NCBI RefSeq assembly: GCF_038871235.1 | Contig: NZ_JAVZIN010000009.1 | Coordinates: forward strand, 1,441-65,440 | DNA length: 64,000 bases | Direction: 5' to 3' | From: Candidatus Hadarchaeum sp. | Lineage (GTDB): Archaea; Hadarchaeota; Hadarchaeia; Hadarchaeales; Hadarchaeaceae | Part shown: in pieces, positions 1 through 64,000 of the stretch | Layout: every line of letters starts with the position of its first letter | Numbering within the stretch: the stretch's first letter is position 1 | Position numbers and translations under genes: made by a program | Notes under the pieces: generated by a model | Told to the model about the DNA's origin: nothing | Seen by the model: the letters and a program-made list of their open reading frames with translations, nothing else | Database searches by the model: none

Positions 1-2266
1 TTACTGCCCCGAGCTTATAGCTAGCGTCCTCAGCGACGGAGGCCAAGAACATATTATCGTCGGTGATGTTTCTGGGATTGCCCATCATGACAAACCAGGG
101 GTGAGTGTAGGTGCCCATCACCACTGAGGATGCGGTGCCCCATGCGCCTGCGGAGAATTGTTTATAACTAATCTGGCCGGCAGTGGTCCCCCAGAGAAGC
201 AGTCCACTTTGTCCCGTTGGATTCCAAGCGAAATAAGCACAGCGGAAGGTCGAATAGTCAATGGCTGCGTCATGCGATGTGTACGGTCCCCAAGCTGTAC
301 CGCTCCAAAGCATGGTGTCGAGGCCGGGGCGGGTATCAATTATCGTGAGCATAATTGCGTCAGATGTAGGGTTGGAATTGAGAAGAATGTATCTGGCCTG
401 TACATTTCCAGTAGCTACGAAAGCCGTGGTTGTTGGCGCGCTCCAAGAAACACCATTGAACTCGGTCCAGATCATCGATTTGTTTGTTGTAACTCCGGAA
501 ACCGCTAGCACGTGTTTGGAGTTAGTCTCGTAAGCGATGCCTATCGCTTCGTAAGTGCCTGTCGAGTTAGTTTGCGTGAGAACGTTAAAGTTACCCCAAC
601 TTGAACCGTTCCAGATGGCTACGAGGGAGTCAGAGTTTGTTTCGTCTAAGACAATCATCGCGATGTTGTCAGATGTGTTATCAGGGAAGCTGGCTAACCT
701 GATAAAGGAGAAGTTCGGGTTTGTCGAAGCCAGCCCGGTCAGGTCGATGTAATATTCTTCGGACCAGCTCGAGCCGTTCCATATTCTGTACGCTAGGTCT
801 TTTGTGGCGTCGTTTATGTTGACATCGTACACCAGCAATGCGCGACCGCTTTTCATCTCATAGGCGATGTCAAATGGCCTTATGTTTACGGTGGGGTAGC
901 TGGCCCTCACCGGCGATGAGTTTATGTTGTGGTTCTCCACCCAGGTACTGCCGTTCCACACATACACGTCCAAGTAGAGGTCGGCGCTGAGGGTGACCAC
1001 GATGTTCTCGTACGACAATTTGCTCACTGGGTTTACCGCGACCCTGATCTCCCTGATTTCGGAGCCAGCTGAGGGCAGCTCAACCTCCGCGCCCCACGCG
1101 TAGCCGTCCCAAGACCTAACCTTTGGTGATTGGATTCCAAATGTGCCCGTGTTCGAGCGGTACGCGATGAAAGCGCGGCTGCGGCTGCTGGTGTTTTCTC
1201 CGGAGATAAAGCTTCTCAAGCTCAGGTAAAGATCATCATTGCTGATCACATTTTGAATGGTCCCGCTCACGTATCTGGTGTTATCTATCAGGGTGAAAGC
1301 GGTTGGTGTGTAAGAGTTGGAGGTGGCACCCGCGGAAAATTCCGCAATGTTTTCATAAATACTATCAGCGGCTCGTGTATTGGTAAGTGAGCCTCCGGTG
1401 ACGGTACCTTTTCTGGAGCTGCCATCAGCCAACGTCGTCGGCTCGCTCCCCACATTGTCGTATTTCTGCAGGAGAAGTGTTGGAGCAGTGGGTGTCCAGA
1501 TGAGATTTTCTAAGATGGAAGTGCTTTCTAGGTCAAAGACTCGAGAGGTAAAGCGACCTCGGGTATAGCCCGCGATCAACCTCACGGCGTTGCCCACGTT
1601 TTCCGTGTTTTCATGAATTCCTTGCGCGAAGTCAGCGTCGATGGTATCCGAGACGGTGGGGTCAGCGACTATTACCCTCCAGCCCTCCCCCACAGCGTCC
1701 CCACCGCTGTAGCGTAGCTCAGAATAAAAGTAATAATCTGTCGGAGGCGTCGTCAGCTGGGGTGATTTTAACACATACGATACGGACGCAGAGTCAGTGA
1801 TGGGGCCGATGCTCCATTCAATTTTGTTGTACCGCTCGTCATGGGTGGTCACGCTGCCGCCGTTTGCATCAAGCACCATCCAATCGGAGGGGAAATAATC
1901 GACGAGAACAGCGTTTTCAACGGTTGAGGAAACGCTGGCAGTGATTTGAATATTAACCGGGGAAATAGGCGGCACCTTGTGCTGACCAACGCGGTCCCCT
2001 GATAAGCGCCGATCGAAGGCCACGCTGGTGCCATTGATGGTTATTTGAAAAGGTGCAGCCGCGGCAAGGAGTCCACCAATGATTTCACACAAGAAAAATA
2101 ATGAGATTAATTTGAGTACGGTGTGTTTGGATCTCGTTAGGTCTCTAAAATCCACCCGCAGTTTTAGTTTTTGGGAAATTTTTGCCTTGTTTTTTCGTGC
2201 CTTTCGAATTTTCTTCTTCAAAACAACTCTGGCACAAAGGGGTTTGGATCTGGTGAAAATTTTCAT
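1..2266 (-). CDS. Large secreted/surface repeat protein. It is 3'-truncated by the window edge, so the C-terminus lies beyond position 1. The start is uncertain: ATG at 2266 or GTG at 2155
   Basis: The minus-strand frame is open with no stop from 2266 to the window edge, more than 750 codons. It is absent from the ORF track only because no stop falls inside the window. The N-terminus has a K/R-rich segment followed by a hydrophobic signal-like stretch, VLKLISLFFLCEIIGGLLAAAA. There are at least 7 degenerate repeats of about 55 aa, each with a WNGS[ST]W or WxGxxW core preceded by a hydrophobic beta-strand, which looks beta-propeller-like. There are many N-x-S/T sequons. No other frame in 1-2050 carries a long ORF. 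Confidence 0.6.
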   Translation of the reverse strand, partial: MKIFTRSKPLCARVVLKKKIRKARKNKAKISQKLKLRVDFRDLTRSKHTVLKLISLFFLCEIIGGLLAAAAPFQITINGTSVAFDRRLSGDRVGQHKVPPISPVNIQITASVSSTVENAVLVDYFPSDWMVLDANGGSVTTHDERYNKIEWSIGPITDSASVSYVLKSPQLTTPPTDYYFYSELRYSGGDAVGEGWRVIVADPTVSDTIDADFAQGIHENTENVGNAVRLIAGYTRGRFTSRVFDLESTSILENLIWTPTAPTLLLQKYDNVGSEPTTLADGSSRKGTVTGGSLTNTRAADSIYENIAEFSAGATSNSYTPTAFTLIDNTRYVSGTIQNVISNDDLYLSLRSFISGENTSSRSRAFIAYRSNTGTFGIQSPKVRSWDGYAWGAEVELPSAGSEIREIRVAVNPVSKLSYENIVVTLSADLYLDVYVWNGSTWVENHNINSSPVRASYPTVNIRPFDIAYEMKSGRALLVYDVNINDATKDLAYRIWNGSSWSEEYYIDLTGLASTNPNFSFIRLASFPDNTSDNIAMIVLDETNSDSLVAIWNGSSWGNFNVLTQTNSTGTYEAIGIAYETNSKHVLAVSGVTTNKSMIWTEFNGVSWSAPTTTAFVATGNVQARYILLNSNPTSDAIMLTIIDTRPGLDTMLWSGTAWGPYTSHDAAIDYSTFRCAYFAWNPTGQSGLLLWGTTAGQISYKQFSAGAWGTASSVVMGTYTHPWFVMMGNPRNITDDNMFLASVAEDASYKLGAV

Positions 2267-2629
2267 TGATCTTTTGGTTCCCCAGCGGAAACAATTTGAA
2301 AGTTGTGTAGGAAGGAGTCCCCAGGCTAGAGATGGCTTTGTCACTAAAAGCCTTCCCTCCAATGGGGACTCCCCGATTGCCTCGGACGGTCTATGCAAGG
2401 GTGCGCACCCTGAGATCCGCTTCCTACACAGAAACTCTGTAGTGGTTTTTCTCGACGGAATCGGAGAACGAAGTTCTTTCGAGTATAAACGAAAGGATAA
2501 TAAAGAAGCCATATCATGGGCTTAAATTTTTTCTTTCATTTCTTGAAACTCGAATCGGCTTCGAAAGCGATATATCTTGGCCAATGAAACCTTTAATGGT
2601 TTCGATTCAGTAGCACGGGGGATGTTGGG

Positions 2630-3466
2630 ATGGGTGGAAAGCAAGCGGGAAAAAAGCCGATTGGGCCCTTTCAAGAAACAGAGTGGTTAAAGTTAGGAAT
2701 TCCTGGATTCAATGATTTGCTTGAGGAGGGGATTCCAAAAGGCATCAACATCTTGGTTTCAGGTGGCCCGGGAACAGGAAAGACCATTTTCTGTCTTCAG
2801 TCTCTTTACCATGCCGCTAGAGAGGGGCGTGACTGTCTTTACATCACCTTTGAAGAGAGCCCTAGAAAGTTGCAGCGGCATATGCAGCGCTTCGGTTGGG
2901 ATACCCAGGTGGTTGAGGAAAAGGAAGGTCTTCTTCACCTGAGGGCGGGAGGGACAGAAAAAGGAGGTTCTATTTTCATCCGAATGGTCGACCCATTTAG
3001 GATTACTCGAGCAGTCGAGGGGCTGGTGGAAAAAGCCGCAGGCAGGATTTCTATTGAAATGAAGGGGATACCCGATCTTATCCCAGCAAACCTATCACCA
3101 TACTTCATTGCTATAGACTCCCTTTCCGCCTTAGAGTCGGCTTTCATTCATAAGCCGGAGGGTTATCGTATCTACGTGGAGCAGATTTTCAGGGCCTTTG
3201 AGAAGTCGGGCGCGACCACATTTCTGATAACCGAGACTGAAGAATCCCCCACAAGGTTCTCTCGGTCTGGCATTGAAGAGTTCCTTGCCGATGGGGTCAT
3301 CGTGCTTTACAATACTAAGGTGAGAGGCCAGCGGGTTCAGGGAATTGAGATTCTCAAGATGAGAGGGGTTAAGCACGAGAGGAAGATCGCTCCTATTCAG
3401 ATTACCGCCGAGGGTATCAAGGTATTCCCGAGAGAAACTATTTATGGGACGGATGAACTGAAATGA
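2630..3466 (+). CDS. KaiC-like RecA-superfamily ATPase, single domain
   Basis: 278 aa. It has the N-terminal KaiC signature GIPGFNDLLEEGIPKGINILVSGGPGTGKT (Walker A), followed by LYITFEESPRKL (Walker B-like region) and the C-terminal KMRG motif. Confidence 0.85.
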   Translation: MGGKQAGKKPIGPFQETEWLKLGIPGFNDLLEEGIPKGINILVSGGPGTGKTIFCLQSLYHAAREGRDCLYITFEESPRKLQRHMQRFGWDTQVVEEKEGLLHLRAGGTEKGGSIFIRMVDPFRITRAVEGLVEKAAGRISIEMKGIPDLIPANLSPYFIAIDSLSALESAFIHKPEGYRIYVEQIFRAFEKSGATTFLITETEESPTRFSRSGIEEFLADGVIVLYNTKVRGQRVQGIEILKMRGVKHERKIAPIQITAEGIKVFPRETIYGTDELK

Positions 3467-3549
3467 AAGGCGCAGTGCTGAAAAAACCAATGGTTAAAGC
3501 TGGCTGGGATGAATGTGTTTCGACATTTTAGGGACCTAGGCACGATTAG

Positions 3550-5589
3550 GTGGGCAAGTTGAAGCTGGCGATGTTCACAGTAGGTTTATTAGTGATCCTA
3601 ATCTTCTTGAGTACAGTTCCTCTGGTGTCAGCGGGATCGTTCACGAAATATGCCACGACCGCAGATGGTGAGGGCTTTGCCAGTCCGGTAAACGCTATTG
3701 GACCGCCAAATGAGGCCCGCTCGGAGAGCTGGATGGGTAACGAGGGCTATCTCTGGGGCGGTGGTTTTGCTGCCGAAAGTGGGACCATTATAAAAGTTGT
3801 GATCAATGTGGTTTACAAAGTGGATAAGCCGGCGGTGGACGACATCACGACGTTGAAATATTCACTTGATGGTGGCGCTTCCTTTGGCGTTGCTCAACTC
3901 ACTTGGGTTCCGCAGGACACTTATTGGACTTTGAAATCTCTGGATATAACCTCAGATACCTCGGTCAATGGTGGCTCTTGGGACTGGACGGATATCAGCA
4001 ATCTTAGAATATACGTGCAGAATACGGTGAAGGGTGAAGGGGATTGGCCCGTAGATGACACAACGGTAATGGTGGATGCTTTTTATGTGGAGATAATTAC
4101 TTCAGAGACAACCTCACCAACCACACCGTTAACACCACTACCTCAAGCATTTGACTTTTCGATGAGCGCGTCTCCAGAAACTCTAACTGTCCAGCGGTCG
4201 GATTCGGTTTCGACCACGGTGAGCGTTAAGCTGGTTTCAGGTCTTCCTCAAGCAGTATTGCTCAGCGGTCTCTGGGTTGGCACTTCTCCTTCTGGGGTTA
4301 CTCCTTTTATGGGCCCGCTTTCAGGCACCCCCAGCTTCAACAGCACTCTGACTTTTACCGCCGATCTCAGTGCAACCACGGGGACATTTACCTATCAAGT
4401 GAAGGGCATCAGCGGTAACCTCGCCCGCACCGTCAATGTCCAGATAACGGTAGCAGAACTGAAGCTTCCGTCTGCCCCGCTGCCGCTGTTTCCAGACGAT
4501 GGAGCAGTACTTGACACCATCACTCCGACTTTTGATTGGACTGATGTCGTCGCCTCGACCTACACGCTAGAGATAGCCACCGACAATAACTTTTACCACG
4601 TTGTACTCACCAAGACCACCGTTGAGTCGATCGCGTCCCTTTCTCAGCTCGAGGCTCTCACGTACGGCACCAAATACTATTGGAGGGTCAGGGGAACCAA
4701 TTCTGCCGGGGCAGGGGAGTGGTCCTTGGTTAGATCGTTTACCGCCAAGGTTGGAGCCCCAAAGGTGACTGAGTTACTAATCAACTGGGGTGCCAACTAT
4801 GTGAATTCAATAAATGTTCTGCTGTCGATAAGTGCCATCAACGCGGTGCAGATGTCCTTTTCCACAGACGGAATAAATTGGAGCAGCTGGGAAGAATTTC
4901 AACCCACAAAGACGTTCGAGCTGCCGCCCCCTGATGGACCTAAAAATGTTTACGTTCGTGTGAGGGATGCCGCCGGAGATGTTGGACAATCTGTATTGGC
5001 GACGGTGGTGATGGACAGCACACCTCCGACCACGAGGCACTTCATCACTGGAAATCTACAGGGTGATGTCTATCAAGGTTCAGTGGTGGTCACGTTGGTT
5101 GCGGAGGATCAGACCTCAGGGGTCTTAGAGACAAGGTACCGGGTTGACAACGGTCTTTGGAACTCTGGGAATACCTTGGTTATAATTAAGGAGGGTGAGC
5201 ACAGGGTGGAATACTACTCCACTGATCGGGCAGGTAATATCGAGGCCACCAAATTCTTTGATGTCATCATCGCTACACCTTCAACCATACCGCCGTTTAT
5301 CCTGCAGTACTGGTGGGTAATGTTGTCCACCGCCGCGGCTGTGGTGATTGCTGCGGTTTTAGTTCATCGGAGGTTGAAGATAACCAGTCGGCTCAAGCAG
5401 ATAAGGAGGGAGAAGGCAGAGCTGCCCAAGCTGAAGCGGAAGGCGGAGATCGAGTACTTCAAGGAAGGCAAGATTTCTAGGGAGGCTTACGATAAGCTGG
5501 TCGAGGAGTACGAGCGACGCAAAGTAGAACTCGAAAAGGAGGAGAAAATGCTGCTGGCGAAGCTGAGGAAACAGAAAAATACGGGTTAA
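3550..5589 (+). CDS. Type-I membrane surface protein with signal peptide, Thr/Pro linker, FN3-like and Ig-like (YYSTDxAGNxE) domains, a C-terminal TM helix and a cytoplasmic K/E-rich coiled-coil tail
   Basis: 679 aa. The N-terminus is MGKLKLAMFTVGLLVILIFLSTVPLVSA. There is a TSETTSPTTPLTPLP linker. The WTDVVASTYTLEIATD...YYWRVRGTNSAGAGEWS stretch resembles an FN3 domain. The TM helix is FILQYWWVMLSTAAAVVIAAVLV, followed by about 80 aa of KxxE heptad-like tail. Confidence 0.75.
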   Translation: MGKLKLAMFTVGLLVILIFLSTVPLVSAGSFTKYATTADGEGFASPVNAIGPPNEARSESWMGNEGYLWGGGFAAESGTIIKVVINVVYKVDKPAVDDITTLKYSLDGGASFGVAQLTWVPQDTYWTLKSLDITSDTSVNGGSWDWTDISNLRIYVQNTVKGEGDWPVDDTTVMVDAFYVEIITSETTSPTTPLTPLPQAFDFSMSASPETLTVQRSDSVSTTVSVKLVSGLPQAVLLSGLWVGTSPSGVTPFMGPLSGTPSFNSTLTFTADLSATTGTFTYQVKGISGNLARTVNVQITVAELKLPSAPLPLFPDDGAVLDTITPTFDWTDVVASTYTLEIATDNNFYHVVLTKTTVESIASLSQLEALTYGTKYYWRVRGTNSAGAGEWSLVRSFTAKVGAPKVTELLINWGANYVNSINVLLSISAINAVQMSFSTDGINWSSWEEFQPTKTFELPPPDGPKNVYVRVRDAAGDVGQSVLATVVMDSTPPTTRHFITGNLQGDVYQGSVVVTLVAEDQTSGVLETRYRVDNGLWNSGNTLVIIKEGEHRVEYYSTDRAGNIEATKFFDVIIATPSTIPPFILQYWWVMLSTAAAVVIAAVLVHRRLKITSRLKQIRREKAELPKLKRKAEIEYFKEGKISREAYDKLVEEYERRKVELEKEEKMLLAKLRKQKNTG

Positions 5590-5678
5590 GTTAATGAAAA
5601 ATGTGAGACCTTGTGGTCATGATGAAATTTTAGTTTCAGCTTTCCCCATTAACATTTTTTAAATGAGGTGGTTAAAAC

Positions 5679-7967
5679 ATGCTCGAGGGGCTGCGGGAGG
5701 AATTTGAAAAGATTGGGTTAGAAGAACATCTGTGTTGTAATTATCAGAGTAAAAAGGAGCGGAATGTGGCCGTGGTTTCTTTTTTCAGCGCCGGGATCAA
5801 AAATAACGAGAAGTGTTTATTCGTGATGGACGAGAGCACCGAGGAGGAAGTCGTGCGAGCATTTGAAAGGGCAGGTGTCGATGTCAAGGAATACCTTAGG
5901 ACGAGACAGCTGGAATTGCTGAAGTTTGAGGAGATGTACCTTAAGGATGGCTATTTCGATCCTGATAGGATTTTGGAGAGAATAAGAGGAGCTGTGAAGG
6001 CAGCGATTAAGGATGGTTACCGGGGCCTCAGGTTTGCTGTCGAGGTGAGCTGTTCGCTCAGGAAACTGCCCGACTGTGAAAGGCTTATAGAGTATGAGAC
6101 TAAGATAAATAAACTCCTGTCGCAGAGCCGGATTTCCGCGCTTTGCCTTTACAACGAGAGAAAGTTTCCACCCAAGACCTTGATCGATGTTTTTTACACG
6201 CACCCCAAGGTCATTCTTCACGGTTCCGTCTACGATAACCCAGAGTTCCTTCGGCCAGAGGATTTTCTGGCGAAAGGGGAGGTAACTCAGGCGATTTATG
6301 AAAGAGTTAAGGAAACCGTTATCGAACGAATAAAACTGGAGAAGAAGCACAAGCTGGCTCAAGAGCAGACAAAACGGGATCAGGAGTATCTCCAGCTGCT
6401 CATCAACCGAATGCCCATCGGGCTGATCGTTTTGGATCGCGATTTCAAGGTCAGAACTTGGAACCCAGCGGCGACGAAGATACTGGGTTTCACACCTGAG
6501 GAGACGTTGGGAAAGCATCCCTACAACTTCTTGGTGCCAAAGGAGGTTCAGCCGCGGACAGACGAGATCTGGCGCCGGCTTCTTGCGGGGGACTTAACCG
6601 CACACAGCATCAACGAGAACATAACTAAAGATGGCCGGAGAATCGTTTGCGAATGGATGAACACGCCGCTGAGGGGTCCCGACGGCGGGATTTTAGGCGT
6701 TCTTTCCATGTTTCAGGATATAACCGAGCGCCAGCGGGCTGAGGAGGCTCTCAGGTCAAGCGAGGAACGTTACCGGACGCTGGTCGAGACGATGAATGAA
6801 GGGTTGGGTTACTTGGACGAAAACGGCGTCATCCTGCATGTCAATCAGAAGTACTGCGAGATGGTGGGGTACTCAAGGGATGAGATAATTGGCCGGCGCT
6901 TGACCGACTTTCTCGACGATGAAAATAGAAAGATCTTTGAAGAAAACTTCAAAAAGGCGCTGAGGGGGGAGAGGTGCGTTTACGAGCTCGTGAGGCTCAG
7001 AAAGGACGGAGGGAAGGTGTACACCCTTACCTCCACAGCACCTATGATTATTGACGGCAAGATTAAGGGCACGTTCGCCGTTATCACGGACATCACCCGG
7101 CTGAAAAAGATTGAATCGAGTTTAAGGGAAAGTGAATTGAAATACTCAACCATCGTGGAAAAGGGGCCAGAGGGCGTTGTTATCATCCAGGATGGAATAA
7201 TAAAATTTGTCAACAGAAGGTTGTCCGAGATCACTGGAATAAAAGTGGAGGAGTATCTTGGCAATTCATATCTTAATTTTATCGCCCCGGAATACCAGGA
7301 ACTCGCCGCTGAGCGATACACAAAGAGAATGTCCGGAGTTAAAGTTCCAGATCGTTATGAGATCGAGCTCATTGGCCGAGACGGTCGCCGCATCCCATTT
7401 GAGATAATAGCCACGGTGATAGACTACGAGGGTCGGCCCGCGGACATGGTGATACTTCGAGACATCACCGAGCGCAAAAACATGGAGAAAAAGGCGAGGG
7501 AAATGATATATGCGCTGTACGGAATTTCTATTGGAGAGTGCTACCTCGTTCCATCTATTGATATGGCTGTTAGGATTTTTGTCCAATTAGTGATTCATGA
7601 CGTCCCCGGATTGTGCATTTCTCGTGAAAAGCCGGAGAATTTGATTCAAAAAGGTGTTCCTGAGGATAAAATATTGGTCCTCTCTTCAGTGCCGGTAAAG
7701 GGATTTGAAAGCATTGACGGTCTGCAGGAGGTCAGCATGAAGATATCTGACTTCATTCAGAAAAATCTTAGATCAGTGGTCCTGCTAGGTGGACTGGAAT
7801 ATCTGATTAGCCGCTCGGGTTTTGACGCCGTTTACAGATTCCTCCAAGAGAAACGCTTTAGTTTCATGGAGGCCAGCGCAAATCTTTTGATACCTCTGGA
7901 CCTGAACACGTTGTCGGAGAAAGAGCGGGCTCAGTTGACCGCCGAGATCAAACTGTTGGGTCGCTAG
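5679..7967 (+). CDS. Cytoplasmic sensor protein with an N-terminal MEDS domain, three PAS domains and a C-terminal DUF835-like domain. There is no histidine kinase or other output domain
   Basis: 762 aa. The N-terminal 200 aa, HLCCNYQS...NEKCLFVMDESTEEEV...YLKDGYFDPDRIL...DGYRGLRFAVE...LIEYETKINKLL...ALCLYNERKF, matches the DcmR/MEDS pattern. There are three PAS cores: IGLIVLD...TWNPAATKILGF, LGYLDENGVILHVNQKYCEMVGY, and GVVIIQDGIIKFVNRRLSEITG. The C-terminal 150 aa, GECYLV...ISREKPENL...VLLGGLEYLISRSGFDAVYRFL, resembles the archaeal DUF835 family. Family names are from memory. Confidence 0.7.
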   Translation: MLEGLREEFEKIGLEEHLCCNYQSKKERNVAVVSFFSAGIKNNEKCLFVMDESTEEEVVRAFERAGVDVKEYLRTRQLELLKFEEMYLKDGYFDPDRILERIRGAVKAAIKDGYRGLRFAVEVSCSLRKLPDCERLIEYETKINKLLSQSRISALCLYNERKFPPKTLIDVFYTHPKVILHGSVYDNPEFLRPEDFLAKGEVTQAIYERVKETVIERIKLEKKHKLAQEQTKRDQEYLQLLINRMPIGLIVLDRDFKVRTWNPAATKILGFTPEETLGKHPYNFLVPKEVQPRTDEIWRRLLAGDLTAHSINENITKDGRRIVCEWMNTPLRGPDGGILGVLSMFQDITERQRAEEALRSSEERYRTLVETMNEGLGYLDENGVILHVNQKYCEMVGYSRDEIIGRRLTDFLDDENRKIFEENFKKALRGERCVYELVRLRKDGGKVYTLTSTAPMIIDGKIKGTFAVITDITRLKKIESSLRESELKYSTIVEKGPEGVVIIQDGIIKFVNRRLSEITGIKVEEYLGNSYLNFIAPEYQELAAERYTKRMSGVKVPDRYEIELIGRDGRRIPFEIIATVIDYEGRPADMVILRDITERKNMEKKAREMIYALYGISIGECYLVPSIDMAVRIFVQLVIHDVPGLCISREKPENLIQKGVPEDKILVLSSVPVKGFESIDGLQEVSMKISDFIQKNLRSVVLLGGLEYLISRSGFDAVYRFLQEKRFSFMEASANLLIPLDLNTLSEKERAQLTAEIKLLGR

Positions 7968-8184
7968 TTATTTTAATCATGTGTTCGTCAAGCTTTCGAG
8001 ATGTACCCCATGACAAAGGGACAAGTTGGAGATCTGGCCGTGGATTAAGATACGTTCGGTTCAGATGTCCGATGATTTGTATTGTTTTGATAACTTGATC
8101 AACGTTTTCTGGATCTGAGAGTCAGTTTACTATTGGCGGAGACATCTAGGATGTTCGCGGGCTGTAATCCCATTCGTTTTTAAC

Positions 8185-8895
8185 ATGGCTTGGGCTCGAC
8201 CCTTTTCGCCAATCTTCGAAAGTCTATTTAAAAACGGCTGCCTTAGTTTTCTCTGGACCGGCATGAGAAAGATCGACCGCGTTTACCGGGAAATTCTAAA
8301 CCGCTTTTACGCTAAGGGGGAACGCTTCTTCAACCAGAAGCAGCTTTCTCAGACCTGCAGGATCTCGCTTGGCACGATAAATCCGTTCATCAACAAGCTC
8401 GAGACCTTTGGAGCGATCGAGCGCAAGCCGCAGGGATTTCGCCTCATCGACCCCAAACGGGCCCTGATCAGCTGGGCTGTCACCCGTGACTTGGCCAAGG
8501 ACATCACCTACGCTACTTTCGTCCCGACCAGCCACATAGAGCTGGAGACCAAGCTGCCGCGCGGCTCGATCCTTACAGCCTATTCCGGTTTCCGTGCTAG
8601 GATTGGCTCGGTCCCAGGAGAGTACAACCAAGTCTTCGTCTACGCGGACGAGGAGGAGATGCGGCGGGCCTTCAAGCCCACGATGAGGGAGCGGAAGAAC
8701 TTAGTTGTGCTACAACCGGACGAGCACCTGAAGCGGCTGAGCAGCGACGGCGTGGCGCCCCTGGTTCAGATCTATGTTGACCTCTGGCAACTGGGGAAGC
8801 CGGCGAGCCGGTTTGTGGAGGAGCTGGAGAAGGAACTTTCACCAGCGCCCACCCGAGCGTTGGGTGAGGTGGCTAAGGCGCTCAGAATCAAATAG
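8185..8895 (+). CDS. Putative winged-helix transcription regulator (hypothetical). The true start may be the internal Met at 8263
   Basis: 236 aa. An HTH-like segment, YREILNRFYAKGERFFNQKQLSQTCRISLGTINPFINKLETFGAIERK, is followed by a domain of about 120 aa of unknown function. Confidence 0.4.
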   Translation: MAWARPFSPIFESLFKNGCLSFLWTGMRKIDRVYREILNRFYAKGERFFNQKQLSQTCRISLGTINPFINKLETFGAIERKPQGFRLIDPKRALISWAVTRDLAKDITYATFVPTSHIELETKLPRGSILTAYSGFRARIGSVPGEYNQVFVYADEEEMRRAFKPTMRERKNLVVLQPDEHLKRLSSDGVAPLVQIYVDLWQLGKPASRFVEELEKELSPAPTRALGEVAKALRIK

Positions 8896-8923
8896 AATCA
8901 ATAGCCAATGAACCCCAAGGAGG

Positions 8924-9331
8924 CTAGATTTTTTCCAATCTATTGATATCACGAACCGTGTCGAAACCTCTATCAAAGGAAATTATTTGCCGGATATCGC
9001 GGTCCTTCATCACGGCCACGCTCGTTGCGTCAGCGAAGCTAAGTTCTGGATATTTCTCAAACATGTGATATGCGGCGTTGAAAATATTCTCGTCGATGAA
9101 GATGATTTTAACATGCTCTGAATCCATGATTAATCTTGCCGCTTCCACAGATTGTTTCTTGCCGATTTTTTTCCTGATATAGGTGGTTACCTCGCTGAAG
9201 ATCAGATCAGTAATAATGGCTTTCCCGTGAGCGCCAGACAATATTGATTTTAATATCGGCACCGCCTCTCGATGGTGTTTGTCCTTAGGATTGGAGGCCG
9301 CAATCCAGACACCAGAATCAACGAGATACAT
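8924..9331 (-). CDS. vapC: PIN-domain toxin VapC
   Basis: 135 aa. It has the acidic PIN residues LVDSG, FADAT and ISFD. The ATGA/TAATG overlap with the upstream antitoxin gene fits a toxin-antitoxin pair. Confidence 0.8.
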   Translation of the reverse strand: MYLVDSGVWIAASNPKDKHHREAVPILKSILSGAHGKAIITDLIFSEVTTYIRKKIGKKQSVEAARLIMDSEHVKIIFIDENIFNAAYHMFEKYPELSFADATSVAVMKDRDIRQIISFDRGFDTVRDINRLEKI

Positions 9332-9585
9332 TATGTTCCTCCATAAACGACAGTATCTATCTCGGCGGTTGCGTCTGTTTTCGTCCTTGTCGGAAAAGCG
9401 CCAATTAGTTTCAATAGCGGGTCGGGGCCACCTTTTTTCCGGACTCTCACGTAAATTTCATCACCGATTAGAGTCCAGATAACAGTATCTCCAGGGCCGA
9501 TACCAAACTTTTCGCGTATTTCTGCAGGCAAAACTGTTTGAAAACCGCTTGATATTTTAGTCTCTATTTTCGCGGCCATATCCAT
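9331..9585 (-). CDS. vapB: AbrB/MazE-type antitoxin VapB
   Basis: 84 aa. The FQTVLPAEIREKFGIGPGDTVIW stretch is a swapped-hairpin SpoVT/AbrB motif. Its stop overlaps the vapC start. Confidence 0.7.
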   Translation of the reverse strand: MDMAAKIETKISSGFQTVLPAEIREKFGIGPGDTVIWTLIGDEIYVRVRKKGGPDPLLKLIGAFPTRTKTDATAEIDTVVYGGT

Positions 9586-9617
9586 TCCTCAAAATGAATT
9601 AGCATTTTTCAAAGTAT

Positions 9618-10175
9618 TTATACTTTTTTCATATTTTTAGCCAATACCGCTAGTACATCGTCGGCGATTGTTTTGGGCAGCTTCTCCCTGTTCTTTGGAG
9701 ATATCTCGTAAATTTTGACATCGGCGCGCCCCTTGACTTCACCGATGAAGCCCGTTGTGGTTCTCTGGTGGATTACAGCTAGCAGAGGCTTCAGCGAGTC
9801 CAGCGCGCAGAGAACCGCCCGCTTAAAATCCACACTGTAGAGCTCCATCGGCGCGATCTCGTCGATCACAACGAAGTCGGCCTCCTTTAGGGCTCGCTCG
9901 ATTGCCGCCTGGCTCAGCGCATCCACGTTGTCCACGTTGACTCGGTATTTACTGACTTGTGGGCCGTGGGGCTGATTCACGTGCGCCAGGATGCGCTCCT
10001 CTCCCGTCATCAGGTCGATTATCTTGAAGCCGACCCTAGTGCCCCTTTCCCTAATTTCTGGGCAGTAGATACCACCTGCTTTGAAGCCGCGCTCGCGCAA
10101 GATCGACACGGTCCGCTCCAGAACGGTGGTCTTGCCGCTGCCGGGAGGCCCGGTGATGAGAAAGTTGTTAGGCAT
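9618..10175 (-). CDS. Nucleoside-triphosphatase THEP1 (MJ1559-family NTPase)
   Basis: 185 aa. The Walker A motif is ITGPPGSGKTT and Walker B is VVIDEIAPME. The size and layout fit the archaeal THEP1 family. Confidence 0.8.
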   Translation of the reverse strand: MPNNFLITGPPGSGKTTVLERTVSILRERGFKAGGIYCPEIRERGTRVGFKIIDLMTGEERILAHVNQPHGPQVSKYRVNVDNVDALSQAAIERALKEADFVVIDEIAPMELYSVDFKRAVLCALDSLKPLLAVIHQRTTTGFIGEVKGRADVKIYEISPKNREKLPKTIADDVLAVLAKNMKKV

Positions 10176-10341
10176 GGGTGTATCAATTCTAGTTGAGGTA
10201 GAACTTAGTTAACACGGTTGCGGTTTGTTTGTTGTGCCCGGCTGTGAATAGTGTCGTCATGTAATTAAAGTGATTATTTGCGCGTTGACCATCATCTTGC
10301 TTTTTCGTTTTTTATGCGGCCTCAGTCCCAACTCTCTTGGG

Positions 10342-10357
10342 TGACATAGGTATGTCA
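10342..10357. promoter_or_regulatory. 16-bp palindrome TGACATA-GG-TATGTCA, site 1 of 3
   Basis: A perfect inverted repeat with 7-bp arms, sitting in a 650-bp ORF-free region. Confidence 0.4.
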
Positions 10358-10554
10358 TACCTTATTGTTTACGACATAGTGGAGCTGGAAAACGCTATTA
10401 GGCTGAGGGTAAGCCGGCGACTGCGGAAGCTGCGGGCCTCGAGATTACAGCAGTCAGTATGGGAACTTGATGGATTAGCAGATCTCTAAGACCTCGCTAT
10501 CTTGATAAAGTCAGCGGGTAAGTCCTTGTTGTAGAAAAGAGAATCGCGTATGAA

Positions 10555-10570
10555 TGACACAGCTATGTCA
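10555..10570. promoter_or_regulatory. Palindrome TGACACAGCTATGTCA, site 2 of 3
   Basis: 14 of 16 positions are palindromic and the site is centred on AGCT. It is related to site 1. Confidence 0.35.
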
Positions 10571-10629
10571 AACTAATTAAAGCGACAGAATTCTGTCTGC
10601 GAGCGACCATGCCGCTCAATCTGTGCATG

Positions 10630-10645
10630 TGATATAGCTATGTCA
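10630..10645. promoter_or_regulatory. Palindrome TGATATAGCTATGTCA, site 3 of 3
   Basis: 14 of 16 positions are palindromic. Together the three sites give the consensus TGACATAG[C/G]TATGTCA. Confidence 0.35.
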
Positions 10646-10831
10646 TGCCAAAACTGAGTTCTATACAAAACAATTTTTCTTTTTCGGCAAGCGAGCGCTG
10701 ACAAACTCTAGCCACAGCAGATTAAGCCTTCCGTAGACAAATGACTTCCAGCGCAATTGTTTTTTGAATGCACGACCGTGAACTGTTTAGAGCAGTTGGT
10801 TTTGGGAACGGCACGAAAGAGTTCTGACCGA

Positions 10832-11947
10832 CTAAACTCTGGCCACCAGAATGACGTCCTTCACTGAACTCTCCTGGAACTCATACTGCGCAATCAGCCG
10901 CCCGATCTCGTCAGGGACTTCGATCACATAGATCACCTGAAGGGGGTAGTGGCCGAGGTTGGCTTCGAGGCCGCGCTGCACGACCTCAGCCCCGTAGTCC
11001 TCCAAGTCGATGTTTTCCACCCCCTCGCTACCTGCGGAGAGCGCCTTCAGCGCCTCCCACACGTCGGTCGAGTAGGACTCCATCGTCGCCCCCTCAGAAA
11101 GTACCCAGGCGATGCGGGCGATGTCGGTCTGCGAGTAAATCACGGCGCGAACCACCGCGTTGAACCAAAGGTTCTCCATGATCCCGGTGGCAACATCATA
11201 CACGTAGATGTTGACCTTCATCCCGGCTCTGAGCGTCGGCGTCCTCTGAAAGACATCCAGAACGGGTACCTCAACCGTGCCAAGCTCTTCAAACTTCAGC
11301 TCTCGCAGTCCCTCCCAGCCCAGCCCGGCGATATAGCTCCGCGCCTCCTCCTTGGTCAGGTAGCCGCCGGAGGTCGCCCCGCCGCTGAACATGGCTAAGT
11401 TGTCACCGAGTTGGCTCAGCTCCGCGCTGTGCAGGCTTCTCCAGACCACCGTTGCCTTTTCGTTGATCTCCGCTCGGCAGGCCTCAAGCTGGGTCAGGGT
11501 GGTCTTGGAGTTGACCTCAGCCACCATCGTTTGCCTGAACTCGGCCAGCTCCGCTGCGGCCATCTTCCCGGCACCCCCGTCCGCCGAGTAGTAGTTGCCC
11601 TCAGCGGCAGTGGCTACCAGATCCAAGAGCTCCCTCCTGAGCTGCTCCACCTGAATGGCCGCGTTCACCTCGACTAGGGTAGCCTGCACTTCCGCGACCG
11701 AGCCCGCCCTCTGAACCCGTGAGGAGCAGTCGAGGGCCTTGGTGGTTGCCGCCTCTGTCCCGATGGACATCAGCCCGTTGATTCGGTCGAAGGCTGCCAG
11801 CTTGACAGCGTTCAGCTCCTCGGCGGCGGGTTTGGCGATGAAAAAGTAGTAGATTCCGAGGGCTACCAGCCCTATTATCAGGAAGACCACCGCGGCCCCA
11901 ACGATGGGTCTGGCATCGATTTTTCTCACGATGGAACCACCAACCAA
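10832..11947 (-). CDS. Membrane-anchored hypothetical protein with an N-terminal TM helix and a large extracytoplasmic domain
   Basis: 371 aa. The TM helix is IVGAAVVFLIIGLVALGIYYFFI. No motif I recognise. Confidence 0.5.
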   Translation of the reverse strand: MVGGSIVRKIDARPIVGAAVVFLIIGLVALGIYYFFIAKPAAEELNAVKLAAFDRINGLMSIGTEAATTKALDCSSRVQRAGSVAEVQATLVEVNAAIQVEQLRRELLDLVATAAEGNYYSADGGAGKMAAAELAEFRQTMVAEVNSKTTLTQLEACRAEINEKATVVWRSLHSAELSQLGDNLAMFSGGATSGGYLTKEEARSYIAGLGWEGLRELKFEELGTVEVPVLDVFQRTPTLRAGMKVNIYVYDVATGIMENLWFNAVVRAVIYSQTDIARIAWVLSEGATMESYSTDVWEALKALSAGSEGVENIDLEDYGAEVVQRGLEANLGHYPLQVIYVIEVPDEIGRLIAQYEFQESSVKDVILVARV

Positions 11948-11953
11948 AGGTAG

Positions 11954-12703
11954 TTGAAGAGAGAGGGTTATTTAAAATCTGAGTTTCAGATGGACAAACA
12001 ATTCCTGCGCGAAAAGATCTGGCGGGAGCTGGAGGCCAGCGGGGCAGCGGCTTTTCCCAAGCCAATCAGGGGCCGAATTCCCAACTTCGTGGGCAGTTCG
12101 GAGGCAGCCCGCAGGCTGGGCTCGTTGCCGGCCTATCTCTCAGCCAAGTCCATTTTTGTGAACCCCGACGCCGCGCAGCTGGCCGTCAGGGAGATGGCAC
12201 TGCGCGGGGGAAAACAGCTGCTGATGGCAACACCGAGGTTGAGACATGGTTTCGTCCTGATCGACCCGGCCAAGGTCGTCGATTTCAGGCAGGCAGCCAG
12301 CATCGGCGGCGCCTTCAGACACGGCAGAAAGGTGAGCCCCCGCGGTCTTAAGGTGGATTTGGTCGTGGAAGGCTCGGTGGCGGTGGACAGGATGGGTGGC
12401 AGGGTGGGAAAGGGAGGAGGTTATGGTGATTTGGAGTTCGCCATTCTGTGTGAGCTGGGCACAGTCACTGAGGAAACACCGGTGGTGACCACGGTCCACC
12501 CGCTGCAGATAGTTGCTCGGGTGCCGATGGAGGAGCATGATGTCCCCGTCGACTACATCGTGACCCCAGATCAGATCATCAAAACATCGCGCCATTATCC
12601 CAGGCCTTCTGGAATCGATTGGGATCTCCTCCCCGCCGATGCCCTTAAGCAGATACCGCTCCTTGCTGAATTGAGGAAAGAACATGATCATGGGTGCCGA
12701 TGA
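11954..12703 (+). CDS. 5-formyltetrahydrofolate cyclo-ligase family protein. The true start is probably the Met at 11990
   Basis: The GKGGGYGDLEF motif matches the family GGGYYDR motif, and the size is about 235 aa. The 3' end overlaps the rnhB start. Confidence 0.65.
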   Translation: MKREGYLKSEFQMDKQFLREKIWRELEASGAAAFPKPIRGRIPNFVGSSEAARRLGSLPAYLSAKSIFVNPDAAQLAVREMALRGGKQLLMATPRLRHGFVLIDPAKVVDFRQAASIGGAFRHGRKVSPRGLKVDLVVEGSVAVDRMGGRVGKGGGYGDLEFAILCELGTVTEETPVVTTVHPLQIVARVPMEEHDVPVDYIVTPDQIIKTSRHYPRPSGIDWDLLPADALKQIPLLAELRKEHDHGCR

Positions 12704-13328
12704 GTCGGGCCGAGGTCCGGTGCTCGGCAACATGGTGCTCTGCGGGGCACTCTTTGACCAGAGGACTTTGGAGGAGCTCAAGGCCATCGGGGTCAGGGAT
12801 TCAAAGCAGCTCAGCCCCGGCAGACGGGAAATTCTCGCCAAGGTCATCGTTGAGAAAGCTGGAGGGCTGGAAGTAGTCGAATTTACACCTGGCGAGATAG
12901 ATGATTATCGCCTGGTGAAAAAGGTCAACCTTAATGAACTTGAGGCGAGGACATTTGCCGGGATGATCAACCGCCTCAAGCCAGAGCTCGTTTACTTAGA
13001 CTCACCCGACCCCAACCCAAAGCTGTTCGAGCGAAGGGTCAGAAAATACCTCAATTATACTCCGAGGATAGTGGCCGAGAACTTCGCCGACCGCAAGTAC
13101 ACCGCCGTGGCCGCCGCCTCGATCGTCGCCAAGGTGAGACGGGACCAGCGCCTCGCCGAGCTGCGCCAGCGCTACGGGGATCTAGGTTCAGGATACCCCG
13201 CCGACCCTGTCACCATCTCCTTCCTGAAGAGGTGGGTCCAAGAGCACGGTAGCCTTCCTGATTTTGCCCGAAGATCTTGGGAAACCGCGAGGAGAATCGA
13301 GGAAGAGGTAAAGCGGGGAAAGAGCTAA
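12684..13328 (+). CDS. rnhB: Ribonuclease HII
   Basis: 214 aa. It has the N-terminal GADESGRGPVLG motif, the DSK motif, and the archaeal RNase HII layout. Confidence 0.9.
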   Translation: MIMGADESGRGPVLGNMVLCGALFDQRTLEELKAIGVRDSKQLSPGRREILAKVIVEKAGGLEVVEFTPGEIDDYRLVKKVNLNELEARTFAGMINRLKPELVYLDSPDPNPKLFERRVRKYLNYTPRIVAENFADRKYTAVAAASIVAKVRRDQRLAELRQRYGDLGSGYPADPVTISFLKRWVQEHGSLPDFARRSWETARRIEEEVKRGKS

Positions 13329-13867
13329 TATTCAATGCCCTTTCTGGCGGGTATTCCCTCTCTGGCCGGATGTTTGACGTCCTCAATCACCGAGACAAAG
13401 TCGGCCCGGTCGATCAGCGCTCTTGGTGCCCTCCTCCCGGTCAACATGACGACGGTGGACGGCGGCACTTTATCCAGCAGCTTGAGCACATCCTTGACCT
13501 TGATCAGCCCGAAGGCGGCGGCTAGGTTTATCTCATCCAGCACCAGCAGCCTTGGCTTTTTCTTCAGGGCCTTTCTCGCAAATGCCAGCCCCTTTTCCGC
13601 CAGCCGGTAATCCTCAGGGGATGGGTTCTTTGGGTCAACAAATTCCTTGCGCCCGAACTGGTAGATCTCACATTCTGGAGCCAGTCTCCGGCAGGCCTTC
13701 ACCTCCCCGATATCATCCCAGCCCTTCATGAACTGAATGATGATGACCTTGTAGCCATGCCCGATGGCCCTGAGGGCAAACCCGAAGGCGTTGGTGGTCT
13801 TGCCACCGCCTTCACCCGTGTAGAGGTAGATCAAACCCCGCTTCTTTTTAGTAGCTTTCCTCGCCAC
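13325..13867 (-). CDS. cobO: Cob(I)alamin/cob(I)yrinic acid a,c-diamide adenosyltransferase (CobO/BtuR family)
   Basis: 180 aa. It has the P-loop YTGEGGGKTT followed by KVIIIQFMKG, a family hallmark. The gene overlaps the 3' end of the class II RNR gene. Confidence 0.8.
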   Translation of the reverse strand: MARKATKKKRGLIYLYTGEGGGKTTNAFGFALRAIGHGYKVIIIQFMKGWDDIGEVKACRRLAPECEIYQFGRKEFVDPKNPSPEDYRLAEKGLAFARKALKKKPRLLVLDEINLAAAFGLIKVKDVLKLLDKVPPSTVVMLTGRRAPRALIDRADFVSVIEDVKHPAREGIPARKGIEY

Positions 13868-15959
13868 CGGGATGTCCCCCTGAATAATTCAGCTCAGCTT
13901 TAACGAACTTCTCCTCAGGTGGAATCAGCGCCGATTGTGGAGAGATCGAGAGCACCTGCCTCGCCTTGCTCCCGTACCTGTAGACGGTAATTCCCTTGCA
14001 CCTCAACTCGTGGGCTAGGAGGAAGGCCCGCCTCACCTCCTCAGGCGTGGCCTCAGGGGGCAGGTTTATCGTCTTTGAGACTGCGTTGTCCGTGTACTTT
14101 TGAAACACCGCCTGCATCCTCACGTGCCACTCGGGTGAAACATCGAAGGCGGTGACGAAGACCTTTCTGACATCTTCCGGGATCTCCTCAACTCCCTTTA
14201 TCGAGGCCACCCGGGACAGCTTCACCATGAGCTCTCGGCTGTAGAATCCCCTCCTCGTGGCAATCCTCTGGAAGGTCTGGTTGACTTCGATCAGCTGAAT
14301 GCCACTCATGACGTTCCTGATGTAGGCGACGGCGAAGAGGGGCTCGATGCCGCTGGTGGTGCCGGCGATGATGCTGATGGTTCCTGTGGGAGCGATCGTC
14401 GTCACGGTGGCGTTTCTCAGGCATTTGTAGCCGCGCTTCTCCCAGATGCTGCCGGGGAAGGCAGGGAATGAGCCCCTCTGTTCAGCCAGCTCGACGGACA
14501 TCCGGCGCCCCTCCTCAGAGATGAACTTCATCACCTCGTCGGCCTTCTGCAGCGCCTCCTCAGAATTGTAGGGGATGCCCAGCTCGAGTAACATCTCGGC
14601 AAAGCCCATCACCCCTAGGCCGATCTTTCTGGTCAGCTTGGTCGCCCTTTCAATCTCCAGGATGGGATACCTGTTGACGTCAATGACATTGTCCAGAAAA
14701 TGCACGGCGTTTCGAACAGTGCTTCTCAGCTTTTCCCAGTCTATTTTCCCATCCTTTATCATCTTGGAGAGGTTGATTGACCCTAGGACGCAAGACTCGT
14801 AGGGCAAGAGGGGCTGCTCCCCGCAAGGATTGGTGGCTTCGATCTGCCCTAAGTGCGGCGTCGGGTTGTGCCGGTTAATTTCATCCAGAAAGATCAGCCC
14901 CGGGTCTCCAGTTTTCCAAGCCATGTTGACGATCAGGTCAAAGACTTCTCTTGCCCTCAGCCGCCTCTCCGCAATTCCCGTTCTTGGATTGATCAGATCG
15001 TATTCCTCGTCTTTCTTGACAGCATCCATAAAGGCATCTGTTACCCCGACTGAGATGTTGAAGTTGACCAAGGCATTCTCCTTGACCTTCGCCGTGATGA
15101 ACTCGAGGATGTCCGGATGGTCGACCCGCAGTATTCCCATGTTGGCACCCCGGCGTTTTCCACCCTGCTTGATCACATCGGTGGCCACGTCGAAGACCCT
15201 CATGAAGGAAACCGGACCGCTGGCTACCCCCTTGGTCGACCTGACGATGTCGCCAGCGGGCCTCAGCCTAGAGAAGGAGAAGCCGGTGCCGCCGCCCGAT
15301 TGATGGATGAGCGCCATTGTTTTCAGGGAATCAAAAATTCCAGCCATAGAATCCTCAACCGGGATGACAAAGCAGGCAGCCAGTTGCCCCAGTGGCGTTC
15401 CAGCGTTCATTAGGGTTGGGCTGTTGGGGAGAAACTCCAAGTTGACCATCATACGGTAAAACTTCTCCTCGGTTTCAGCCAGAGTGGTTGAACCATAGAG
15501 TCCATCGGCCGAGGCCACTGCCTTCGCCACCCTGCGGAAGAGCTGCGAAGGAGTTTCGGTGATGTTGCCCTGCTCGTCGCGCAACAGATAGCGGCGCTGA
15601 AGGACCCGGATGGCGTTGAGGTTCAGCTTCAGGTCGTCACTCACGCCCAGCAGCGCCTTGGCGGCCCTCAGCTCCGCCCTCTGCTGCCGGTAGAGGATGT
15701 AGGCCCTGGCGACCTCAGCGTAACCGTTCTTGATCAGGACCTCCTCAACGATGTCTTGTATATCCTCAACACCCGGTATCCTGCCGGCGAACTTTCTCTC
15801 CAGGATCTGCGTTACCTGCCCAGTAAGCTGTTTGGCGATTTCTCCATCTCCGGTGCCGGTAGCGTTGAAAGCCTTGAATATGGCGTTGGCAATCTTCTCA
15901 CCCTCAAAGGGAACCACCCGACCGTCCCTCTTCCTGATTTTCTCAATTCCCGCCATCAA
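13848..15959 (-). CDS. nrdJ: Adenosylcobalamin-dependent (class II) ribonucleotide reductase with an N-terminal ATP-cone
   Basis: 703 aa. The ATP-cone is at the N-terminus, KIRKRDGRVVPFEGEKI. The active-site region is NPCGEQPLLPYESCVLGSINL. At this length there is no intein. Confidence 0.9.
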   Translation of the reverse strand: MMAGIEKIRKRDGRVVPFEGEKIANAIFKAFNATGTGDGEIAKQLTGQVTQILERKFAGRIPGVEDIQDIVEEVLIKNGYAEVARAYILYRQQRAELRAAKALLGVSDDLKLNLNAIRVLQRRYLLRDEQGNITETPSQLFRRVAKAVASADGLYGSTTLAETEEKFYRMMVNLEFLPNSPTLMNAGTPLGQLAACFVIPVEDSMAGIFDSLKTMALIHQSGGGTGFSFSRLRPAGDIVRSTKGVASGPVSFMRVFDVATDVIKQGGKRRGANMGILRVDHPDILEFITAKVKENALVNFNISVGVTDAFMDAVKKDEEYDLINPRTGIAERRLRAREVFDLIVNMAWKTGDPGLIFLDEINRHNPTPHLGQIEATNPCGEQPLLPYESCVLGSINLSKMIKDGKIDWEKLRSTVRNAVHFLDNVIDVNRYPILEIERATKLTRKIGLGVMGFAEMLLELGIPYNSEEALQKADEVMKFISEEGRRMSVELAEQRGSFPAFPGSIWEKRGYKCLRNATVTTIAPTGTISIIAGTTSGIEPLFAVAYIRNVMSGIQLIEVNQTFQRIATRRGFYSRELMVKLSRVASIKGVEEIPEDVRKVFVTAFDVSPEWHVRMQAVFQKYTDNAVSKTINLPPEATPEEVRRAFLLAHELRCKGITVYRYGSKARQVLSISPQSALIPPEEKFVKAELNYSGGHPGGEESY

Positions 15960-16444
15960 AACAGCCTCGGAAGCCCCACACCAGATTTATCATTACTTAG
16001 CTATTAAATCCAACACCGATTGGCCCGAGAAGTTGGCCCCCGATGTCCCTGGCACAACTAACCAGCGAGCTTCATCAACTGTCGTCCCGACGCGCTTCGC
16101 TCGCCAACCCTCGATGGCAGGTTTTTCTCGGGGGCCGTGTCCACCTGTTCCGCACCAGGGTTGGCTTCAAGATCATCGCGTTAGACGATCCCGCCAATAG
16201 CTCTCTTAAGGACCCAATTTGGCGCGTCTGTCGGTGGACCCGCTCGAGTGTTGCCGCGATGATGCACCGGCGATCACGGTCTCACGCCAGCTCTCGATTC
16301 CCGCGGTCTATCCCTTCATTGCAGTTAAATATCGTCTCTCGAGGTTAAAAATTTACGTGGCGCAGAAAAGCCCATTTTTTTCGACGGGAGTTTAAAAAGA
16401 TGGGTTTTTATTCGGGCTGAAGTAGAGTTAAGGGATGATAAAAT

Positions 16445-17113
16445 ATGGCGAAGAAGGCTCAGTATGTGATCATCGCCGGTGGAGGCAGGGTGGGTTCACA
16501 TCTAGCCAAAATACTCGAGCCCAGCGGCAGGGACATCGTGATCATTGAAAAGAACCCTGAGATCTGCGAGAAGCTGTCCTCCGAGCTCAACGCCCTAGTC
16601 ATTTGCGGTGACGCCACCGACAAGAAGACTCTGGAGGACGCCAAGATCCAGATGGCAGACGTCTTCGTTGCCACCACGGGAAGCGATAACGAGAACATAG
16701 TCGCCAGCCAGCTCGCCAAGTACACCTACAAGGTCCCTCTGGTCATGGCACGCGTGGAGGACATGGATCGGGCGAAGATGTTGCGTGGCATGGGGATAGA
16801 TCTTATCGTGAGCCCCTCCCACGTTGCTTCACTTGTCTTTGAAAACGCGATAGCTCTGCCCAACACAACTTCGATACTGGTCTCGGAGACCATCACCAGA
16901 GCGGTTGAGGTCACCATTCCCGGCGACTCAAAAATTCTGGGTAAGAGGATCAGGGACCTCAATCTGCCGCTGGAATGTGTCATTGCTGTCATCTACCGGG
17001 CGGGCAAGCTGATACTGCCACATGGGGACACGGTGATGAAACCCGGTGACATCGTCGCGCTAATAGGTAAGGAGGACGCCATCAGGAAGACAGTAGAGAT
17101 TTTGAAGGGATGA
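16445..17113 (+). CDS. trkA: K+ transport NAD-binding regulatory subunit TrkA (RCK N and C domains)
   Basis: 222 aa. It has the GGGRVGSHLAKIL Rossmann motif and a C-terminal TrkA-C domain. Confidence 0.85.
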   Translation: MAKKAQYVIIAGGGRVGSHLAKILEPSGRDIVIIEKNPEICEKLSSELNALVICGDATDKKTLEDAKIQMADVFVATTGSDNENIVASQLAKYTYKVPLVMARVEDMDRAKMLRGMGIDLIVSPSHVASLVFENAIALPNTTSILVSETITRAVEVTIPGDSKILGKRIRDLNLPLECVIAVIYRAGKLILPHGDTVMKPGDIVALIGKEDAIRKTVEILKG

Positions 17114-17269
17114 TCGTGGGGCTGAGGGAAGTTAGCCTTCGAGAATTCTTGAAGAAGAACTTTGATTTTATCACAGGTCTGCTCAGTGAAATCGGTTTAA
17201 TCGTTCTGGTTCTGCTGCTGTCCTTCGCCTTGTGCCTGCTCGCCTTCACCCTTTGGCCTTGAGGGGTGT

Positions 17270-18787
17270 GTGATGGTGCTAACCCCGCTGACGAAGCAGG
17301 ACCTGAGGATAATCGGCTTCAACTTGAGTAAGATAAGTTATGTCACCGGCTTTGTCCTCTTCTTACCCATAATCGTGGCGGTTTCTTACAATGAGTTCGA
17401 TACTATTCCTTACTTCCTCATCGGCTCCGCGGTCTCCTTCATCTTAGGCAGCGTTTTGTATCATTTTCTCTATACCCGGGAGGAAATGGAGCTTAAGCAC
17501 GCCTTGGTCATGGCCGCCCTCGCTTGGCTTTTTGCACCACTTCTGGCCAGCATTTCCATCTGGCTTTCCGGCAGCATGATTTCAATACTGGACGCCTGCT
17601 TTGAGGGCATCAGCGGCTTCACCGGAACTGGCCTCACCTTGGTGCCGGACGTCGATCACATGTCCCGCAGCATCAACTTCCTTAGGCATTTCCTTCAGTT
17701 CATGGGTGATGGCATCGGAATCATCGTCATTTCGCTTTCGATCTTGGGTCGAACGGAGATGAGTTCGGTACTCGCCTTCAGGGGAGAGGCCAAGGAGGTC
17801 GGGATTAGGCCCAGCATCGTTCGCACCTCAAGAATAATCATCGGTATCGGTGTGATGTTTCTGGCGTTTGGCACGGCTTTGTTCACCATCGCCGGCATTC
17901 AAGAGGGTCTGGATCCCGGCCAAGCCTTCTTCGACGGCCTCAACCATGCCATGACAGGTTATGCCACCGGCGGCTTTACCGTTCATTCCCAGAGCCTGCT
18001 TTTTTATCACAGCCTTTGGATCGAGGTGGCCGCCATTGTGATCATGATTATCGGGGCGCTCAACTTCAACCTGCACTATGCCGTTTTGGGTGGTAAGAGA
18101 AGCGAGATTCTGAGGAATATGGAGGTTCGCATCCTCATGTTTGTGATGCTAACCTTTGGTTTCCTTGTTTCGGCGAATCTGATGACAGTTAAATTGTACC
18201 CCACAGTTGAGGCTCTGTTTAGGAAGGGATTCTTTCAGGTAATCTCCGCTCAGACCACCACTGGTTTTCAGACGGTTTCTCCCGTGCACCTGATGTTGGT
18301 TTGGCCCGTTTTTTCAATAGTGGTTCTGTCGATGGCGATGTTGCTTGGAGGTTCAGCCAACTCCACCTCAGGGGGCATTAAGATGCTCCGGCTGGGCGTG
18401 CTGTTGAAATCGTTAGTAAATGAGATCAAGCGCTCGCTGCTCCCGCGCACCGCGGTTGTGGGTGGTTCATTTCACCATGTGGAGGAAACGCCGCTCACAG
18501 ACAAGATCATCCGTGGTGCAGCGGTTATCTCAATGGGCTACCTAATCCTCTTCTCTTTCGGCACGATGATCACGGTCCTTCATGGGTATAGCCTAGAGGA
18601 CTCAATGTTTGAAACCGCCTCGGCGCTGGGGAATGTTGGGCTGAGTTCTGGAATAACCTCACCATCCATGCCCGCGCTGCTCAAGGTGACCTACATGTTC
18701 CTGATGTGGGCGGGTAAGCTCGAGGTGATCGCGGTGTTCGTCCTCATTGGTTTTATCCTGTTGGGGCTCAGGAGAGGCATTAAATGA
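17270..18787 (+). CDS. trkH: K+ transporter membrane subunit TrkH/KtrB
   Basis: 505 aa, polytopic. It shows the repeated M-P-M pore-loop architecture with GTGL and GGF-like selectivity motifs. Confidence 0.85.
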   Translation: MMVLTPLTKQDLRIIGFNLSKISYVTGFVLFLPIIVAVSYNEFDTIPYFLIGSAVSFILGSVLYHFLYTREEMELKHALVMAALAWLFAPLLASISIWLSGSMISILDACFEGISGFTGTGLTLVPDVDHMSRSINFLRHFLQFMGDGIGIIVISLSILGRTEMSSVLAFRGEAKEVGIRPSIVRTSRIIIGIGVMFLAFGTALFTIAGIQEGLDPGQAFFDGLNHAMTGYATGGFTVHSQSLLFYHSLWIEVAAIVIMIIGALNFNLHYAVLGGKRSEILRNMEVRILMFVMLTFGFLVSANLMTVKLYPTVEALFRKGFFQVISAQTTTGFQTVSPVHLMLVWPVFSIVVLSMAMLLGGSANSTSGGIKMLRLGVLLKSLVNEIKRSLLPRTAVVGGSFHHVEETPLTDKIIRGAAVISMGYLILFSFGTMITVLHGYSLEDSMFETASALGNVGLSSGITSPSMPALLKVTYMFLMWAGKLEVIAVFVLIGFILLGLRRGIK

Positions 18788-19281
18788 AAAGGATTGTTCT
18801 TCTCATCCTCCTGCTGTTTCTGCTGGCGCCAACAGCCAGAGCGGAGACGCTGATGGAGCTCACCAATGAACCGGTTAAATTTGATGGTAGACAGGTCTCG
18901 TTCAGGGGTGAGGTCATCGGTGTGTTGATCAAGGGAGAACAAGCTTGGGTGAATGTGTACGACAACGGTTTCGCCATCGGAGTCTGGTGTAAAGCGGATG
19001 AGGCAAGGAACATTTTCTTCGTTGGCGATTACACACACCGAGGAGACACAGTCGAGGGGGTTGGGATTTATCATATGGCATGCCCAGAACATGGAGGTGA
19101 CATGGATATTCACGCCATTTCTTTTCAGATAGTAGAAAAAGGTTACACGATAGAAAGACCGTTGAACATGTTGCTGGTTTTCCTCAGCGTCGTAATCACC
19201 TTGGCGGCCGTGATATTGTCTTATTATCTTTGGCACATCCGGAAAGAATTGGGGAAAAGGACGCCTTGGCCCTTTTATTAA
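18784..19281 (+). CDS. Secreted hypothetical protein with a C-terminal TM anchor, translationally coupled to trkH
   Basis: 165 aa. The signal peptide is MKRIVLLILLLFLLAPTARA. A His/Cys-containing stretch, YTHRGD...HMACPEHGGDMDIHA, follows, then a C-terminal TM helix. There is a 4-nt overlap with trkH. Confidence 0.5.
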   Translation: MKRIVLLILLLFLLAPTARAETLMELTNEPVKFDGRQVSFRGEVIGVLIKGEQAWVNVYDNGFAIGVWCKADEARNIFFVGDYTHRGDTVEGVGIYHMACPEHGGDMDIHAISFQIVEKGYTIERPLNMLLVFLSVVITLAAVILSYYLWHIRKELGKRTPWPFY

Positions 19282-19310
19282 ATTTCAAAATCTTGGTTTG
19301 GTGAGCTGGG

Positions 19311-21368
19311 TTGGTCAAGACGCTGATAGTCTGTGAAAAGCCTGCCGCAGCGGCCAAGATAGCTGAGGCGCTGGCGAAAGGTAAAGCTAGGTCAGGTCAG
19401 CTCAACGGAGTTCCTTATTATGATTTTGAGGTTGATGGCAGACCCGTGACCGTGGTCCCGGCGCTGGGCCACCTCTTCGTTCTCAAGAACCTGAGACCGC
19501 TGCGTGAGTATCCCTTTTATGAAGTTGGCTGGGTGCCTGCCTATCTCGCCGACCGCAGGGCCAAGAGAACCAAGGCTTTCATCGAGGCCATCTGCGAGCT
19601 GGCTAAGGGAGCCACTGAGTTCATCAGTGCCTGCGACTATGATGTCGAGGGCAGCGTCATCGGGGCCAACGTTTTGAGATACATCTGCGGGGAGGAGGCG
19701 CTGAAAAGAGCGAGACGGATGAAGTTCTCAACGCTCACGGCAGAGGATCTGCGCCGGGCCTACGAGCAGCTGATGCCGCGGCTGGATTATGAGCAGATTG
19801 AGGCAGGAGAAACCAGACATATTCTTGATTGGTTCTGGGGGATGAATCTCTCGCTGGCGATGAGCATGGCGGTTAAGCTTGCCGGGCAGGGCTATGTCAA
19901 GCTGTCAGCCGGGCGCGTGCAGACGCCAACTTTAAGGATTCTGGTAGATCGCGAACGAGAGATTAAGGCCTTCAGACCTGAAACCTTCTGGGTAGTCGAT
20001 CTCGTCATCAAGTTAGACGGAGCTGAAGCGGTCGCTGAACATGCCAGTGGGCGCTTCTTCGACAGGTTAGATGCCGAGCGGGTGCTGTCGGTAAGCCGCG
20101 GCAAACCAGCGAGGGTTTCTTCCGTCCAAGTGCACCGTCACCGGCGTTCACCTCCCGTTCCCTTCAGCTTGGGTGACCTGCAGTTAGAGGCCCACCGCTG
20201 TTTTGGTTTTTCCCCGCTGCGCACCCAGCAGATTGCCCAGGAGCTTTATCTGGCCGCCTTGATAAGCTACCCGAGGACGGACAGTCAGAAGCTGCCTCCT
20301 TCGATAGATTACCGGCGGATAATGGAGCAGCTCGGTTCAATCTCTGAAGATTACAAAAAGATGGCCGAGGAAATATTTTCCCTGCCTGAGCTGAAGCCAA
20401 ACGAGGGCAAAAAAACCGATCCAGCCCATCCGGCTATTTATCCCACCGGGCAGAGGCCGGAGAACCTCACGGCACCGCAGCGAAAGCTCTACGATCTGAT
20501 TGTGCGGAGATTCTTCTCCGTGTTTGGAATGCCATCGCTGGTGGAGAGCCTGAGGGTTGAGGTTGAAGTCGGTGGGGAGAAGTTTATCCTGCGCGGGCGC
20601 AGAGTTCTGGAGGAGGGGTGGCTGAAATTTTACGGTGGTTACAGTCCCGCTGAGGAAATCATGCTTCCTGAATTGCGGGAGGGCCAGCTCTTGGAGGTCA
20701 AGGAGGTGAGATTGGAGGAAGGACAGACCCAACCCCCTCCCAGGTACAACCCGGCATCAATAGTGAAGAAGATGGAGGAAATCGGAATTGGAACCAAAGG
20801 CACCCGTGCGCAGATAGTTCAAAGCCTCTACGAGCGTGGATACATTACCGGCAGACAGATTACCGTCACTGATCTTGGGATGCAGGTGATAGATTCTCTC
20901 ACCGAGTATTGTCCTGAGATTACCAGCGAGGAACTCACCGCAGAATTCGAACGAGAGATGGATGCCATTCTGGAAGGAAAGAGAACTAAAGAGGAGGTCG
21001 CTAAAAGGGCGCGCGCTGAACTCGATCGGATCCTTTCCAAATTCAAGCAGCATCAGTTGGAGATAGGAAAGAAGCTGGCTGAGGCTTATCATGCTGCCCG
21101 CCTAAAGCAGCGAAAGCTGGGCAGGTGCCCCAGCTGCGGCGGTGATCTGATGGTGGTGGTTTCGCGTGCCACTCATAAGCGATTTGTCGGTTGCTCCAAT
21201 TACCCCAAGTGTCTCAATTCGTTTCCACTACCGCAGGTCGGGACGATCCTCCCGCTGGGAGAAACCTGTAAAATCTGCGGGGCTCCTATGGCTCAGGTCG
21301 ATCGTACCGGATCCAAGTCTTACCGGATATGCTTGAATCCAAAGTGTCCATCAAAGGTAGTCAAGTAA
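19311..21368 (+). CDS. topA: DNA topoisomerase type IA (archaeal Topo I/III) with C-terminal zinc ribbons. It uses a TTG start
   Basis: 685 aa. It has an N-terminal TOPRIM, IVCEKPAAAAKIA, and C-terminal CPSCGG...CSNYPKC and CKICG...CLNPKC zinc ribbons. Confidence 0.85.
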   Translation: MVKTLIVCEKPAAAAKIAEALAKGKARSGQLNGVPYYDFEVDGRPVTVVPALGHLFVLKNLRPLREYPFYEVGWVPAYLADRRAKRTKAFIEAICELAKGATEFISACDYDVEGSVIGANVLRYICGEEALKRARRMKFSTLTAEDLRRAYEQLMPRLDYEQIEAGETRHILDWFWGMNLSLAMSMAVKLAGQGYVKLSAGRVQTPTLRILVDREREIKAFRPETFWVVDLVIKLDGAEAVAEHASGRFFDRLDAERVLSVSRGKPARVSSVQVHRHRRSPPVPFSLGDLQLEAHRCFGFSPLRTQQIAQELYLAALISYPRTDSQKLPPSIDYRRIMEQLGSISEDYKKMAEEIFSLPELKPNEGKKTDPAHPAIYPTGQRPENLTAPQRKLYDLIVRRFFSVFGMPSLVESLRVEVEVGGEKFILRGRRVLEEGWLKFYGGYSPAEEIMLPELREGQLLEVKEVRLEEGQTQPPPRYNPASIVKKMEEIGIGTKGTRAQIVQSLYERGYITGRQITVTDLGMQVIDSLTEYCPEITSEELTAEFEREMDAILEGKRTKEEVAKRARAELDRILSKFKQHQLEIGKKLAEAYHAARLKQRKLGRCPSCGGDLMVVVSRATHKRFVGCSNYPKCLNSFPLPQVGTILPLGETCKICGAPMAQVDRTGSKSYRICLNPKCPSKVVK

Positions 21369-21453
21369 TTTGGATTATTACTCCTGGTTTTCCCGTTTCT
21401 CGCGAGCCCGAGTTGCGGAAAGTTTTTGTTGAAAGAGAACAAAATACTAAACA

Positions 21454-22863
21454 ATGAATGAAATTTCATTGTGCGTGAGCTCTCAGACCCCCTTGGTGAG
21501 GTTCAGCACCGATTACGAGGAAATTCTGAGAAAGCGCGGCCTTAAAGGTGGACCGTTAGATATTTCCAACTTTACCGAAGGCGAGGATTACACCTTCACA
21601 GCCGGTGGAGTGACTAGAATGGTCTTCCCGCTGCTCAGACAGATGGTTGGTCAGGGTCTTCTAAGGGACCCACATTGGATTTCTCTCAATCCAATAGCTC
21701 CAGAAACGCTCACCGTGGGCAAGATAACGCTGAAACACGTGCGAATTGAAAGGGAAAGAATGAGCGGTTATAGTCAAGCGAAAGAAATTATCTGGAAGGC
21801 TCTGCACGGTATCCAGAGGGAACCGGTAAATTCGCTCTTCTGGCAGGAGGAATTTGTTGATTACAACTACTACAACAGGGTCTGCAGTGAACTCATCAAC
21901 AAGCTGGATGAAAAAAATGATTTTGACCTGTTTTACATTCATGATTTTCAACAACTCCCCTTGGCCCAAATGCTTCACACACTGAAGCCGAAGATTTTTA
22001 GATGGCATGTGCCCTTTGATGAGTCTTTGATCCCTGAAGCTTGGAGGCAGTCGCTGGCATCATGGTTTAACGAGTACGATGTGGTGGTTGTTAGCTGCAA
22101 AAGATATCTGGAGTCGCTGAGAAAGTTTGGATACGGTGGAGAGGCACATTATATCTATCCCTATCTTGACCTCAGCGCCTACAGGAAGCCAAGCCCTGAG
22201 GAGGTTGAGAACTTTGATAAAAAGTATGGGATAAATCGGGAGGACAGGGTCTTACTGGTGGTAGCTAGGATGGACCCCATGAAAGGTCAGGACCGTGCGA
22301 TATCAGGATTTGCTGAGGTGGCAAGATGTTATCCTAACTTGAAGCTGGTTTTAGTTGGCGATGGAAGTTTCTCCAGTTCCAAGCAGGGACTCGGGCTTTC
22401 CAAGGCGGAGAAGTGGCTGGCTGAGCTGAGGGAATTGGCCAAGAGCTTGGGTCTGGAGAATAGAGTTATCTTCACCGGCCATTTGACCCATGCTGAGCTT
22501 CAGGCAGCTTATGAGAGATGTGAGCTGACTATTTTGCCATCAGTTCTAGAGGGATTTGGTTTAGTGGTCATCGAGAGCTGGCTCTACAAGAAACCACCGA
22601 TCGTCAGCGCTAATGCAGGAATTTCCGAGCTGATAAAACACGGAGAAAATGGTTTGCTCTTTAATCCAAATGATCCAGCAGATCTCGCAGATAAGCTTTT
22701 TTACTTGCTATCAGACCAGAACCTTTCGCGAATTCTCGGCGAAAATGGTTATAATTCTTCAAGAAAATGTTCTCTTGAGGAAGGGGTAAAAGCAGAGTTT
22801 GAGTTGATGCGAAAATTGGTTGGATTTGAGGAAAATATGGTGCTTGGAAATGAACCTAAATGA
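21454..22863 (+). CDS. GT4-family retaining glycosyltransferase. It is a putative compatible-solute synthase, TreT-like or sugar-phosphate-synthase-like
   Basis: 469 aa with a GT-B fold. It has the N-domain GGVTRMV loop and the C-domain EGFGLVVIESW (E-x7-E) motif. It lies next to an OtsB-like phosphatase and MscS channels. Confidence 0.65.
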   Translation: MNEISLCVSSQTPLVRFSTDYEEILRKRGLKGGPLDISNFTEGEDYTFTAGGVTRMVFPLLRQMVGQGLLRDPHWISLNPIAPETLTVGKITLKHVRIERERMSGYSQAKEIIWKALHGIQREPVNSLFWQEEFVDYNYYNRVCSELINKLDEKNDFDLFYIHDFQQLPLAQMLHTLKPKIFRWHVPFDESLIPEAWRQSLASWFNEYDVVVVSCKRYLESLRKFGYGGEAHYIYPYLDLSAYRKPSPEEVENFDKKYGINREDRVLLVVARMDPMKGQDRAISGFAEVARCYPNLKLVLVGDGSFSSSKQGLGLSKAEKWLAELRELAKSLGLENRVIFTGHLTHAELQAAYERCELTILPSVLEGFGLVVIESWLYKKPPIVSANAGISELIKHGENGLLFNPNDPADLADKLFYLLSDQNLSRILGENGYNSSRKCSLEEGVKAEFELMRKLVGFEENMVLGNEPK

Positions 22864-23593
22864 CCTGATATTGGAGTTAGCTATTTTTGTTGCCATCTTG
22901 CTGGGTACCTTTTTGGCCGCTAAAATTTTCAGCCTAGTGGTCCGTGGCGTGTTTAGAAATTGGGTGCCAGCAGTGAGGTCCCATTTTCAAAGGTTGGTCT
23001 CCATCACCATCTGGGTCATCGGCCTGATCTTCGCCTTCCAGCAGCTGGGTCTTCGGCTGGATTTTCTGCTTTTAATCCTAGGATTGATCGGAATTGGCGT
23101 GCTGATAGCGGTTAAGGACACTCTTATGAATATCGGTGCTAAATATTTTTCTGACGTCTATGTGCCGTTTAAGGTTGGGGACATCATCAAAGTTGCTGGT
23201 AGCACCGGAAAGGTCATTGAAATAAATCCAATAACGACAGTTCTGTTGACAAAAAATGAAGAGCTGGTGTCCATCCCTAATTCACTTTTTCTCAAGGAAA
23301 AAATGAGGAACATCACACCCCACGTCTGGAAGGAGATATTGGTTCCGATAACTATCGGCAGCGGCATCGATTTGCCCCAGTTCGAAAGCGAGGTGCTGAA
23401 GGCATGTAATAAAATCAGAAAATATCTTGATGAACGCTTTCCACCGGTTTTAACGGTTAAGAGCAGGAACCAAAGATCGGTGAGCTTAGTTTTGGCCTTG
23501 ATGGTGAAGGAACCAGATAAGAAGAACGAGATCATCGATGAGATCAACAGGAAAATTTCCGAGATAGAACAGAAAATGGCACGAAAAACATAA
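22850..23593 (+). CDS. Small-conductance mechanosensitive channel (MscS family). The track start at 22820 overlaps the upstream gene, and the Met at 22850 is more likely
   Basis: It has three TM helices and then the MscS beta-domain, KVGDIIKVAGSTGKVIEINPITTVLLTKNEELVSIPNS. Confidence 0.8.
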   Translation: MNLNDLILELAIFVAILLGTFLAAKIFSLVVRGVFRNWVPAVRSHFQRLVSITIWVIGLIFAFQQLGLRLDFLLLILGLIGIGVLIAVKDTLMNIGAKYFSDVYVPFKVGDIIKVAGSTGKVIEINPITTVLLTKNEELVSIPNSLFLKEKMRNITPHVWKEILVPITIGSGIDLPQFESEVLKACNKIRKYLDERFPPVLTVKSRNQRSVSLVLALMVKEPDKKNEIIDEINRKISEIEQKMARKT

Positions 23594-23638
23594 CCTTTGT
23601 CCAAAAAACATCGATTAATATAGCTGGCCGAGTTGGGC

Positions 23639-24679
23639 TCAGCCCTGTGTTTTATCCTTCAAGTATACTGTCCTTATTGGGAAAGGTATCACGATGCCCT
23701 CTTCTCGATATCTTTTGTGAAGGGCCTTGATGAACTCGTGTGTTATCAAGTGTCTATCCGTGTATTCCTTGGCCCGAAGTATCACCGTGAAGTTTATGCT
23801 GAAGTCGCTGAAGGTGTGGTATCGAATAAAAGGTTCGAATTCAGGCACTCCTCCCTTTACGTTTTTCATGATTTCCCTGGCTACCTCGATAGTTACCCTT
23901 TCCACTTTTTCTAGATCGCTGTTATAGCTCACCCCCACCTGAACTAGGACCGACATTTCCGGTGTTGGTTGATAATAATCGACGACAATGGATCCTGCCA
24001 TTTTAGAGTTGGGCACGGTGATAATGTTGTTCGAGAGTTCCCTGATCTTGGTGCTTCTCCAGCCGATGTCGACCACGTAGCCCTCTTGACCGGTTTCAAG
24101 CTTGACGTAATCTCCGGCCCTGAAGGGTTTATCCGTCATCAGGTACATCCCGGAGAAAAATTGTGACAGGGTTTCTTGGAGAGCAAAGGCGATTGCTATG
24201 CCGCCAATGCCCAAGCCAGCAACAAGGGCGGTAACGTCTATGCCCAGCCCGTTAAGGATGAGGATGAAGGCGATAAAGTATACCACGGCGGCCGCTGTTT
24301 TTGACAGAATTGGAACCAAGCTTTTCAAGTTGGGTCGGGTTACCCCATAATGCTTCATTATCCCGGTTATTACTCTAACAGCCGCAATTGTCGCGATTAG
24401 TACTATGAGCACGTAGCTGATGATCGGAAGATACTGCTCGATCGTTTCTCGATAAAATGGAACCCGAGTTGAGGCGAACCTTATCCCGACAATCAGAAAT
24501 ATCAGGACGATGGGCGTTTTGATGGCGCCGAGGATAATATCATCCAACTCAGTCTTTGTTCTCCGCGCCAACCTAGCAATATAGAAGCTGAGAATGATTC
24601 TCAAGACATATCCGCAGGCGAACACGCCCACTAAAATCAGGAGGGGTTCCAGAATCTGCCAGATTTCTTCCAAGGCCAT
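23639..24679 (-). CDS. Small-conductance mechanosensitive channel (MscS family), second copy
   Basis: 346 aa. It has several TM helices followed by RAGDYVKLETGQEGYVVDIGWRSTKIRELSNNIITVPNS, the MscS signature. Confidence 0.85.
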   Translation of the reverse strand: MALEEIWQILEPLLILVGVFACGYVLRIILSFYIARLARRTKTELDDIILGAIKTPIVLIFLIVGIRFASTRVPFYRETIEQYLPIISYVLIVLIATIAAVRVITGIMKHYGVTRPNLKSLVPILSKTAAAVVYFIAFILILNGLGIDVTALVAGLGIGGIAIAFALQETLSQFFSGMYLMTDKPFRAGDYVKLETGQEGYVVDIGWRSTKIRELSNNIITVPNSKMAGSIVVDYYQPTPEMSVLVQVGVSYNSDLEKVERVTIEVAREIMKNVKGGVPEFEPFIRYHTFSDFSINFTVILRAKEYTDRHLITHEFIKALHKRYREEGIVIPFPIRTVYLKDKTQG

Positions 24680-24740
24680 CGAGGCACCTTTTTCACCGAT
24701 GCAAAATAAATTATAGTTTGCAAGATATAATCTTAATGGC

Positions 24741-25553
24741 GTGCTGTTCGATATGAGACATCTATGGAATATTTTGGACTCTTTGAAGAAAAATTCTGAC
24801 TTGTTTTGGTTTCTGGACTACGATGGTGTCTTAACTCCGATTGTTTCGGAGCCGGAAAAGGCGATCCTAGATCTGGAGATGAGAAAGTTTTTGGAAGCCT
24901 TGGCTGAGAAATTCAAAGTCGTGGTTATAAGCGGCAGAAGGCTTCAGGAGTTAAAGAAACTGGTCTCGGTTGGAAAGATATGTTACGCAGGCAATCATGG
25001 CCTTGAGATAAGCGGGCTGGGGGTAAGTTTAGTTTTGCCCAGGGCCAAACGTGTTCGCCCCGTAGTTTTAAAAATGTGTCGGGAACTTCAGAAAAGGCTG
25101 CAAGGCACAGCCGGCGTGATCGTCGAAAACAAGGGATTAACGGCTAGCCTCCATTACCGTAATGTGGCACCAAAGGAGTTTGCCAAGGTTAAGAAAATTT
25201 TTGAAAGCGTCGTCCATTCCTATGTTAAATCCGGTTCGTTCAGGATAACCAAGGGTAAAAAGGTCTGGGAAATAAGGCCTAATCTCGATTGGAATAAGGG
25301 GATGGCGGTTGATTGGATAATTAAAAATTTTGATCCAGAAGGGAAACTTTTACCCATCTATCTCGGTGATGATAAGACCGATGAGGATGCATTCCGGACG
25401 CTCAGGGGAAGGGGAATAACCGTTATGGTGGGGAAATGTTGTCAGAGGTCAAATGCTGAATTTTATTTGCGGGGAGTCCAAGAGGTTAAAATTCTTTTGA
25501 GAAATTTCGCCCGCGGCAACTCGAAATTTGCGTCGGTTTTCACGCGTTTGTAG
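24741..25553 (+). CDS. otsB: HAD-IIB sugar-phosphate phosphatase, trehalose-6-phosphate phosphatase-like (OtsB family)
   Basis: 270 aa. It has HAD motif I FLDYDGVLTP, motif II ISGR, and a motif III/IV region GDDKTDEDAF. The layout resembles OtsB. Confidence 0.7.
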   Translation: MLFDMRHLWNILDSLKKNSDLFWFLDYDGVLTPIVSEPEKAILDLEMRKFLEALAEKFKVVVISGRRLQELKKLVSVGKICYAGNHGLEISGLGVSLVLPRAKRVRPVVLKMCRELQKRLQGTAGVIVENKGLTASLHYRNVAPKEFAKVKKIFESVVHSYVKSGSFRITKGKKVWEIRPNLDWNKGMAVDWIIKNFDPEGKLLPIYLGDDKTDEDAFRTLRGRGITVMVGKCCQRSNAEFYLRGVQEVKILLRNFARGNSKFASVFTRL

Positions 25554-25570
25554 CCTTCCAGCAGTAGAGT

Positions 25571-26548
25571 TTATTTCATTTTTTCACCGATGAGACCGAA
25601 GTGCGCCAGCATCGCCTCAAGCTGAATCCTCTCGTTGGCCCCTTGCACCAGTCTGAAGGAGAACTCCCCGATCTTGTCCAGAATTTCCACCTTGATGTTC
25701 TCTGGCAGCTTTAGATTGAAGACCTCCCGATGAACCTGTTCAATGACATCCTCGCCGGCCAGCCCCCTGTCGATGAGCAGCTCCTGCAGCTTTGTTCTAG
25801 CCTCTTCAAATTTTCCAGAGAGAGCCAGCTCCAGCATCTGTCTGACTTCCTCGGGCTTCGCTGCCGCGCTGACCTCATAGACGGTCTTCTCAGTTACCTT
25901 CTTGCTCAATGCCGCGGCAGCCTGGAGGATGTTTATGGCTTTCCTGAGATCACCCTCGCTCAGGTAAGCTATCGCTTGGACGGCCTCCGGTGCTATCGTG
26001 AGCTTTTCCTCTTTGGCTATTCGCTTGAACATCTGCTCGATATCCTTTTCTGTGAGGCGCCTGAACCTGAAGACGGCGCAGCGGGATTGTATGGGCTCGA
26101 TGATACGGCTGGAGTAATTGCAGTCTAGGATGAAGCGCGTCGTTTGGGTGAACATCTCCATCGTTCGGCGCAGGGCATTCTGGGCATCGGCCGTGAGGGC
26201 ATCGCTTTCATCCAGCAGGATTATCTTGTAGGGGAAGTCGCCGATGGGCCTCGTTCTGGCATAATCTTTTACTTTGGTTCGAATGGTGTCAATCCCGCGT
26301 TCATCACTAGCATTAAGCTCCAACATGTTCTGGCGCCAGCCATCACCAAAAAGTTCCCGGGCAATGCAGAGGGCAGCCGTAGTTTTTCCGGTGCCAGCAG
26401 GACCGGCAAAAAGCAAGTTGGGCAGCGACTTTTTTTCCACAAAGCTCTTCAACCTAGTGACTATTTCCTCCTGCCCCACGATTTCATCAAGCTTTTTCGG
26501 TCGATATTTTTCCACCCAGATCTCGTCCACCTCAGCCATAAGAGTCAT
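25571..26548 (-). CDS. rfcS: Replication factor C small subunit
   Basis: 325 aa. It has WVEKYRPKKLDEIVGQ, the Walker A FAGPAGTGKTT, the DEAD-like ILLDESD, and the SRC motif. There is no intein. Confidence 0.9.
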   Translation of the reverse strand: MTLMAEVDEIWVEKYRPKKLDEIVGQEEIVTRLKSFVEKKSLPNLLFAGPAGTGKTTAALCIARELFGDGWRQNMLELNASDERGIDTIRTKVKDYARTRPIGDFPYKIILLDESDALTADAQNALRRTMEMFTQTTRFILDCNYSSRIIEPIQSRCAVFRFRRLTEKDIEQMFKRIAKEEKLTIAPEAVQAIAYLSEGDLRKAINILQAAAALSKKVTEKTVYEVSAAAKPEEVRQMLELALSGKFEEARTKLQELLIDRGLAGEDVIEQVHREVFNLKLPENIKVEILDKIGEFSFRLVQGANERIQLEAMLAHFGLIGEKMK

Positions 26549-26688
26549 CCCGGTTTGATTTTTTCACCTTTTTCGTTAAATCACTTTGGGGAAGGGACAA
26601 AGAAAAAGATTTTTACCATGGCTAAACAAAACCATAACTTTCAGCGAGATTTTTAGGACCCAATCATAATTACTTTCAGGTTGATGGC

Positions 26689-29600
26689 ATGATTCAGCCG
26701 GCAGCAAAGGTCTATGATGCCAAGAAGGCCGAGCGCGAGGTGCGAGAGTGGTGGCTTTCTGCAGGGATCTATGACAAGGTGAAGAAGTCGCGAGATGGGG
26801 CAAACCTTTGGTACTTCTTGGATGGTCCCCCCTACGCCAGCGGTAGCATCCACTTAGGGACAGCCTGGAACAAGATAATCAAGGACGCGGTCATCAGGTA
26901 CAAGACCATGTGCGGCCTGAACGTCCGCCGTCAACCAGGATGGGATTGTCATGGTCTGCCGATAGAGGTCAAGGTCGAGGAGCTGTTAGGAATCAGATCC
27001 AAGAAGGAAATCGAGCAGAAGATTGGGGTCGAGGCTTTCGTAGAACAGTGCAAGAAGTGGGCCAGCGACCACGTCAGGCTCATGACCGAGCAGTTTAAGG
27101 AACTTGGAGTCTGGATGGATTGGGATGCTCCCTACATAACCTTCGATAGAGATTACATTGAGTCCGCTTGGTGGACGCTCAAGAAAACCTACGAGCAAGG
27201 TTTGATTAGAAAGGACTTGAGGGTAATCCACTGGTGTCCTCGCTGCGAGACGGCGCTGGCCGAGCATGAGGTCAGGGGTGAGTACCAGAACGTTAGCGAC
27301 CCTTCTCTCTATGTTAGGTTCAGGCTTCGTGACCGTCCCAATGAATACCTGCTGGTCTGGACGACAACTCCATGGACCCTCCCCGCCGACCTCGCCGTTT
27401 GCGTTAACCCCGACTATGATTACTCAGAGGTGGAGGTCGGCGGTGACATCTACATCTTGGCCACGGCGCTCGTGGAAAAGGTGATGAGGGATTTGGGAAT
27501 TAGCAACTACCGGGAAATTGGCTCGGTCAAAGGGGTCACTCTAGAGGGAATTCAGTATGAGCACCCGTTGCTGGAGGAAGTTCCCAAGCAGAAGGGGTTC
27601 ACGGAGCACCATCGCGTCATTCTCGGTAACCATGTTACGCTGGATGAAGGAACCGGCTGCGTTCACACGGCCCCGGGGCACGGTGAGGAGGACTTTGAGG
27701 TGGGATTAAGATATGGGTTGCCGGTATTCAGCCCGGTGGGTCCGGACGGCAGATTTACTGAGGAGGCGGGAAAATACGCTGGAGTTTTTGTGAAAGAAGC
27801 CGATCGCTTAATTTTGGAAGATCTCCAGAAAAAAGGTTTACTTGTGAAATACGGCACTGTGGTGCACCAGTATCCTCACTGCTGGAGGTGCCAGTCACCG
27901 CTGCTCTTCCGGGCCACCGAGCAATGGTTCTTGAAGGTGGGTGAGATAAAGTCGACAATAATTCAGAAAAACGCGGAAAAGGTGAAATGGTTCCCGAGCT
28001 GGGCGACGATTCGTTATGCGAATGGGGTGGAGTCGGTCGGTGACTGGTGCATCTCTCGCCAGCGCTACTGGGGCATTCCACTGCCCATTTGGGTCTGTGA
28101 TCAATGCAAGGATACGATTGTGGTGGGAAGTCTGGAGGAGCTATCCACCCTCTCGCTCCACCCGCTCGGTGATATCGATCTCCATCGCCCCCACGTTGAC
28201 CGTGTGGAACTCAAGTGTCCCAAATGTGGTGGAACTTCAAGAAGGGTGCCGGACGTTCTTGATGTCTGGTTTGACTCCGGCATAGCCTCGTGGGCCAGCT
28301 TAGGCTATCCTAAGAGAAAGGAACTTTTTGAACAGATCTGGCCCAGCGACTTTGTTACTGAAGGCGAGGATCAGGTGACTAAATGGTTCTACAGCCAGCA
28401 GGTTGTTTCCATTGCGGCCTTTGGAGACGTTCCCTATAAGAGAGTGCTGATGCACGGCTTTGCTCTCGATGAAAAGGGACGAAAGATGTCAAAGTCTCTG
28501 GGAAACGTGGTTAATCCTGATGACGTTATCAAGAAAAATGGAGTCGACGTCCTCCGACTCTATATCATCGGAGCCAACCCGCCTTGGGAGGACCTGAAGT
28601 TCAGCTGGAAGAGCCTTGAGGTGGTCCAAAAGATGATGGGGGTGCTCTGGAACGTCCATGTCTTTGCCACGACTTACATGTCCCTCGATGAATTTGATCC
28701 CAGGAAAATTGACCTAAACAGGGTGAGCGCCAGTCTGATGCCGGAGGACCTTTGGATGATCTCCAGAATCAACAGCGTCGCCCGGGAGGTGACCCAGGCA
28801 ATGGAGGACCTCAACCTTCACATTGCGGTCAGGTCCATTTCCAACTTCGTTCTTGAAGACCTCAGCCGGTGGTACGTTCGCTCCGTCCGTGAAAGAGTTT
28901 GGATTGAGAAGGAGGATCCCAAGAAGCTCGCGGCCTATGTGGTGCTCTATCAGGCTATGCACGTGCTGGTGAGGCTGCTGGCCCCCTTTGCTCCACACAT
29001 CAGTGAGGTGATTTACCGCGATCTGGTCAAGTCCGCCGATCCTAACAGCCCAGAAAGCGTTCACATGTTACCTTGGCCGTCAGTGGATGAGGGCGCGATA
29101 AATATAAGGCTCGAGGAGGGTATGAGGATAGTTCGGGCCTTTGTGGAAGCTGGAGCCTCAGCCAGACAACAGCATCGACTTAAGCTCAGGTGGCCGGTGA
29201 AAAAGGTTTCAATTCAGGTTGCTTCGGATGAAGTTCTCGACAAGATCAAGGATCTTCGTGAGCTGCTGCAGAATCAGTTGAACTGTAAGGAGCTGCTTCT
29301 CTTGTCTCCACATGAGAGACCTAGCGAGCTGGAGTTGGGCGTCAAGGTTGATGAGGAACAGTTCAGGCAGAGGTTCGGTGGGCTCGCTGAGAGGGCGATG
29401 GACCAGATTAGAGGCATGGATGCTGGGAGGTTGTCTGAAGAATTGGACCTTCACGGCTTCGTCGGCCTGCAGTTCGACGGGTACAAGTTGAGCGTTCCTA
29501 AGGACCTGATAGGATTTGAGGAGAAGCCGGCGGAGGGAATCGCCTTCATTCAGACGGATTTTGGAAAGTTGCTCATGGATACTAGGATGACTCCCGAGCT

Positions 29601-29877
29601 GGAGGCGGAGTCGATGGCGCGCGAGCTGGTCAGAAGGCTGCAGATGATGCGCAAGGAGATGGAGTTAGGGATGGAGGAAAGAGTTGACGTCGTTATCGGG
29701 CTGTCTACTCAAGAAGATCTGGAAAGGTTGAGCACGCAGCAGGAGTACATCTGTAGGGAGGTCCGCGTGAGAAATCTACGCCTTTGTCTCTTGAATGATG
29801 TGGCTGGCGAGGGTTATCTGAAGGACTGGAGCATTGACGGGGAAAACTTCAGGATGCTGGTGAGGCGGGTTACTTAA
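26689..29877 (+). CDS. ileS: Isoleucyl-tRNA synthetase
   Basis: 1062 aa. It is a class I enzyme with the HLGT (HIGH) and KMSKS motifs, a CP1 editing domain and a C-terminal zinc-binding region. Confidence 0.95.
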   Translation: MIQPAAKVYDAKKAEREVREWWLSAGIYDKVKKSRDGANLWYFLDGPPYASGSIHLGTAWNKIIKDAVIRYKTMCGLNVRRQPGWDCHGLPIEVKVEELLGIRSKKEIEQKIGVEAFVEQCKKWASDHVRLMTEQFKELGVWMDWDAPYITFDRDYIESAWWTLKKTYEQGLIRKDLRVIHWCPRCETALAEHEVRGEYQNVSDPSLYVRFRLRDRPNEYLLVWTTTPWTLPADLAVCVNPDYDYSEVEVGGDIYILATALVEKVMRDLGISNYREIGSVKGVTLEGIQYEHPLLEEVPKQKGFTEHHRVILGNHVTLDEGTGCVHTAPGHGEEDFEVGLRYGLPVFSPVGPDGRFTEEAGKYAGVFVKEADRLILEDLQKKGLLVKYGTVVHQYPHCWRCQSPLLFRATEQWFLKVGEIKSTIIQKNAEKVKWFPSWATIRYANGVESVGDWCISRQRYWGIPLPIWVCDQCKDTIVVGSLEELSTLSLHPLGDIDLHRPHVDRVELKCPKCGGTSRRVPDVLDVWFDSGIASWASLGYPKRKELFEQIWPSDFVTEGEDQVTKWFYSQQVVSIAAFGDVPYKRVLMHGFALDEKGRKMSKSLGNVVNPDDVIKKNGVDVLRLYIIGANPPWEDLKFSWKSLEVVQKMMGVLWNVHVFATTYMSLDEFDPRKIDLNRVSASLMPEDLWMISRINSVAREVTQAMEDLNLHIAVRSISNFVLEDLSRWYVRSVRERVWIEKEDPKKLAAYVVLYQAMHVLVRLLAPFAPHISEVIYRDLVKSADPNSPESVHMLPWPSVDEGAINIRLEEGMRIVRAFVEAGASARQQHRLKLRWPVKKVSIQVASDEVLDKIKDLRELLQNQLNCKELLLLSPHERPSELELGVKVDEEQFRQRFGGLAERAMDQIRGMDAGRLSEELDLHGFVGLQFDGYKLSVPKDLIGFEEKPAEGIAFIQTDFGKLLMDTRMTPELEAESMARELVRRLQMMRKEMELGMEERVDVVIGLSTQEDLERLSTQQEYICREVRVRNLRLCLLNDVAGEGYLKDWSIDGENFRMLVRRVT

Positions 29878-29953
29878 TTTTCCCGGAATGCGCCCAAGCC
29901 GCCGTGGTCTATCAATATAAGTTAGTAGCTGCCAAGTGTGATGGGGGTCAGAT

Positions 29954-31222
29954 TTGCCGAGATCAGACATCTCCGGATTCTACCGATTGAGCCCGGAGGA
30001 GAGGCTGAAGCTGGTGAAGGAGTTTGCCGGGCTTGACGATGCCGAGGCTGAGCTCCTACAAAGGTCCGGGGCCCTAAGTCTTCAGCAGGCCGACCGCATG
30101 ATCGAAAATGTGATCGGGGTCACCTCATTCCCTGTAGGAATAGCCACCAACTTTCTCATCAACGGAAAGGACTATCTCATCCCGATGGTCATTGAGGAGC
30201 CTTCGGTGGTGGCGGCTGCTTCTAACGCGGCCAAGATGGCTCGGGTCAGGGGAGGCTTTCGAACCGAGAGCACCCTGCCGGTGATGATCGGCCAGATACA
30301 GCTCGTCGATGTCGAAGATCCGATGGTTGCCAAGGAGAGGATCATTAAGGAGACGAGCCGAATTTTGGCCAAGGCCAACGAGCAGGACCCGGTCCTAGTG
30401 AAGCTGGGCGGAGGGGCCGTGGGACTGGATGTCCGGATTCTTAGCTCCTCGATCGGACCGATGGTAATAATTCACCTGCTGGTGGATGTCAGGGACGCCA
30501 TGGGGGCCAACGTTATCAACACGATGTGTGAGGCGGTCGCTCCGATGATCGAGCAGATCACCGGTGGCAGGGTCTTCCTGAGGATAGTTTCCAACCTCGC
30601 GATTCATCGACTGGCGCGGGCGCGGGCGGTTTTCGCTAAGGAGGCGCTCGGTGGCGAGGAGGTAGTGGATGGAATTCTGAAAGCATATGAGTTTGCCGCC
30701 GCTGATCCCTTTCGGTGTGCTACTCACAACAAGGGAATAATGAACGGTGTTATCGCTGTGGCACTGGCCACGCTGAACGATACTAGGGCGCTTGAGGCCG
30801 GAGCCCACGCTTACGCCGCGATGGGGGGCAGTTACCGGCCGTTGAGCCACTGGTACCGGACTCCGGAAGGAGATCTTGCTGGCAGCATAGAGCTACCGGT
30901 TGCGGTGGGCGTTATCGGCGGTGCCACGGCGGTTCACCCCATCGCCAAGATCTGTCGCAAGATACTCGGCATGCCCTCAGCTAGGCAGCTGGGGGAGATC
31001 ATGGCAGCGGTCGGTCTGGCCAATAACCTAGCAGCGATGCGGGCGCTGGCGACGGAGGGCATTCAGGCCGGCCACCTTAAGCTGCACGCCAAAAACATCG
31101 CGGTAACGGCCGGGGCCGAGGGCGAGCTCATCGATATCGTGGCCCGACGGATGATTGAGGAGAAAAAGGTTAGTTATGACCGGGCACTGGCAATTCTCAG
31201 GGAACTAAAGTCACAGCCATAG
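29954..31222 (+). CDS. hmgA: HMG-CoA reductase, class II (bacterial/Pseudomonas mevalonii type)
   Basis: 422 aa. It aligns collinearly with class II MvaA through ENVIG...NFLINGKDYLIPMVIEEPSVVAAAS...DAMGAN...ATHNKGIMNG...GGAT. Confidence 0.9.
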   Translation: MPRSDISGFYRLSPEERLKLVKEFAGLDDAEAELLQRSGALSLQQADRMIENVIGVTSFPVGIATNFLINGKDYLIPMVIEEPSVVAAASNAAKMARVRGGFRTESTLPVMIGQIQLVDVEDPMVAKERIIKETSRILAKANEQDPVLVKLGGGAVGLDVRILSSSIGPMVIIHLLVDVRDAMGANVINTMCEAVAPMIEQITGGRVFLRIVSNLAIHRLARARAVFAKEALGGEEVVDGILKAYEFAAADPFRCATHNKGIMNGVIAVALATLNDTRALEAGAHAYAAMGGSYRPLSHWYRTPEGDLAGSIELPVAVGVIGGATAVHPIAKICRKILGMPSARQLGEIMAAVGLANNLAAMRALATEGIQAGHLKLHAKNIAVTAGAEGELIDIVARRMIEEKKVSYDRALAILRELKSQP

Positions 31223-31293
31223 TTCACATCCCACCAGCCCGCTTTGGGTGGTTGTTTAAATTCCGGTGACGTTCAATTCCAAGGTGGAGACCT

Positions 31294-33411
31294 GTGGCTC
31301 CTGTTTTCAAAAATCTCTATAAGTTGGGAGGAAGAGTTCTTTCGGGGCTGGGCGTGGAGAGGACTTTTGAGCAGATGGTTCAGAGCATCTTGGAGGCGAC
31401 GGGGTTGAGCCGCGATGAGGTGATGTCCCGAATTCGCGGCAAGCAGGAGGAACTCGGCGGCTTTGTGACTTTGGAAGGAGCGGCGAATATCGTCGCCCGT
31501 GAGCTCGGGGTCATTTTCGAGCGTAAGGAACCAGAGGTCAGACCGCTTCGCATCGAGGACCTGCTGCCCGGGATGTCCAAGGTTGACATTCTGGCCCGAG
31601 TGGTTAGGATCCAGGAGCCTAGGGAGTTTCAAAGGCCAGGCGGCAAGCCAGGGCAGGTGGGAAGCTTAGTCCTTCAGGATGCAACAGGTGAGATAAGGCT
31701 GGTCCTGTGGAATGATAAGGCCTCAATCCTGAAGCAGGGAGGACTGAAGAAGGGAGATATCATCAAGGTTCAGGGCGCTTATGTCAGGGAAGGTTGGGAT
31801 AAGCGACCTGAACTTAGCCTCGGCGCCCGCGGTACCATCTCTTTGTGCCCCGATCACCCGCTGGCCACGGAGTTGCCGTCTCTTTCCAGCTCACGGACGA
31901 AGATAGCTGATTTGGGTTCACATTTGCTTGAGGTTGATGTGGTGGGACGGGTGGTCACGTCTAGCGAAGTTAAGTTTTTTGACCGGCCTGATGGAACCAC
32001 AGGAAAGGTGGCCGCGCTAATTCTCATGGATGATACTGGACAGGTGAGGGTCTCGCTCTGGGACGATTGGGCTGAGGCGGCAAAGGAGATCAGCCGAGGA
32101 GATGTGGTGATGCTGGAAAATGCCACGGTTCGACAGGGTCTGGGTGGTCGGGTTGAGTTGAGCCTCGGCGCAGGCGGACGGTTGGTGAAAAATCCACCGG
32201 GCATTTTAGAACTTCCTGAGCCGGTGGAGAGGCCGCTGAAGCTAGGTGAAGTTGAACCCGATATGCGATCCCTTGACGTGGCAGCAATTGTGAAGCGCAA
32301 ATTACCCTTGCGCGAGTTCAAACGCAGTGACGGATCCACAGGCAGGGTCTTAAGCGTGATTCTGGCGGATGACACCGGAGCCGTGCGGGCATCGTTCTGG
32401 GACCTAGCAGCGGATCTAGCTCAGCATCTGCAGGTCAATGACAGAGTTCTGCTGAAGAATGCCTACACTCGTGTTGGCTTGAGCGGCAAGCCCGAGATTC
32501 ATGTAGGCAGAACAACTCAGGTTGAGATAAATCCACCCGGGGTCATCGTGGCTGAGCCAAAGCCGCAGCCTATTAAGATAGCTGAGCTTGAACCTAATCT
32601 TGACGCCGTGGAGGTGGCCGGCAGGGTTGTGGAGGTATCCGAGAAACGCGAGTTCACCCGCCCGGATGGAAAAAAAGGAACGGTGGCGTCGGTAGTCTTG
32701 AGTGACGATTCGGGGACGATCAGGGTTTCACTCTGGCAGGAGCACGCGGAAAGTGTTGGGCAGCTTAAGGTTGGTGACGTGGTGAGGCTGGTTGATGCTT
32801 ATACCACTCTTAGCAATCTGGGCCAGGTGGAGCTTCATCTGGGCAGCCAAGGAAAGCTGGAGCTGAATCCGGCTTTGGAGGTGCCGCAGGTGGCAGCAGT
32901 GGAGCCAGCCGTGCAGGAGCCTGAGCGCGTGGATATTTCCAAGATCGACCGGGAGGGGATGAGGGTGGAGGTTCGAGGGACGGTGATACAGGTTTTTCAT
33001 CGCCGGCCAATATTCGATGTCTGCCCCAGCTGCGGCCGGAGCATCGTGGGCTCAGAAACCAGCTTGATCTGTGAGGAATGTGGCAAATCAGTCACTCCGG
33101 ACCACCGAATGGTGATCAGCTTTCTAGTGGATGATGGCACCGGGAACATTCGTGTGGTCCTTTTCGGAAGAGTGGCGGAGAAGCTGTTAGGGATGAGTGC
33201 CCAGCAGGTTTTTGATTACCTCAAGTCAAATCCAGATCTAGCCGCGTTCTATCATGGACTGGGACTAGTCGGGAGGGAGTTGATAGTTTTTGGGATCACG
33301 AGGCGGGACAGATATCTTGATCAGCTGGAGATTCGGGCCCAGGAGTTTAGGGTGGCCGGCCCGCTGGAAGAGGCCAGGTTGCTTCTCAAAAGGCTAAAAG
33401 AAATGACGTGA
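31294..33411 (+). CDS. rpa: Replication protein A (ssDNA-binding) with four tandem OB folds and a C-terminal zinc ribbon
   Basis: 705 aa. It has four OB-fold repeats of about 110 aa, each with an R/KxxxGxxGxVxSxxLxDxTG core. Near the C-terminus is CPSCGRS...CEECGKS. Confidence 0.85.
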   Translation: MAPVFKNLYKLGGRVLSGLGVERTFEQMVQSILEATGLSRDEVMSRIRGKQEELGGFVTLEGAANIVARELGVIFERKEPEVRPLRIEDLLPGMSKVDILARVVRIQEPREFQRPGGKPGQVGSLVLQDATGEIRLVLWNDKASILKQGGLKKGDIIKVQGAYVREGWDKRPELSLGARGTISLCPDHPLATELPSLSSSRTKIADLGSHLLEVDVVGRVVTSSEVKFFDRPDGTTGKVAALILMDDTGQVRVSLWDDWAEAAKEISRGDVVMLENATVRQGLGGRVELSLGAGGRLVKNPPGILELPEPVERPLKLGEVEPDMRSLDVAAIVKRKLPLREFKRSDGSTGRVLSVILADDTGAVRASFWDLAADLAQHLQVNDRVLLKNAYTRVGLSGKPEIHVGRTTQVEINPPGVIVAEPKPQPIKIAELEPNLDAVEVAGRVVEVSEKREFTRPDGKKGTVASVVLSDDSGTIRVSLWQEHAESVGQLKVGDVVRLVDAYTTLSNLGQVELHLGSQGKLELNPALEVPQVAAVEPAVQEPERVDISKIDREGMRVEVRGTVIQVFHRRPIFDVCPSCGRSIVGSETSLICEECGKSVTPDHRMVISFLVDDGTGNIRVVLFGRVAEKLLGMSAQQVFDYLKSNPDLAAFYHGLGLVGRELIVFGITRRDRYLDQLEIRAQEFRVAGPLEEARLLLKRLKEMT

Positions 33412-33429
33412 AAGTATAAAGGGGAGAGA

Positions 33430-34383
33430 TTGTTGTCCGAGGTCACCAAAAAAACGATAGAAAACCTTCCCGGGGTCGGCGAGGCCACGGCGGAGAAGCT
33501 TCGGGAGGCTGGTTACCGGACTATTGAGTCAATAGCAGCAGCGACCGTCGCCGAGCTGCGGGAGGCCGCCGAGCTTGGGGAGGCACAGGCCAAGAAGATT
33601 ATCGCTGCGGCTAGGGAGGCCGCTGATTTCTGCTCCTTTGTCACCGCGGACAAGGTGCTGGAAAAAAGGGAGAAGGTGGGCCTGATAACGACGGGCAGCG
33701 CCTCTCTCGACGACCTGCTGGGCGGCGGGGTGGAGACCCAAGCGGTCACCGAGGCCTTCGGGGAGTTCGGCTCGGGCAAGACGCAGCTGGCCCACCAGCT
33801 TTGTGTTAATGTCCAGCTGCCCAAGGAGCAGAAGGGTCTTGACGGCAAGGCAATTTTCATCGACACCGAGAACACCTTCAGGCCGGAGAGGATTAGGGAC
33901 ATGTCATTGGGCGTGGGTCTCGATCCCGTGAAGGTCCTGCAGAATATCTACTATGTAAGATCCTACAACACTGACCAGCAGGTTCTGATAGCAGAGAAGG
34001 CCGAGGAGGTCGTTGAGCGGGAGAACATTCGCCTCATCGTTGTCGACTCAGTCACTGCTCAGTTCAGGGCCGAGTTCACCGGAAGGGAGACACTGGCTCT
34101 GAGACAGCAGAAGCTGAACCGACACCTAATGACGCTGCACCGGATCGCCGACCTGCATGATTTGGCCGTCTTCGTGACCAACCAGGTGCAGGCGAGGCCG
34201 GATATTTTCTTTGGTGACCCTACCAAGCCCATCGGCGGGCACATCCTTGCCCACTCTGCGACGACCCGCATCTACCTCAGAAAATCCAAGGAACAGAGGA
34301 GGATCGCCAGAATATTTGACAGCCCCAACCTTCCCGAGCGTGAGGCGGTTTTCCGGATTACTGAGCAAGGGATAAAGGACTGA
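33430..34383 (+). CDS. radA: DNA repair and recombination protein RadA
   Basis: 317 aa. It has an N-terminal HhH domain, the Walker [10 protein letters not shown], and the RecA/Rad51 core. Confidence 0.95.
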
Positions 34384-34393
34384 AGGTGTCTTT

Positions 34394-35089
34394 TTGATCA
34401 GGCTTCTGGCCGTGGACATCGACGGCACCATGACCTACCGGGACAGACGGCTTGATCTAGTGGCTGTCGAGGCCATTAGGAGGGCTGAGGCCGCAGGAAT
34501 TTCGGTCGTGATCGCCACCGGCAACATCTTCAGGTTTGCTGAGGCCGCCTCTGTTCTCATCGGCACCTCGGGACCCCTAATAGCTGAAGATGGCGGCATT
34601 GTCTTTGATTTTAATACTGAGAAGATGCACGTGCTTGGCGACAGGGTGGATGCGGACCATGCCTTCGCCGAACTCATGAAGGCCTTTGGAAACATCGAGA
34701 CCACTAGGAGCAACCCGGACCGGCTCACCGGCGTCGTCATCAGGAAGACGGTTCCACTGGAGGAGGTGAGGAAGGTCATCCGGGAAAGGAACCTTCCCGT
34801 CATCGCGGTAGATTCAGGGTGGGCCATTCATCTGCGTAGACCTGAGGTCAATAAGGGAAATGCATTGAAAAAGGTGTCTATGATTACCAAAGTTCCACTG
34901 GACGAGATCGCCGCGATAGGAGACGGTTACAATGATGTTGAGATGTTGCAGTTGGCTGGGCTGAGCTTCGCGGTGGCCAACTCGGTTGAGGAAGCAAAGA
35001 GGGCATCGCAGCGGGTGACCCGTTCCCCTCACGGAAGGGGTGTTGCCGAGGCGGTTGAAGAGATCCTCAAGCTTACCGCCCGCAGCTAG
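34394..35089 (+). CDS. Phosphoglycolate phosphatase, archaeal type (HAD, Cof-like)
   Basis: 231 aa. VDIDGTMT...IATGN...AEDGG...GDGYNDVEM matches the archaeal PGP family. Confidence 0.7.
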   Translation: MIRLLAVDIDGTMTYRDRRLDLVAVEAIRRAEAAGISVVIATGNIFRFAEAASVLIGTSGPLIAEDGGIVFDFNTEKMHVLGDRVDADHAFAELMKAFGNIETTRSNPDRLTGVVIRKTVPLEEVRKVIRERNLPVIAVDSGWAIHLRRPEVNKGNALKKVSMITKVPLDEIAAIGDGYNDVEMLQLAGLSFAVANSVEEAKRASQRVTRSPHGRGVAEAVEEILKLTARS

Positions 35090-35195
35090 TTTGGCGTTGT
35101 CCAAGGTAATAGGCCTTGCATTAAATTGTCGTGTGAAAAATGCTTTTCATAAATGAGTAGGGAATCTGCCGGTGTTATTTTTTGCTTGAAAGGGC

Positions 35196-36584
35196 CTAGT
35201 ACCGGTACTCTACACCAAGGTCGCGCAGTTCGTTTTTGATCTTTCGATAAAGGTCCAAATATTCCTGAGTCGGCTTCTTCCTTTCCACGTCGTAGCATTC
35301 CCTAAAGGTTTTTCCCAGCGGTGCGTCCTTTATCCGGTGCTCGTATTTTTTCAAAAGTTCTTTGACGATCTCGTTGGCGTCTTCCCTCTTCATTCTACTT
35401 TCAACTGCGGAGAGTCCGGACTCACAGGCGAACCTCGCTTCCATCGGCGTGGTTCTTTCCTTGTGCTTGTTAGAAGCGGTGGCAATTTCCCAGAGGATGC
35501 TGGTACCAGACACGGCGCTGGTTATTCCGTGAGCGGCAGCCTCATATAGGACCATGTCGGTGCATGGGCCCGCGACGGCAAACCCGTTGGACCCTGAGAT
35601 GAACTTTGAGTTTCTGGCGATCGCCTGATAGGTGCCGCTCACCACCCAGAGCATCTCCCTCATCGTGTTGCAGAAGTAAATCTTGTCGATGGGGAAATAG
35701 CAGGTGAAATATCCTTGGTTGACCATCAGCCCTTGGATGTGGGAGGCAACACCGATTATTGCCGTCCCCTCGGCGCCGGCGTATGCGCCCAGCATCGGGC
35801 TTGTCAGCGTTCCGCAGAGGTGACCGTTCTGGTGGAAGTGTAGCATCTTGGTCAGCAGGTCGTTGTCAATTTTGAGCTCGCTTATTATCGAGACCAACCT
35901 GATATCGGTTTTTCTGGCTCCCCACTCTTGTTCGCTGGTGGCGATCTGGGCAGCCGCTTGCAGTGCTGTTCCGGTGAGAACTATGGCTATCCCGGGTCTA
36001 CCGGCCCTCTTGGCGGCCTCTCTCGCCAGCATCGCGTGGACCATTCCTCCCTGGGTTTCGGAGGGTGCCCCAGTTTTCAATGGCATTCCCTCAATCTCCT
36101 CCAAAATGGGTGATGATACTGCGTCTGCCAGCGGTTCCTTGATGTAGGCCATTTCAATCGGGATGAACAAGTCCTCAGAGCATCTAACGCCAACCGGTGT
36201 GAAAAGGCATCCCGGTGGCTTTGTGTCCTCCACTTTTCTCGGCGACCATTTCCTTGAGTCCTGTCCTTCACCCACGGTAATTTCGTTTCTCATGCTGAAC
36301 ATGGCTTCCTTAATTTCCTCCTCGCTGAAAAGTATTCTGCGGTAGGTGCTGGTACAGTAGGTTCCGACGGAGAGGTAGAAATCCCAAGCGGCTTTCCAGA
36401 GGTCGTCGGCCAGGGAGTCGTCGGAGAAGACGATCTGCTCCGGATCGAACCTGATGTCGTACTCCTTGATCACCCGCTTCAGGTTGGGGAAGAGGATCTT
36501 GGTGTCGAATTCCTTCTCGGTGCAGATGGGACCGGTCTCGGCGCGCTCCAGGACCTCGTTGATCCGCCACGGTGGCGCCGGCAT
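35196..36584 (-). CDS. MtmB-family (monomethylamine methyltransferase-like) corrinoid-dependent methyltransferase with no pyrrolysine/UAG codon
   Basis: 462 aa, uninterrupted. It is collinear with Methanosarcina MtmB from RAETGPICTEKEFD through to the C-terminal KTFRECYDVERKKPTQEY. The AGRPG region carries V/L where MtmB has the UAG-encoded Pyl. It follows directly after the corrinoid protein gene in the same operon. Confidence 0.8.
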   Translation of the reverse strand: MPAPPWRINEVLERAETGPICTEKEFDTKILFPNLKRVIKEYDIRFDPEQIVFSDDSLADDLWKAAWDFYLSVGTYCTSTYRRILFSEEEIKEAMFSMRNEITVGEGQDSRKWSPRKVEDTKPPGCLFTPVGVRCSEDLFIPIEMAYIKEPLADAVSSPILEEIEGMPLKTGAPSETQGGMVHAMLAREAAKRAGRPGIAIVLTGTALQAAAQIATSEQEWGARKTDIRLVSIISELKIDNDLLTKMLHFHQNGHLCGTLTSPMLGAYAGAEGTAIIGVASHIQGLMVNQGYFTCYFPIDKIYFCNTMREMLWVVSGTYQAIARNSKFISGSNGFAVAGPCTDMVLYEAAAHGITSAVSGTSILWEIATASNKHKERTTPMEARFACESGLSAVESRMKREDANEIVKELLKKYEHRIKDAPLGKTFRECYDVERKKPTQEYLDLYRKIKNELRDLGVEYRY

Positions 36585-37235
36585 CTATCTCCTCTCCGCG
36601 ACCAGCTTCTTGGCCAGCTCGACGGCCTCGGCGGCGTTCTCGGTCCAGCCGTCGGCCCTCGTCCTGCGGAACCAATCCTCGTCCACCGAGCCGCCCCCGA
36701 TCATGACGATGAAGTTCTTGCGGTGGCCCATGCCCTCGAGCAGGTCGATGACCTCCTTCTGGGCGCCCCGAGTGGTGGACATCAGGGCCGAGAGGGCGAT
36801 GATGTCGGCCTTGACCTCGTTGGCCTTCTGGATGATGGCCATCGAGTCAACATCGCGCCCCAGGTCGTGGACCTCGAAGTTGTTGACCTCGAGCAGCAGG
36901 GCCAGGATCGTCTTGCCGATGTCGTGGATGTCGCCCTTGACGGTGGCGATGACCACCTTGCCCAGTCGCTTGCTCTCGATCTCCTCCCGGGCTTTGGAGC
37001 TTGACTTGGCCAGCAGGATGTCGACCGCGGCCTTCATCGCCTCGCTGGCCAGCAGCACCTCGGGCAGGAAGTACTCTCCCTTCTCGAACTTGTCCCCGAC
37101 GATCTTGGCCGCCGGGGCGATGCCCTCGTTCACGGCCCTGATGGGGTCAACTCCGGCCTTGACCATCTCCTCAGCAATCCTCTTGGCAGAATCAACGTCA
37201 TATTCGATTATGCTCCGCTTCAAATCCTCTATCAT
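36585..37235 (-). CDS. Cobalamin-binding corrinoid protein (MtmC/MtaC-like). The track start at 37307 is probably a spurious extension
   Basis: It has an N-terminal corrinoid-protein cap helix domain and the B12-binding DxHxxG motif, GDIHDIGK. Its stop abuts the MtmB-like start. Confidence 0.85.
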   Translation of the reverse strand: MIEDLKRSIIEYDVDSAKRIAEEMVKAGVDPIRAVNEGIAPAAKIVGDKFEKGEYFLPEVLLASEAMKAAVDILLAKSSSKAREEIESKRLGKVVIATVKGDIHDIGKTILALLLEVNNFEVHDLGRDVDSMAIIQKANEVKADIIALSALMSTTRGAQKEVIDLLEGMGHRKNFIVMIGGGSVDEDWFRRTRADGWTENAAEAVELAKKLVAERR

Positions 37236-37405
37236 TAAATTACCGATTTTTCTTGTTGAGAATTGTATAAGTATTTTGTGGTAGACTTGGCTTTTTAGAA
37301 TGGTCATCGATTTATTAAGTTTGAGGAAATTAGATCTAGTACAAATTTTTCGATTTTCATCAGTGAAGACTTAAATAATTAAATCAAAATAACTAAACTG
37401 ATAGA

Positions 37406-38278
37406 ATGGTCTCCCTCGAGATGCTAATTGGAACTGCAGTAATTGGTTTGCTGGTGGGTTGTATCTACGCGTTAGGTGGTCTGGGATTAGCTTTCATTTA
37501 TGGAATATTGGATTTTGTAAACTTCGGACACGGCGACTTTCCCCTGATGCTCTCCATGTATGTAACCTTTTGGCTCTTTGTAATTTTTGGATTGGACCCG
37601 ATTTTTTCACCAATTTTGGCCGTCCCCTTGTTTTTCCTTTTAGGGATATTGGTTTACAAGAGCATAGCTAGACGCACCCTCAAAGGCCCAGCACTTTCCC
37701 AAATCGCGGCAACGATAGGTCTGATGATAATGGTCCGTGGTCTGGCACAGGTGGCTTGGTCCTCTGACCCGAGAAGTATACCCTTCACAATTGTCCGCGG
37801 GTCAATAGAGATCGGTGGGCTGTTACTACCTCAGTCACGCATAGTCGGTGCTCTGATAAGCATCGGTGCTTTTATCTTGATTCATTATTTCTTGAATAGG
37901 ACATATACTGGTCTCTGTATTCGGGCTATAACCGATGATCGGGTGGCAACGGAAGTGTTGGGCATCAACACCGAGCGGCTCTACATGTTGTCGTTCGGAA
38001 TCGGGATAGGCCTGACCTCGATAGCCGGAGCAGTAATGATGACTTATTCCTTTGTCGATCCAACCATTGGCCTTAGATATGGTTTGTTGCTTTTTGTTAT
38101 CTTGTGTCTGGCCGGGCTGGGTACAATCAAAGGGGTGATTTTTGCCGGTTGTATTCTAGGAGTTATCGAGGCGCTCACCACAGTTATCTGGGAATCCCGA
38201 GCCGCCATGCTAGTGGTTTTCATTATTTTCATCTTGATGCTTTGGTTGCGGCCTAAGGGACTCTGGGGGAGGAGATAG
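37406..38278 (+). CDS. livH: Branched-chain amino acid-type ABC transporter permease (LivH family)
   Basis: 290 aa, polytopic, with LivH-like topology. It is the first gene of a four-gene operon. Confidence 0.8.
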   Translation: MVSLEMLIGTAVIGLLVGCIYALGGLGLAFIYGILDFVNFGHGDFPLMLSMYVTFWLFVIFGLDPIFSPILAVPLFFLLGILVYKSIARRTLKGPALSQIAATIGLMIMVRGLAQVAWSSDPRSIPFTIVRGSIEIGGLLLPQSRIVGALISIGAFILIHYFLNRTYTGLCIRAITDDRVATEVLGINTERLYMLSFGIGIGLTSIAGAVMMTYSFVDPTIGLRYGLLLFVILCLAGLGTIKGVIFAGCILGVIEALTTVIWESRAAMLVVFIIFILMLWLRPKGLWGRR

Positions 38279-38279
38279 C

Positions 38280-39263
38280 TTGAATAAAAAGTTTATCTCC
38301 GAAAAAATCCTTTTAACAGCAATACTGTTTTTATTCATAGCCCTAATCCCTGCTTTCTTTGGCTTCAATGAGTACTATACTTTCACTTTCAGCGTCATTC
38401 TGGTCTACGCCTGTGCCAGCTCAGCATGGAATATAATCGGTGGTATGGCCGGCCAGTTCGACTTAGCGGCAGCATCCTATGTTGGGCTCGGGATGTTCAC
38501 CTCAGGAACTCTCTACACGAGATTTGGAATACCCTTTTGGATGGGGATGCCCCTCGGTGGCGTGGTGGCCATGGGCTTTGCCCTGCTACTTGGTTATCCA
38601 ACCTTCAGGTTCAAACTGAGGGAATTCTGGTATGCACTTTCTTCGATTGCCAGTGTGCCGATTTTGAGAATTTTGTTTCTCGTATGGGAGGACGTGGGTG
38701 GTCCTATCGAAAGATGGCTAGGCAAGCCGAATCCCATCCTCATGCGTTTTGACTCATTCTTGCCATATTTTTACATTTTGGTCGGTGCGCTGGCAGTTAT
38801 CATATATGTCAACTACAGGATAAAGAACTCAAAGACGGGTTATTATCTGTTTGCCATAGGGGCTGATGAAGAAGCAGCAGCTTCGCTGGGAATTGATGTT
38901 CGGAGATATAAGCTTAAAGCTCTCATGATTTACGCTTTCATTCTCGGCATGCTGGGAGCCATTTACGTGAACTTACTCGGCAACTATCATCCAGATCATT
39001 TCGATACCTTTTTCACCATCACAATTGCCTCGATAGGAATCATCGGCGGGCTCGGTGTGATCTACGGAGCACCAATCGTGGCTTTCATCTTGGTGGGCAT
39101 AAGTGAGGTCGCGAGATTCACCGTCGGTACCATGGGAGGCCTGCCTTGGGTGATTTATGGACTGGCCATGCTGGTCATTGTCTTGTTCCGACCGCAAGGG
39201 GTAGGTCCCATGTTCAAGGAAGCTTATATTCGGGCCAAAGGACTGTTCAAAAGGAGGGGCTAA
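38280..39263 (+). CDS. livM: Branched-chain amino acid-type ABC transporter permease (LivM family)
   Basis: 327 aa, polytopic. It sits 2 nt after livH. Confidence 0.8.
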   Translation: MNKKFISEKILLTAILFLFIALIPAFFGFNEYYTFTFSVILVYACASSAWNIIGGMAGQFDLAAASYVGLGMFTSGTLYTRFGIPFWMGMPLGGVVAMGFALLLGYPTFRFKLREFWYALSSIASVPILRILFLVWEDVGGPIERWLGKPNPILMRFDSFLPYFYILVGALAVIIYVNYRIKNSKTGYYLFAIGADEEAAASLGIDVRRYKLKALMIYAFILGMLGAIYVNLLGNYHPDHFDTFFTITIASIGIIGGLGVIYGAPIVAFILVGISEVARFTVGTMGGLPWVIYGLAMLVIVLFRPQGVGPMFKEAYIRAKGLFKRRG

Positions 39264-39266
39264 AAA

Positions 39267-39995
39267 GTGTCAACTGCCTTGCTCGAAACGGTTAATCTGA
39301 CAAAAAGATTTGGGGGATTGGTTGCGGTCAATAAGGTGAACCTCAAAATCACCCCGGGTGAAACACTCGGAATAATCGGTCCCAATGGAGCGGGCAAGAC
39401 AACTTTATTTAACCTGATTGCCGGGTTGCTGTCCCCTGATGAAGGCAAAGTATATTTCAAGGGTAAAGATATCACAAACCTGCTGCCTCACAAGAGAAAT
39501 GAAATCGGTATAGCTAGGACATTTCAAATTCCGAGACCTTTTGCCAACATGACGGTCTGGGATTCGGTCAAGGTAGGTGCCTATCGCCTCACCAACGACC
39601 AGAAAGAACTGGAGAGAAAGGTCGGTGAAATTCTTGAATTTTTCGACTTAACTCGACTCGCTCAGCAGAGTTGTTCTTCTTTAAACGTTTCCCAGTTGAA
39701 GTTGGTTGAACTAGCAAGGGCAGTAGCCACCGGACCTGAACTTTTGCTGATCGATGAGGTCGGTGCTGGTTTAACACCAAGTGAGCTGGATGATCTTGGT
39801 GCCATGATTCAAAAGCTAAAAAGAAAAATGAAGATCACCATTTGTTTGGTCGAGCATGTGATGAGGATAATCTGGCAGCTTTGTCCTAGGATAGTGGTTA
39901 TGGATTTCGGTAGCATTATTTCAACAGGGACGCCGAAAAGTGTCGCGAGAGATCCTAAGGTGATTGAGGCCTATTTGGGTAGAGGGTTGATCTGA
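39267..39995 (+). CDS. livG: ABC transporter ATP-binding protein (LivG family)
   Basis: It has the Walker A GPNGAGKTT, the signature sequence, and the Walker B LLLIDE. Confidence 0.85.
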   Translation: MSTALLETVNLTKRFGGLVAVNKVNLKITPGETLGIIGPNGAGKTTLFNLIAGLLSPDEGKVYFKGKDITNLLPHKRNEIGIARTFQIPRPFANMTVWDSVKVGAYRLTNDQKELERKVGEILEFFDLTRLAQQSCSSLNVSQLKLVELARAVATGPELLLIDEVGAGLTPSELDDLGAMIQKLKRKMKITICLVEHVMRIIWQLCPRIVVMDFGSIISTGTPKSVARDPKVIEAYLGRGLI

Positions 39996-40705
39996 TGAAA
40001 GTTTTGCTTTCGGTGAAAAACATTAACGTTTCTTATGGCAAAATTCCGGTTCTTTATGACGTTTCGCTTCAGGTTGGAGAGAAAGAGGTGGTAACTGTCG
40101 TGGGACCGAACGGGGCCGGTAAAACGACGCTGCTGAGAGCGATATCCGGATTGGTGCCGATATCATCCGGATCAATAACTTTTAAAGGAATGGAAATTAG
40201 CAGGCTTCGCCCTCACGAAATATCAAAGTTGGGCATCTCGCACGTGTTGGAGGGCAAGAGGATCTTTCCCAATCTTACCGTGAAGGAAAATCTTTATTTA
40301 GGGGCCTTTAAAGCCCGGGAGAGGATTGAAGAAGGGCTAAAGCTGGTCTATGATCTTTTTCCTCGCCTGAAGGAAAGGGAAAACCAGAGGGCCGGGACGC
40401 TGAGTGGGGGCGAGCGACAGATGTTGGTGGTGGGACAGGGACTTATGTCGAATCCTTCCCTTCTCATGCTGGATGAACCCTCGTTGGGAATAGCCCCTAA
40501 GCTGATCGAGGAAATATTTGAAGTTCTTAAAATGCTGAAGAAACAGGGCGTCACGATACTCTTGGTGGAACAATTCGTTGCTCAGGCGTTAGCTCTTGCA
40601 GATAGAGGCTATGTTTTAGAAAATGGGAGAATCTGTCTCAGCGGCTCGGGAAAGGGATTGTGTAAGAATAGACACGTTAAAACCGTTTATTTGGGTGGCA
40701 AATAG
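39995..40705 (+). CDS. livF: ABC transporter ATP-binding protein (LivF family)
   Basis: It has the Walker A GPNGAGKTT, the LSGGERQ signature, and the Walker B LLMLDEPS. Its start overlaps the livG stop. Confidence 0.85.
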   Translation: MKVLLSVKNINVSYGKIPVLYDVSLQVGEKEVVTVVGPNGAGKTTLLRAISGLVPISSGSITFKGMEISRLRPHEISKLGISHVLEGKRIFPNLTVKENLYLGAFKARERIEEGLKLVYDLFPRLKERENQRAGTLSGGERQMLVVGQGLMSNPSLLMLDEPSLGIAPKLIEEIFEVLKMLKKQGVTILLVEQFVAQALALADRGYVLENGRICLSGSGKGLCKNRHVKTVYLGGK

Positions 40706-40707
40706 CT

Positions 40708-40725
40708 CAATTTTTTAATTAAGAA
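40708..40725. terminator. Oligo-T tract between the convergent livF and livK genes (archaeal-type terminator candidate)
   Basis: A T6 run lies a few nt after the livF stop. The opposite strand also carries T/A runs downstream of livK. Confidence 0.3.
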
Positions 40726-40850
40726 AATTTTAAGACGCATTCGTCGTGCGTTCTAGCTGGTTCCAATTTTCAGGCACCAAAAGAGATTTGAAATCTGGGT
40801 CTACCTGTTTTAGCGAAAAAAGAAAAAATAAAAAGTTTGCTATTGCGTGT

Positions 40851-42182
40851 TTACGAGTAGTCAGGCCTTGGAATAATCATATCCCCGTCGGCCACGTCGA
40901 AGGGCCACACCGTCACGGATTTTCCGTTTTGTACCTGCATCACATGAATACCTGGATATTTTGTTTCGCCTCTTTCGTCGAAGGCTATCTTTGTGCCCGG
41001 ATAGGTTTCAATTGCTGGTCCGGAAGTTACTTCAATTGTTCTCAGAATTTCCGCGAGATGATTGACGTTCAGCGGGTCCTGTGGGTATCTCTTGCCTGCC
41101 AACTCCAGAGCTTCTTTTATCACCCAGATAGAGAAGTAAGCCTCACCAGCGGCATCGGCTGGATCCTCTCCGGTGAGCGCTCTGAAGTCAGCGAGGAACT
41201 TCTTGTTCCAAGTGGTGTCTTTTCTCGGGTTGTACACATAGGAGTTGGTGAAGTACTCAACGGCTTCTCCACCTTCCCTTATTGAAGCTGAGTCAACCCA
41301 GCCACAGGCTCCTCCACCTGCCCAGATCTTGGCCGGTGATCCCAGCTCATGGACCGCTCTGGCGAACAACATGGCGTCGTTGAAGTATGGGCAGTGGAAC
41401 ACAGCGTCCGGCTTTATCGACTGAAGCTCCGTCATGATTGAGCTAACGTCAGTGATCAAGTAGTAGTATTCCTTCTCATAAACAACACTGACTCCCCTTC
41501 TCATCAGCTCCTCTAGCATTCCAATGCGTACGTATCTCCCGAACACGGAGTCCTCGTTAAGCACGGCTGCGGTCGAAATTTCTACTCCTTTTTTCCCTGC
41601 CCAGTCCAGCACTCCCGCTACAGCTCCTCTGCCAAAGTAGGAAGCAGGTGAGGTCGCCCTGAACACCGTCGTGAATCCCTGCTCCATAATGTAGTCAGAC
41701 AGACCGTCTATCATCACTATTGCTTTTCCATCCAACACCTCACACATGGCCAAGGTTTGCTTGCTGATATAGGCGCCGAAGACAATAGGAACTTTATGAA
41801 CCCCAGCCATTCTTTCGGCGGCCGACTTGGTTTTGTCAACACTTTCGCCGGCGTCCTCTTCCACGAGTTCTATCTTAGCACCACCGAGCGATTGGATGCC
41901 GCCTGAGTCATTGATGTGTTGAACAGCTATTCTAACTCCATTAGCGGCTTCGATACCAAAGACCGAAGCCCAGCCAGACATTGGTTCGACGAGACCAATC
42001 TTGACCTTTTCAATTTTTGGTGTCGTTGGCGTAGGTGTGGTGGGTGTCGTAGTTGGTGTAGGTGTGGTCGTTGGAGTGGTGGGCGTCGTGGTCGTCGGTG
42101 GCGGCATGGAAATAACGTACGCTGAGGCAATTGCAATGGCTACTATCACTACCGCGACAATTGCTATATACTCCTTTTTCAT
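40851..42182 (-). CDS. livK: ABC transporter substrate-binding protein (LivJ/LivK PBP1 family) with an N-terminal TM anchor and a Thr/Pro linker
   Basis: 443 aa. The N-terminal TM helix is followed by PPPTTTTPTTPTTTPTPTTTPTTPTPTTPK and then a type-I periplasmic binding fold. Confidence 0.8.
   Translation of the reverse strand: MKKEYIAIVAVVIVAIAIASAYVISMPPPTTTTPTTPTTTPTPTTTPTTPTPTTPKIEKVKIGLVEPMSGWASVFGIEAANGVRIAVQHINDSGGIQSLGGAKIELVEEDAGESVDKTKSAAERMAGVHKVPIVFGAYISKQTLAMCEVLDGKAIVMIDGLSDYIMEQGFTTVFRATSPASYFGRGAVAGVLDWAGKKGVEISTAAVLNEDSVFGRYVRIGMLEELMRRGVSVVYEKEYYYLITDVSSIMTELQSIKPDAVFHCPYFNDAMLFARAVHELGSPAKIWAGGGACGWVDSASIREGGEAVEYFTNSYVYNPRKDTTWNKKFLADFRALTGEDPADAAGEAYFSIWVIKEALELAGKRYPQDPLNVNHLAEILRTIEVTSGPAIETYPGTKIAFDERGETKYPGIHVMQVQNGKSVTVWPFDVADGDMIIPRPDYS
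42015..42104. repeat. Low-complexity imperfect tandem repeat encoding the Thr/Pro linker of the LivK-like binding protein
   Basis: Units of the ggtgt(c/g)gt(t/g)gg type repeat across the span. Confidence 0.6.
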
Positions 42183-42417
42183 TTATCCCCCATTATAAAC
42201 TAACTCCTGCGATCTATTTATAACTGTTTTTAAGATTTTCGTCAGGATAGATTTCTAAAATACCGTTCCTCAAAAAATTCTGATCTTAAGCAGCACATTG
42301 GTTTGAGTTCTGGGCTTTTGGAAGATTAGTTTGGAAATTCATTATATCAAAATTCGCCGCAAAATTGAACCAATATTCTAAAATTAGTAGCGCTGGAATT
42401 GAGTTTGGTAAAAAAGT

Positions 42418-43116
42418 TTGGTGACGGGGATGAAGATCGGTTTGATATCTGACATCCACTCCAACCTTGCGGCCTTCAAGGCAGTCTTGAGCGACATGCC
42501 GAAGGTTGATGGGATTATCTGCATCGGCGATTTGGTGGGTTACGGGGCCGAGCCCAATGAGGTGGTGAAGCTGGCCAGATCAAAAGAAGTCCGGGCGGTG
42601 ATGGGAAATCACGATTACGCGGCGGTCACGAAGGACGTGCGGGGAATGAACGACCGCGCGGCAACAGCGGCGCTGTGGACGGCGGATGTGTTGAGCCAGG
42701 AAAACCTAGATTATCTCGCTTCTTTGCCCCATCATCTTGAGTTCAATGTCAGAGGACAGAGGATTTACGCCGTTCATGGCAGTCCACGCGACCCCCTTAG
42801 TGAGTACGTGTTTCCAGATTTTTCCAACCGGGATCTGGCCGAGGTGGTGAGGGAGGTGGAGGCTGATGTAATTGTTTTAGGCCACACCCATATCCCAATG
42901 AACAGAATGGTGTTAGGAAAAGCCATCATTAATCCCGGTGGTGTCGGGCAGCCCCGCGATAGAGACCCTAGGGCGAGTTATGCGGTGTTAGATCTGAGCA
43001 GGGAAGTGAAGATTCTTTTTCGGCGCGTGGAGTACGATGTCGAAGCTGCCGCGGAGAAAATAAAGGCGGCAGGACTTCCGGAGGAGCTGGCCACAAGGCT
43101 ATTCTTTGGGTGGTAG
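42418..43116 (+). CDS. Metallophosphoesterase (calcineurin-like, MJ0936/YfcE family)
   Basis: 232 aa. It has SDIHSN, GDLVGYG, GNHD and GHTH metal-binding motifs. Confidence 0.75.
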   Translation: MVTGMKIGLISDIHSNLAAFKAVLSDMPKVDGIICIGDLVGYGAEPNEVVKLARSKEVRAVMGNHDYAAVTKDVRGMNDRAATAALWTADVLSQENLDYLASLPHHLEFNVRGQRIYAVHGSPRDPLSEYVFPDFSNRDLAEVVREVEADVIVLGHTHIPMNRMVLGKAIINPGGVGQPRDRDPRASYAVLDLSREVKILFRRVEYDVEAAAEKIKAAGLPEELATRLFFGW

Positions 43117-43443
43117 AGGCGGCAAAGCAGGTGGCAGCGTTTGTGGTGCGGTTTTTGGCTGGGCCTTCAGCTGCTGTATAGCGAGGACCCTTTCGTTGAC
43201 AACCACATAGTCGCGGATTGACATCACCGCGCTGAAGGGCACCAGAGCATTCCCGCTCTCATCCCGCTGAATGGTCCCGAGCACTTCCCTTGAAGTCGGC
43301 TTAACTATGAGCGAGATGATTCTTCCGTCTTTCTCATCAAAGATAATGTCGCTAACCCTCCCCAACTGAAGACCTCGGTCAGTAATCACTCCTACGGACC
43401 TCAACTTGCTCGCTAGGATTTGCACAACTTCGACCTCCGCCAT
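43099..43443 (-). CDS. PRC-barrel domain protein
   Basis: 114 aa. GRVSDIIFDEKDGRIISLIV is PRC-barrel-like. The C-terminus is Pro-rich. Confidence 0.55.
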   Translation of the reverse strand: MAEVEVVQILASKLRSVGVITDRGLQLGRVSDIIFDEKDGRIISLIVKPTSREVLGTIQRDESGNALVPFSAVMSIRDYVVVNERVLAIQQLKAQPKTAPQTLPPALPPLPPKE

Positions 43444-43469
43444 AAGTTCTCTTCGGACCCTTAAAAGGT

Positions 43470-45719
43470 TTAATAGTGCATGGTGGTGGCCTCTTCGACC
43501 GCCCTCTTGCTGAGCCGGTTGGCGAATGATTCGTAGGTTTTTATCATCTCCGGGGTGATCGATGGCCTGACGGTTTCCATAGCTTCGCGGAAATCCTGCA
43601 TACTGACCTCTTTACCCTTGATGTCCTTTCTCAGTACCAGCATCGCCGCCTCACGACAGAGGGAGGCCAAGTCAGAGCCCGAGTAGCCCTCTGTTTCCTT
43701 AGCGATCTGATTGAGGTCCACGTCCTTTGCCAGCGGCATCTTTTTGGTGTGGATCTTCAGGATTTCTAGTCGCGATTTCAGGTCAGGGGCCGGAACCAGC
43801 ACCAGCCGGTCAAAGCGCCCGGGACGGAGTAGCGCCGGGTCAATCAGGTCAGGACGGTTGGTGGCACCGATGACGACAACCTTTTCAAGCTTTTCCAGTC
43901 CATCGAGTTCGGTGAGCAGCTGGCTGATGACTCTCTCAGTCACGTGGGAGTCACCGAAGCCGGAACCTCGCCTAGGCACCAGGGCGTCGATCTCGTCGAA
44001 GAAGATCACTGCCGGAGCTGCCATCTTCGCCTTGCGGAAGGTTTCCCTGACCCCCCGCTCAGATTCTCCCACCCATTTTGACAGCAGCTCGGGTCCCTTG
44101 ATGGAGATGAAGTTGGCCTCGCTCTCTGTAGCCACCGCGCGCGCCAGCATCGTTTTTCCAGTTCCTGGGGGCCCGTAGAGCAGAATGCCGCGTGGTGGTT
44201 CAATGCCCAGTCGCTTGAAGGCCTCAGGATACTTCAGCGGCCACTCCACGGCCTCACGGAGTTCCTGTTTGGCCTTTTCCAGACCGCCGATGTCATCCCA
44301 GTGTACATCGGGAACCTCCACCAGAACCTCGCGCATCGCGGATGGTTCAACTATCTTCAGGGCATTGTCGAAATCACTTTTGGTCACTTGGAGCTTCTCG
44401 AGCACCTCGGTGGGAATTGTTTTCTCATCAAGCTTGATTTCGGGCAGGATTCGGCGCAGGGCGCTCATGGCCGCCTCCTTGCAGAGAGCCTCGAGGTCGG
44501 CGCCGACAAAGCCGTGGGTGATGCTGGCATAGTAATCTAGGTCCACATCCTTCGCCAGCGGCATGCCTCGGGTGTGTATCTGGAGAATTTCCTTTCTCCC
44601 CTCTCGATCCGGAACACCTATTTCTATTTCCCGGTCAAACCTTCCCGGCCGGCGAATGGCGGGATCAAGAGCATTGGGCCTGTTGGTGGCGCCGATGACG
44701 ATGACTCTGCCCCGGGATTTCAGCCCATCGAGCGCGGTGTTCAAGGTAGCGACCACTCGCCTTTCAACCTCTCCCGTGACTTCCTCTCGCTTGGGAGCGA
44801 TGGCATCGAGTTCGTCGATGAAGACGATAGAAGGAGCGTTTTTCTCGGCCTGCTCGAAGATTTCACGCAGACGGGCCTCAGATTCCCCGTACCACTTGGA
44901 CATTATCTCCGGACCGTTGATGGAGATGAAGTTGGCACCTGACTCGTTGGCTACGGCCTTCGCGATCAGCGTCTTGCCGGTGCCAGGTGGCCCGTGAAGC
45001 AGCACGCCTTTCGGAGGATCTATCCCAAGCCGGTCGAAAAGCTCTGGGTGCTTGAGGGGAAGTTCTATCATCTCCCGCACGCGTTCGAGTTCTACCTTCA
45101 GTCCCCCGATATCCTCGTAGGTGACGGGTGGTACCTTGAGTTCCTTCAGCTCTACTGCTTCGGGAAGTACTTCCACGTTGGTCATATCGGTGACGAGGAC
45201 AATCCCGGTGGGGTTGGTATTGGTGACGACGAACTTCACCTCGCCAAGTCCAAAGGGTAGAGCCATGCTGCCGAAGATGCTCCCGAAGAAGTCGTCCATT
45301 ACCTCCGCCTCAGGCGGAGTTGGCGCAATTAAGTCACCCTTTGCCACCGGTCTGCCGATGAGGTTGCGCTTGATCACGTCGCCCGGTCCCATGAGCCTGA
45401 CGTTGGGCTCTGTCGGGGCGACCGTCACTGATTTAGCCTCCTTTATCGATGCCTTTCGAACGGTGACTTTTTCTCCTATTGATGTGCCGGCGTTGTGCCT
45501 GATCATGCCGTCGATCCTGATTATCTCTAGTCCCCTGTCCTCGGGAGCCCCTTTGATCGCGATGGCCCCGGTTGACCTGGTTCCAGTGATTTCGATGTAG
45601 TCGCCCTGCCTGAGGCCGATTTTTCTCATGATGCCTTCGTCGATCAGGGCAAAACCGCGATTTACGTAGTTCTGGTAGCGGTTCTCCGCCACTACCAGCT
45701 TCAGCTCAGTTTCAGCCAT
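43470..45719 (-). CDS. cdc48: AAA+ ATPase Cdc48/VCP with an N-domain and two AAA domains
   Basis: 749 aa. It has two Walker A motifs (GPPGTGKT twice) and two SRH regions. Confidence 0.95.
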
Positions 45720-45723
45720 AATC

Positions 45724-46002
45724 TCACTCCTCCTCCACCACGAATTTGTACCAAACCAAATGTTCGGCGAATTCCTTAAAGATGCGCTCCACCATCTTAG
45801 CGTACTCTTCCTCGATCAATAGGGTGCTGCGGTTGATGAACTCCCAGACATCCTCGGGGATCTCATCCAGGATGCCTGGCGAGTGGTTGCGGCCGGATTT
45901 GGTTTCATAGTCATAGCCGCAGAGCGCCCGGTAGAATAGGGTGGCCGGTGAGCCCCGCGACTTGACGTCCCATACAAGTAATATTTTTCTCATGATGCTC
46001 AC
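45724..46002 (-). CDS. Small hypothetical protein immediately downstream of cdc48
   Basis: 92 aa. No motif I recognise. Its start abuts the palindromic promoter region. Confidence 0.35.
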
Positions 46003-46020
46003 TTGTTATATTTATAACAA
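46003..46020. promoter_or_regulatory. 18-bp palindrome TTGTTATA-TT-TATAACAA
   Basis: An inverted repeat with 8-bp arms in the divergent promoter between the small ORF and larC. Confidence 0.4.
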
Positions 46021-46039
46021 ACGACCCTATATAAATCTT

Positions 46040-46057
46040 TTGTTATATATATAACAA
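46040..46057. promoter_or_regulatory. Perfect 18-bp palindrome TTGTTATATATATAACAA
   Basis: This is a second copy, 37 bp from the first centre to centre. It contains a TATA-like core. Confidence 0.4.
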
Positions 46058-46107
46058 ATCCGCAGCCTCTAATTATTATCAAGAACATATTGTTGAGAGG
46101 TGGAAAA

Positions 46108-47307
46108 ATGAGGCTGGCTTTCATCGACTGCAGCATTGCTGGCGTATCCGGGGACATGCTCACGGCAGCTTTCATTGATGCTGGTGCCTCAGCCGAAAAG
46201 GTAAAACGGGCCATGGTCTCCGCAGGAAGCTGCATTAGCCCGGTCGAGGTGAAGATTAAACGCGCGGAGGTCAATGGCGTCAAGGCAACGCGCGTAGAGG
46301 TTGAGACGGAGGACCTAGGTGGCAGAGGCTATCAAGAAATCGTGACTAGGCTAAAAAAGATCAGCATGCCGGAAAGAGTTCGCGGCAAGGTATTCGCAGC
46401 ACTGAGAACACTTGCTGAGGCAGAGTCAAGGGTTCACGGCAGACCGTTGGGAAAGCTTCACCTTCACGAGGTCGGAGCCGCCGATGCCGTTGCCGATATC
46501 GTCGGGGCATGCACCGCCGCCGATGACTTGGGTTTGTTTGATGGCGAGATCATCTCAAGCGAAATCGCGGTCGGCAAAGGCATTACCAAGTTTACCCACG
46601 GCAGATTACCCATTCCCCCGCCCGCGGTTCTCGAAATACTCAAGGGAAAACCGATCGTGGGCATCGACACCAGGAATGAGCTGACGACCCCCACCGGCGC
46701 CGCGCTGATCACCACTCTGGCCAATCGTTATGTGGATGCTTTCCCGCCGATGCGCGTCAGCTCGGTCGGTTACGGGGCCGGCAGTAGGAATTTTCCTTCA
46801 CCTAACTTTACCCGAGTGTGCGTTGGTGAATCATTGGAAACCCAAGAGATCAAAAAGATCGACGTGCTCGAGACTAACTTAGATAATGTTTCGGGCGAGG
46901 TCATCGGTTACACCATTCAAAAGTTGCTGGATGAGGGCGCTTTGGATGCCAACGCCGCCCCGATTATCATGAAGAAGGGAAGACCCGGATTTCTGCTGAG
47001 GGTGCTGGCGAGACCCAACGACTCGGAGCGATTGGGTAAGATTCTGATGCAGGAGACGGGGACTTTGGGCGTTCGCTTGATGCCCGCAGTTCATCGGTTA
47101 ACTCTTGAGCGTGAGATAGGAAAGATTGATGTCAAGCTCGCTGGCTTAAAGTTCAGGCCTCGGGTAAAGGTTTCACGGGAGGGCAACAAAATCGTCAACT
47201 GGAGAGTAGAATATGAGGATGCCAAGGCCATCGCGCAGCGTACCGGAGTACCTCTTCGAGAGGTCATCAGGGCAGTGGAGGAAGCCGCCAGGAACAAGCT
47301 GAAGTGA
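46108..47307 (+). CDS. larC: LarC-family protein (DUF111, nickel-pincer cofactor Ni-insertase family)
   Basis: The N-terminus, MRLAFIDCSIAGVSGDMLTAAFIDAG, matches the LarC start pattern. The size is about 400 aa. The track offers a TTG alternative start at 46090. Confidence 0.75.
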   Translation: MRLAFIDCSIAGVSGDMLTAAFIDAGASAEKVKRAMVSAGSCISPVEVKIKRAEVNGVKATRVEVETEDLGGRGYQEIVTRLKKISMPERVRGKVFAALRTLAEAESRVHGRPLGKLHLHEVGAADAVADIVGACTAADDLGLFDGEIISSEIAVGKGITKFTHGRLPIPPPAVLEILKGKPIVGIDTRNELTTPTGAALITTLANRYVDAFPPMRVSSVGYGAGSRNFPSPNFTRVCVGESLETQEIKKIDVLETNLDNVSGEVIGYTIQKLLDEGALDANAAPIIMKKGRPGFLLRVLARPNDSERLGKILMQETGTLGVRLMPAVHRLTLEREIGKIDVKLAGLKFRPRVKVSREGNKIVNWRVEYEDAKAIAQRTGVPLREVIRAVEEAARNKLK

Positions 47308-47822
47308 AATTTCTGCTCTTTTTTACGAACTACGTCCAAAGATTTTGCGGGAGAGCGCTGAAAAAGTGGATAATTGCAGTAATGCTTGTCCTGCTTTTAT
47401 TGTTGGGGGAGAGTTTAAACAGCCAGAACTTTACCCCTGACCCATATTTTCAGGAACAGCCGATTATCGAGCGGACCGCGGTGGTCTCCCGTGTAATCGA
47501 TGGCGACACTATAGAGCTGGAAGGCGGGGAGAAGGTAAGATTGGTAGGCGTTGATGCCCCGGAGCTGCGTTCGAGCGATCCAGTTGAAAGAGAGCTGGCC
47601 GAGAAAGCCAAGGAATTTGTTGATAACCTTTGTCCCGAGGGATCCGAGATCGGGCTTAACGTTGACGATTTGGAGCCGAGGGACCGCTACGGGCGCACGC
47701 TGGCGCTGGTCTATGTTAGTATCGACAATAGCTGGATAACCCTCAACGTCGAACTGCTTCGATTCGGTTTTGCTGAAATATTATACCTACCGCCATCGGA
47801 GTTCAACCCCTATAGATGGTAA
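47304..47822 (+). CDS. Staphylococcal-nuclease-like thermonuclease with an N-terminal TM/signal segment
   Basis: 172 aa. It has the SNase motifs VIDGDTIEL...VRLVGVDAPE...YGRTLALVY. Confidence 0.75.
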   Translation: MKFLLFFTNYVQRFCGRALKKWIIAVMLVLLLLLGESLNSQNFTPDPYFQEQPIIERTAVVSRVIDGDTIELEGGEKVRLVGVDAPELRSSDPVERELAEKAKEFVDNLCPEGSEIGLNVDDLEPRDRYGRTLALVYVSIDNSWITLNVELLRFGFAEILYLPPSEFNPYRW

Positions 47823-47979
47823 TAGTTCTCGCCTGCTGTGATGGCGACCGTGGGTGGGTGTGGGGCCTGTTTTGTAGAGAGATTACTTTCGGTGGCCCCT
47901 CCTCAAAATTTGCTTAAAAAATCTCAGCTGATTTTCAGTTGATCCAAAAGGCGGCTTCGAGGCAATTTGGAGGTGTGTC

Positions 47980-49113
47980 ATGAGTTTATCAGTACAGTCG
48001 GTCGGTACTTTCGCCGGCAGTTTATCACTTGAGCAGGCGTTGGAGAAGGCGATCAAGCGCATGATTGACCAAGAAATGAAGAGGAAAAAAATTGGTGAAG
48101 CACTTGCCAATTTAAGAGAGGTAGATTTGGATGTGATGAGGGGCGTTGCCGAAAAAACTCTTTTCAAGGAAGTGGGGATGGATCCCCTTGTTGATGTTCG
48201 TGTTTGCGGTGTCGATGGCAGCTTGCTTTATCAGCAGCTGCATGGATTTGACCTCATCTTGGTCAGGGCCTTGGCAGCGATATTTCATTATCGCGGTGCT
48301 GTTTTGGAGGGGGTCGAGTATTCGCCGAGTGAGTTGCCGCCGCCGAAGCTGATAGATGTTGTGGAGCCCCTTGATTCTTGGGAGTTTCAGTCATTAGCAG
48401 GAATGGAGCGCCAGCTGGCTGAAATCGAAACTGCGGCACAAGTTGCTGAGAGAGGCGGCGTCGAGTCAATATTGCTTGATGGTTCAATTGTTCCCCAGTA
48501 TGTCGAGCGCTTTCCGAGAAGCCCAATTTTGCTGGAGAAGTATCAAAATTTGATCCGGGCGTACACGAGGCTTTACCAGGTCTGCGCGGAGGCCGGCATT
48601 GTCCTTGCCGGAGCGGTTAAGGACAGCCGCGGCACCAGATTAGTTGAAATTCTGAAGGCTGCTTTTGACAAGTTTAACTTGGAGAAAGAAGATTTATTAA
48701 TCTTGGATAAAACGAGGGACACGGTTCTTCTGAATCACGTGCTCGGAGTTGGCGAGCGCACTTCGGCCTTCACCTATGTGGAGAAGCCCGCGAGCTATGT
48801 GCTCAGCGACCTAGGGAGCTGGGGTGCGAGGATTTATGGGTTTTACATCAGGACAGTTCCCTATGACAGGCCGCTCCGAATAGAGTTTTTAAAAGGCGTA
48901 GAAAATGTTGCAGAAACAGCCGATCGGGTAGCTTCGTTGGTCTATGCGTTGTCCTCCTATCATGAGGGATTTGGGTTGCCCTCCGTCATTATCGAAGCCG
49001 ATGCTTGTGCTAGATTGGCGGAAGAGGAACTCAGTTGGGTGAGAGACATCATTTCCGCGCGTTTGGATCCAGACTTTGCCCCCGATCTGAGGCGCGAGAG
49101 AAAGCCCTTTTGA
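47980..49113 (+). CDS. nurA: NurA-family 5'-3' nuclease
   Basis: 377 aa. It has the N-terminal VCGVDGS motif and sits immediately upstream of herA. Confidence 0.65.
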   Translation: MSLSVQSVGTFAGSLSLEQALEKAIKRMIDQEMKRKKIGEALANLREVDLDVMRGVAEKTLFKEVGMDPLVDVRVCGVDGSLLYQQLHGFDLILVRALAAIFHYRGAVLEGVEYSPSELPPPKLIDVVEPLDSWEFQSLAGMERQLAEIETAAQVAERGGVESILLDGSIVPQYVERFPRSPILLEKYQNLIRAYTRLYQVCAEAGIVLAGAVKDSRGTRLVEILKAAFDKFNLEKEDLLILDKTRDTVLLNHVLGVGERTSAFTYVEKPASYVLSDLGSWGARIYGFYIRTVPYDRPLRIEFLKGVENVAETADRVASLVYALSSYHEGFGLPSVIIEADACARLAEEELSWVRDIISARLDPDFAPDLRRERKPF

Positions 49114-49122
49114 GGTGTTGGT

Positions 49123-50646
49123 TTGGAAATCGGAACTATAATTGTGGATGAAGATTCGCCTTCGCCGGGCAGCTTCAGTTTTGTTGTCACATGCGGCGAG
49201 AGCGATATTCCTGTCCGTCAGGGTCAGTTTGTCAGGGTTGAAACTGAGGAGGGCTTGGTGATGGCCTTCGTGACTAATCTTATCAAGACCAACAGGTACT
49301 TTGTGCGTGCGGAATCCGTCAGGGAGTATGAACGAAGGGGTAAACCGCTGACGTCGATATTTCCCGCCGATCGCTGGGAGTATTTGGTGGCGAGGGCTCA
49401 GGTGCTGGGAGTCCTGAGGGATCAGGGATTAGAGAGGTGCACCTTCCCTCCCTCTCCGGGACAAAGGGTTTTGACGGTGGAAAATGAAATGCTGGCGCAG
49501 TTTCTAGGGCTGAGGCTAAGCGGCGGAGTGGAGATTGGGAGGCTTCGGCACCACGATGTTCCGGTAAAACTTGACCTCACCAAGCTGCTGAGAAAACACT
49601 TGGCAGTGCTTGCCATGTCCGGTTCGGGTAAGAGCAATTTTGCCACGGTGATTGTGGAAGAGCTGCTTGGCCGTTCAGCAGAGCAAGGTCGACCCGCCGT
49701 GATAATAGTTGATGTCCATGGGGAATACGGGGAGCTGGCGAGCCGGACCGCTTATTCCGGTAAAGCGGCCGTGGTGAAGGGAAATGATATTCGCATCGGT
49801 GTTCCAAACCTGAGCGCTTATCAGCTAAAGGAGTTCCTGCCTGACGTCTCAGGAGTTCAGCTGCGAGAACTTCAGAGGGTTCTTGAGGAGCTGCGTTTAG
49901 AAATGAGGAATGGTAAGGGCCCTTTTGATCTAGATGATGTTATTTCAAGAGTTGAGGCTGAGGAAGGCCTGAATAAACAGCTTCAGCAGGCTTTAGTCGG
50001 GTGGCTCAACGACCTGCAGTTCCTCGGGATATTCGATTATGCTGACAACCCCTGCTGGGAACATGCGGTATTGCCGGGGAGGGCGCTGGTCTTGGATTTG
50101 AGCGAAATGACCAGCCTCCGCCGCAAGCAGATGATCGTGGCCCACGTTGCCCGAAGACTGTTTCACGCCCGGAAGCGGAATCAGGTGCCCCCCTTTGTGT
50201 TTTGCTTGGAGGAGGCGCAGCAGTTCTGCCCCTCTAAGGAGTCCAAGGAAGCGGCGATCTCAAGGCCGGCTCTCGAGACGATTGCGAGGGAGGGGCGCAA
50301 GTTCTATGCCTCGCTGATGCTCATCTCCCAGCGCCCGGTTAGGCTGTCGACAACGGTACTCTCGCAGGCCAGCACCAACGTGATACTACGCATAACCAAT
50401 CCCTATGATCTGGAACACATCAAGCAGTCATCAGAGGCCATAACCAAGGAAGTTGCTGAGATGGTTTCCACTTTGCCGGTGGGCGAGGCTCTTATACTCG
50501 GCGAGGCGGTGAACTATCCCATCTTCGTGAGGATCAGGAAGAAGCACACGCAGATATCCAAACATGGGCTCAGCATGGAGGATGCTGTGAGGGAATTTGA
50601 AACAATGAATTCAGGGGAAGAAGAGGACGCAAAAGCCTTTATGTGA
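49123..50646 (+). CDS. herA: HerA-family DNA helicase/translocase (FtsK-HerA ATPase). It uses a TTG start
   Basis: 507 aa. It has an N-terminal HAS-barrel, the Walker A AMSGSGKSN and the Walker B VFCLEEAQ. Confidence 0.85.
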   Translation: MEIGTIIVDEDSPSPGSFSFVVTCGESDIPVRQGQFVRVETEEGLVMAFVTNLIKTNRYFVRAESVREYERRGKPLTSIFPADRWEYLVARAQVLGVLRDQGLERCTFPPSPGQRVLTVENEMLAQFLGLRLSGGVEIGRLRHHDVPVKLDLTKLLRKHLAVLAMSGSGKSNFATVIVEELLGRSAEQGRPAVIIVDVHGEYGELASRTAYSGKAAVVKGNDIRIGVPNLSAYQLKEFLPDVSGVQLRELQRVLEELRLEMRNGKGPFDLDDVISRVEAEEGLNKQLQQALVGWLNDLQFLGIFDYADNPCWEHAVLPGRALVLDLSEMTSLRRKQMIVAHVARRLFHARKRNQVPPFVFCLEEAQQFCPSKESKEAAISRPALETIAREGRKFYASLMLISQRPVRLSTTVLSQASTNVILRITNPYDLEHIKQSSEAITKEVAEMVSTLPVGEALILGEAVNYPIFVRIRKKHTQISKHGLSMEDAVREFETMNSGEEEDAKAFM

Positions 50647-50692
50647 CGGTTCTCAAGCTGGCGCAATTGACTCCGGTTCAACTGCGGGGCGT

Positions 50693-51379
50693 CTATATTT
50701 TTTCAAATGCAGATTTATCCGCCCCGCAGATCGGGCAGACCCAATTTTCCGGCAGCTCCTCGAACGGAGTCCCGGGTTTAATGCCTGAGTCGGGATCGCC
50801 CTTTTCTGGGTCGTAGATGTATCCGCAAATCGTGCACTTGTATTTTTGAAATACCAGGGGTTTGGTCGGCTTTTCCTCCTTTATGTATGTCGGAGCCGTA
50901 GGTGGAGAGACCCCCCGCTTTATCTCGTGGTAGTAGGCGTAAGTCATCGGTTCCGTGGTACTTAACGTCTGAGCTTCCACAATCTTTCCGATGAAAATGG
51001 TGTGAGTGCCTACATCTAGGCTGTTGATGACTTCGGCCTCGAGATAACCCACAGCGTTGTCTAGGACGATGGGGGCACCGGTGACGCCAATTTTGTACTT
51101 AACATCTTTGAACTTGTCCGTTTCCCTTCCCGTTTTGAAGCCAAAGTCACCTATAAAATTAAGGGGAGCATCCTTTGCCAAGATCGAGACAGTGAAGACA
51201 TTGCTTTTTTGGATGATCTCATGGGTCAGGTTTTTTTTATTCAGGCAGACGGCTATCGTCGGTGGATCGGAGGTGGTCTGAAAAACGGTGTTGGCAATTT
51301 GTCCGTTCATTTTGTCCTCATATTTAGAACTCACCACATATAGGCCGTAACTAATTTTGTAAAGAGTTTTCAAGTCCAT
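50693..51379 (-). CDS. Flavin-reductase-like domain fused to a C-terminal rubredoxin (high-molecular-weight rubredoxin, Hrb-like)
   Basis: 228 aa. The N-terminus is an FMN-binding split barrel, YGLYVVSS...TVFQ. The C-terminus is a rubredoxin, [14 protein letters not shown]...WVCPICG. Confidence 0.8.
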
Positions 51380-51656
51380 TTTATCGATTCTCCAGGTTTG
51401 TATTCATTTTTCTTATAAAAACAATTTTGGTATGCGGTTTTTTTATAATAACGTTGTAATGGATGGCTGACCAATATCTGGGATCGGTATGCGGCTAAAG
51501 GACTAGGCGTTGATCCCGACCGAAGATGTCCGTTTTCAGGCTGGCACGAGGCGTGACCTGTGCTCCAACGTGGAGAGGGACCCGGTGAAAGCCACTACGC
51601 TGTATTGGCGCACATTGAGTCTAAGGGAAAGAAGCTGGGAATCTAAGGCATGGAAA

Positions 51657-52517
51657 TCAGTCCTCGAGGCAGGCAATCAGCAGCAGCGATTTTTCATAAA
51701 GTTTTCTCGCCGCTTCAGGTTGAATTATGTGCTGCTCCAGATATTCACGCATGAATGTGGTGATATCCAACCCGATATAGACAAGGTTTAGCCTTTCGGA
51801 GTTTGACTGGTGTGGGCGGCTTTTCGATATTTGTGATGTTTTGGTTCTGAGGTTGTCCAGCTTCAACCTCTTGATTTCTTCCACCAAAGCTTCAAACTCA
51901 TCGCCGTTATTTTGGTGGCGGGCCAAGTATCCACCTAGCTCTGAGGCTAGCTCCCAGTAGAGGTCGATTGCCGCGAGCATTGATCCATGGTTAGGAAGAA
52001 CATTCAGCTGCCAGATAGTCCTAGCTCCCAGATGGTCGCTCAGGCGCTCGGTGAACTGGCTGCTGAATGTCAGGATCGGCATTTTTAAATGGGCCGCCAG
52101 CATGGATGCCCTTAAATCCGTAAGAGGTATCTCGCGATCAGCCCCGTAAAGCAGCCGTCTGGAGATTTCATCCAGCAGCTCGGGCAGATAAACCACGATC
52201 AGTTCACCATCACGCACAAATTGGTTGATCAAGCTATATCCAACTATCAGGTTTCTTACTGATATCAGCTTGTCGCGCGCCAGCCAGCTGTAAGTCGCTG
52301 AGGGCAGATAAAGTCCGCCGGCGGCAACGATTCGTTTTGCCGTTTCGAAGCTATCACGATTAATTAGCACGCTTACATCACAGACCGCGCCGAAGTCCTT
52401 GATTTTCGCTCCGTTCAGGTGAATTTTGCTATCGGGTGTGATTGATAAATCTGCTTTTTCAACGTTGAACCTTTTCCCAGCATCTTGCAAAGTTCCCGGT
52501 GAGTGTTTGGGTGTCAA
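51657..52517 (-). CDS. Conserved hypothetical protein
   Basis: 286 aa. No motif I recognise. Confidence 0.4.
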   Translation of the reverse strand: MTPKHSPGTLQDAGKRFNVEKADLSITPDSKIHLNGAKIKDFGAVCDVSVLINRDSFETAKRIVAAGGLYLPSATYSWLARDKLISVRNLIVGYSLINQFVRDGELIVVYLPELLDEISRRLLYGADREIPLTDLRASMLAAHLKMPILTFSSQFTERLSDHLGARTIWQLNVLPNHGSMLAAIDLYWELASELGGYLARHQNNGDEFEALVEEIKRLKLDNLRTKTSQISKSRPHQSNSERLNLVYIGLDITTFMREYLEQHIIQPEAARKLYEKSLLLIACLED

Positions 52518-52551
52518 CTATTTATAAAAGGGCAAACGGGGGCCGACAAAT

Positions 52552-53178
52552 TTAGGCTTGAGCCAGTTGCTCTCGCAAGGCCTGAATCCTACGTTCCAGC
52601 GAGATGATGGTGGCCGAGTTGTCGTAGGGCTCCAGCTTTCCCTTGCATCTGGAGCACTTAAAATCATTTTCCGCAGCTTCCTCCAGCGTCATCTTCGGAC
52701 AACCGTTGCTGCAGGAAAAGTAGATAGTGTTTTTCTCTTTCTCCAGTTGTTCCTCCAGCTTTTGTAAGAGGAGCTGGCGGTTAGTTTTCACATAAGCTAG
52801 GGCGCGCTCGGGATCGACCTTCCAGTAATAGATGTACCAGCCGCTGTTCTCGTCCCGGACCCTGCGGTAGCTGACCACCCGATTATCGTAGAGGTCATAC
52901 AGGATCCTCCGGACGAGGTTGAGCCTGATTCCGGTTCTCTTGGCAATTTCCTCGTCGGTCAGCTCTTCTGAGACGATAGCCTTGGCCACAGTATAGCCGT
53001 GTTCTCCGGCTATTTGGTGGAGAAGCTCATAAATGGTGGGATTTTCCAGCGAGATGGGAGCCGCCTTTTCCGGCTCAACCTTTACTTTTTTTGCTGAGGC
53101 AGCAGTTTTTTTGCCTTGCTTTTTGGCCGTTGTTTTTTTCTTGGTTTTCTCTATTTTTTTAGAAGTCGCTTTTGCCAT
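52552..53178 (-). CDS. tfe: Transcription factor E (TFIIE-alpha homologue) with a lysine-rich N-terminal extension
   Basis: There is a winged-helix segment, IYELLHQIAGEHGYTVAKAIV...EEIAKRTGIRLNLVRRILYDLYDNRVV. There is a zinc-ribbon, CSNGCPKMT...CSRCKG. The first 45 or so aa are K/A/T-rich: MAKATSKKIEKTKKKTTAKKQGKK. Confidence 0.8.
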   Translation of the reverse strand: MAKATSKKIEKTKKKTTAKKQGKKTAASAKKVKVEPEKAAPISLENPTIYELLHQIAGEHGYTVAKAIVSEELTDEEIAKRTGIRLNLVRRILYDLYDNRVVSYRRVRDENSGWYIYYWKVDPERALAYVKTNRQLLLQKLEEQLEKEKNTIYFSCSNGCPKMTLEEAAENDFKCSRCKGKLEPYDNSATIISLERRIQALREQLAQA

Positions 53179-53263
53179 GGCATCACCATTTTACAACATT
53201 TAAATTTTTTTGTTTCTTTTTGTAAATATAATTAACGGGAATCAAAACAAAATAATTGTATTT

Positions 53264-53812
53264 TTATGACTTTATTTCAATTTTTTTGCCTTTTTCTGTC
53301 GGTATTATCTTCATTTTGCTGTTTTTAAACTCCTTTTTTAGTTCAGAACCATGAAAAATCCTATCAAGGAAAATGGCTAGAGCTGCTATCTCAGAATGTG
53401 GTTGATTGCCAATAGCAACGTTAAAATCAGCGATTTCAAATACTTCTCTAGGCATTTTTTCGCCGCCAACGATGACGAGGATGTCCTTACCTTTAAGTTT
53501 AGGTATGACCTCGTCGACAGGAATTCCATACATGGTCAGGTGTACAATCACACCACCCATGTGGCGCCAAGTCTCCACAACTGCCCTCCAAGATTTACCG
53601 CTTTCCACAAAGAAATCTCCGCCCCAGTTCTGAACCACCTTTCTGATGCTCTCCTCGACGGTTTTATCGCTGACATCGGAAATGATCATCCCGTCTGCGC
53701 CGAAAGCCCTTGCGACCAGCCCCACGTGGGTGGTCACCCGCTTATCACGGAAGATCCTGTGTCCCATTCGCAAGACTACAACTTTAACCATCATCTGATA
53801 ATGGGACCACAA
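53264..53812 (-). CDS. trm56: tRNA (cytidine56-2'-O)-methyltransferase aTrm56 (SPOUT)
   Basis: 182 aa. [34 protein letters not shown] matches the aTrm56 N-terminus. Confidence 0.85.
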
Positions 53813-53825
53813 GGGCTAAAGGCTG

Positions 53826-54872
53826 TTAGGTGTTGGCACGAATTGATTCCAAAAGCGCATCTAGGTTGGTGCCTTGGGTAGCTGATATCGGTACTAGGGT
53901 TGACGTCATGCTGTGGAGCACTTCCATCTTGCGCTCGAGATCTTCCTCAGTTATTAGATCGATTTTATTGAGCGCGGTGATGGTCTTAACGGAGTACTCG
54001 GCTAGGATTTTCTGCGATGTCCTAAGTTTTCTTATTATTTCCGGCACAGGGTCCGACGCGTCCACCAACAACACCACTAAGTCCGCCAGATAGATTTCCT
54101 CGAGCGTGGCCTTGAAGGCCTCGAAAAGCCAAGGAGGCAGGTCGTCTATGAAGCCGACGGTATCGGTGAGGAGGATCATCTTGCTCGCCTTTAGCGCCCT
54201 GGTTCTGGGCATCAGGGTGGTGAAGTACATGTTGTCCACCTCGGCCTTAGCATCGGTCAGGGCGTTTAGCAGCGTTGACTTTCCTGAGTTGGTGTAGCCG
54301 GCCAGCGCCACCAATTTGAACCCCCTTTTTCTTCTGAACTTGCGTCGTTCCTCCCGCGTTTTTTCGATGGACTTCAGCTTTCTGCGCAGGGTGGCGAGCT
54401 TGCGCTTAACCATATCATACCTCACGTTGACTTCGTACTCACCACCACCCCGGAAACCGGGCTGTTCCACCGAAAGAAGTGCCTTAATTTGTTCCCGAAT
54501 TTTGGGTAGTTCGTATTTCAGCCTGGCATATTCTATTTGGAGCTTGGCTTCCGGCGACCCGGCCCTCATGGCGAATATTTCTAACACGATTTGAAATCTG
54601 TCGACCACCTCCACGCCGAGAAGACGAGAAAGCTTGTGAGCCTGGGATGGGGTCAGCTGGTTGCGAAAAACAACTCTTTCCGCTTTGGTTGTTTTTACCA
54701 ATTCTGCCAGTTCTTTCGCCTTTCCCTTCCCGATTTGGTAAGCTGGGTCTGGGTTTCGGACCTGCTGTAGCTTGGCCACGACTTCGTAGTTTAGCGTTTC
54801 TACCAAAGCCTGCAGCTCGTTCAAGCGAGACTGTTCGCCAGACAGTAAACGTTCGACGAGGATAACGCGCAT
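53826..54872 (-). CDS. hflX: GTPase HflX
   Basis: 348 aa. It has the HflX N-domain and the G-domain motifs GYTNSGKST (G1) and DTVGF (G3). Confidence 0.85.
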   Translation of the reverse strand: MRVILVERLLSGEQSRLNELQALVETLNYEVVAKLQQVRNPDPAYQIGKGKAKELAELVKTTKAERVVFRNQLTPSQAHKLSRLLGVEVVDRFQIVLEIFAMRAGSPEAKLQIEYARLKYELPKIREQIKALLSVEQPGFRGGGEYEVNVRYDMVKRKLATLRRKLKSIEKTREERRKFRRKRGFKLVALAGYTNSGKSTLLNALTDAKAEVDNMYFTTLMPRTRALKASKMILLTDTVGFIDDLPPWLFEAFKATLEEIYLADLVVLLVDASDPVPEIIRKLRTSQKILAEYSVKTITALNKIDLITEEDLERKMEVLHSMTSTLVPISATQGTNLDALLESIRANT

Positions 54873-55010
54873 GTCCCCTCAATTAAAGCTCGTTGTTCGG
54901 ACAAAAAATTATGGGTAGAACTGTTCATTCCGGCATGCCAATTTTTGAGCGACCTAAACTTCCACTGAAAGTTTATTAAGGTCTTACAATAGTATTCAAC
55001 GGGATTAAAG

Positions 55011-56228
55011 TTGTCCGATTCTACAAAATCTAAGCCCAACTCCAGCGATGAGTCCTACGTGGCGGACTATATCCAGGGGCTCGAGCGCCGAATTCGCGAC
55101 CTCGAGCACGAGAAGCGCGTTATTGAAAGCCAGTATCTGAAGATGGAGCGGGAGTTGCAGAGCCTGCGCGCCGAGTTTGACCGGATGAGGGCTCCGCCAC
55201 TTGTCGCTGCGACGCTTATCGATGTGCTGGAAGATGGCCGAGCCATCGTTCGCAGTAGCGCTGGGCCTCACTTTGTGGTCACGGCCTCACAGTTCATCAA
55301 ACCCGAGGATCTCAAACCCGGCGTCAGGGTGGCGCTTAACCAGCGAAATCTCAGCATCATGGAGATTTTGCCCTCGAAGAAGGATCCTCTCGTGCTGGGG
55401 ATGGAAGTAGATGAAGCGCCATCGGTGACCTACTCTGATGTTGGTGGGCTTGAGGAACAGATCCGGGAAATCAGGGAGACTGTGGAGCTACCCCTGCTGA
55501 GGAAGGATCTGTTCACAAAAGTGGGCATAGACCCTCCCAAGGGCGTGTTGCTCTACGGGGCCTCGGGTACTGGAAAGACGCTGCTGGCTAGGGCGGTGGC
55601 GCACGAAACCCGGGCGACTTTCATCAGGGTGGTGGGTTCCGAGCTGGTTCACAAGTACATCGGTGAGGGCGCTAGGATAGTAAGGGAAATGTTTGAGCTG
55701 GCCCGGGAGCGGGCCCCTTCGATCGTTTTCATAGATGAGCTTGATGCGATAGGAGCGAGGCGCATGGACGTTTCGACCAGTGGCGACAGGGAGGTCCACA
55801 GAACCCTGATGCAGCTTCTAGCGGAAATAGACGGCTTCGATCCGAGGGGCGATGTGAGAATTCTTGCCGCGACTAACCGACCCGATATTCTTGATCCGGC
55901 ACTGTTACGTCCGGGAAGATTCGACAGGTTGATTTATTTCCCGCTACCGAATGAGTCGGCCAGGTATGCGATATTCAAGATTCACACAGCGAAGATGAAT
56001 CTAGCCAAAGATGTTGATCTCAAGGCCCTAGCCAAGGCAACCGAGAAGGCCACCGGCGCCGACATAAAGTCGATTTGCACTGAGGCGGGCATGTTCGCAA
56101 TCAGAGGTGGACGCGATCAAGTGACGCAGGCTGATTTCAACTTGGCCGTGGCAAAGGTTTTACCGCCGAGTCGAATCCATGAGGACTTTGAATTTTCGAC
56201 CAAACCGGAGAAGATGTACGGTTACTGA
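55011..56228 (+). CDS. pan: Proteasome-activating nucleotidase PAN
   Basis: 405 aa. It has an N-terminal coiled coil, an OB domain, an AAA domain with GASGTGKT, and a C-terminal HbYX-like ...KMYGY. Confidence 0.9.
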
Positions 56229-56271
56229 GTTCAAGCCCATTTCCACACTTTCAACTTTTCCATATTTTCCT

Positions 56272-57648
56272 TTAATTCCTATGACTCTTTATCTTTGTTA
56301 ACAGTAGCTTGGTAATTTCCCGCGGGTCAGCTCTACCCCGAGTGAGTCTGAGCACCTTTCCGGTTAGGAAGTTGATGGCTTCATCCTTTCCCCGCAGATA
56401 GTCTTCTACAGCTTTGGGATTTTCCGTGATTACTCGGTCAATTGCAGCCACCAGTTCTGTTGTTTTAATGGGGATAAGACCAAGTTCTCGCATGATTTTT
56501 TCGGGATCGTCGGGGTTCCTAGCTAGCTCCCTGAGGATCAGCTCTCCTTGCTCTGGAGTTACGCGATTTTCCCCAACCATCCGGAGTAGCGCCGCGAGTT
56601 GTGCCGGTGTGAACTTGACGTCCGCAGCCCGAAGCTTCATGTAGTTGAGTACTTTCTTGAGCCTAGTCTTGAACCAGTTCGCCGCCAGCTTAGGATCGAC
56701 TTCACTAGCCACGGCTTCGTAAAGATCGGCCAGTTCTCGCTCGCTGACGATGAGTTCCGCTGTCGCTGCCGATATTTTATATTTCTCCATCAATCGCTTT
56801 TCCCTCAAATGAGGAGGCTCGGCCATTTTTTCTCGTATCTTTTTGACCCAAGCCTCCTCAAGGATGAGTGGGAAGATGTCGGGGTCAGGTATGTAACGGT
56901 AGTCCTCCTCCATTTCCTTAGCCCTCATAGGTACGGTGACCATCTGGCTCTCGAGAAAAGCTCTAGTCTCCCTTTTCACCGCCAATCCCTTCTTCAACCT
57001 CTCCTTCTGCCTGATGATCTCGAACTTTAGGGCCCGGTAGGCACCCTTCACCGAGTTGATGTTTTTAACTTCAACCCGGCCGCCGCCTTCAAGGGAGATG
57101 TTAACATCGGCTCTCATTGCTCCGCCAGCCTCAGGCCTGACTTTTCCCGTATATTCCAGAACGCGAACAAGAGCCCGCAAGAATTTGCGAGCCTCTTCAG
57201 GCGATTTCATGTCTGGCTCAGTGACTATTTCAACGAGAGGTATGCCTGATCGATTGTAGTCAACGGTTCCCGTTGTGGGGTCGTACTGTCCTGGGTCTTC
57301 CTCTAGGTGAATTTCCCTGATCCTAACACCCTGCAGGTTACCTCCGCTGGCAATGGGCAAGCTCGTCCGCTGGTAGCCCGAGGGAAGGTCGGGATAGTCG
57401 TAGTGTTTCCTCTGGATGTAGATCGTCTGCCCAGTGATGATTTCACACCCAAGCATCAGGGCAATTTCAACCGCGGCTTCTACGGCCTTTTGGTTGGGTG
57501 GTAGCGGCTTGGCTCCGGGCATTCCTGTGCAGATGGGACAGATGTTGGTGTTTGGTGGCACTTCCTGATAGTTCGTCGGACAGTTGCAGTACATCTTGCG
57601 CTTGGTATTAATCTGCTGGTGGACCTCGAATCCTATCTTTATGTTCAT
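56272..57648 (-). CDS. gatB: Asp/Glu-tRNA amidotransferase subunit B
   Basis: 458 aa. The N-terminus IKIGFEVHQQINTKRKMYC is the GatB signature, and there is a C-terminal YqeY-like domain. Confidence 0.9.
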   Translation of the reverse strand: MNIKIGFEVHQQINTKRKMYCNCPTNYQEVPPNTNICPICTGMPGAKPLPPNQKAVEAAVEIALMLGCEIITGQTIYIQRKHYDYPDLPSGYQRTSLPIASGGNLQGVRIREIHLEEDPGQYDPTTGTVDYNRSGIPLVEIVTEPDMKSPEEARKFLRALVRVLEYTGKVRPEAGGAMRADVNISLEGGGRVEVKNINSVKGAYRALKFEIIRQKERLKKGLAVKRETRAFLESQMVTVPMRAKEMEEDYRYIPDPDIFPLILEEAWVKKIREKMAEPPHLREKRLMEKYKISAATAELIVSERELADLYEAVASEVDPKLAANWFKTRLKKVLNYMKLRAADVKFTPAQLAALLRMVGENRVTPEQGELILRELARNPDDPEKIMRELGLIPIKTTELVAAIDRVITENPKAVEDYLRGKDEAINFLTGKVLRLTRGRADPREITKLLLTKIKSHRN

Positions 57649-59018
57649 TCGGTGGCCTCCAGTGCTTTCATCACCTTGAGCACTTCAAGCTCGCCCAGCA
57701 CCCGCCCCTGTATCTGAAGCCCTACAGGGATGCCGCTGATTTCGCCGGCCTTGATGACGCCAGCGCAGATCCCCGCTAGGTTGGCTGGTACGGTGAGATA
57801 GTCGTAGGCATACATTTCCATTGGTGTGAGTTTACTTCCAATTCGGTGAGGTAATTTGGGTACAGTGGGTCCGGCGATGACATCTACCTTTTCAAAGGCC
57901 GCCATCAATTCCCGCTTGATCAGAGTCCTGACTTGAAGTGCCCGTTGGTAGAACTTCCCTCGGTACTCTTTTTGACTGATGTAGCGACCCCGCATTATCC
58001 TCCTTAGCACCTCTTCCCCGCAAACTTCCTCTATTTTCTTTCCATATTTTCTGCCATCGAACTTTCTGGTTCCGGAGAAGAATTCCACCGAGACGATGAG
58101 GTAGTAAGCGTAAAGGCCGCGTTCAAGGTTAGGTAAGTCAATCGCAACGATTTCGGCTCCCAGCTCGCGGAGTTTTTCGATGCCTCGGTCGATGACTTTT
58201 ATGATTGCGGGGTCGGTTAGTTCCGCAAATTTTTCACTGACCCCGACGCGTAATCCCTTGAGATCATCATTCTGAAGTTTCTCAGAGTAGCTAACTTTGT
58301 CCACGTTCAGCATGATACACTCGTTGTCACTTCGGCCAGCAATAGTTTCTAGCATCACTACCGTGCCTGAAACATCAGCCGAGAGCGGCCCGATTTGGTC
58401 GAGACTCATACCGAGATCGATTAAGCCTTGCCGGGGCACGAGGCCATAGGTGGGCTTAAGACCGACGATGCCGCAGTGGCTGGCCGGATTTCTTATAGAG
58501 CCACCGGTGTCGCTGCCAAGACAAATATCGCACAACCCCGCAGCGATCGCCGCAGCACTACCGCTGCTTGAACCACCAGGGATGTGGCCGGGGGCAGCAG
58601 GGTTGTCGGTGGGGCCGAAAGCGCTGGACTCGCCGCTTGAGCCACAGGCGAACTCATCCATGTTATTCATGCCGATGATAATTCCATCCTCACCCCTGAT
58701 CCTTCTGATAACCTCGGCATCGTAGGGCGAAACATAGTCTTGGAGGGTACGTGAGGCGCAGGTTGCTCTCAGCCCAGCGACATTAATGTTTGATTTTATT
58801 CCGATGGCGAGGCCGGCCAGTTTTCCCGCCCTTTCACCCTTCTTTATTTTGCGGTCCACTGCCTCAGCTTCCGTCAGGGCGTTCGGGTTGATCTCGATGA
58901 AGGAGTTGATCTTCCGGTCCAGCTTTTTGATTTTTTCTAGCAATGAAGAGACATTTTCAACAGCGGAGAGGTCGCCCCGCCTGATTTCAGCCAGCTTTTC
59001 TAGCGTTCCTTGGACCAT
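57645..59018 (-). CDS. gatA: Asp/Glu-tRNA amidotransferase subunit A (amidase signature)
   Basis: 457 aa. It has the amidase signature GGSSGGSAAAIAAG and the Ser-cisSer-Lys triad context. Confidence 0.9.
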   Translation of the reverse strand: MVQGTLEKLAEIRRGDLSAVENVSSLLEKIKKLDRKINSFIEINPNALTEAEAVDRKIKKGERAGKLAGLAIGIKSNINVAGLRATCASRTLQDYVSPYDAEVIRRIRGEDGIIIGMNNMDEFACGSSGESSAFGPTDNPAAPGHIPGGSSSGSAAAIAAGLCDICLGSDTGGSIRNPASHCGIVGLKPTYGLVPRQGLIDLGMSLDQIGPLSADVSGTVVMLETIAGRSDNECIMLNVDKVSYSEKLQNDDLKGLRVGVSEKFAELTDPAIIKVIDRGIEKLRELGAEIVAIDLPNLERGLYAYYLIVSVEFFSGTRKFDGRKYGKKIEEVCGEEVLRRIMRGRYISQKEYRGKFYQRALQVRTLIKRELMAAFEKVDVIAGPTVPKLPHRIGSKLTPMEMYAYDYLTVPANLAGICAGVIKAGEISGIPVGLQIQGRVLGELEVLKVMKALEATE

Positions 59019-59254
59019 CTCGCCACTTCCACCTTAAGGTTGCCCAGTTCATCGGATTTTGGCATCAGGGAGATGAACCGGCTTCGAAACAGCGAGCGCT
59101 CTTCCTCAGACGAAGGCTCATCGTCGGTGCGGACGACGTTGTAGGCCTCTAAGCTGTAGTAGGTCTCCTTTAGTTCCGGAATGTTTTCAGTAGCCTTGAC
59201 AAATGAGGCGATTATTTCCTCTGCGCTGCGTTTAATTTCCTCTTCCCTGTCGCC
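59000..59254 (-). CDS. gatC: Asp/Glu-tRNA amidotransferase subunit C. The track gives 59314 as an alternative start
   Basis: About 85 aa. It is acidic, lies directly upstream of gatA with an overlap, and has the pattern EEIKRSAEEI...ENIPELKET...VVRTDDEP. Confidence 0.55.
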   Translation of the reverse strand, partial: GDREEEIKRSAEEIIASFVKATENIPELKETYYSLEAYNVVRTDDEPSSEEERSLFRSRFISLMPKSDELGNLKVEVARWSKER

Positions 59255-59361
59255 CATAGCGTCCCCAGTTGATATCACGTTTGATATAAGAAAAGTTTGG
59301 GGTTTATCCAGCACCGAGCAAGCTTAATCCTTTAAAGATAAGATAATTTTAAAGTGGCATT

Positions 59362-60393
59362 ATGAGAAAGCCGGCGAGATTTGGTGAGTCACTACTTGGC
59401 GATAAGGTTCGGTGTCGTCTTTGCCCCCGCCTATGTGTAATTCCCATGGGTGAAACCGGTTTCTGTCGCACTCGGTTGAACGATCGCGGCCAGCTTTATA
59501 CCCTCATCTATGGCTCGGTGACATCGATGGCGATTGACCCTGTGGAAAAGAAACCCCTTTATCATTTTCTGCCCGGCAGCGACTCCTTTTCAATAGGCAC
59601 GGCCGGTTGTAATCTCGCCTGCCGCCACTGTCAAAATTGGACGATCTCGCAGGCGAACATAGAGGAAGTAGATCATGAGAATATGTTACCCGAGAGGGTG
59701 GTGGAGCTGGCCCAGAAGTATCGTTGTCCGAGCATTTCCTACACCTATTCGGAACCATCGATCTGGTTTGAGTTTGTTTACGACACCGCTAAAATTGCCC
59801 ACGCGGCAGGGATTTACAACATCTACGTCACTAATGGCTACATGAGCCTAGAGGCCTGGGAGGAGATCAAACCTTATCTCGCCGCGGCCAATGTTGATGT
59901 GAAAGCCTTTTCCGATGATTTCTATCGAAGAGTCTGTTCCGCTCCGGGACTCGAGCCGGTTTTGAGGACCTGCGAGTGGATGGTGGAAAATGGGATTCAC
60001 CTTGAGACCACCTACTTGATTATCCCCGGTGAAAACGACAATTCTGAGGAGATCCGCAAATTTTGCCGGTGGGAGGTGGAGAAGCTGGGTCCCGATGTCC
60101 CGACTCACTTCAGCCGCTTTTTCCCCATGTATAAAATGAGCGACCGGGAGCCGACCCCGGTAAGGACGCTTGAGCTGGCTCTGAAGATAGCCAAGGAGGA
60201 AGGACTGCACTACGTTTACATCGGCAATGTGGCCGGCCACAAGGGCGATAACACCTACTGTCCCAACTGCGGGAAGCTCCTCATTGAAAGGTTTGGCTTT
60301 GACATCCTCCGTTACGAGATCAAGGATCATAAATGCCCCAAATGCGGCACCGAAATCAAAATTTTTGGGGAGTACAGCCCAGCCTCAAGATAG
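59362..60393 (+). CDS. AmmeMemoRadiSam-system radical SAM enzyme (PFL-activase-like)
   Basis: 343 aa. It has CNLACRHCQN (CxxxCxxC) and a C-terminal CPNCG...CPKCG zinc ribbon. Confidence 0.8.
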   Translation: MRKPARFGESLLGDKVRCRLCPRLCVIPMGETGFCRTRLNDRGQLYTLIYGSVTSMAIDPVEKKPLYHFLPGSDSFSIGTAGCNLACRHCQNWTISQANIEEVDHENMLPERVVELAQKYRCPSISYTYSEPSIWFEFVYDTAKIAHAAGIYNIYVTNGYMSLEAWEEIKPYLAAANVDVKAFSDDFYRRVCSAPGLEPVLRTCEWMVENGIHLETTYLIIPGENDNSEEIRKFCRWEVEKLGPDVPTHFSRFFPMYKMSDREPTPVRTLELALKIAKEEGLHYVYIGNVAGHKGDNTYCPNCGKLLIERFGFDILRYEIKDHKCPKCGTEIKIFGEYSPASR

Positions 60394-61767
60394 CTAGCTT
60401 TGCCTTATGGCGGCTTTCAGTTCCTTCATTCCAAGATCTGCGATTTTCTTTGCCTGTTTTTCTGTCTTGGCCTCGGCAAAGCAGCGGAAAATGGGCTCGG
60501 TCCCTGAGGGCCTGAGCAGAAGCCAGCCTTCCTCGAACTCTATTCTCAGCCCATCCTCTCGGCAGATTCGATGATCAGAAAATCTCTTGGTCAACCGCTC
60601 GAGCACTTTAGCTTTTTTATCGTTGGGACACTCTAGCCTTTTTTTTACTTGGAAGTAGACGGGCAAGGTTAGGTTAAATTCTGAGGCCTTCATTTCGGTT
60701 TTGTCCAGGGCTGCAATAAACTGAACCGCAGTCATTATGCCATCCCTGCAGAGCAACCAATCAGGGAAGATCACACCACCATTCTCCTCGCCGGCTATGT
60801 CACCACCATTTTTTCGAAACTCCTCGACCAGCTCAGGCTCACCAACTTTGGTTCTTACCACCTCGCCACCCAGCTTGGTGGCGACATCTTCAAGGACAGA
60901 GCTCGTGGCCACGGTGGTCAGGATTTTGGGCCTAGTTTTTTCACCAAGGTAATGTAGGGCCACATGGGCGAAAACTCTATCTCCGCTGATAATTTCACCG
61001 CGTTCGTCAACGATAAGGGTTCGGTCGGCATCACCATCGTGCGCCACCCCCAGATCGGCCTTACAACCGACGACGGTCTTGGCCAGCTCCTTCAGATTTT
61101 CGGGGACGGTTTCCAGTTTTCGGCCCGGAAAGGTTCCATCAAGCTGGCCGTTGATTGAAATCACCTTGCAGCCCAGCTCCCTGAGAAGTCCAGGTGTGAC
61201 TAGATTCCCTACGGCGTTGGCGCAGTCGAGGACCACCTTCAACTCACGTCTGAACTTTGGAACCCTTTTTTTGATGGCGGCAACATAGTGGGACAAAGCC
61301 TCCGCGCTTTCAAAGTGCCCAATGTCGCACCAGCTCACCATCTTTGTACCGCGGGAGATTATGCGTTCAATTTTTTCCTCCCGCCAGCGCTGAAACCCAG
61401 CGCCATCGCAGTCCCAGAATTTGATTCCGTTGTATTCAGCAGGATTGTGAGAGGCGGTGATCATGACTCCAGCGTCGCAGCTGAAGTATCTGGTGGCGAA
61501 GGACAGCACTGGAGTTGGGATCAGACCCAGCCTGACGGCATCGCAGCCGCCGGAGTTCAGGCCAGCTACCAGCGCTTCTTCAAGCATCACACCGGAGGTC
61601 CTGTTGTCTCTTCCCACAGCAACTCTGCCACGGTTGCCAAGATCGGTCGCCAGTGCTTGGCCCAGCTCGAGCGCAGTTTTTATTGTCAGCTCCTTGTTAA
61701 CTATTCCTCTAACTCCAAAGGTTCCGAAGAGTTTGGGCATGAATGTCAACTCATAATCGCCGCACAA
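60394..61767 (-). CDS. glmM: Phosphoglucosamine mutase or phosphomannomutase (alpha-D-phosphohexomutase family)
   Basis: 457 aa. It has the active-site TASHNPAEYNG, the Mg loop DGDADR, and a sugar-binding loop. Confidence 0.85.
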   Translation of the reverse strand: MCGDYELTFMPKLFGTFGVRGIVNKELTIKTALELGQALATDLGNRGRVAVGRDNRTSGVMLEEALVAGLNSGGCDAVRLGLIPTPVLSFATRYFSCDAGVMITASHNPAEYNGIKFWDCDGAGFQRWREEKIERIISRGTKMVSWCDIGHFESAEALSHYVAAIKKRVPKFRRELKVVLDCANAVGNLVTPGLLRELGCKVISINGQLDGTFPGRKLETVPENLKELAKTVVGCKADLGVAHDGDADRTLIVDERGEIISGDRVFAHVALHYLGEKTRPKILTTVATSSVLEDVATKLGGEVVRTKVGEPELVEEFRKNGGDIAGEENGGVIFPDWLLCRDGIMTAVQFIAALDKTEMKASEFNLTLPVYFQVKKRLECPNDKKAKVLERLTKRFSDHRICREDGLRIEFEEGWLLLRPSGTEPIFRCFAEAKTEKQAKKIADLGMKELKAAIRQS

Positions 61768-61770
61768 ATA

Positions 61771-62133
61771 TTAAATCGTGACGTGATAGTTTACTCGGGC
61801 CCGTGGCCTAGCTAGGATAAGGCGGCAAGTTGAAAAACCCGCAGGCCTTCTATCCCGGCGAGGAGAGCTGCATATCGTGGGTTCAAATCCCACCGGGCCC
61901 GCCTCTTCAACCCTTTCTTGGGAAGAAAGCGTTGACGGAAAGAAATTATTTTCGCCGTTTTTGTCAAAGTCCGCCCCATTTTCCATTCCCAGGGCTTTCC
62001 TGAGTTGATATTCCAGAAAGCGGCTCAGGTTTATGCCTCTTTCCCTGGCGGCTTTGACGATCTCGGGGTCAAGGGTCAGGCAGGTGATTTTCCGTTTGCG
62101 TTTGCGTGCATATACACATACATATTCAGGCAT
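61771..62133 (-). CDS. Putative small ribbon-helix-helix (CopG-like) protein. The 3' third of the ORF runs antisense across the tRNA gene, so the C-terminus is doubtful
   Basis: From an internal Met, the stretch KITCLTLDPEIVKAARERGINLSRFLEYQLRKAL is RHH-like. The upstream extension and the portion overlapping the tRNA are probably not genuine. Confidence 0.3.
   Translation of the reverse strand: MPEYVCVYARKRKRKITCLTLDPEIVKAARERGINLSRFLEYQLRKALGMENGADFDKNGENNFFPSTLSSQERVEEAGPVGFEPTICSSPRRDRRPAGFSTCRLILARPRARVNYHVTI
61797..61901 (+). tRNA. tRNA gene with about 30 extra nucleotides, a putative intron. The isotype is unresolved
   Basis: The acceptor stem is GGGCCCG/CGGGCCC. T8 and G9 are present. 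The D-stem is GCCT/AGGC with a D-loop AGCTAGGATA. The T-arm is GTGGG-TTCAAAT-CCCAC, and the discriminator is G. Between D-arm and T-arm there are 53 nt where about 23 are expected. Confidence 0.7.
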
Positions 62134-62707
62134 GGTTGCCTCATTGCTTTGTAATACGCAACTGATTATAATCTGTTGTGGATGAATTCGCGCAAGAAAA
62201 GAAGGCAAGGAGATGCTGTCCTGAAGAAGTTAATATACGTTAACTTCTGCTTCAGAGCCGTTCCCTGCCCGTTTTTCAGAAGTTAAGATGGCAATAATTT
62301 ATGGTTTCCCTTAGGGTGGTGATAGAAGGACCCAAGTATAAGGTAAGTAAGTGACGAGTCAGCTCTTTCCTTTGGATGCCGTGGTCAAGAAGTTAAATCA
62401 ACGACACCTCGGATCTCCTTTATCGGCTGTTTTTTCAAACGGGAACAAAAATGCCATCTTGTTTCCTGACACCAAACAGAGGCAGAATTGAGCTTATTTT
62501 ATCTGTTTTTGCCCACAGTATGTAGATACATCTTTATATATAGCGGCCGAGAACACCGAGAAACTGCGCCGCCCATTGGGTCGAGGGCATATGATTATCC
62601 ATTTCGGCCGGACCCTCACCGCGAAGTGAAGCAGGCAGGCAGCGCCAAGGTGGTTAAGGGGTATCCTCCGGCTGCAAAAGGGACAGACCACGGTATCCAT
62701 TCATCCA

Positions 62708-62953
62708 TCACCTTACCACCATCCAGATCAGGAGCGCGATGAGGAGCACGACAACGAAAAATAAGATCGGGGTCCCGTTTTCGAGCGGGAGCAGCTCGGT
62801 GGGCTCGGTGCTTACCTGGCCGATGAGGTCTCCAGCCATGTCGGAAAACGGAATCCAGGCAAGGGCCACGATGAGGACAATCGACAGAAAAACGGCCAGC
62901 GTTATCTCCTTCATGGCAGGTCGTCCCATTCCTCCCGGTCCCAGCTTTCCCAT
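62708..62953 (-). CDS. Small membrane protein with two TM helices
   Basis: 81 aa with two hydrophobic helices. Confidence 0.3.
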   Translation of the reverse strand: MGKLGPGGMGRPAMKEITLAVFLSIVLIVALAWIPFSDMAGDLIGQVSTEPTELLPLENGTPILFFVVVLLIALLIWMVVR

Positions 62954-63177
62954 TCCTCCCAGTCGTCTTTGTATCTTCTCAGCGGTGCGAAATAGCAGCG
63001 GCCGCGGAAGAAATAGACGAAAAACAGACCAACCCTGTCCCTAATCCCGGCTTCGATCAAGGTGGTGGTGCTTATCCCTAAGAGGCGGGAGATGGTCCCG
63101 GCGCGCAGGGTTTTGCGGTATCGCCTCAGCAGGGCCGCAACCCTTGCGTTTATCCTCCTATGGCTTGGCTGATACAC
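62911..63177 (-). CDS. Small putative HTH protein with an acidic Trp-rich C-terminus
   Basis: RAGTISRLLGISTTTLIEAGIRD is HTH-like. The C-terminus is DDWEEWESWDREEWDD. Confidence 0.3.
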   Translation of the reverse strand: MYQPSHRRINARVAALLRRYRKTLRAGTISRLLGISTTTLIEAGIRDRVGLFFVYFFRGRCYFAPLRRYKDDWEEWESWDREEWDDLP

Positions 63178-63524
63178 TATCAGGCGCCTCCAGGCGGGTC
63201 AGTTTCGGCAGCTCCTCCAGCGGCAGGTAGAGGTCCAGGTCCACGGTGCCGGTGTTCCCGAAAGCGTGATCCCGGCCCTCAAACCTCAGGTGGAGCTGGA
63301 GCTGCCGCCTGCCGGACTGCTCGATGACCTTGGCGCTGAGGAAACCATCCCTCTGCTCGGACCTCAAGGCGTGGTCGTTGTTCATGGTGCGCAGGATCAC
63401 GTAATCGGGATGGATGAACACCTCTGGGGAGACCCGTTTTGGTAAGGGTAAAGGCCGGCGGGTGGAGGTTGCGCTGGACCCCGCCGGCCGGTTCTTTGGT
63501 GGCCGCTGGTTTGGTAAATGAGCG

Positions 63525-63710
63525 TCAAACACGGCGATCACCCTTGAAGGGCAGGGACTTGGCGATGATGACGACCTGCCCGTCTTTCCGGAAAGCGCCG
63601 ATTTTGAACTCCTGGCCCTTGAAGACGCCGCACCTCGACACGATTTCATCGGGCAAGGGCAGGACCAGGTGCCACTGGGTTTCTATGACGGTCTTGACGG
63701 CGTATTTCAT
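63525..63710 (-). CDS. Small AbrB/MazE-like (swapped-hairpin) protein
   Basis: About 61 aa from an internal Met, MKYAVKTVIETQWHLVLPLPDEIVSRCGVFKGQEFKIGAF. Its start overlaps the upstream gene stop as ATGA. Confidence 0.4.
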   Translation of the reverse strand: MKYAVKTVIETQWHLVLPLPDEIVSRCGVFKGQEFKIGAFRKDGQVVIIAKSLPFKGDRRV

Positions 63711-64000
63711 TTTTCGGCCTCCTTTGCTTTCTGGAATATTTCCTCTACCAGCGGGTTGGCGATCTCCCAGTTGGCTTGGTCCATGACGATCTCTTTCACC
63801 TTTTCCAGGAACCACCGTTCATCGGCGCGGAGGACCTTCAGGAAGGCGCAGACGGGAGAGGCCGACCACCAGACGGGGAACTTGAAGCCCTCTGCCTTTT
63901 CCAGATATTCGGAATAGAGCCGTTGGATTTCCTCGGTGGCCTGCTGCGTGAGCCTGCGGTTTGACGGGTAAAAGTCGTAATCGATGGTGGAGTATTTTAC
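63707..64000 (-). CDS. Hypothetical protein, 5'-truncated by the window edge (N-terminus beyond 64000)
   Basis: The minus-strand frame is open from the window edge to TGA at 63707. The C-terminus is ...FKFPVWWSASPVCAFLKVLRADERWFLEKVKEIVMDQANWEIANPLVEEIFQKAKEAEK. Confidence 0.45.
   Translation of the reverse strand, partial: VKYSTIDYDFYPSNRRLTQQATEEIQRLYSEYLEKAEGFKFPVWWSASPVCAFLKVLRADERWFLEKVKEIVMDQANWEIANPLVEEIFQKAKEAEK

Follow-up and report, generated by a model that had tools for sequence, protein, structure and literature searches.

A KaiC-like ATPase encoded with a single-pass surface protein and a MEDS-PAS-DUF835 protein in Candidatus Hadarchaeum: a candidate membrane-coupled signalling unit

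Overall organization of the locus

Three co-directional genes of Candidatus Hadarchaeum, an uncultured archaeon of the hot subsurface, are best explained as encoding a membrane-coupled KaiC signalling unit, in which KaiC is inferred to interact physically with its partners and to exchange signals with them. The conserved core is a KaiC gene together with a surface protein anchored by a particular transmembrane (TM) helix and cytoplasmic tail, and the neighbouring MEDS-PAS-DUF835 gene is a lineage-specific accessory. The KaiC/tail combination recurs in distant archaea, and it is therefore probable that the pairing is a genuine signalling unit, for the most part undescribed. An earlier sequence-only reading of the window (the whole 64 kb stretch of DNA that was analysed) had proposed a candidate KaiC-centred signalling module; the three open reading frames were found exactly where it had placed them, and the domain assignments and conserved gene neighbourhoods support the proposal, with the function remaining an inference. 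The features of the locus are as follows.

2..2521, minus strand: N-terminal part (at least 840 aa) of a giant surface-protein gene, a stop-free frame extending beyond the window start
2522..2629, no strand: 108 bp intergenic region separating the divergent giant surface-protein and KaiC genes, presumed promoter region
2630..3466, plus strand: gene 1, 278 aa, single-domain KaiC-family ATPase
2762..2785, plus strand: Walker A motif (P-loop) GGPGTGKT, residues 45–52 of the KaiC-like protein, invariant in the orthologue alignment
3550..5589, plus strand: gene 2, 679 aa, type I single-pass surface protein
5296..5370, plus strand: TM helix of gene 2, residues 583–607, with a YWW motif at the outer end and HRRLK at the inner end
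5371..5586, plus strand: cytoplasmic tail of gene 2, residues 608–679, two helices around a conserved KYFKEGxISRxxYD turn
5679..7967, plus strand: gene 3, 762 aa, cytoplasmic MEDS-PAS3-DUF835 sensor protein
5727..6206, plus strand: MEDS domain, residues 17–176 (PF14417, E = 5.7e-46), inactivated KaiC-like fold without a P-loop
6387..7508, plus strand: three PAS domains, residues 237–610 (PAS_4, PAS_9 and PAS, each in three stretches, E about 1e-45)
7563..7946, plus strand: DUF835 domain, residues 629–756 (PF05763, E = 3.4e-20), at the transmitter position, with a predicted KaiC/RecA fold that is inactivated
8263..8895, plus strand: downstream gene encoding about 210 aa, in which a winged-helix signal is only weak (HTH_24 only, E = 0.069)

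The giant surface-protein gene diverges from the KaiC gene and is regarded as context rather than core. Its part within the window (2..2521) produced no match in a Pfam search and is 45–48% identical (tblastn) to proteins of 1694 to more than 2466 aa encoded upstream of KaiC in loci L001 and L007. The KaiC and surface-protein genes are separated by 87 bp in the window; elsewhere they often overlap, with 4 nt shared in both L001 and L005. The downstream gene lies 3' of the MEDS-PAS-DUF835 gene in three loci, with a 77% identical homologue in L002, another in L023 and none in L001 or L096; it could possibly be an accessory or output component, which is uncertain.

The KaiC-like ATPase

The assignment of gene 1 as a single-domain KaiC-like ATPase is upheld by a Pfam match to KaiC (PF06745; E = 4.2e-54 over residues 21–269), with a score of 183.8 bits (cut-off 26.6) over profile positions 2–230 of 231 that satisfies family membership. 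The best PDB sequence match is KaiC (8zn5; E = 2.6e-51). The Walker A motif, the FEE glutamate pair, the Walker B DS (IDS) and the KMRG..H motif are kept in 14 orthologues, and Walker A is present in 11 of 12 members of the KaiC subfamily compared across lineages. The gene 1 product is predicted from its sequence to be a catalytically competent ATPase; hexamer formation, ATPase activity and autophosphorylation are inferred. Members of the subfamily share 44–62% identity across lineages, compared with about 27% to second KaiC-like neighbours.

Identification of gene 1 as ArlH (FlaH) is rejected by its NCBIfam score of 29.6 bits against a cut-off of 215, and no ArlI, ArlJ or archaellin genes were seen in the called neighbourhoods. 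A search with PADLOC gave no support for an anti-phage defence system, with only a P-loop-level match of the KaiC protein to mad8 (E = 8e-6) and none for the other genes.

The surface protein and its cytoplasmic tail

The gene 2 product begins with a signal peptide and a variable N-terminal β domain, continues with four Ig/FN3/OmpL47-like domains and crosses the membrane by a TM helix to end in a conserved cytoplasmic tail. The Pfam matches to Ig and fn3 families are all below threshold, and NCBIfam identifies an OmpL47-type β-barrel domain (E = 2e-16, residues 508–573). Kyte–Doolittle windows of 19 residues exceed 1.6 only at the N-terminus, where a signal-peptide-like segment spans approximately residues 5–28, and at residues 583–607. 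The start codon in the NCBI annotation is three codons further downstream. An AlphaFold model (pLDDT 80) contains four confident β-sandwich domains (residues 200–575) and a TM helix that extends to residue 638, followed by a turn and a second helix (residues 644–678). A Foldseek search retrieved tandem Ig/FN3 ectodomains, receptor-type proteins being the best matches. The proposed type I protein with an Ig/FN3-like ectodomain and one TM helix is thus retained, and the tail is shortened from the 80 residues first suggested to about 72, of which 52% are Lys, Arg, Glu or Asp.

No family model in Pfam or NCBIfam covers the TM-plus-tail module. A profile of the module, in the alignment of which (A3) Trp18 is invariant, matched 795 sequences in public data at E ≤ 1e-3 and 145 at E ≤ 1e-10; the matches inspected are mostly large surface proteins, and two are named as Hadesarchaea and Woesearchaeota. 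The tail occurs on very diverse, often giant, ectodomains. The N-terminal ectodomain varies (β-propeller-like or lectin-like), with the stalk and tail constant. Gene 2 meets the definition, made in this work, of KaiC-associated tail-anchored surface proteins (a YWW-TM segment and a KYFKEGxISRxxYD-type tail, with KaiC nearby). The tail is proposed to be a KaiC-docking module, for which there are no interaction data. By analogy only, the arrangement resembles RPTPs, integrins and LapA/LapD in that a single TM helix joins a tandem Ig/FN3 ectodomain to a short tail, to which a cytoplasmic regulator binds (here by inference), whereas the cytoplasmic part is not homologous and the partner here would be a RecA-fold ATPase.

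The MEDS-PAS-DUF835 protein

The gene 3 product exactly matches a protein of Candidatus Hadarchaeum sp., and its MEDS, three PAS and DUF835 domains, as originally called, score far above the curated Pfam cut-offs. MEDS reaches 156.7 bits (cut-off 29.8) over positions 2–161 of the 161-position profile PF14417, DUF835 reaches 72.6 bits (cut-off 33.1) over positions 7–135 of 136 in PF05763 and the PAS region matches TIGR00229 in NCBIfam (E = 5e-80). Comparison of the MEDS domain with the KaiC orthologues using hhalign gave a probability of 81% (E = 1.2e-5), with a weak Pfam match to KaiC (E = 8.9e-5) and the archaeal KaiC-like protein SSO2452 as the best PDB sequence match (E = 0.007), and a Walker A motif was found in none of 16 MEDS domains. 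Judged from this kinship and the loss of the P-loop, MEDS is an inactivated KaiC-like domain, as had been supposed. The domain occupies the classical input position of a histidine kinase (HK), which fits a flow from KaiC to MEDS, opposite to an inside-out reading of the locus.

The AlphaFold model of DUF835 (pLDDT 95.5) has archaeal KaiC-like proteins, ArlH and KaiC as its best fold matches, and none of 12 DUF835 domains contains a Walker A motif. The hhalign match to KaiC is weak (probability 10%); the relationship rests on the predicted fold, on the strength of which DUF835 is an inactivated KaiC-like domain. Both MEDS and DUF835 are listed as inactivated KaiC (iKaiC) domains (PMC5847659).

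HisKA, HATPase_c, GGDEF and HTH domains were not found in gene 3 using Pfam, in line with the first description of this protein, and no HK or receiver (REC) genes were found in the 64 kb window, which does not qualify the locus as a two-component system. The accompanying statement that the protein is without output goes too far, since DUF835 already figures among the catalogued output domains of response regulators in archaea (PMC5847659). DUF835 takes the place of the HK core after MEDS-PAS, after 7TM sensors and after DHH-PAS; the closest gene 3 paralogues, P0003 and P0006, end in HisKA-HATPase_c (P0003 with about 63% identity over MEDS-PAS3). DUF835 is read here as a transmitter because it sits at the HK-core position after PAS, REC and 7TM sensors and because the 64 kb hold no HK or REC gene. 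MEDS HKs and RsbA-type regulators share the N-terminal MEDS domain followed by PAS domains, whereas gene 3 terminates in DUF835 and has no kinase core. Response regulators of the REC-DUF835 and REC-PAS-PAS-DUF835 types (PMC5847659, Table) share the succession of PAS and a C-terminal DUF835 as presumed output, whereas gene 3 has no receiver domain and carries a second pseudo-KaiC domain (MEDS) at its N-terminus.

Conservation of the gene neighbourhood

The neighbourhood analysis found the triad in the same order in other Hadarchaeales genomes, with gene 3 identities of 49–64% even where the flanking genes differ, and a far wider pairing of KaiC with the membrane protein. The triad is kept in L001, L002 and L096 and is split over contigs in L023/L016; in L088, L007 and L008 the KaiC, surface-protein and MEDS genes are present and the contig then ends. 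It is conserved no further than close relatives within the Hadarchaeales, and in third position MEDS-PAS-DUF835, DHH-PAS-DUF835, MEDS-PAS-HK or adjoining HK/REC genes may be found.

Of the 27 informative loci with a tail gene, 26 have a KaiC gene of one subfamily no more than 3.5 kb away, in at least five gene orders and with a Woesearchaeota genome among them; L019 encodes a tail protein without KaiC within 5–8 kb. No KaiC-subfamily gene was found in any of the 61 control loci that lack the tail (about 0.8 Mb in all), which include bacteria, where KaiC paralogues are rare. In the reverse direction, a tail protein adjoins three of four KaiC-subfamily genes picked on long contigs. These adjacency counts are not phylogenetically independent, as many of the supporting loci are from related Hadarchaeales. 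MEDS, DUF835, HK or REC genes are also present at 20 of 29 KaiC/tail loci.

Relationship to known KaiC systems

The arrangement had been thought to match no described two-component or chemotaxis scheme. It does not stand outside everything described so far, because a KaiC-hub idea was published in 2017: Makarova, Galperin and Koonin, writing in mBio, reportedly proposed on purely computational grounds that KaiC is an archaeal signalling hub and that MEDS and DUF835 are dead KaiC domains. The locus meets the description of such a hub, a KaiC ATPase encoded with sensor-bearing iKaiC proteins, and shares with it a single-domain KaiC accompanied by iKaiC proteins (MEDS, DUF835 or DUF7504) fused to PAS, REC or HK (the proposal is summarized in PMC5847659). 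It differs in its invariant partner, a single-pass surface protein whose conserved cytoplasmic tail has no family annotation and is tied to one KaiC subfamily.

A second parallel is the crenarchaeal archaellum motor, in which the single-domain KaiC-like protein ArlH binds the cytosolic ring of the single-TM protein ArlX and autophosphorylation switches its oligomeric state (PMC8978795). Both systems combine a KaiC-like protein with a single-TM partner, and the DUF835 model has ArlH structures among its top fold matches; however, ArlX is essentially without an ectodomain, whereas the gene 2 protein has about 550 extracellular residues.

Proposed mechanism and alternatives

In the mechanism proposed for the membrane-coupled unit, a KaiC oligomer would dock on clustered tails at the membrane, with ArlH on ArlX as a precedent, and the pseudo-KaiC domains of the sensor would insert into or cap this oligomer, in the manner of other dead RecA-fold proteins, which form assemblies together with active members. 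Sensing by the PAS domains could then act through the pseudo-KaiC domains, with DUF835 as the transmitter feeding KaiC, to alter the oligomeric, ATPase or autophosphorylation state of KaiC, which in turn may act on the tail, with effects on how the surface protein clusters, what conformation it adopts or whether it is retained. An adhesin- or receptor-like protein would in this way be controlled from the inside out. Physical coupling of some kind between KaiC, tail and pseudo-KaiC domains is considered likely, in the absence of protein–protein interaction data. The mechanism as a whole, including its inside-out direction, is tentative: the direction of signalling is undetermined, and some KaiC/tail loci (L018 and L086) are without any sensor gene. 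A broader and somewhat more speculative proposal is that the TM-plus-tail module is a dedicated docking site for one KaiC subfamily and defines an unrecognized class of single-pass archaeal surface receptors or adhesins (about 400 to more than 3000 aa; Hadarchaeota, Woesearchaeota and other lineages), which would use a KaiC oligomer as cytoplasmic transducer instead of a kinase domain, with pseudo-KaiC domains (MEDS, DUF835 and DUF7504) as exchangeable subunits by which PAS sensors and two-component systems are connected to this oligomer.

The pair could instead work from the outside in, providing extracellular input for otherwise cytoplasmic archaeal sensors: binding of a ligand or surface by the Ig/FN3 ectodomain would cluster the tails and nucleate or alter a KaiC oligomer, which would be read by MEDS and passed to PAS-DUF835 or PAS-HK. 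This is rather unlikely, with several observations in its favour. MEDS invariably takes up the sensor position at the N-terminus, also in the MEDS-PAS-HK paralogues and in L091, where a MEDS-HK adjoins KaiC; HK/REC genes flank the pair at ten loci (L012, L014, L015, L020, L021, L087, L097, L106, L107 and L112); the distal ectodomain varies on a constant stalk and tail; the best Foldseek matches are receptor-type Ig/FN3 ectodomains; and 62% of archaeal HKs have no TM segments (PMC5847659). However, the window encodes no output beyond DUF835, which is itself catalogued as output and not input, and it is unexplained how ectodomains as large as 3000 aa could signal across the membrane by one TM helix.

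It is improbable that the KaiC-like ATPase is instead a housekeeping factor for the assembly, anchoring, localization or quality control of tail-anchored surface proteins, with gene 3 as an independent neighbour. Such a role would accommodate the diversity and size of the ectodomains, the pair without any sensor gene in L018 and L086, as also in L109, and the lack of conservation of the third gene beyond close relatives, but it leaves unaccounted for the sensor or two-component genes at 20 of the 29 loci and the DUF7504/DUF7090 pseudo-KaiC genes that accompany the pair even in the sensor-poor L109 and L110, and no translocon, sortase-like or pilus-assembly genes are associated with the pair.

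Inherited synteny without any functional link among the three genes is very improbable and already largely refuted: most triad loci are from one order, Hadarchaeales, and L002 also shares the downstream genes of the window, but the triad persists in L001 and L096 with both flanks different, the KaiC/tail adjacency survives the rearranged gene orders and extends to Woesearchaeota, and the controls are uniformly negative. A timing oscillator such as cyanobacterial KaiABC, to which the homologous ATPase core, Walker A, catalytic glutamates and KMRG motif and the bona fide KaiC proteins among the best PDB matches might point, is scarcely credible for a single-domain 278-residue protein that lacks the CI–CII tandem, has a membrane partner and scores 104.6 bits against a cut-off of 546 and 127 against 408 with the NCBIfam circadian KaiC models (TIGR02655 and NF006799), with no KaiA or KaiB apparent in the locus.

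Biological implications

Archaea encode many KaiC-like ATPases with almost wholly unknown roles, phenotypes being available, to our knowledge, only for ArlH, GvpD and CirA. Most archaeal HKs are cytoplasmic, and how information crosses the membrane is unexplained. The association of one KaiC subfamily with a conserved cytoplasmic tail that diverse surface proteins carry offers a concrete and testable membrane link for the KaiC hub, and the TM-plus-tail segment constitutes a new protein module for annotation. The recurrent replacement of a kinase by DUF835 provides a handle on the function of this domain. The pairing further suggests ways in which uncultured archaea, DPANN episymbionts among them, may regulate their giant surface proteins or use them as sensors.

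Organization of the locus

Three co-directional genes stand in a row at exactly the positions that a reading from sequence alone had given them. They are listed here with the other features discussed.

Features of the window (coordinates, strand, description)
2-2521, minus: first 840 aa of a giant surface protein that is cut off by the start of the window, divergent from the KaiC gene
2630-3466, plus: gene 1, KaiC-like ATPase (PF06745, E=4.2e-54; Pfam)
3550-5589, plus: gene 2, surface protein
5679-7967, plus: gene 3, MEDS, three PAS domains and DUF835
8263-8895, plus: gene of ~210 aa with a sub-threshold winged-helix/HTH signal, directly after gene 3
8924-9585, minus: overlapping pair of short genes (135 aa and 84 aa), presumably of VapC(PIN)/AbrB toxin-antitoxin type, judging by sequence alone
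61797-61901, plus: tRNA, 105 nt (Rfam, 43.5 bits)

Gene 1 had rightly been taken for a single-domain KaiC-like ATPase: besides the Pfam match, KaiC proteins are its best PDB sequence matches (E=2.6e-51). The protein scores far under the NCBIfam cut-offs for circadian KaiC and for ArlH. The Walker A sequence GGPGTGKT, the FEE glutamate pair, the Walker B aspartate and the KMRG..H motif are all kept in 14 orthologues, and from these catalytic motifs the ATPase looks active. The products of genes 2 and 3 have exact counterparts among the annotated proteins of Candidatus Hadarchaeum sp. MAGs. A reading of the locus as a defence system was rejected.

The ~210-aa gene also follows the MEDS-PAS-DUF835 gene in the homologous loci L002 (77% identity) and L023; neither L001 nor L096 has it. 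It was not accepted as an output regulator, being kept in three close relatives only and with its HTH signal sub-threshold; it could have an accessory or output role, or be there through synteny alone. The tRNA was found by Rfam and not by ARAGORN, which reported none in the window; its 105 nt against a 71-position model lead us to presume an intron.

The surface protein and its tail

The description of gene 2 as a type-I protein with an FN3/Ig-like ectodomain and one transmembrane (TM) helix was supported, except that the cytoplasmic tail has 72 residues rather than the 80 proposed. Pfam gives only sub-threshold Ig/fn3 matches and NCBIfam an OmpL47-type beta-barrel domain (E=2e-16), while the AlphaFold model (pLDDT 80) contains four confident beta-sandwich domains and Foldseek matches tandem Ig/FN3 ectodomains. 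A signal-peptide-like N-terminus and a single TM segment (residues 583-607) are followed by HRRLK and the tail, which is 52% charged. In the model the TM helix extends to residue 638, turns at EGKIS and continues as a second helix. Across the family the distal ectodomain varies (a 180-aa domain in the window, beta-propeller-like repeats or lectin-like domains elsewhere), and the stalk, the YWW-TM helix and the tail are constant, the last with the motif RLKxI..EK.EL..LK.EAE.KYFKEGxISRxxYD..YERR..ELEKEE.

No model in Pfam or NCBIfam covers the TM helix plus tail. The tail recalls what we take to be the SHOCT pattern (G-x-I-S/T-x3-Y/F), but Pfam finds no match in it even at E≤10, so the likeness is mere resemblance. 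A CoaP_CTERM match (16 bits against a 35-bit cut-off, covering the TM region only) and matches to SLATT, EccE and PspM were rejected as insignificant. The NCBI name 'LapA family protein', given to one homologue, was rejected too.

The giant protein at 2-2521, which has no Pfam match, has homologues (45-48% identity) of 1694 to over 2466 aa at the corresponding place in L001, L005 and L007. The L007 copy, which is complete, showed no tail module.

A conserved KaiC and tail-protein pair

The conserved core of the locus is the pair formed by KaiC and a protein bearing this tail. Among 1.84 billion representatives, a profile of the TM helix plus tail matches 795 proteins at E≤1e-3, of which 145 reach E≤1e-10. 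Most are large surface proteins, up to 3027 aa long, in which the module is C-terminal; source names were obtained for just two of the clusters that were looked up, one Hadesarchaea and one Woesearchaeota. A metagenome scan with a seven-sequence tail alignment returned only 21 loci. In all, 43 loci with a tail reading frame, not chosen via KaiC, were counted, of which 27 had enough flanking sequence to judge. A KaiC of the gene 1 subfamily (HMM E below 1e-30) lies within 3.5 kb in 26 of these, mostly within 150 bp; only L019 has none within that distance. As a control, no KaiC match was found in 61 loci (~0.8 Mb) with Ig/OmpL47 surface proteins that lack the tail, although this set is imperfect because it includes bacteria. 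Conversely, tail proteins adjoin three of four subfamily KaiCs picked on long contigs (50-62% identity), and the fourth has DUF835, DUF7504, histidine kinase (HK) and receiver (REC) genes as neighbours. Many of the loci counted are phylogenetically related or MAG fragments, and several non-Hadarchaeal ones have no known taxonomy.

Between lineages, KaiCs of this subfamily share 44-62% identity, but only ~27% with second KaiC-like neighbours. Several gene orders occur, depending on the group: KaiC followed by tail protein; KaiC, a small reading frame, a giant tail protein and a second tail protein; two tail proteins then KaiC; HK, KaiC, an opposite-strand second KaiC-like gene and tail protein; and divergent forms. 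In L086 (Woesearchaeota) a 509-aa KaiC protein lies upstream of a 3027-aa tail protein, and in L087 tail proteins occur together with KaiC, DUF7504, three REC genes (and the start of a fourth) and an HK.

The small reading frame encodes 64-66 aa (L086 5804-6004, L109 8090-8284), and the giant protein, of 1977 aa in L109 (taxon undetermined), is followed by a short protein of 266-303 aa with its own tail module (L086 15081-15992, L109 14214-15014); L031 and L098-L101 likewise have tail proteins in tandem. One group of loci has the second, divergent KaiC-like gene on the minus strand, with the subfamily KaiC on one side of it and the tail protein on the other (L014 2237-3013, L021 6300-7076, L106 4499-5365, L107 2735-3535). 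It matches PF06745 (E ~1e-20) and also DUF7504, and in the only copy examined, that of L021, the Walker A motif is lost.

Gene 3 and the variable third position

Pfam bore out the proposed architecture of gene 3, with MEDS at residues 17-176 (E=5.7e-46), three PAS domains at residues 237-610 and DUF835 at residues 629-756 (E=3.4e-20). The accompanying claim that it lacks an output domain is only partly right: Pfam and NCBIfam detect no kinase, GGDEF or HTH domain, but Galperin et al. (2018, PMC5847659), who cite Makarova et al. (2017), count DUF835 among the output domains that response regulators of archaea carry. In the same source MEDS and DUF835 alike bear the label 'iKaiC', for inactivated KaiC-like domain. 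The suggested descent of MEDS from KaiC agrees with an hhalign probability of 81% against KaiC orthologues, a weak Pfam KaiC match, the KaiC-like SSO2452 as best PDB match and the absence of a Walker A motif from all 16 MEDS domains. For DUF835, hhalign against the KaiC orthologues was weak (probability 10%) and the question was settled instead, in favour of a KaiC-like fold, by a search with the predicted fold, the matches of which include Elp4-6 and Rad51 paralogues; a Walker A motif is missing from all 12 DUF835 domains. Gene 3 thus consists of three PAS domains between two pseudo-KaiC domains.

The first PAS domain (residues ~235-355, window 6381-6743) has the motif MPIGLIVxD.DFRV..WNPAA.KI.G...EALGKHPY..VP.E.QP..D..WRRLL.GD.TAHS.NEN.TKDGR.I.C.W.NTPL and recurs, with unusually high conservation across very different architectures, in the homologous proteins P0018, P0022, P0037, P0039, P0077, P0079 and P0113. 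One carrier is annotated to a candidate-phylum bacterium, and in several proteins this type stands directly before DUF835. Among solved structures it comes nearest to haem-PAS sensors such as DosP, at only E ~2e-6.

The association of the three genes that had been suggested extends to related Hadarchaeales, to which all loci carrying it belong. The same order is found in L001 (gene 3 64% identical, both flanks unrelated to the window), in L002 (49%), in L096 and, split over contigs, in L023, L016 and L010; in L007, L008 and L088 KaiC, surface protein and MEDS are followed by the contig end. In L001 and L005 the KaiC and surface-protein genes share a 4-nt overlap.

The third gene itself varies, being MEDS-PAS5-DUF835 in L023 and DHH-DHHA1-PAS2-DUF835 in the metagenome contigs L089 (981-3239) and L090 (2826-5117), where a phosphoesterase domain takes the N-terminal place of MEDS. 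Its close paralogues P0003 and P0006 are MEDS-PAS4-HisKA-HATPase_c, and L111 (4226-6595) has two adjacent HisKA_7TM-DUF835 genes, in which DUF835 replaces the kinase core behind a 7TM sensor, just upstream of subfamily KaiC, DUF7504, HK and REC genes. From these cases, DUF835 repeatedly occupies the kinase-core position. Kinase genes also adjoin the pair in L012, L014, L015, L020 and L021; L091 has MEDS-HK, REC and HK, and L106 an X-DUF835 gene and an HK upstream of KaiC.

L005, on contig Ga0272448_1002573 of JGI 3300031463, has the three genes with a histidine kinase end in place of DUF835 and was not used as a clean orthologous swap. Its DNA matches that of L001 at 96% identity (L005 8001-11027, L001 8001-10448) from the upstream gene through KaiC, the surface protein and MEDS-PAS3, diverges at the end of PAS3, near locus position 9935 (DUF835 in L001, PAS4-HisKA-HATPase_c in L005), and thereafter tracks the paralogous locus L006, downstream genes included; it may thus be a recombinant between paralogues or an assembly chimera. 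In L006 (Hadesarchaea MAG-18, 4636-12497) the genes behind the MEDS-PAS-HK paralogue are of the kind that integrated mobile elements typically carry: ParB-like, MT-A70 methyltransferase, Prim-Pol and D5_N helicase.

Functional implications

The view that the locus matches no described arrangement requires qualification. It agrees with the 'KaiC hub' that was proposed on computational grounds in 2017 (Makarova et al., as far as it is summarized in PMC5847659), so the MEDS-PAS-DUF835 protein is a new member of an already described kind. The tight link of one KaiC subfamily to an unannotated TM-plus-tail module, across diverse surface proteins and archaeal lineages, was not found in the accessible literature, and an earlier description, for example in Makarova et al. 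(2017), cannot be excluded.

All functions considered here are inferred from domain content and gene neighbourhood, without interaction data. The nearest experimental precedent for docking of KaiC on the tail is ArlH. This KaiC-like protein has a single domain, attaches to the cytosolic ring of ArlX, itself a protein with one TM segment, and shifts its own oligomeric state on autophosphorylation (PMC8978795); work on CirA shows that KaiC-like proteins regulate surface-related behaviour (PMC10983859). By analogy with ArlH, a KaiC oligomer could dock on clustered tails, and the pseudo-KaiC domains might join or cap it, like dead RecA-fold proteins elsewhere.

The direction of signalling is less certain. 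Outside-in transfer, from ectodomain through tail and KaiC to MEDS-PAS-HK or MEDS-PAS-DUF835 proteins, would suit the input position of MEDS and the HK and REC genes found as neighbours, and is nearly as good an account as the inside-out one favoured below, although we consider it rather unlikely. That KaiC merely handles surface proteins as a housekeeping function is improbable but not excluded. Because DUF835 is in the transmitter position and the 64-kb window contains no HK or REC, we tentatively favour the opposite, inside-out direction, while doubting that it is yet secure: signals received by the PAS domains would pass through DUF835 to KaiC and from KaiC to the tail, and thus control the surface protein from within.

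Follow-up and report, generated by a model that had tools for sequence, protein, structure and literature searches.

The locus raises the question of which methyl donor is used by an MtmB-type substrate:corrinoid methyltransferase (MT1) that contains no pyrrolysine (Pyl) and lies beside a Liv-type ABC importer. It comes from a MAG of Candidatus Hadarchaeum, a hot-spring archaeon, and was analyzed within a window of 64,000 nt, the whole stretch of DNA considered here (Table 1). A sequence-only reading of this DNA had assigned the 462-aa protein to the MtmB family because of its full-length collinearity, and the profile and structure comparisons suggested with it uphold this membership. As shown, the protein matches positions 3-449 of the 450 in the PF05369 profile (E 3.2e-106; 356 bits for a cut-off of 25), its residues 12-458 match Methanosarcina barkeri MtmB1 (1L2Q/1NTH, E 2e-69), and its AF2 model, with a pLDDT of 92.3, fits the MtmB crystal structures 1TV2, 1NTH and 1L2Q with a Foldseek TM of 0.94 and an rmsd of 1.6 Å. 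NCBI already holds the protein (MEM3598326.1 / WP_342812366.1) under the name monomethylamine:corrinoid methyltransferase.

Table 1. Features of the methyltransferase and transporter region (positions within the 64,000-nt window)
Feature	Position	Strand	Evidence
Pyrrolysine-free MtmB-family substrate:corrinoid methyltransferase (MT1), 462 aa	35196..36584	-	PF05369, PDB match, AF2/Foldseek, tree
Cognate corrinoid protein, 216 aa	36585..37235	-	B12-binding_2 + B12-binding, TIGR02370 (below cut-off), PDB matches
Divergent AT-rich intergenic region, 170 bp, 26% GC	37236..37405	.	Sequence count
LivH/UrtB-like ABC permease (HAAT family)	37406..38278	+	PF02653, E 2e-32
LivM-like ABC permease	38280..39263	+	PF02653, E 3e-34
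LivG-like ATPase	39267..39995	+	ABC_tran + BCA_ABC_TP_C
LivF-like ATPase	39995..40705	+	ABC_tran
Membrane-anchored substrate-binding protein (Peripla_BP_6, cluster-B/HAAT type)	40851..42182	-	PF13458, E 3e-46

The data support a methyltransferase without Pyl. The sole in-frame TAG of the gene is its own stop codon, and the Pyl202 column of 1L2Q, where the structure has X, aligns to V202 in AGRPGIAIV(202)LTGT, encoded by GTT at 35979-35981; both the lack of an internal amber codon and a V or L at this position had been noted in that reading. In the window TAG is an ordinary stop, ending 17 of the 49 ORFs, the corrinoid gene and MT1 included, no pyl genes were found among the window genes, and the only tRNA detected there does not read CUA, its anticodon being judged by eye. 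By profile models, the radical-SAM gene of the window is of the AmmeMemoRadiSam type and is not PylB. Around the Pyl site MtmB1 has three acidic residues, E205, E229 and E259, for which the window protein has G, L and L, and a nearly invariant arginine (R229) is shared by 124 of 138 sequences of the clade. MtmBs without Pyl were recognized many years ago (PMC13044021), and the status is common: matches at E <= 1e-30 come from 227 clusters (50% identity), and among the 150 of these that were listed the majority are uninterrupted and 450-470 aa long. Such uninterrupted homologues, most of the MtmB family, are presumably non-Pyl. The earlier statement that no substrate had been assigned to any non-Pyl MtmB no longer holds, as MtqB of Methanococcoides methylutens Q3c, the first and only one with a demonstrated substrate, demethylates tetramethylammonium and choline (PMC13044021, 2026).

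That the corrinoid protein is cognate to the methyltransferase and translationally coupled to it is supported by several observations. In addition to its B12-binding domains, it carries the DxHxxG motif as DIHDIG (residues 102-107, 36915-36932), and the TAG stop of its gene abuts the methyltransferase ATG with no spacer (AGA TAG ATG), in agreement with the upstream position in the same operon proposed before. The start was set at the ATG at 37235, and not at the ORF start 37307, because a 216-aa homologue exists in locus L002 and the alignment is lost upstream of that ATG. Matches in the PDB include MttC (7XCN_M, E 2e-40) and MtmC (3EZX, E 5e-32), while the protein scores 191.6 bits with TIGR02370, under the cut-off of 215.3, and 175 bits with the MtgC model. 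In most of 33 GTDB loci the MtmB-like gene is immediately preceded by a corrinoid gene, and the pair of corrinoid protein and MT1 is a core that is conserved in Hadarchaeota, Bathyarchaeia, Asgard archaea, Chloroflexota and others.

On the other side of the intergenic region, which measures exactly the 170 bp initially described, the complete LivHMGF set was recovered as two permeases (BPD_transp_2) and two ATPases, of which one has a BCA_ABC_TP_C tail, the livF start overlapping the livG stop by one base. TATA-like A/T boxes, judged by eye, occur about 25-35 nt upstream of each flanking start codon, and the region may act as a divergent promoter from which both gene groups could be co-regulated. 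The LivH/UrtB-like permease and the two ATPases score below the cut-offs of the NCBIfam models: for the permease the best model is UrtB, with 134 bits (cut-off 250), followed by LivH with 74 bits, and the LivG- and LivF-like ATPases reach 196 and 267 bits with their respective models. The LivK-like binding protein was also found as expected, with an N-terminal hydrophobic anchor followed by a Thr/Pro-rich linker, and its gene is convergent with livF, with 145 bp between the two stops. Its best solved relative is 8WCH, the L-pyroglutamate-binding protein SAR11_0655 (E 5e-27, about 25-28% identity), and it scores for LivJ-type and UrtA-type models alike, all far under the cut-offs; its sequence cannot tell amino-acid, amide/urea or other ligands apart.

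Comparison among genomes strengthens the linkage between methyltransferase and importer. In an NJ phylogeny of MtmB homologues, another of the checks suggested earlier, the window protein falls in subclade A with a bootstrap of 100. Liv/HAAT-type transporter genes adjoin the methyltransferase in nine of the 13 loci of this subclade (the window, L002, L008, L036, L037, L041, L045, L046 and L048) and were not visible in L039, L043, L044 and L047. Permeases at <=3 kb were present in seven of the first ten subclade-A loci versus none of the 27 loci of other clades, giving a Fisher p of 1.2e-5 that belongs to this earlier count and not to the nine of 13. Orthologues of the window transporter are encoded next to MT1 in independent lineages, above all in L045, with identities of 41% for the binding protein, 43% for LivH, 44% for LivM, 43% for LivG and 53% for LivF, and also in L041, L036 and L048. 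Binding-protein orthologues of about 41% identity adjoin subclade-A genes in two other lineages (L045 and L048), the LivH/UrtB-like permease has counterparts of 43% in L041 and L045, the LivM-like permease is 42-48% identical to those of L036, L041 and L045, and the LivF-like ATPase 52-53% to those of L036, L037 and L045. Permease identity to the window drops to 29-31% in L037, with still lower values for L002, L008 and L046. Gene neighborhoods therefore support a putative functional link of the corrinoid/MT1 pair to the importer, and its recurrence in related genomes offers a practical route towards the methyltransferase substrate.

We hypothesize, with about even confidence, that the region encodes the first steps of a corrinoid-dependent demethylation route that is tied to uptake of the substrate. 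The anchored binding protein and the LivHMGF-like transporter would bring in a small methylated molecule, which rather than monomethylamine would most likely be an amino-acid-like N-methyl (onium) compound. The TIM-barrel MT1 would hold this compound over the Co(I) of the co-translated corrinoid protein, so that the latter takes the methyl group as methyl-Co(III). The methyl group would then be handed on by an MT2 of the URO-D/MtaA-like or MtrH-like type, and a reductive activase of the RamA/RACo type would keep the cobalt reduced, both possibly encoded outside the window: a Pfam scan of the 49 ORFs of the 64-kb window found no URO-D (MtaA/MtbA), MtrH or RACo/RamA, in line with the absence of MtaA/MtbA and RamA noted before. 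Since RamA/RACo and URO-D or MtrH genes adjoin subclade-A genes in L041, L043, L044, L047 and L048, the family probably works within three-component systems. Hadarchaeota are portrayed as living mainly as heterotrophs on sugars and amino acids, which fits the hypothesis, whereas the finding that only another family of the phylum has the methyl branch of the Wood-Ljungdahl pathway (PMC10811742) counts against it, as it leaves Ca. Hadarchaeum without an evident methyl acceptor. The demethylated product would probably enter amino-acid catabolism via transamination and 2-oxo/2-hydroxy-acid steps. The gene neighborhoods of relatives give a hint of an amino-acid-like methylated substrate, with class I/II aminotransferases in L002, L008 (two), L045 and L046 as well as, outside subclade A, in L010 and L026, 2-hydroxyacid dehydrogenases in L008, L037 and L046, and M20/M28 peptidases in L047. 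An amino-acid-like or amide-like class is a reasonable but unproven lead, and a secondary-amine substrate, if true, would be new chemistry for non-Pyl MttB/MtmB enzymes. Against the hypothesis as a whole count the four subclade-A loci with no visible transporter, the three or more divergent HAAT types and the lack of MT2 and RamA genes in the 64 kb.

It is rather unlikely that the enzyme is instead an MtqB-like quaternary-amine methyltransferase for choline, tetramethylammonium or a simple betaine, with a Liv transporter that is unrelated or carries that amine. In favor of this reading, a nitrogen that carries a permanent charge does not require activation of the Pyl type. All characterized non-Pyl MttB- and MtmB-family enzymes, including MtqB as the sole characterized non-Pyl MtmB homologue, take quaternary amines (PMC13044021). 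However, the window protein is no closer to the clade of P0462, the presumed Q3c MtqB representative (28-31%), than to Pyl-MtmB1 (31%), and the sulfur-rich signature of that Methanosarcinaceae clade (Met at the Pyl site, GQCP, GCCTDMM and a retained QEV) is absent from it. Likewise, the aminotransferase and 2-hydroxyacid-dehydrogenase neighbors fit a primary-amine/amino-acid product better than a tertiary amine, and the importers known for choline and betaine belong to the OpuA/ProU or BCCT type rather than to HAAT.

It is also unlikely that the adjacency is non-functional, the corrinoid/MT1 pair using a diffusible or intracellular methyl donor near an ordinary amino-acid importer. Several Liv-type systems are to be expected in Hadarchaeota as amino-acid heterotrophs, at least three divergent HAAT types are represented among the adjacent transporters, and no such transporter is present in four subclade-A loci or in any locus of the other clades, whether Asgard, Bathyarchaeia or bacterial. 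Nevertheless, the contrast between subclade A and the other loci (p ~1e-5 for the earlier count) argues against chance, as does the same binding-protein family (41-44% identity) in three lineages. Gene orders also vary, the binding protein being divergent, downstream or directly upstream, which speaks for selection acting repeatedly and not for synteny passed down by inheritance. A methylated sulfonium or thioether amino acid (e.g., S-methylmethionine or methionine), or an O-methyl compound, is improbable as the donor: sulfonium compounds are good methyl donors and an amino-acid-like compound would fit the importer and the aminotransferase neighbors, but the sequence holds no specific support and no MtmB-family member is known to act on S- or O-methyl donors. 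Methylammonium, for its part, is not normally taken up by a Liv-type binding-protein importer. A true monomethylamine methyltransferase working without Pyl is highly improbable despite the database name, the nearly identical fold of the predicted model and the small residual monomethylamine activity of MtqB, given the Val for Pyl202, the loss of the three acidic residues and the need for Pyl generally attributed to methylamine methyltransferases (PMC13044021).

The proposed uptake-coupled system can be compared with those already described. With M. barkeri MtmB (1L2Q, 1NTH and 1TV2) the window protein shares the full-length Pfam family, the predicted TIM-barrel fold, the AGRPG motif just before the catalytic position and an adjacent corrinoid protein; however, it is 31% identical, has Val where MtmB has UAG-encoded Pyl202, and differs at the flanking acidic residues. 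Its host is a non-methanogenic archaeon in which TAG is a normal stop, and its gene is linked to an ABC importer and has no MtbA or RamA gene nearby. The uncharacterized non-Pyl homologues of Asgard archaea, Bathyarchaeia and Chloroflexota (subclade B and others) have the same corrinoid-MT1 pair and the near-invariant R229 and L260, and the subclade B members among the matches listed are 52-61% identical to the window protein; in contrast, these homologues have no Liv/HAAT permeases nearby, and the Pyl site reads GRPGIFL[K/Q][S/G]VGTA[E/Q] in subclade B and GRPG-x-x-x-[V/T/C/I/L]-[L/G]-TGTAL in the window subclade. MtqB/MtqC of M. methylutens Q3c also join a non-Pyl MtmB homologue (MtqB, about 459 aa) to a 216-aa corrinoid protein whose gene is adjacent, but the window protein belongs to a different deep clade, 28-31% identical to the presumed MtqB clade (Methanosarcinaceae non-Pyl, including the M. 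methylutens homologue P0462), with other residues at and around the Pyl site and a non-methanogen context with a Liv-type importer. Finally, the non-Pyl enzymes of the MttB superfamily (MtgB for glycine betaine, MtcB, MtpB and MtyB) are a different protein family, MtgB and MttB showing distant structural similarity (Foldseek TM ~0.5), but they present the same pattern of a Pyl-free paralogue of a Pyl enzyme with a corrinoid partner and, as may hold for the window protein, a changed substrate.

What is new here is a well-supported subclade of pyrrolysine (Pyl)-free MtmB-family methyltransferases that has an active-site signature of its own, is recurrently paired with a dedicated binding-protein-dependent importer, and poses a substrate question that is directly testable. 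The methyltransferase of the window (MT1) had been assigned in the sequence-only reading to the MtmB family, collinear over its full length and free of in-frame amber codons, and both claims hold. The PF05369 (MtmB) profile matched it at profile positions 3-449 of 450 (356.3 bits against a cut-off of 25, E 3e-106), and M. barkeri MtmB1 aligned with it over residues 12-458 (E 2e-69). Its AF2 model, a predicted structure with a pLDDT of 92.3, matched 1TV2, 1NTH and 1L2Q in Foldseek (E 4e-42, TM 0.94, rmsd 1.6 Å, 31% identity), the next matches, MttB and MtgB, reaching a TM of only ~0.5; the predicted TIM-barrel fold thus appears superposable on the MtmB crystal structures. Pyrrolysine X202 of MtmB1 aligns to Val202 of MT1, within AGRPGIAIVLTGT, and the codon is GTT; the gene has no internal TAG, its sole in-frame TAG being its own stop. 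MT1 is therefore not an MtmB in the strict sense, which requires UAG-encoded Pyl202 at this position. No NCBIfam model matched MT1 at E ≤ 1e-5. NCBI names it monomethylamine:corrinoid methyltransferase, which is probably wrong as to the substrate in this Pyl-free clade.

Coordinates of the features discussed, in the window and in homologous loci (L numbers) of other genomes
Feature	Sequence	Coordinates	Strand
MEDS/PAS/DUF835 sensor gene	window	5679-7967	+
Class II ribonucleotide reductase and CobA/BtuR genes	window	13325-15959	-
Trehalose synthesis and MscS-type channel genes	window	21454-25553	
MT1 gene (462 aa)	window	35196-36584	-
Val202 codon of MT1	window	35979-35981	
Mosaic segment compared with L002	window	36400-37190	
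Mosaic segment compared with the window	L002	190-990	
Corrinoid-protein gene	window	36585-37235	-
livHMGF-like transporter genes	window	37406-40705	+
Binding-protein gene (Peripla_BP_6)	window	40851-42182	-
Radical-SAM gene	window	59362-60393	
Intron-containing tRNA	window	61797-61901	+
Peripla_BP_6 gene	L004	1700-2959	-
Split MtmB-like gene (subclade B)	L016	1656-3041	
Distant MtmB-like paralogue	L011		
Distant MtmB-like paralogue	L012		
Distant MtmB-like paralogue	L014		
Distant MtmB-like paralogue	L015		
Distant MtmB-like paralogue	L017		
Distant MtmB-like paralogue	L041	10548-11927	
Distant MtmB-like paralogue	L044	11459-12838	
Distant MtmB-like paralogue	L045	16782-18155	

None of the pylTSBCD genes was found within the 64-kb window, where TAG is the stop of 17 of the 49 ORFs. 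The radical-SAM gene is of the AmmeMemoRadiSam type, which excludes it as PylB. Zero tRNAs were returned by the ARAGORN scan of the window and a single one by the Rfam scan (105 nt, 43.5 bits); its anticodon loop, UUGAAAA as read by eye (GAA, Phe), is not CUA, which excludes it as tRNA-Pyl.

The MtmB family comprises 1070 clusters (50% identity) at E ≤ 1e-3 and 227 at E ≤ 1e-30, and Pyl-free members form its bulk, judging from the uninterrupted proteins of 450-470 aa that make up most of the 150 listed clusters. The closest relatives of MT1 share 52-95% identity with it among the 120 listed, whose hosts are Hadarchaeota, Bathyarchaeia and Asgard archaea (Hodarchaeales, Heimdall-, Thor- and Odinarchaeota), with one entry from Eubacterium cellulosolvens; in a scan of GTDB genomes, homologues of Chloroflexota and Thermoleophilia showed 47-51% identity. 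The phylogeny of MtmB homologues, which the sequence-only reading had left to be built, was obtained as a neighbour-joining tree of 94 sequences with 100 bootstraps, and it placed MT1 in an 18-sequence clade with 100% support (subclade A, MT1 together with the homologues P0001-P0017). At the Pyl site, this clade carries the segment GRPG-x-x-x-[V/T/C/I/L]-[L/G]-TGTAL, and subclade B, which is larger and mainly from Asgard archaea and Bathyarchaeia, carries GRPGIFL[K/Q][S/G]VGTA[E/Q]. In both subclades alike, the acidic E205, E229 and E259 of MtmB1, which we take to have an active-site role in MtmB and which enter here as an alignment observation, are replaced by G, by L or F, and by L, and an arginine (R229 in MT1, opposite H228 of MtmB1) is nearly invariant. 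One subclade-B gene, in a Bathyarchaeota MAG, is split by a TAA codon where all relatives have a conserved Tyr (GGY to GG-stop); the gene either contains a sequencing error or is a pseudogene, and a Pyl site is excluded by the nature of the stop. Genes of subclade A or B are often adjoined by a further MtmB-like paralogue, distant in sequence and in some cases accompanied by a corrinoid protein of its own. The copy of L041 is ~40% identical to MT1, and the Pyl-site motif reads G-x-H-N in those inspected (L011, L012, L014, L015, L017 and L041). Its position beside an MT1-type gene hints at sequential demethylation or paired specificities.

Directly upstream of MT1, as had been described, lies the gene of a 216-aa corrinoid protein with a B12-binding_2 cap and a Rossmann B12-binding domain (Pfam), in which the DxHxxG motif reads DIHDIG (residues 102-107). 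Its nearest solved relatives are MttC (7XCN_M) and MtmC (3EZX), and it is a relative of the TIGR02370 subfamily, yet outside the modelled group (191.6 bits, under the NCBIfam cut-off of 215.3). The TAG stop of the corrinoid gene abuts the ATG of MT1, an arrangement that suggests translational coupling of the two. A start of the corrinoid ORF at 37307 was discarded because the homologues begin at the ATG at 37235 and the alignment is lost upstream; the divergent gap to the livH-like gene is consequently exactly 170 bp (26% GC), the length first reported. Compared with the locus of another Ca. Hadarchaeum MAG (L002, GCA_038885535.1), this region is a mosaic. DNA identity is 93-100% across the corrinoid gene and into the MtmB-like gene for its first ~185 nt, but only ~60-70% over the remainder of that gene, and the upstream region is unalignable; the protein identities are 97.7% for the corrinoid protein and 74.9% for MT1. 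The pattern suggests that two divergent corrinoid/MT1 loci, each linked to a different importer of the Liv/Urt-type ABC class (HAAT), have recently recombined or undergone gene conversion.

The importer of the window has two PF02653 permeases, two ATPases, one of them with a BCA_ABC_TP_C tail, and a cluster-B binding protein (Peripla_BP_6). Its four transporter genes follow one another closely, two of the junctions being gaps of 1 and 3 bases and the third a one-base overlap. The binding-protein gene is convergent with livF, 145 bp beyond it, and encodes a protein that begins with a hydrophobic anchor followed by a Thr/Pro-rich linker. Domains, anchor and orientation all agree with the LivHMGF set and the membrane-anchored, convergent LivK-like protein of the sequence-only reading. 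None of the components matched a LivJHMGF or UrtABCDE equivalog, all scoring under the curated cut-offs; the LivH-like permease reached 134 of 250 for UrtB and 74 of 379 for LivH, and the scores of the binding protein, 60 of 477 for the Liv type and 54 of 493 for UrtA, do not separate Liv from Urt types. The best solved relative of the binding protein, at low identity, binds L-pyroglutamate.

Among 33 loci from GTDB species representatives, the corrinoid-protein gene directly upstream was the only broadly conserved neighbour, and all-against-all clustering of the neighbours of these loci returned nothing conserved beyond it. The transporter signal became visible only once the family was split into subclades. 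In subclade A, the methyltransferase has Liv/HAAT genes as neighbours at 9 of 13 loci, namely the window, L002, L008 and L046 (Hadarchaeota and relatives), L036, L037 (the same divergent layout as the window, with a Peripla_BP_6 binding protein), L041 (divergent permeases), L045 (a binding protein and a complete LivHMGF set directly downstream) and L048 (a binding protein directly upstream), and HAAT permeases were detected in 0 of 27 loci of other clades (Fisher p 1.2e-5, calculated on an earlier count of 7 of 10 for subclade A). Three other lineages carry clear orthologues of the window transporter, with identities in L045 of 41% for the binding protein, 43% for LivH, 44% for LivM, 43% for LivG and 53% for LivF, of 42-52% in L041 and L036, and of 41% for the binding protein of L048; the systems of L037, L002, L008 and L046 are more divergent. 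Since gene order varies among the window, L045, L041, L036 and L048, this comparison argues for a linkage that was repeatedly selected rather than inherited as synteny, and the transporter link proposed from the window gains comparative support. In a further Ca. Hadarchaeum MAG (L004), a Peripla_BP_6 gene lies convergent after a subclade-B MtmB-like gene, so that in Hadarchaeota the binding-protein link may extend beyond subclade A. Class I/II aminotransferases are encoded in L002, L008 and L046, and a D-2-hydroxyacid dehydrogenase in L008, L037 and L046.

Within the window the three-component system is incomplete. As first noted for MtaA/MtbA and RamA, the methyl-accepting partner (MT2) and the reductive activase are absent there, the Pfam scan having found no URO-D, MtrH or RACo/RamA among the encoded proteins. 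Beside the subclade-A genes of L041, L043, L044, L047 and L048, RACo/RamA and URO-D or MtrH (MT2 candidates) are encoded, and the MtmB-type enzyme of this subclade therefore clearly operates in classical three-component systems. Ordinary archaeal housekeeping genes surround the locus, among them those for IleRS, HMG-CoA reductase, RPA, RadA, RFC, CDC48, PAN, TFE, GatAB, NurA/HerA, topoisomerase and trehalose synthesis. A gene for a class II (adenosylcobalamin-dependent) ribonucleotide reductase adjoins that of a CobA/BtuR ATP:corrinoid adenosyltransferase, which indicates that the organism is corrinoid-dependent beyond the methyltransferase system. About 27 kb from the locus, a 762-aa sensor combines an N-terminal MEDS domain, a sensory domain of methanogens, methylotrophs and DcmR, with three PAS domains and a C-terminal DUF835. 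Two genes for MscS-type mechanosensitive channels lie between those of a trehalose synthase-like GT4 glycosyltransferase and a trehalose-phosphatase, in what looks like a small osmoadaptation cluster.

We propose that the binding protein and the ABC transporter would import a small methylated compound, which the Pyl-free MT1 would present to the corrinoid protein in its Co(I) state; an MT2 encoded elsewhere would discharge the methyl-Co(III), and a RamA-type activase would repair oxidised cobalt. Pyl and the acidic residues flanking it have been lost, an arginine is nearly invariant, the importer is of the amino-acid/amide type, relatives have aminotransferase, 2-hydroxyacid-dehydrogenase and M20-peptidase genes as neighbours, and Hadarchaeota are reported to be amino-acid heterotrophs (PMC10811742); from these observations we infer that the substrate is probably an amino-acid-like N-methyl compound rather than methylammonium. 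The proposal is a cautious one: the pyroglutamate-binding relative is distant, the profile scores of the binding protein do not set Liv apart from Urt types, and every characterised Pyl-free relative uses quaternary amines. We regard as rather unlikely the most specific form of the proposal, in which enzymes of subclade A would remove the methyl group, without Pyl, from an imported secondary amine (an N-methyl amino acid) or from an amino-acid betaine, ordinary residues such as the near-invariant Arg229 would hold a substrate bearing a carboxylate, and the product amino acid would enter transamination and fermentation in non-methanogenic Hadarchaeota and Bathyarchaeia. If true, it would add both a substrate class and a physiological role that are new to the MtmB superfamily, with the dedicated binding protein as a handle to the substrate. 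The methyl branch of the Wood-Ljungdahl pathway has been reported only from another Hadarchaeota family (PMC10811742), which leaves Ca. Hadarchaeum without an evident methyl acceptor.

MtmB homologues without Pyl occur widely, in Hadarchaeota, Bathyarchaeia, Asgard archaea and several bacterial phyla, and a substrate is known for only one of them (MtqB). Genome surveys routinely label these genes as monomethylamine methyltransferases and infer methylamine use, a reading that is very likely wrong for this Pyl-free clade. The pairing of the subclade with a dedicated importer offers a cheap experimental entry, through the soluble binding protein for ligand screening and then the enzyme, and a substrate assignment would correct the annotation of many subsurface and hot-spring archaea and reveal which methylated compounds they draw from their environment.

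Chloromethane CdmB and the mlp cluster belong to other families (UroD) and were set aside as comparators. The relevant known system is MtqB of Methanococcoides methylutens Q3c, a non-Pyl MtmB homologue that demethylates tetramethylammonium and choline, with slight activity on monomethylamine (PMC13044021, 2026). According to the same report, non-Pyl MtmBs had been known for years, MtqB is the first with a demonstrated function, and others, including those of Asgard archaea, are labelled as of unknown function (PMC13044021). The statements that no non-Pyl MtmB had an assigned substrate, and that the window held an unprecedented class without one, are thus outdated, and Pyl-free status is common in the family. 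The 50%-cluster representatives nearest to Pyl-MtmB1 (P0259, P0280 and P0223) lead to a mostly Methanomassiliicoccales-associated clade and not to Methanococcoides, and they were set aside. P0462 of M. methylutens, reached from the Methanohalobium homologue P0368, was used as the presumed representative of the MtqB clade, a non-Pyl clade of Methanosarcinaceae whose members (P0462, P0459, P0368 and others) are mutually 55-90% identical. In this presumed clade, Met occupies the Pyl column; it and the sulfur-rich motifs GQCP and GCCTDMM fit the conserved Met, Cys and aromatic residues described around the MtqB ligand (PMC13044021); 'positions 4 and 5' of that report may correspond to these alignment columns. 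MT1 has V202, LTSPM and GPCTDMV instead, and its identity to the presumed clade is 28-31%, no closer than to Pyl-MtmB1 (31%). It is therefore no more an MtqB orthologue than a strict MtmB, and on these alignments it appears as a member of an uncharacterised deep clade.
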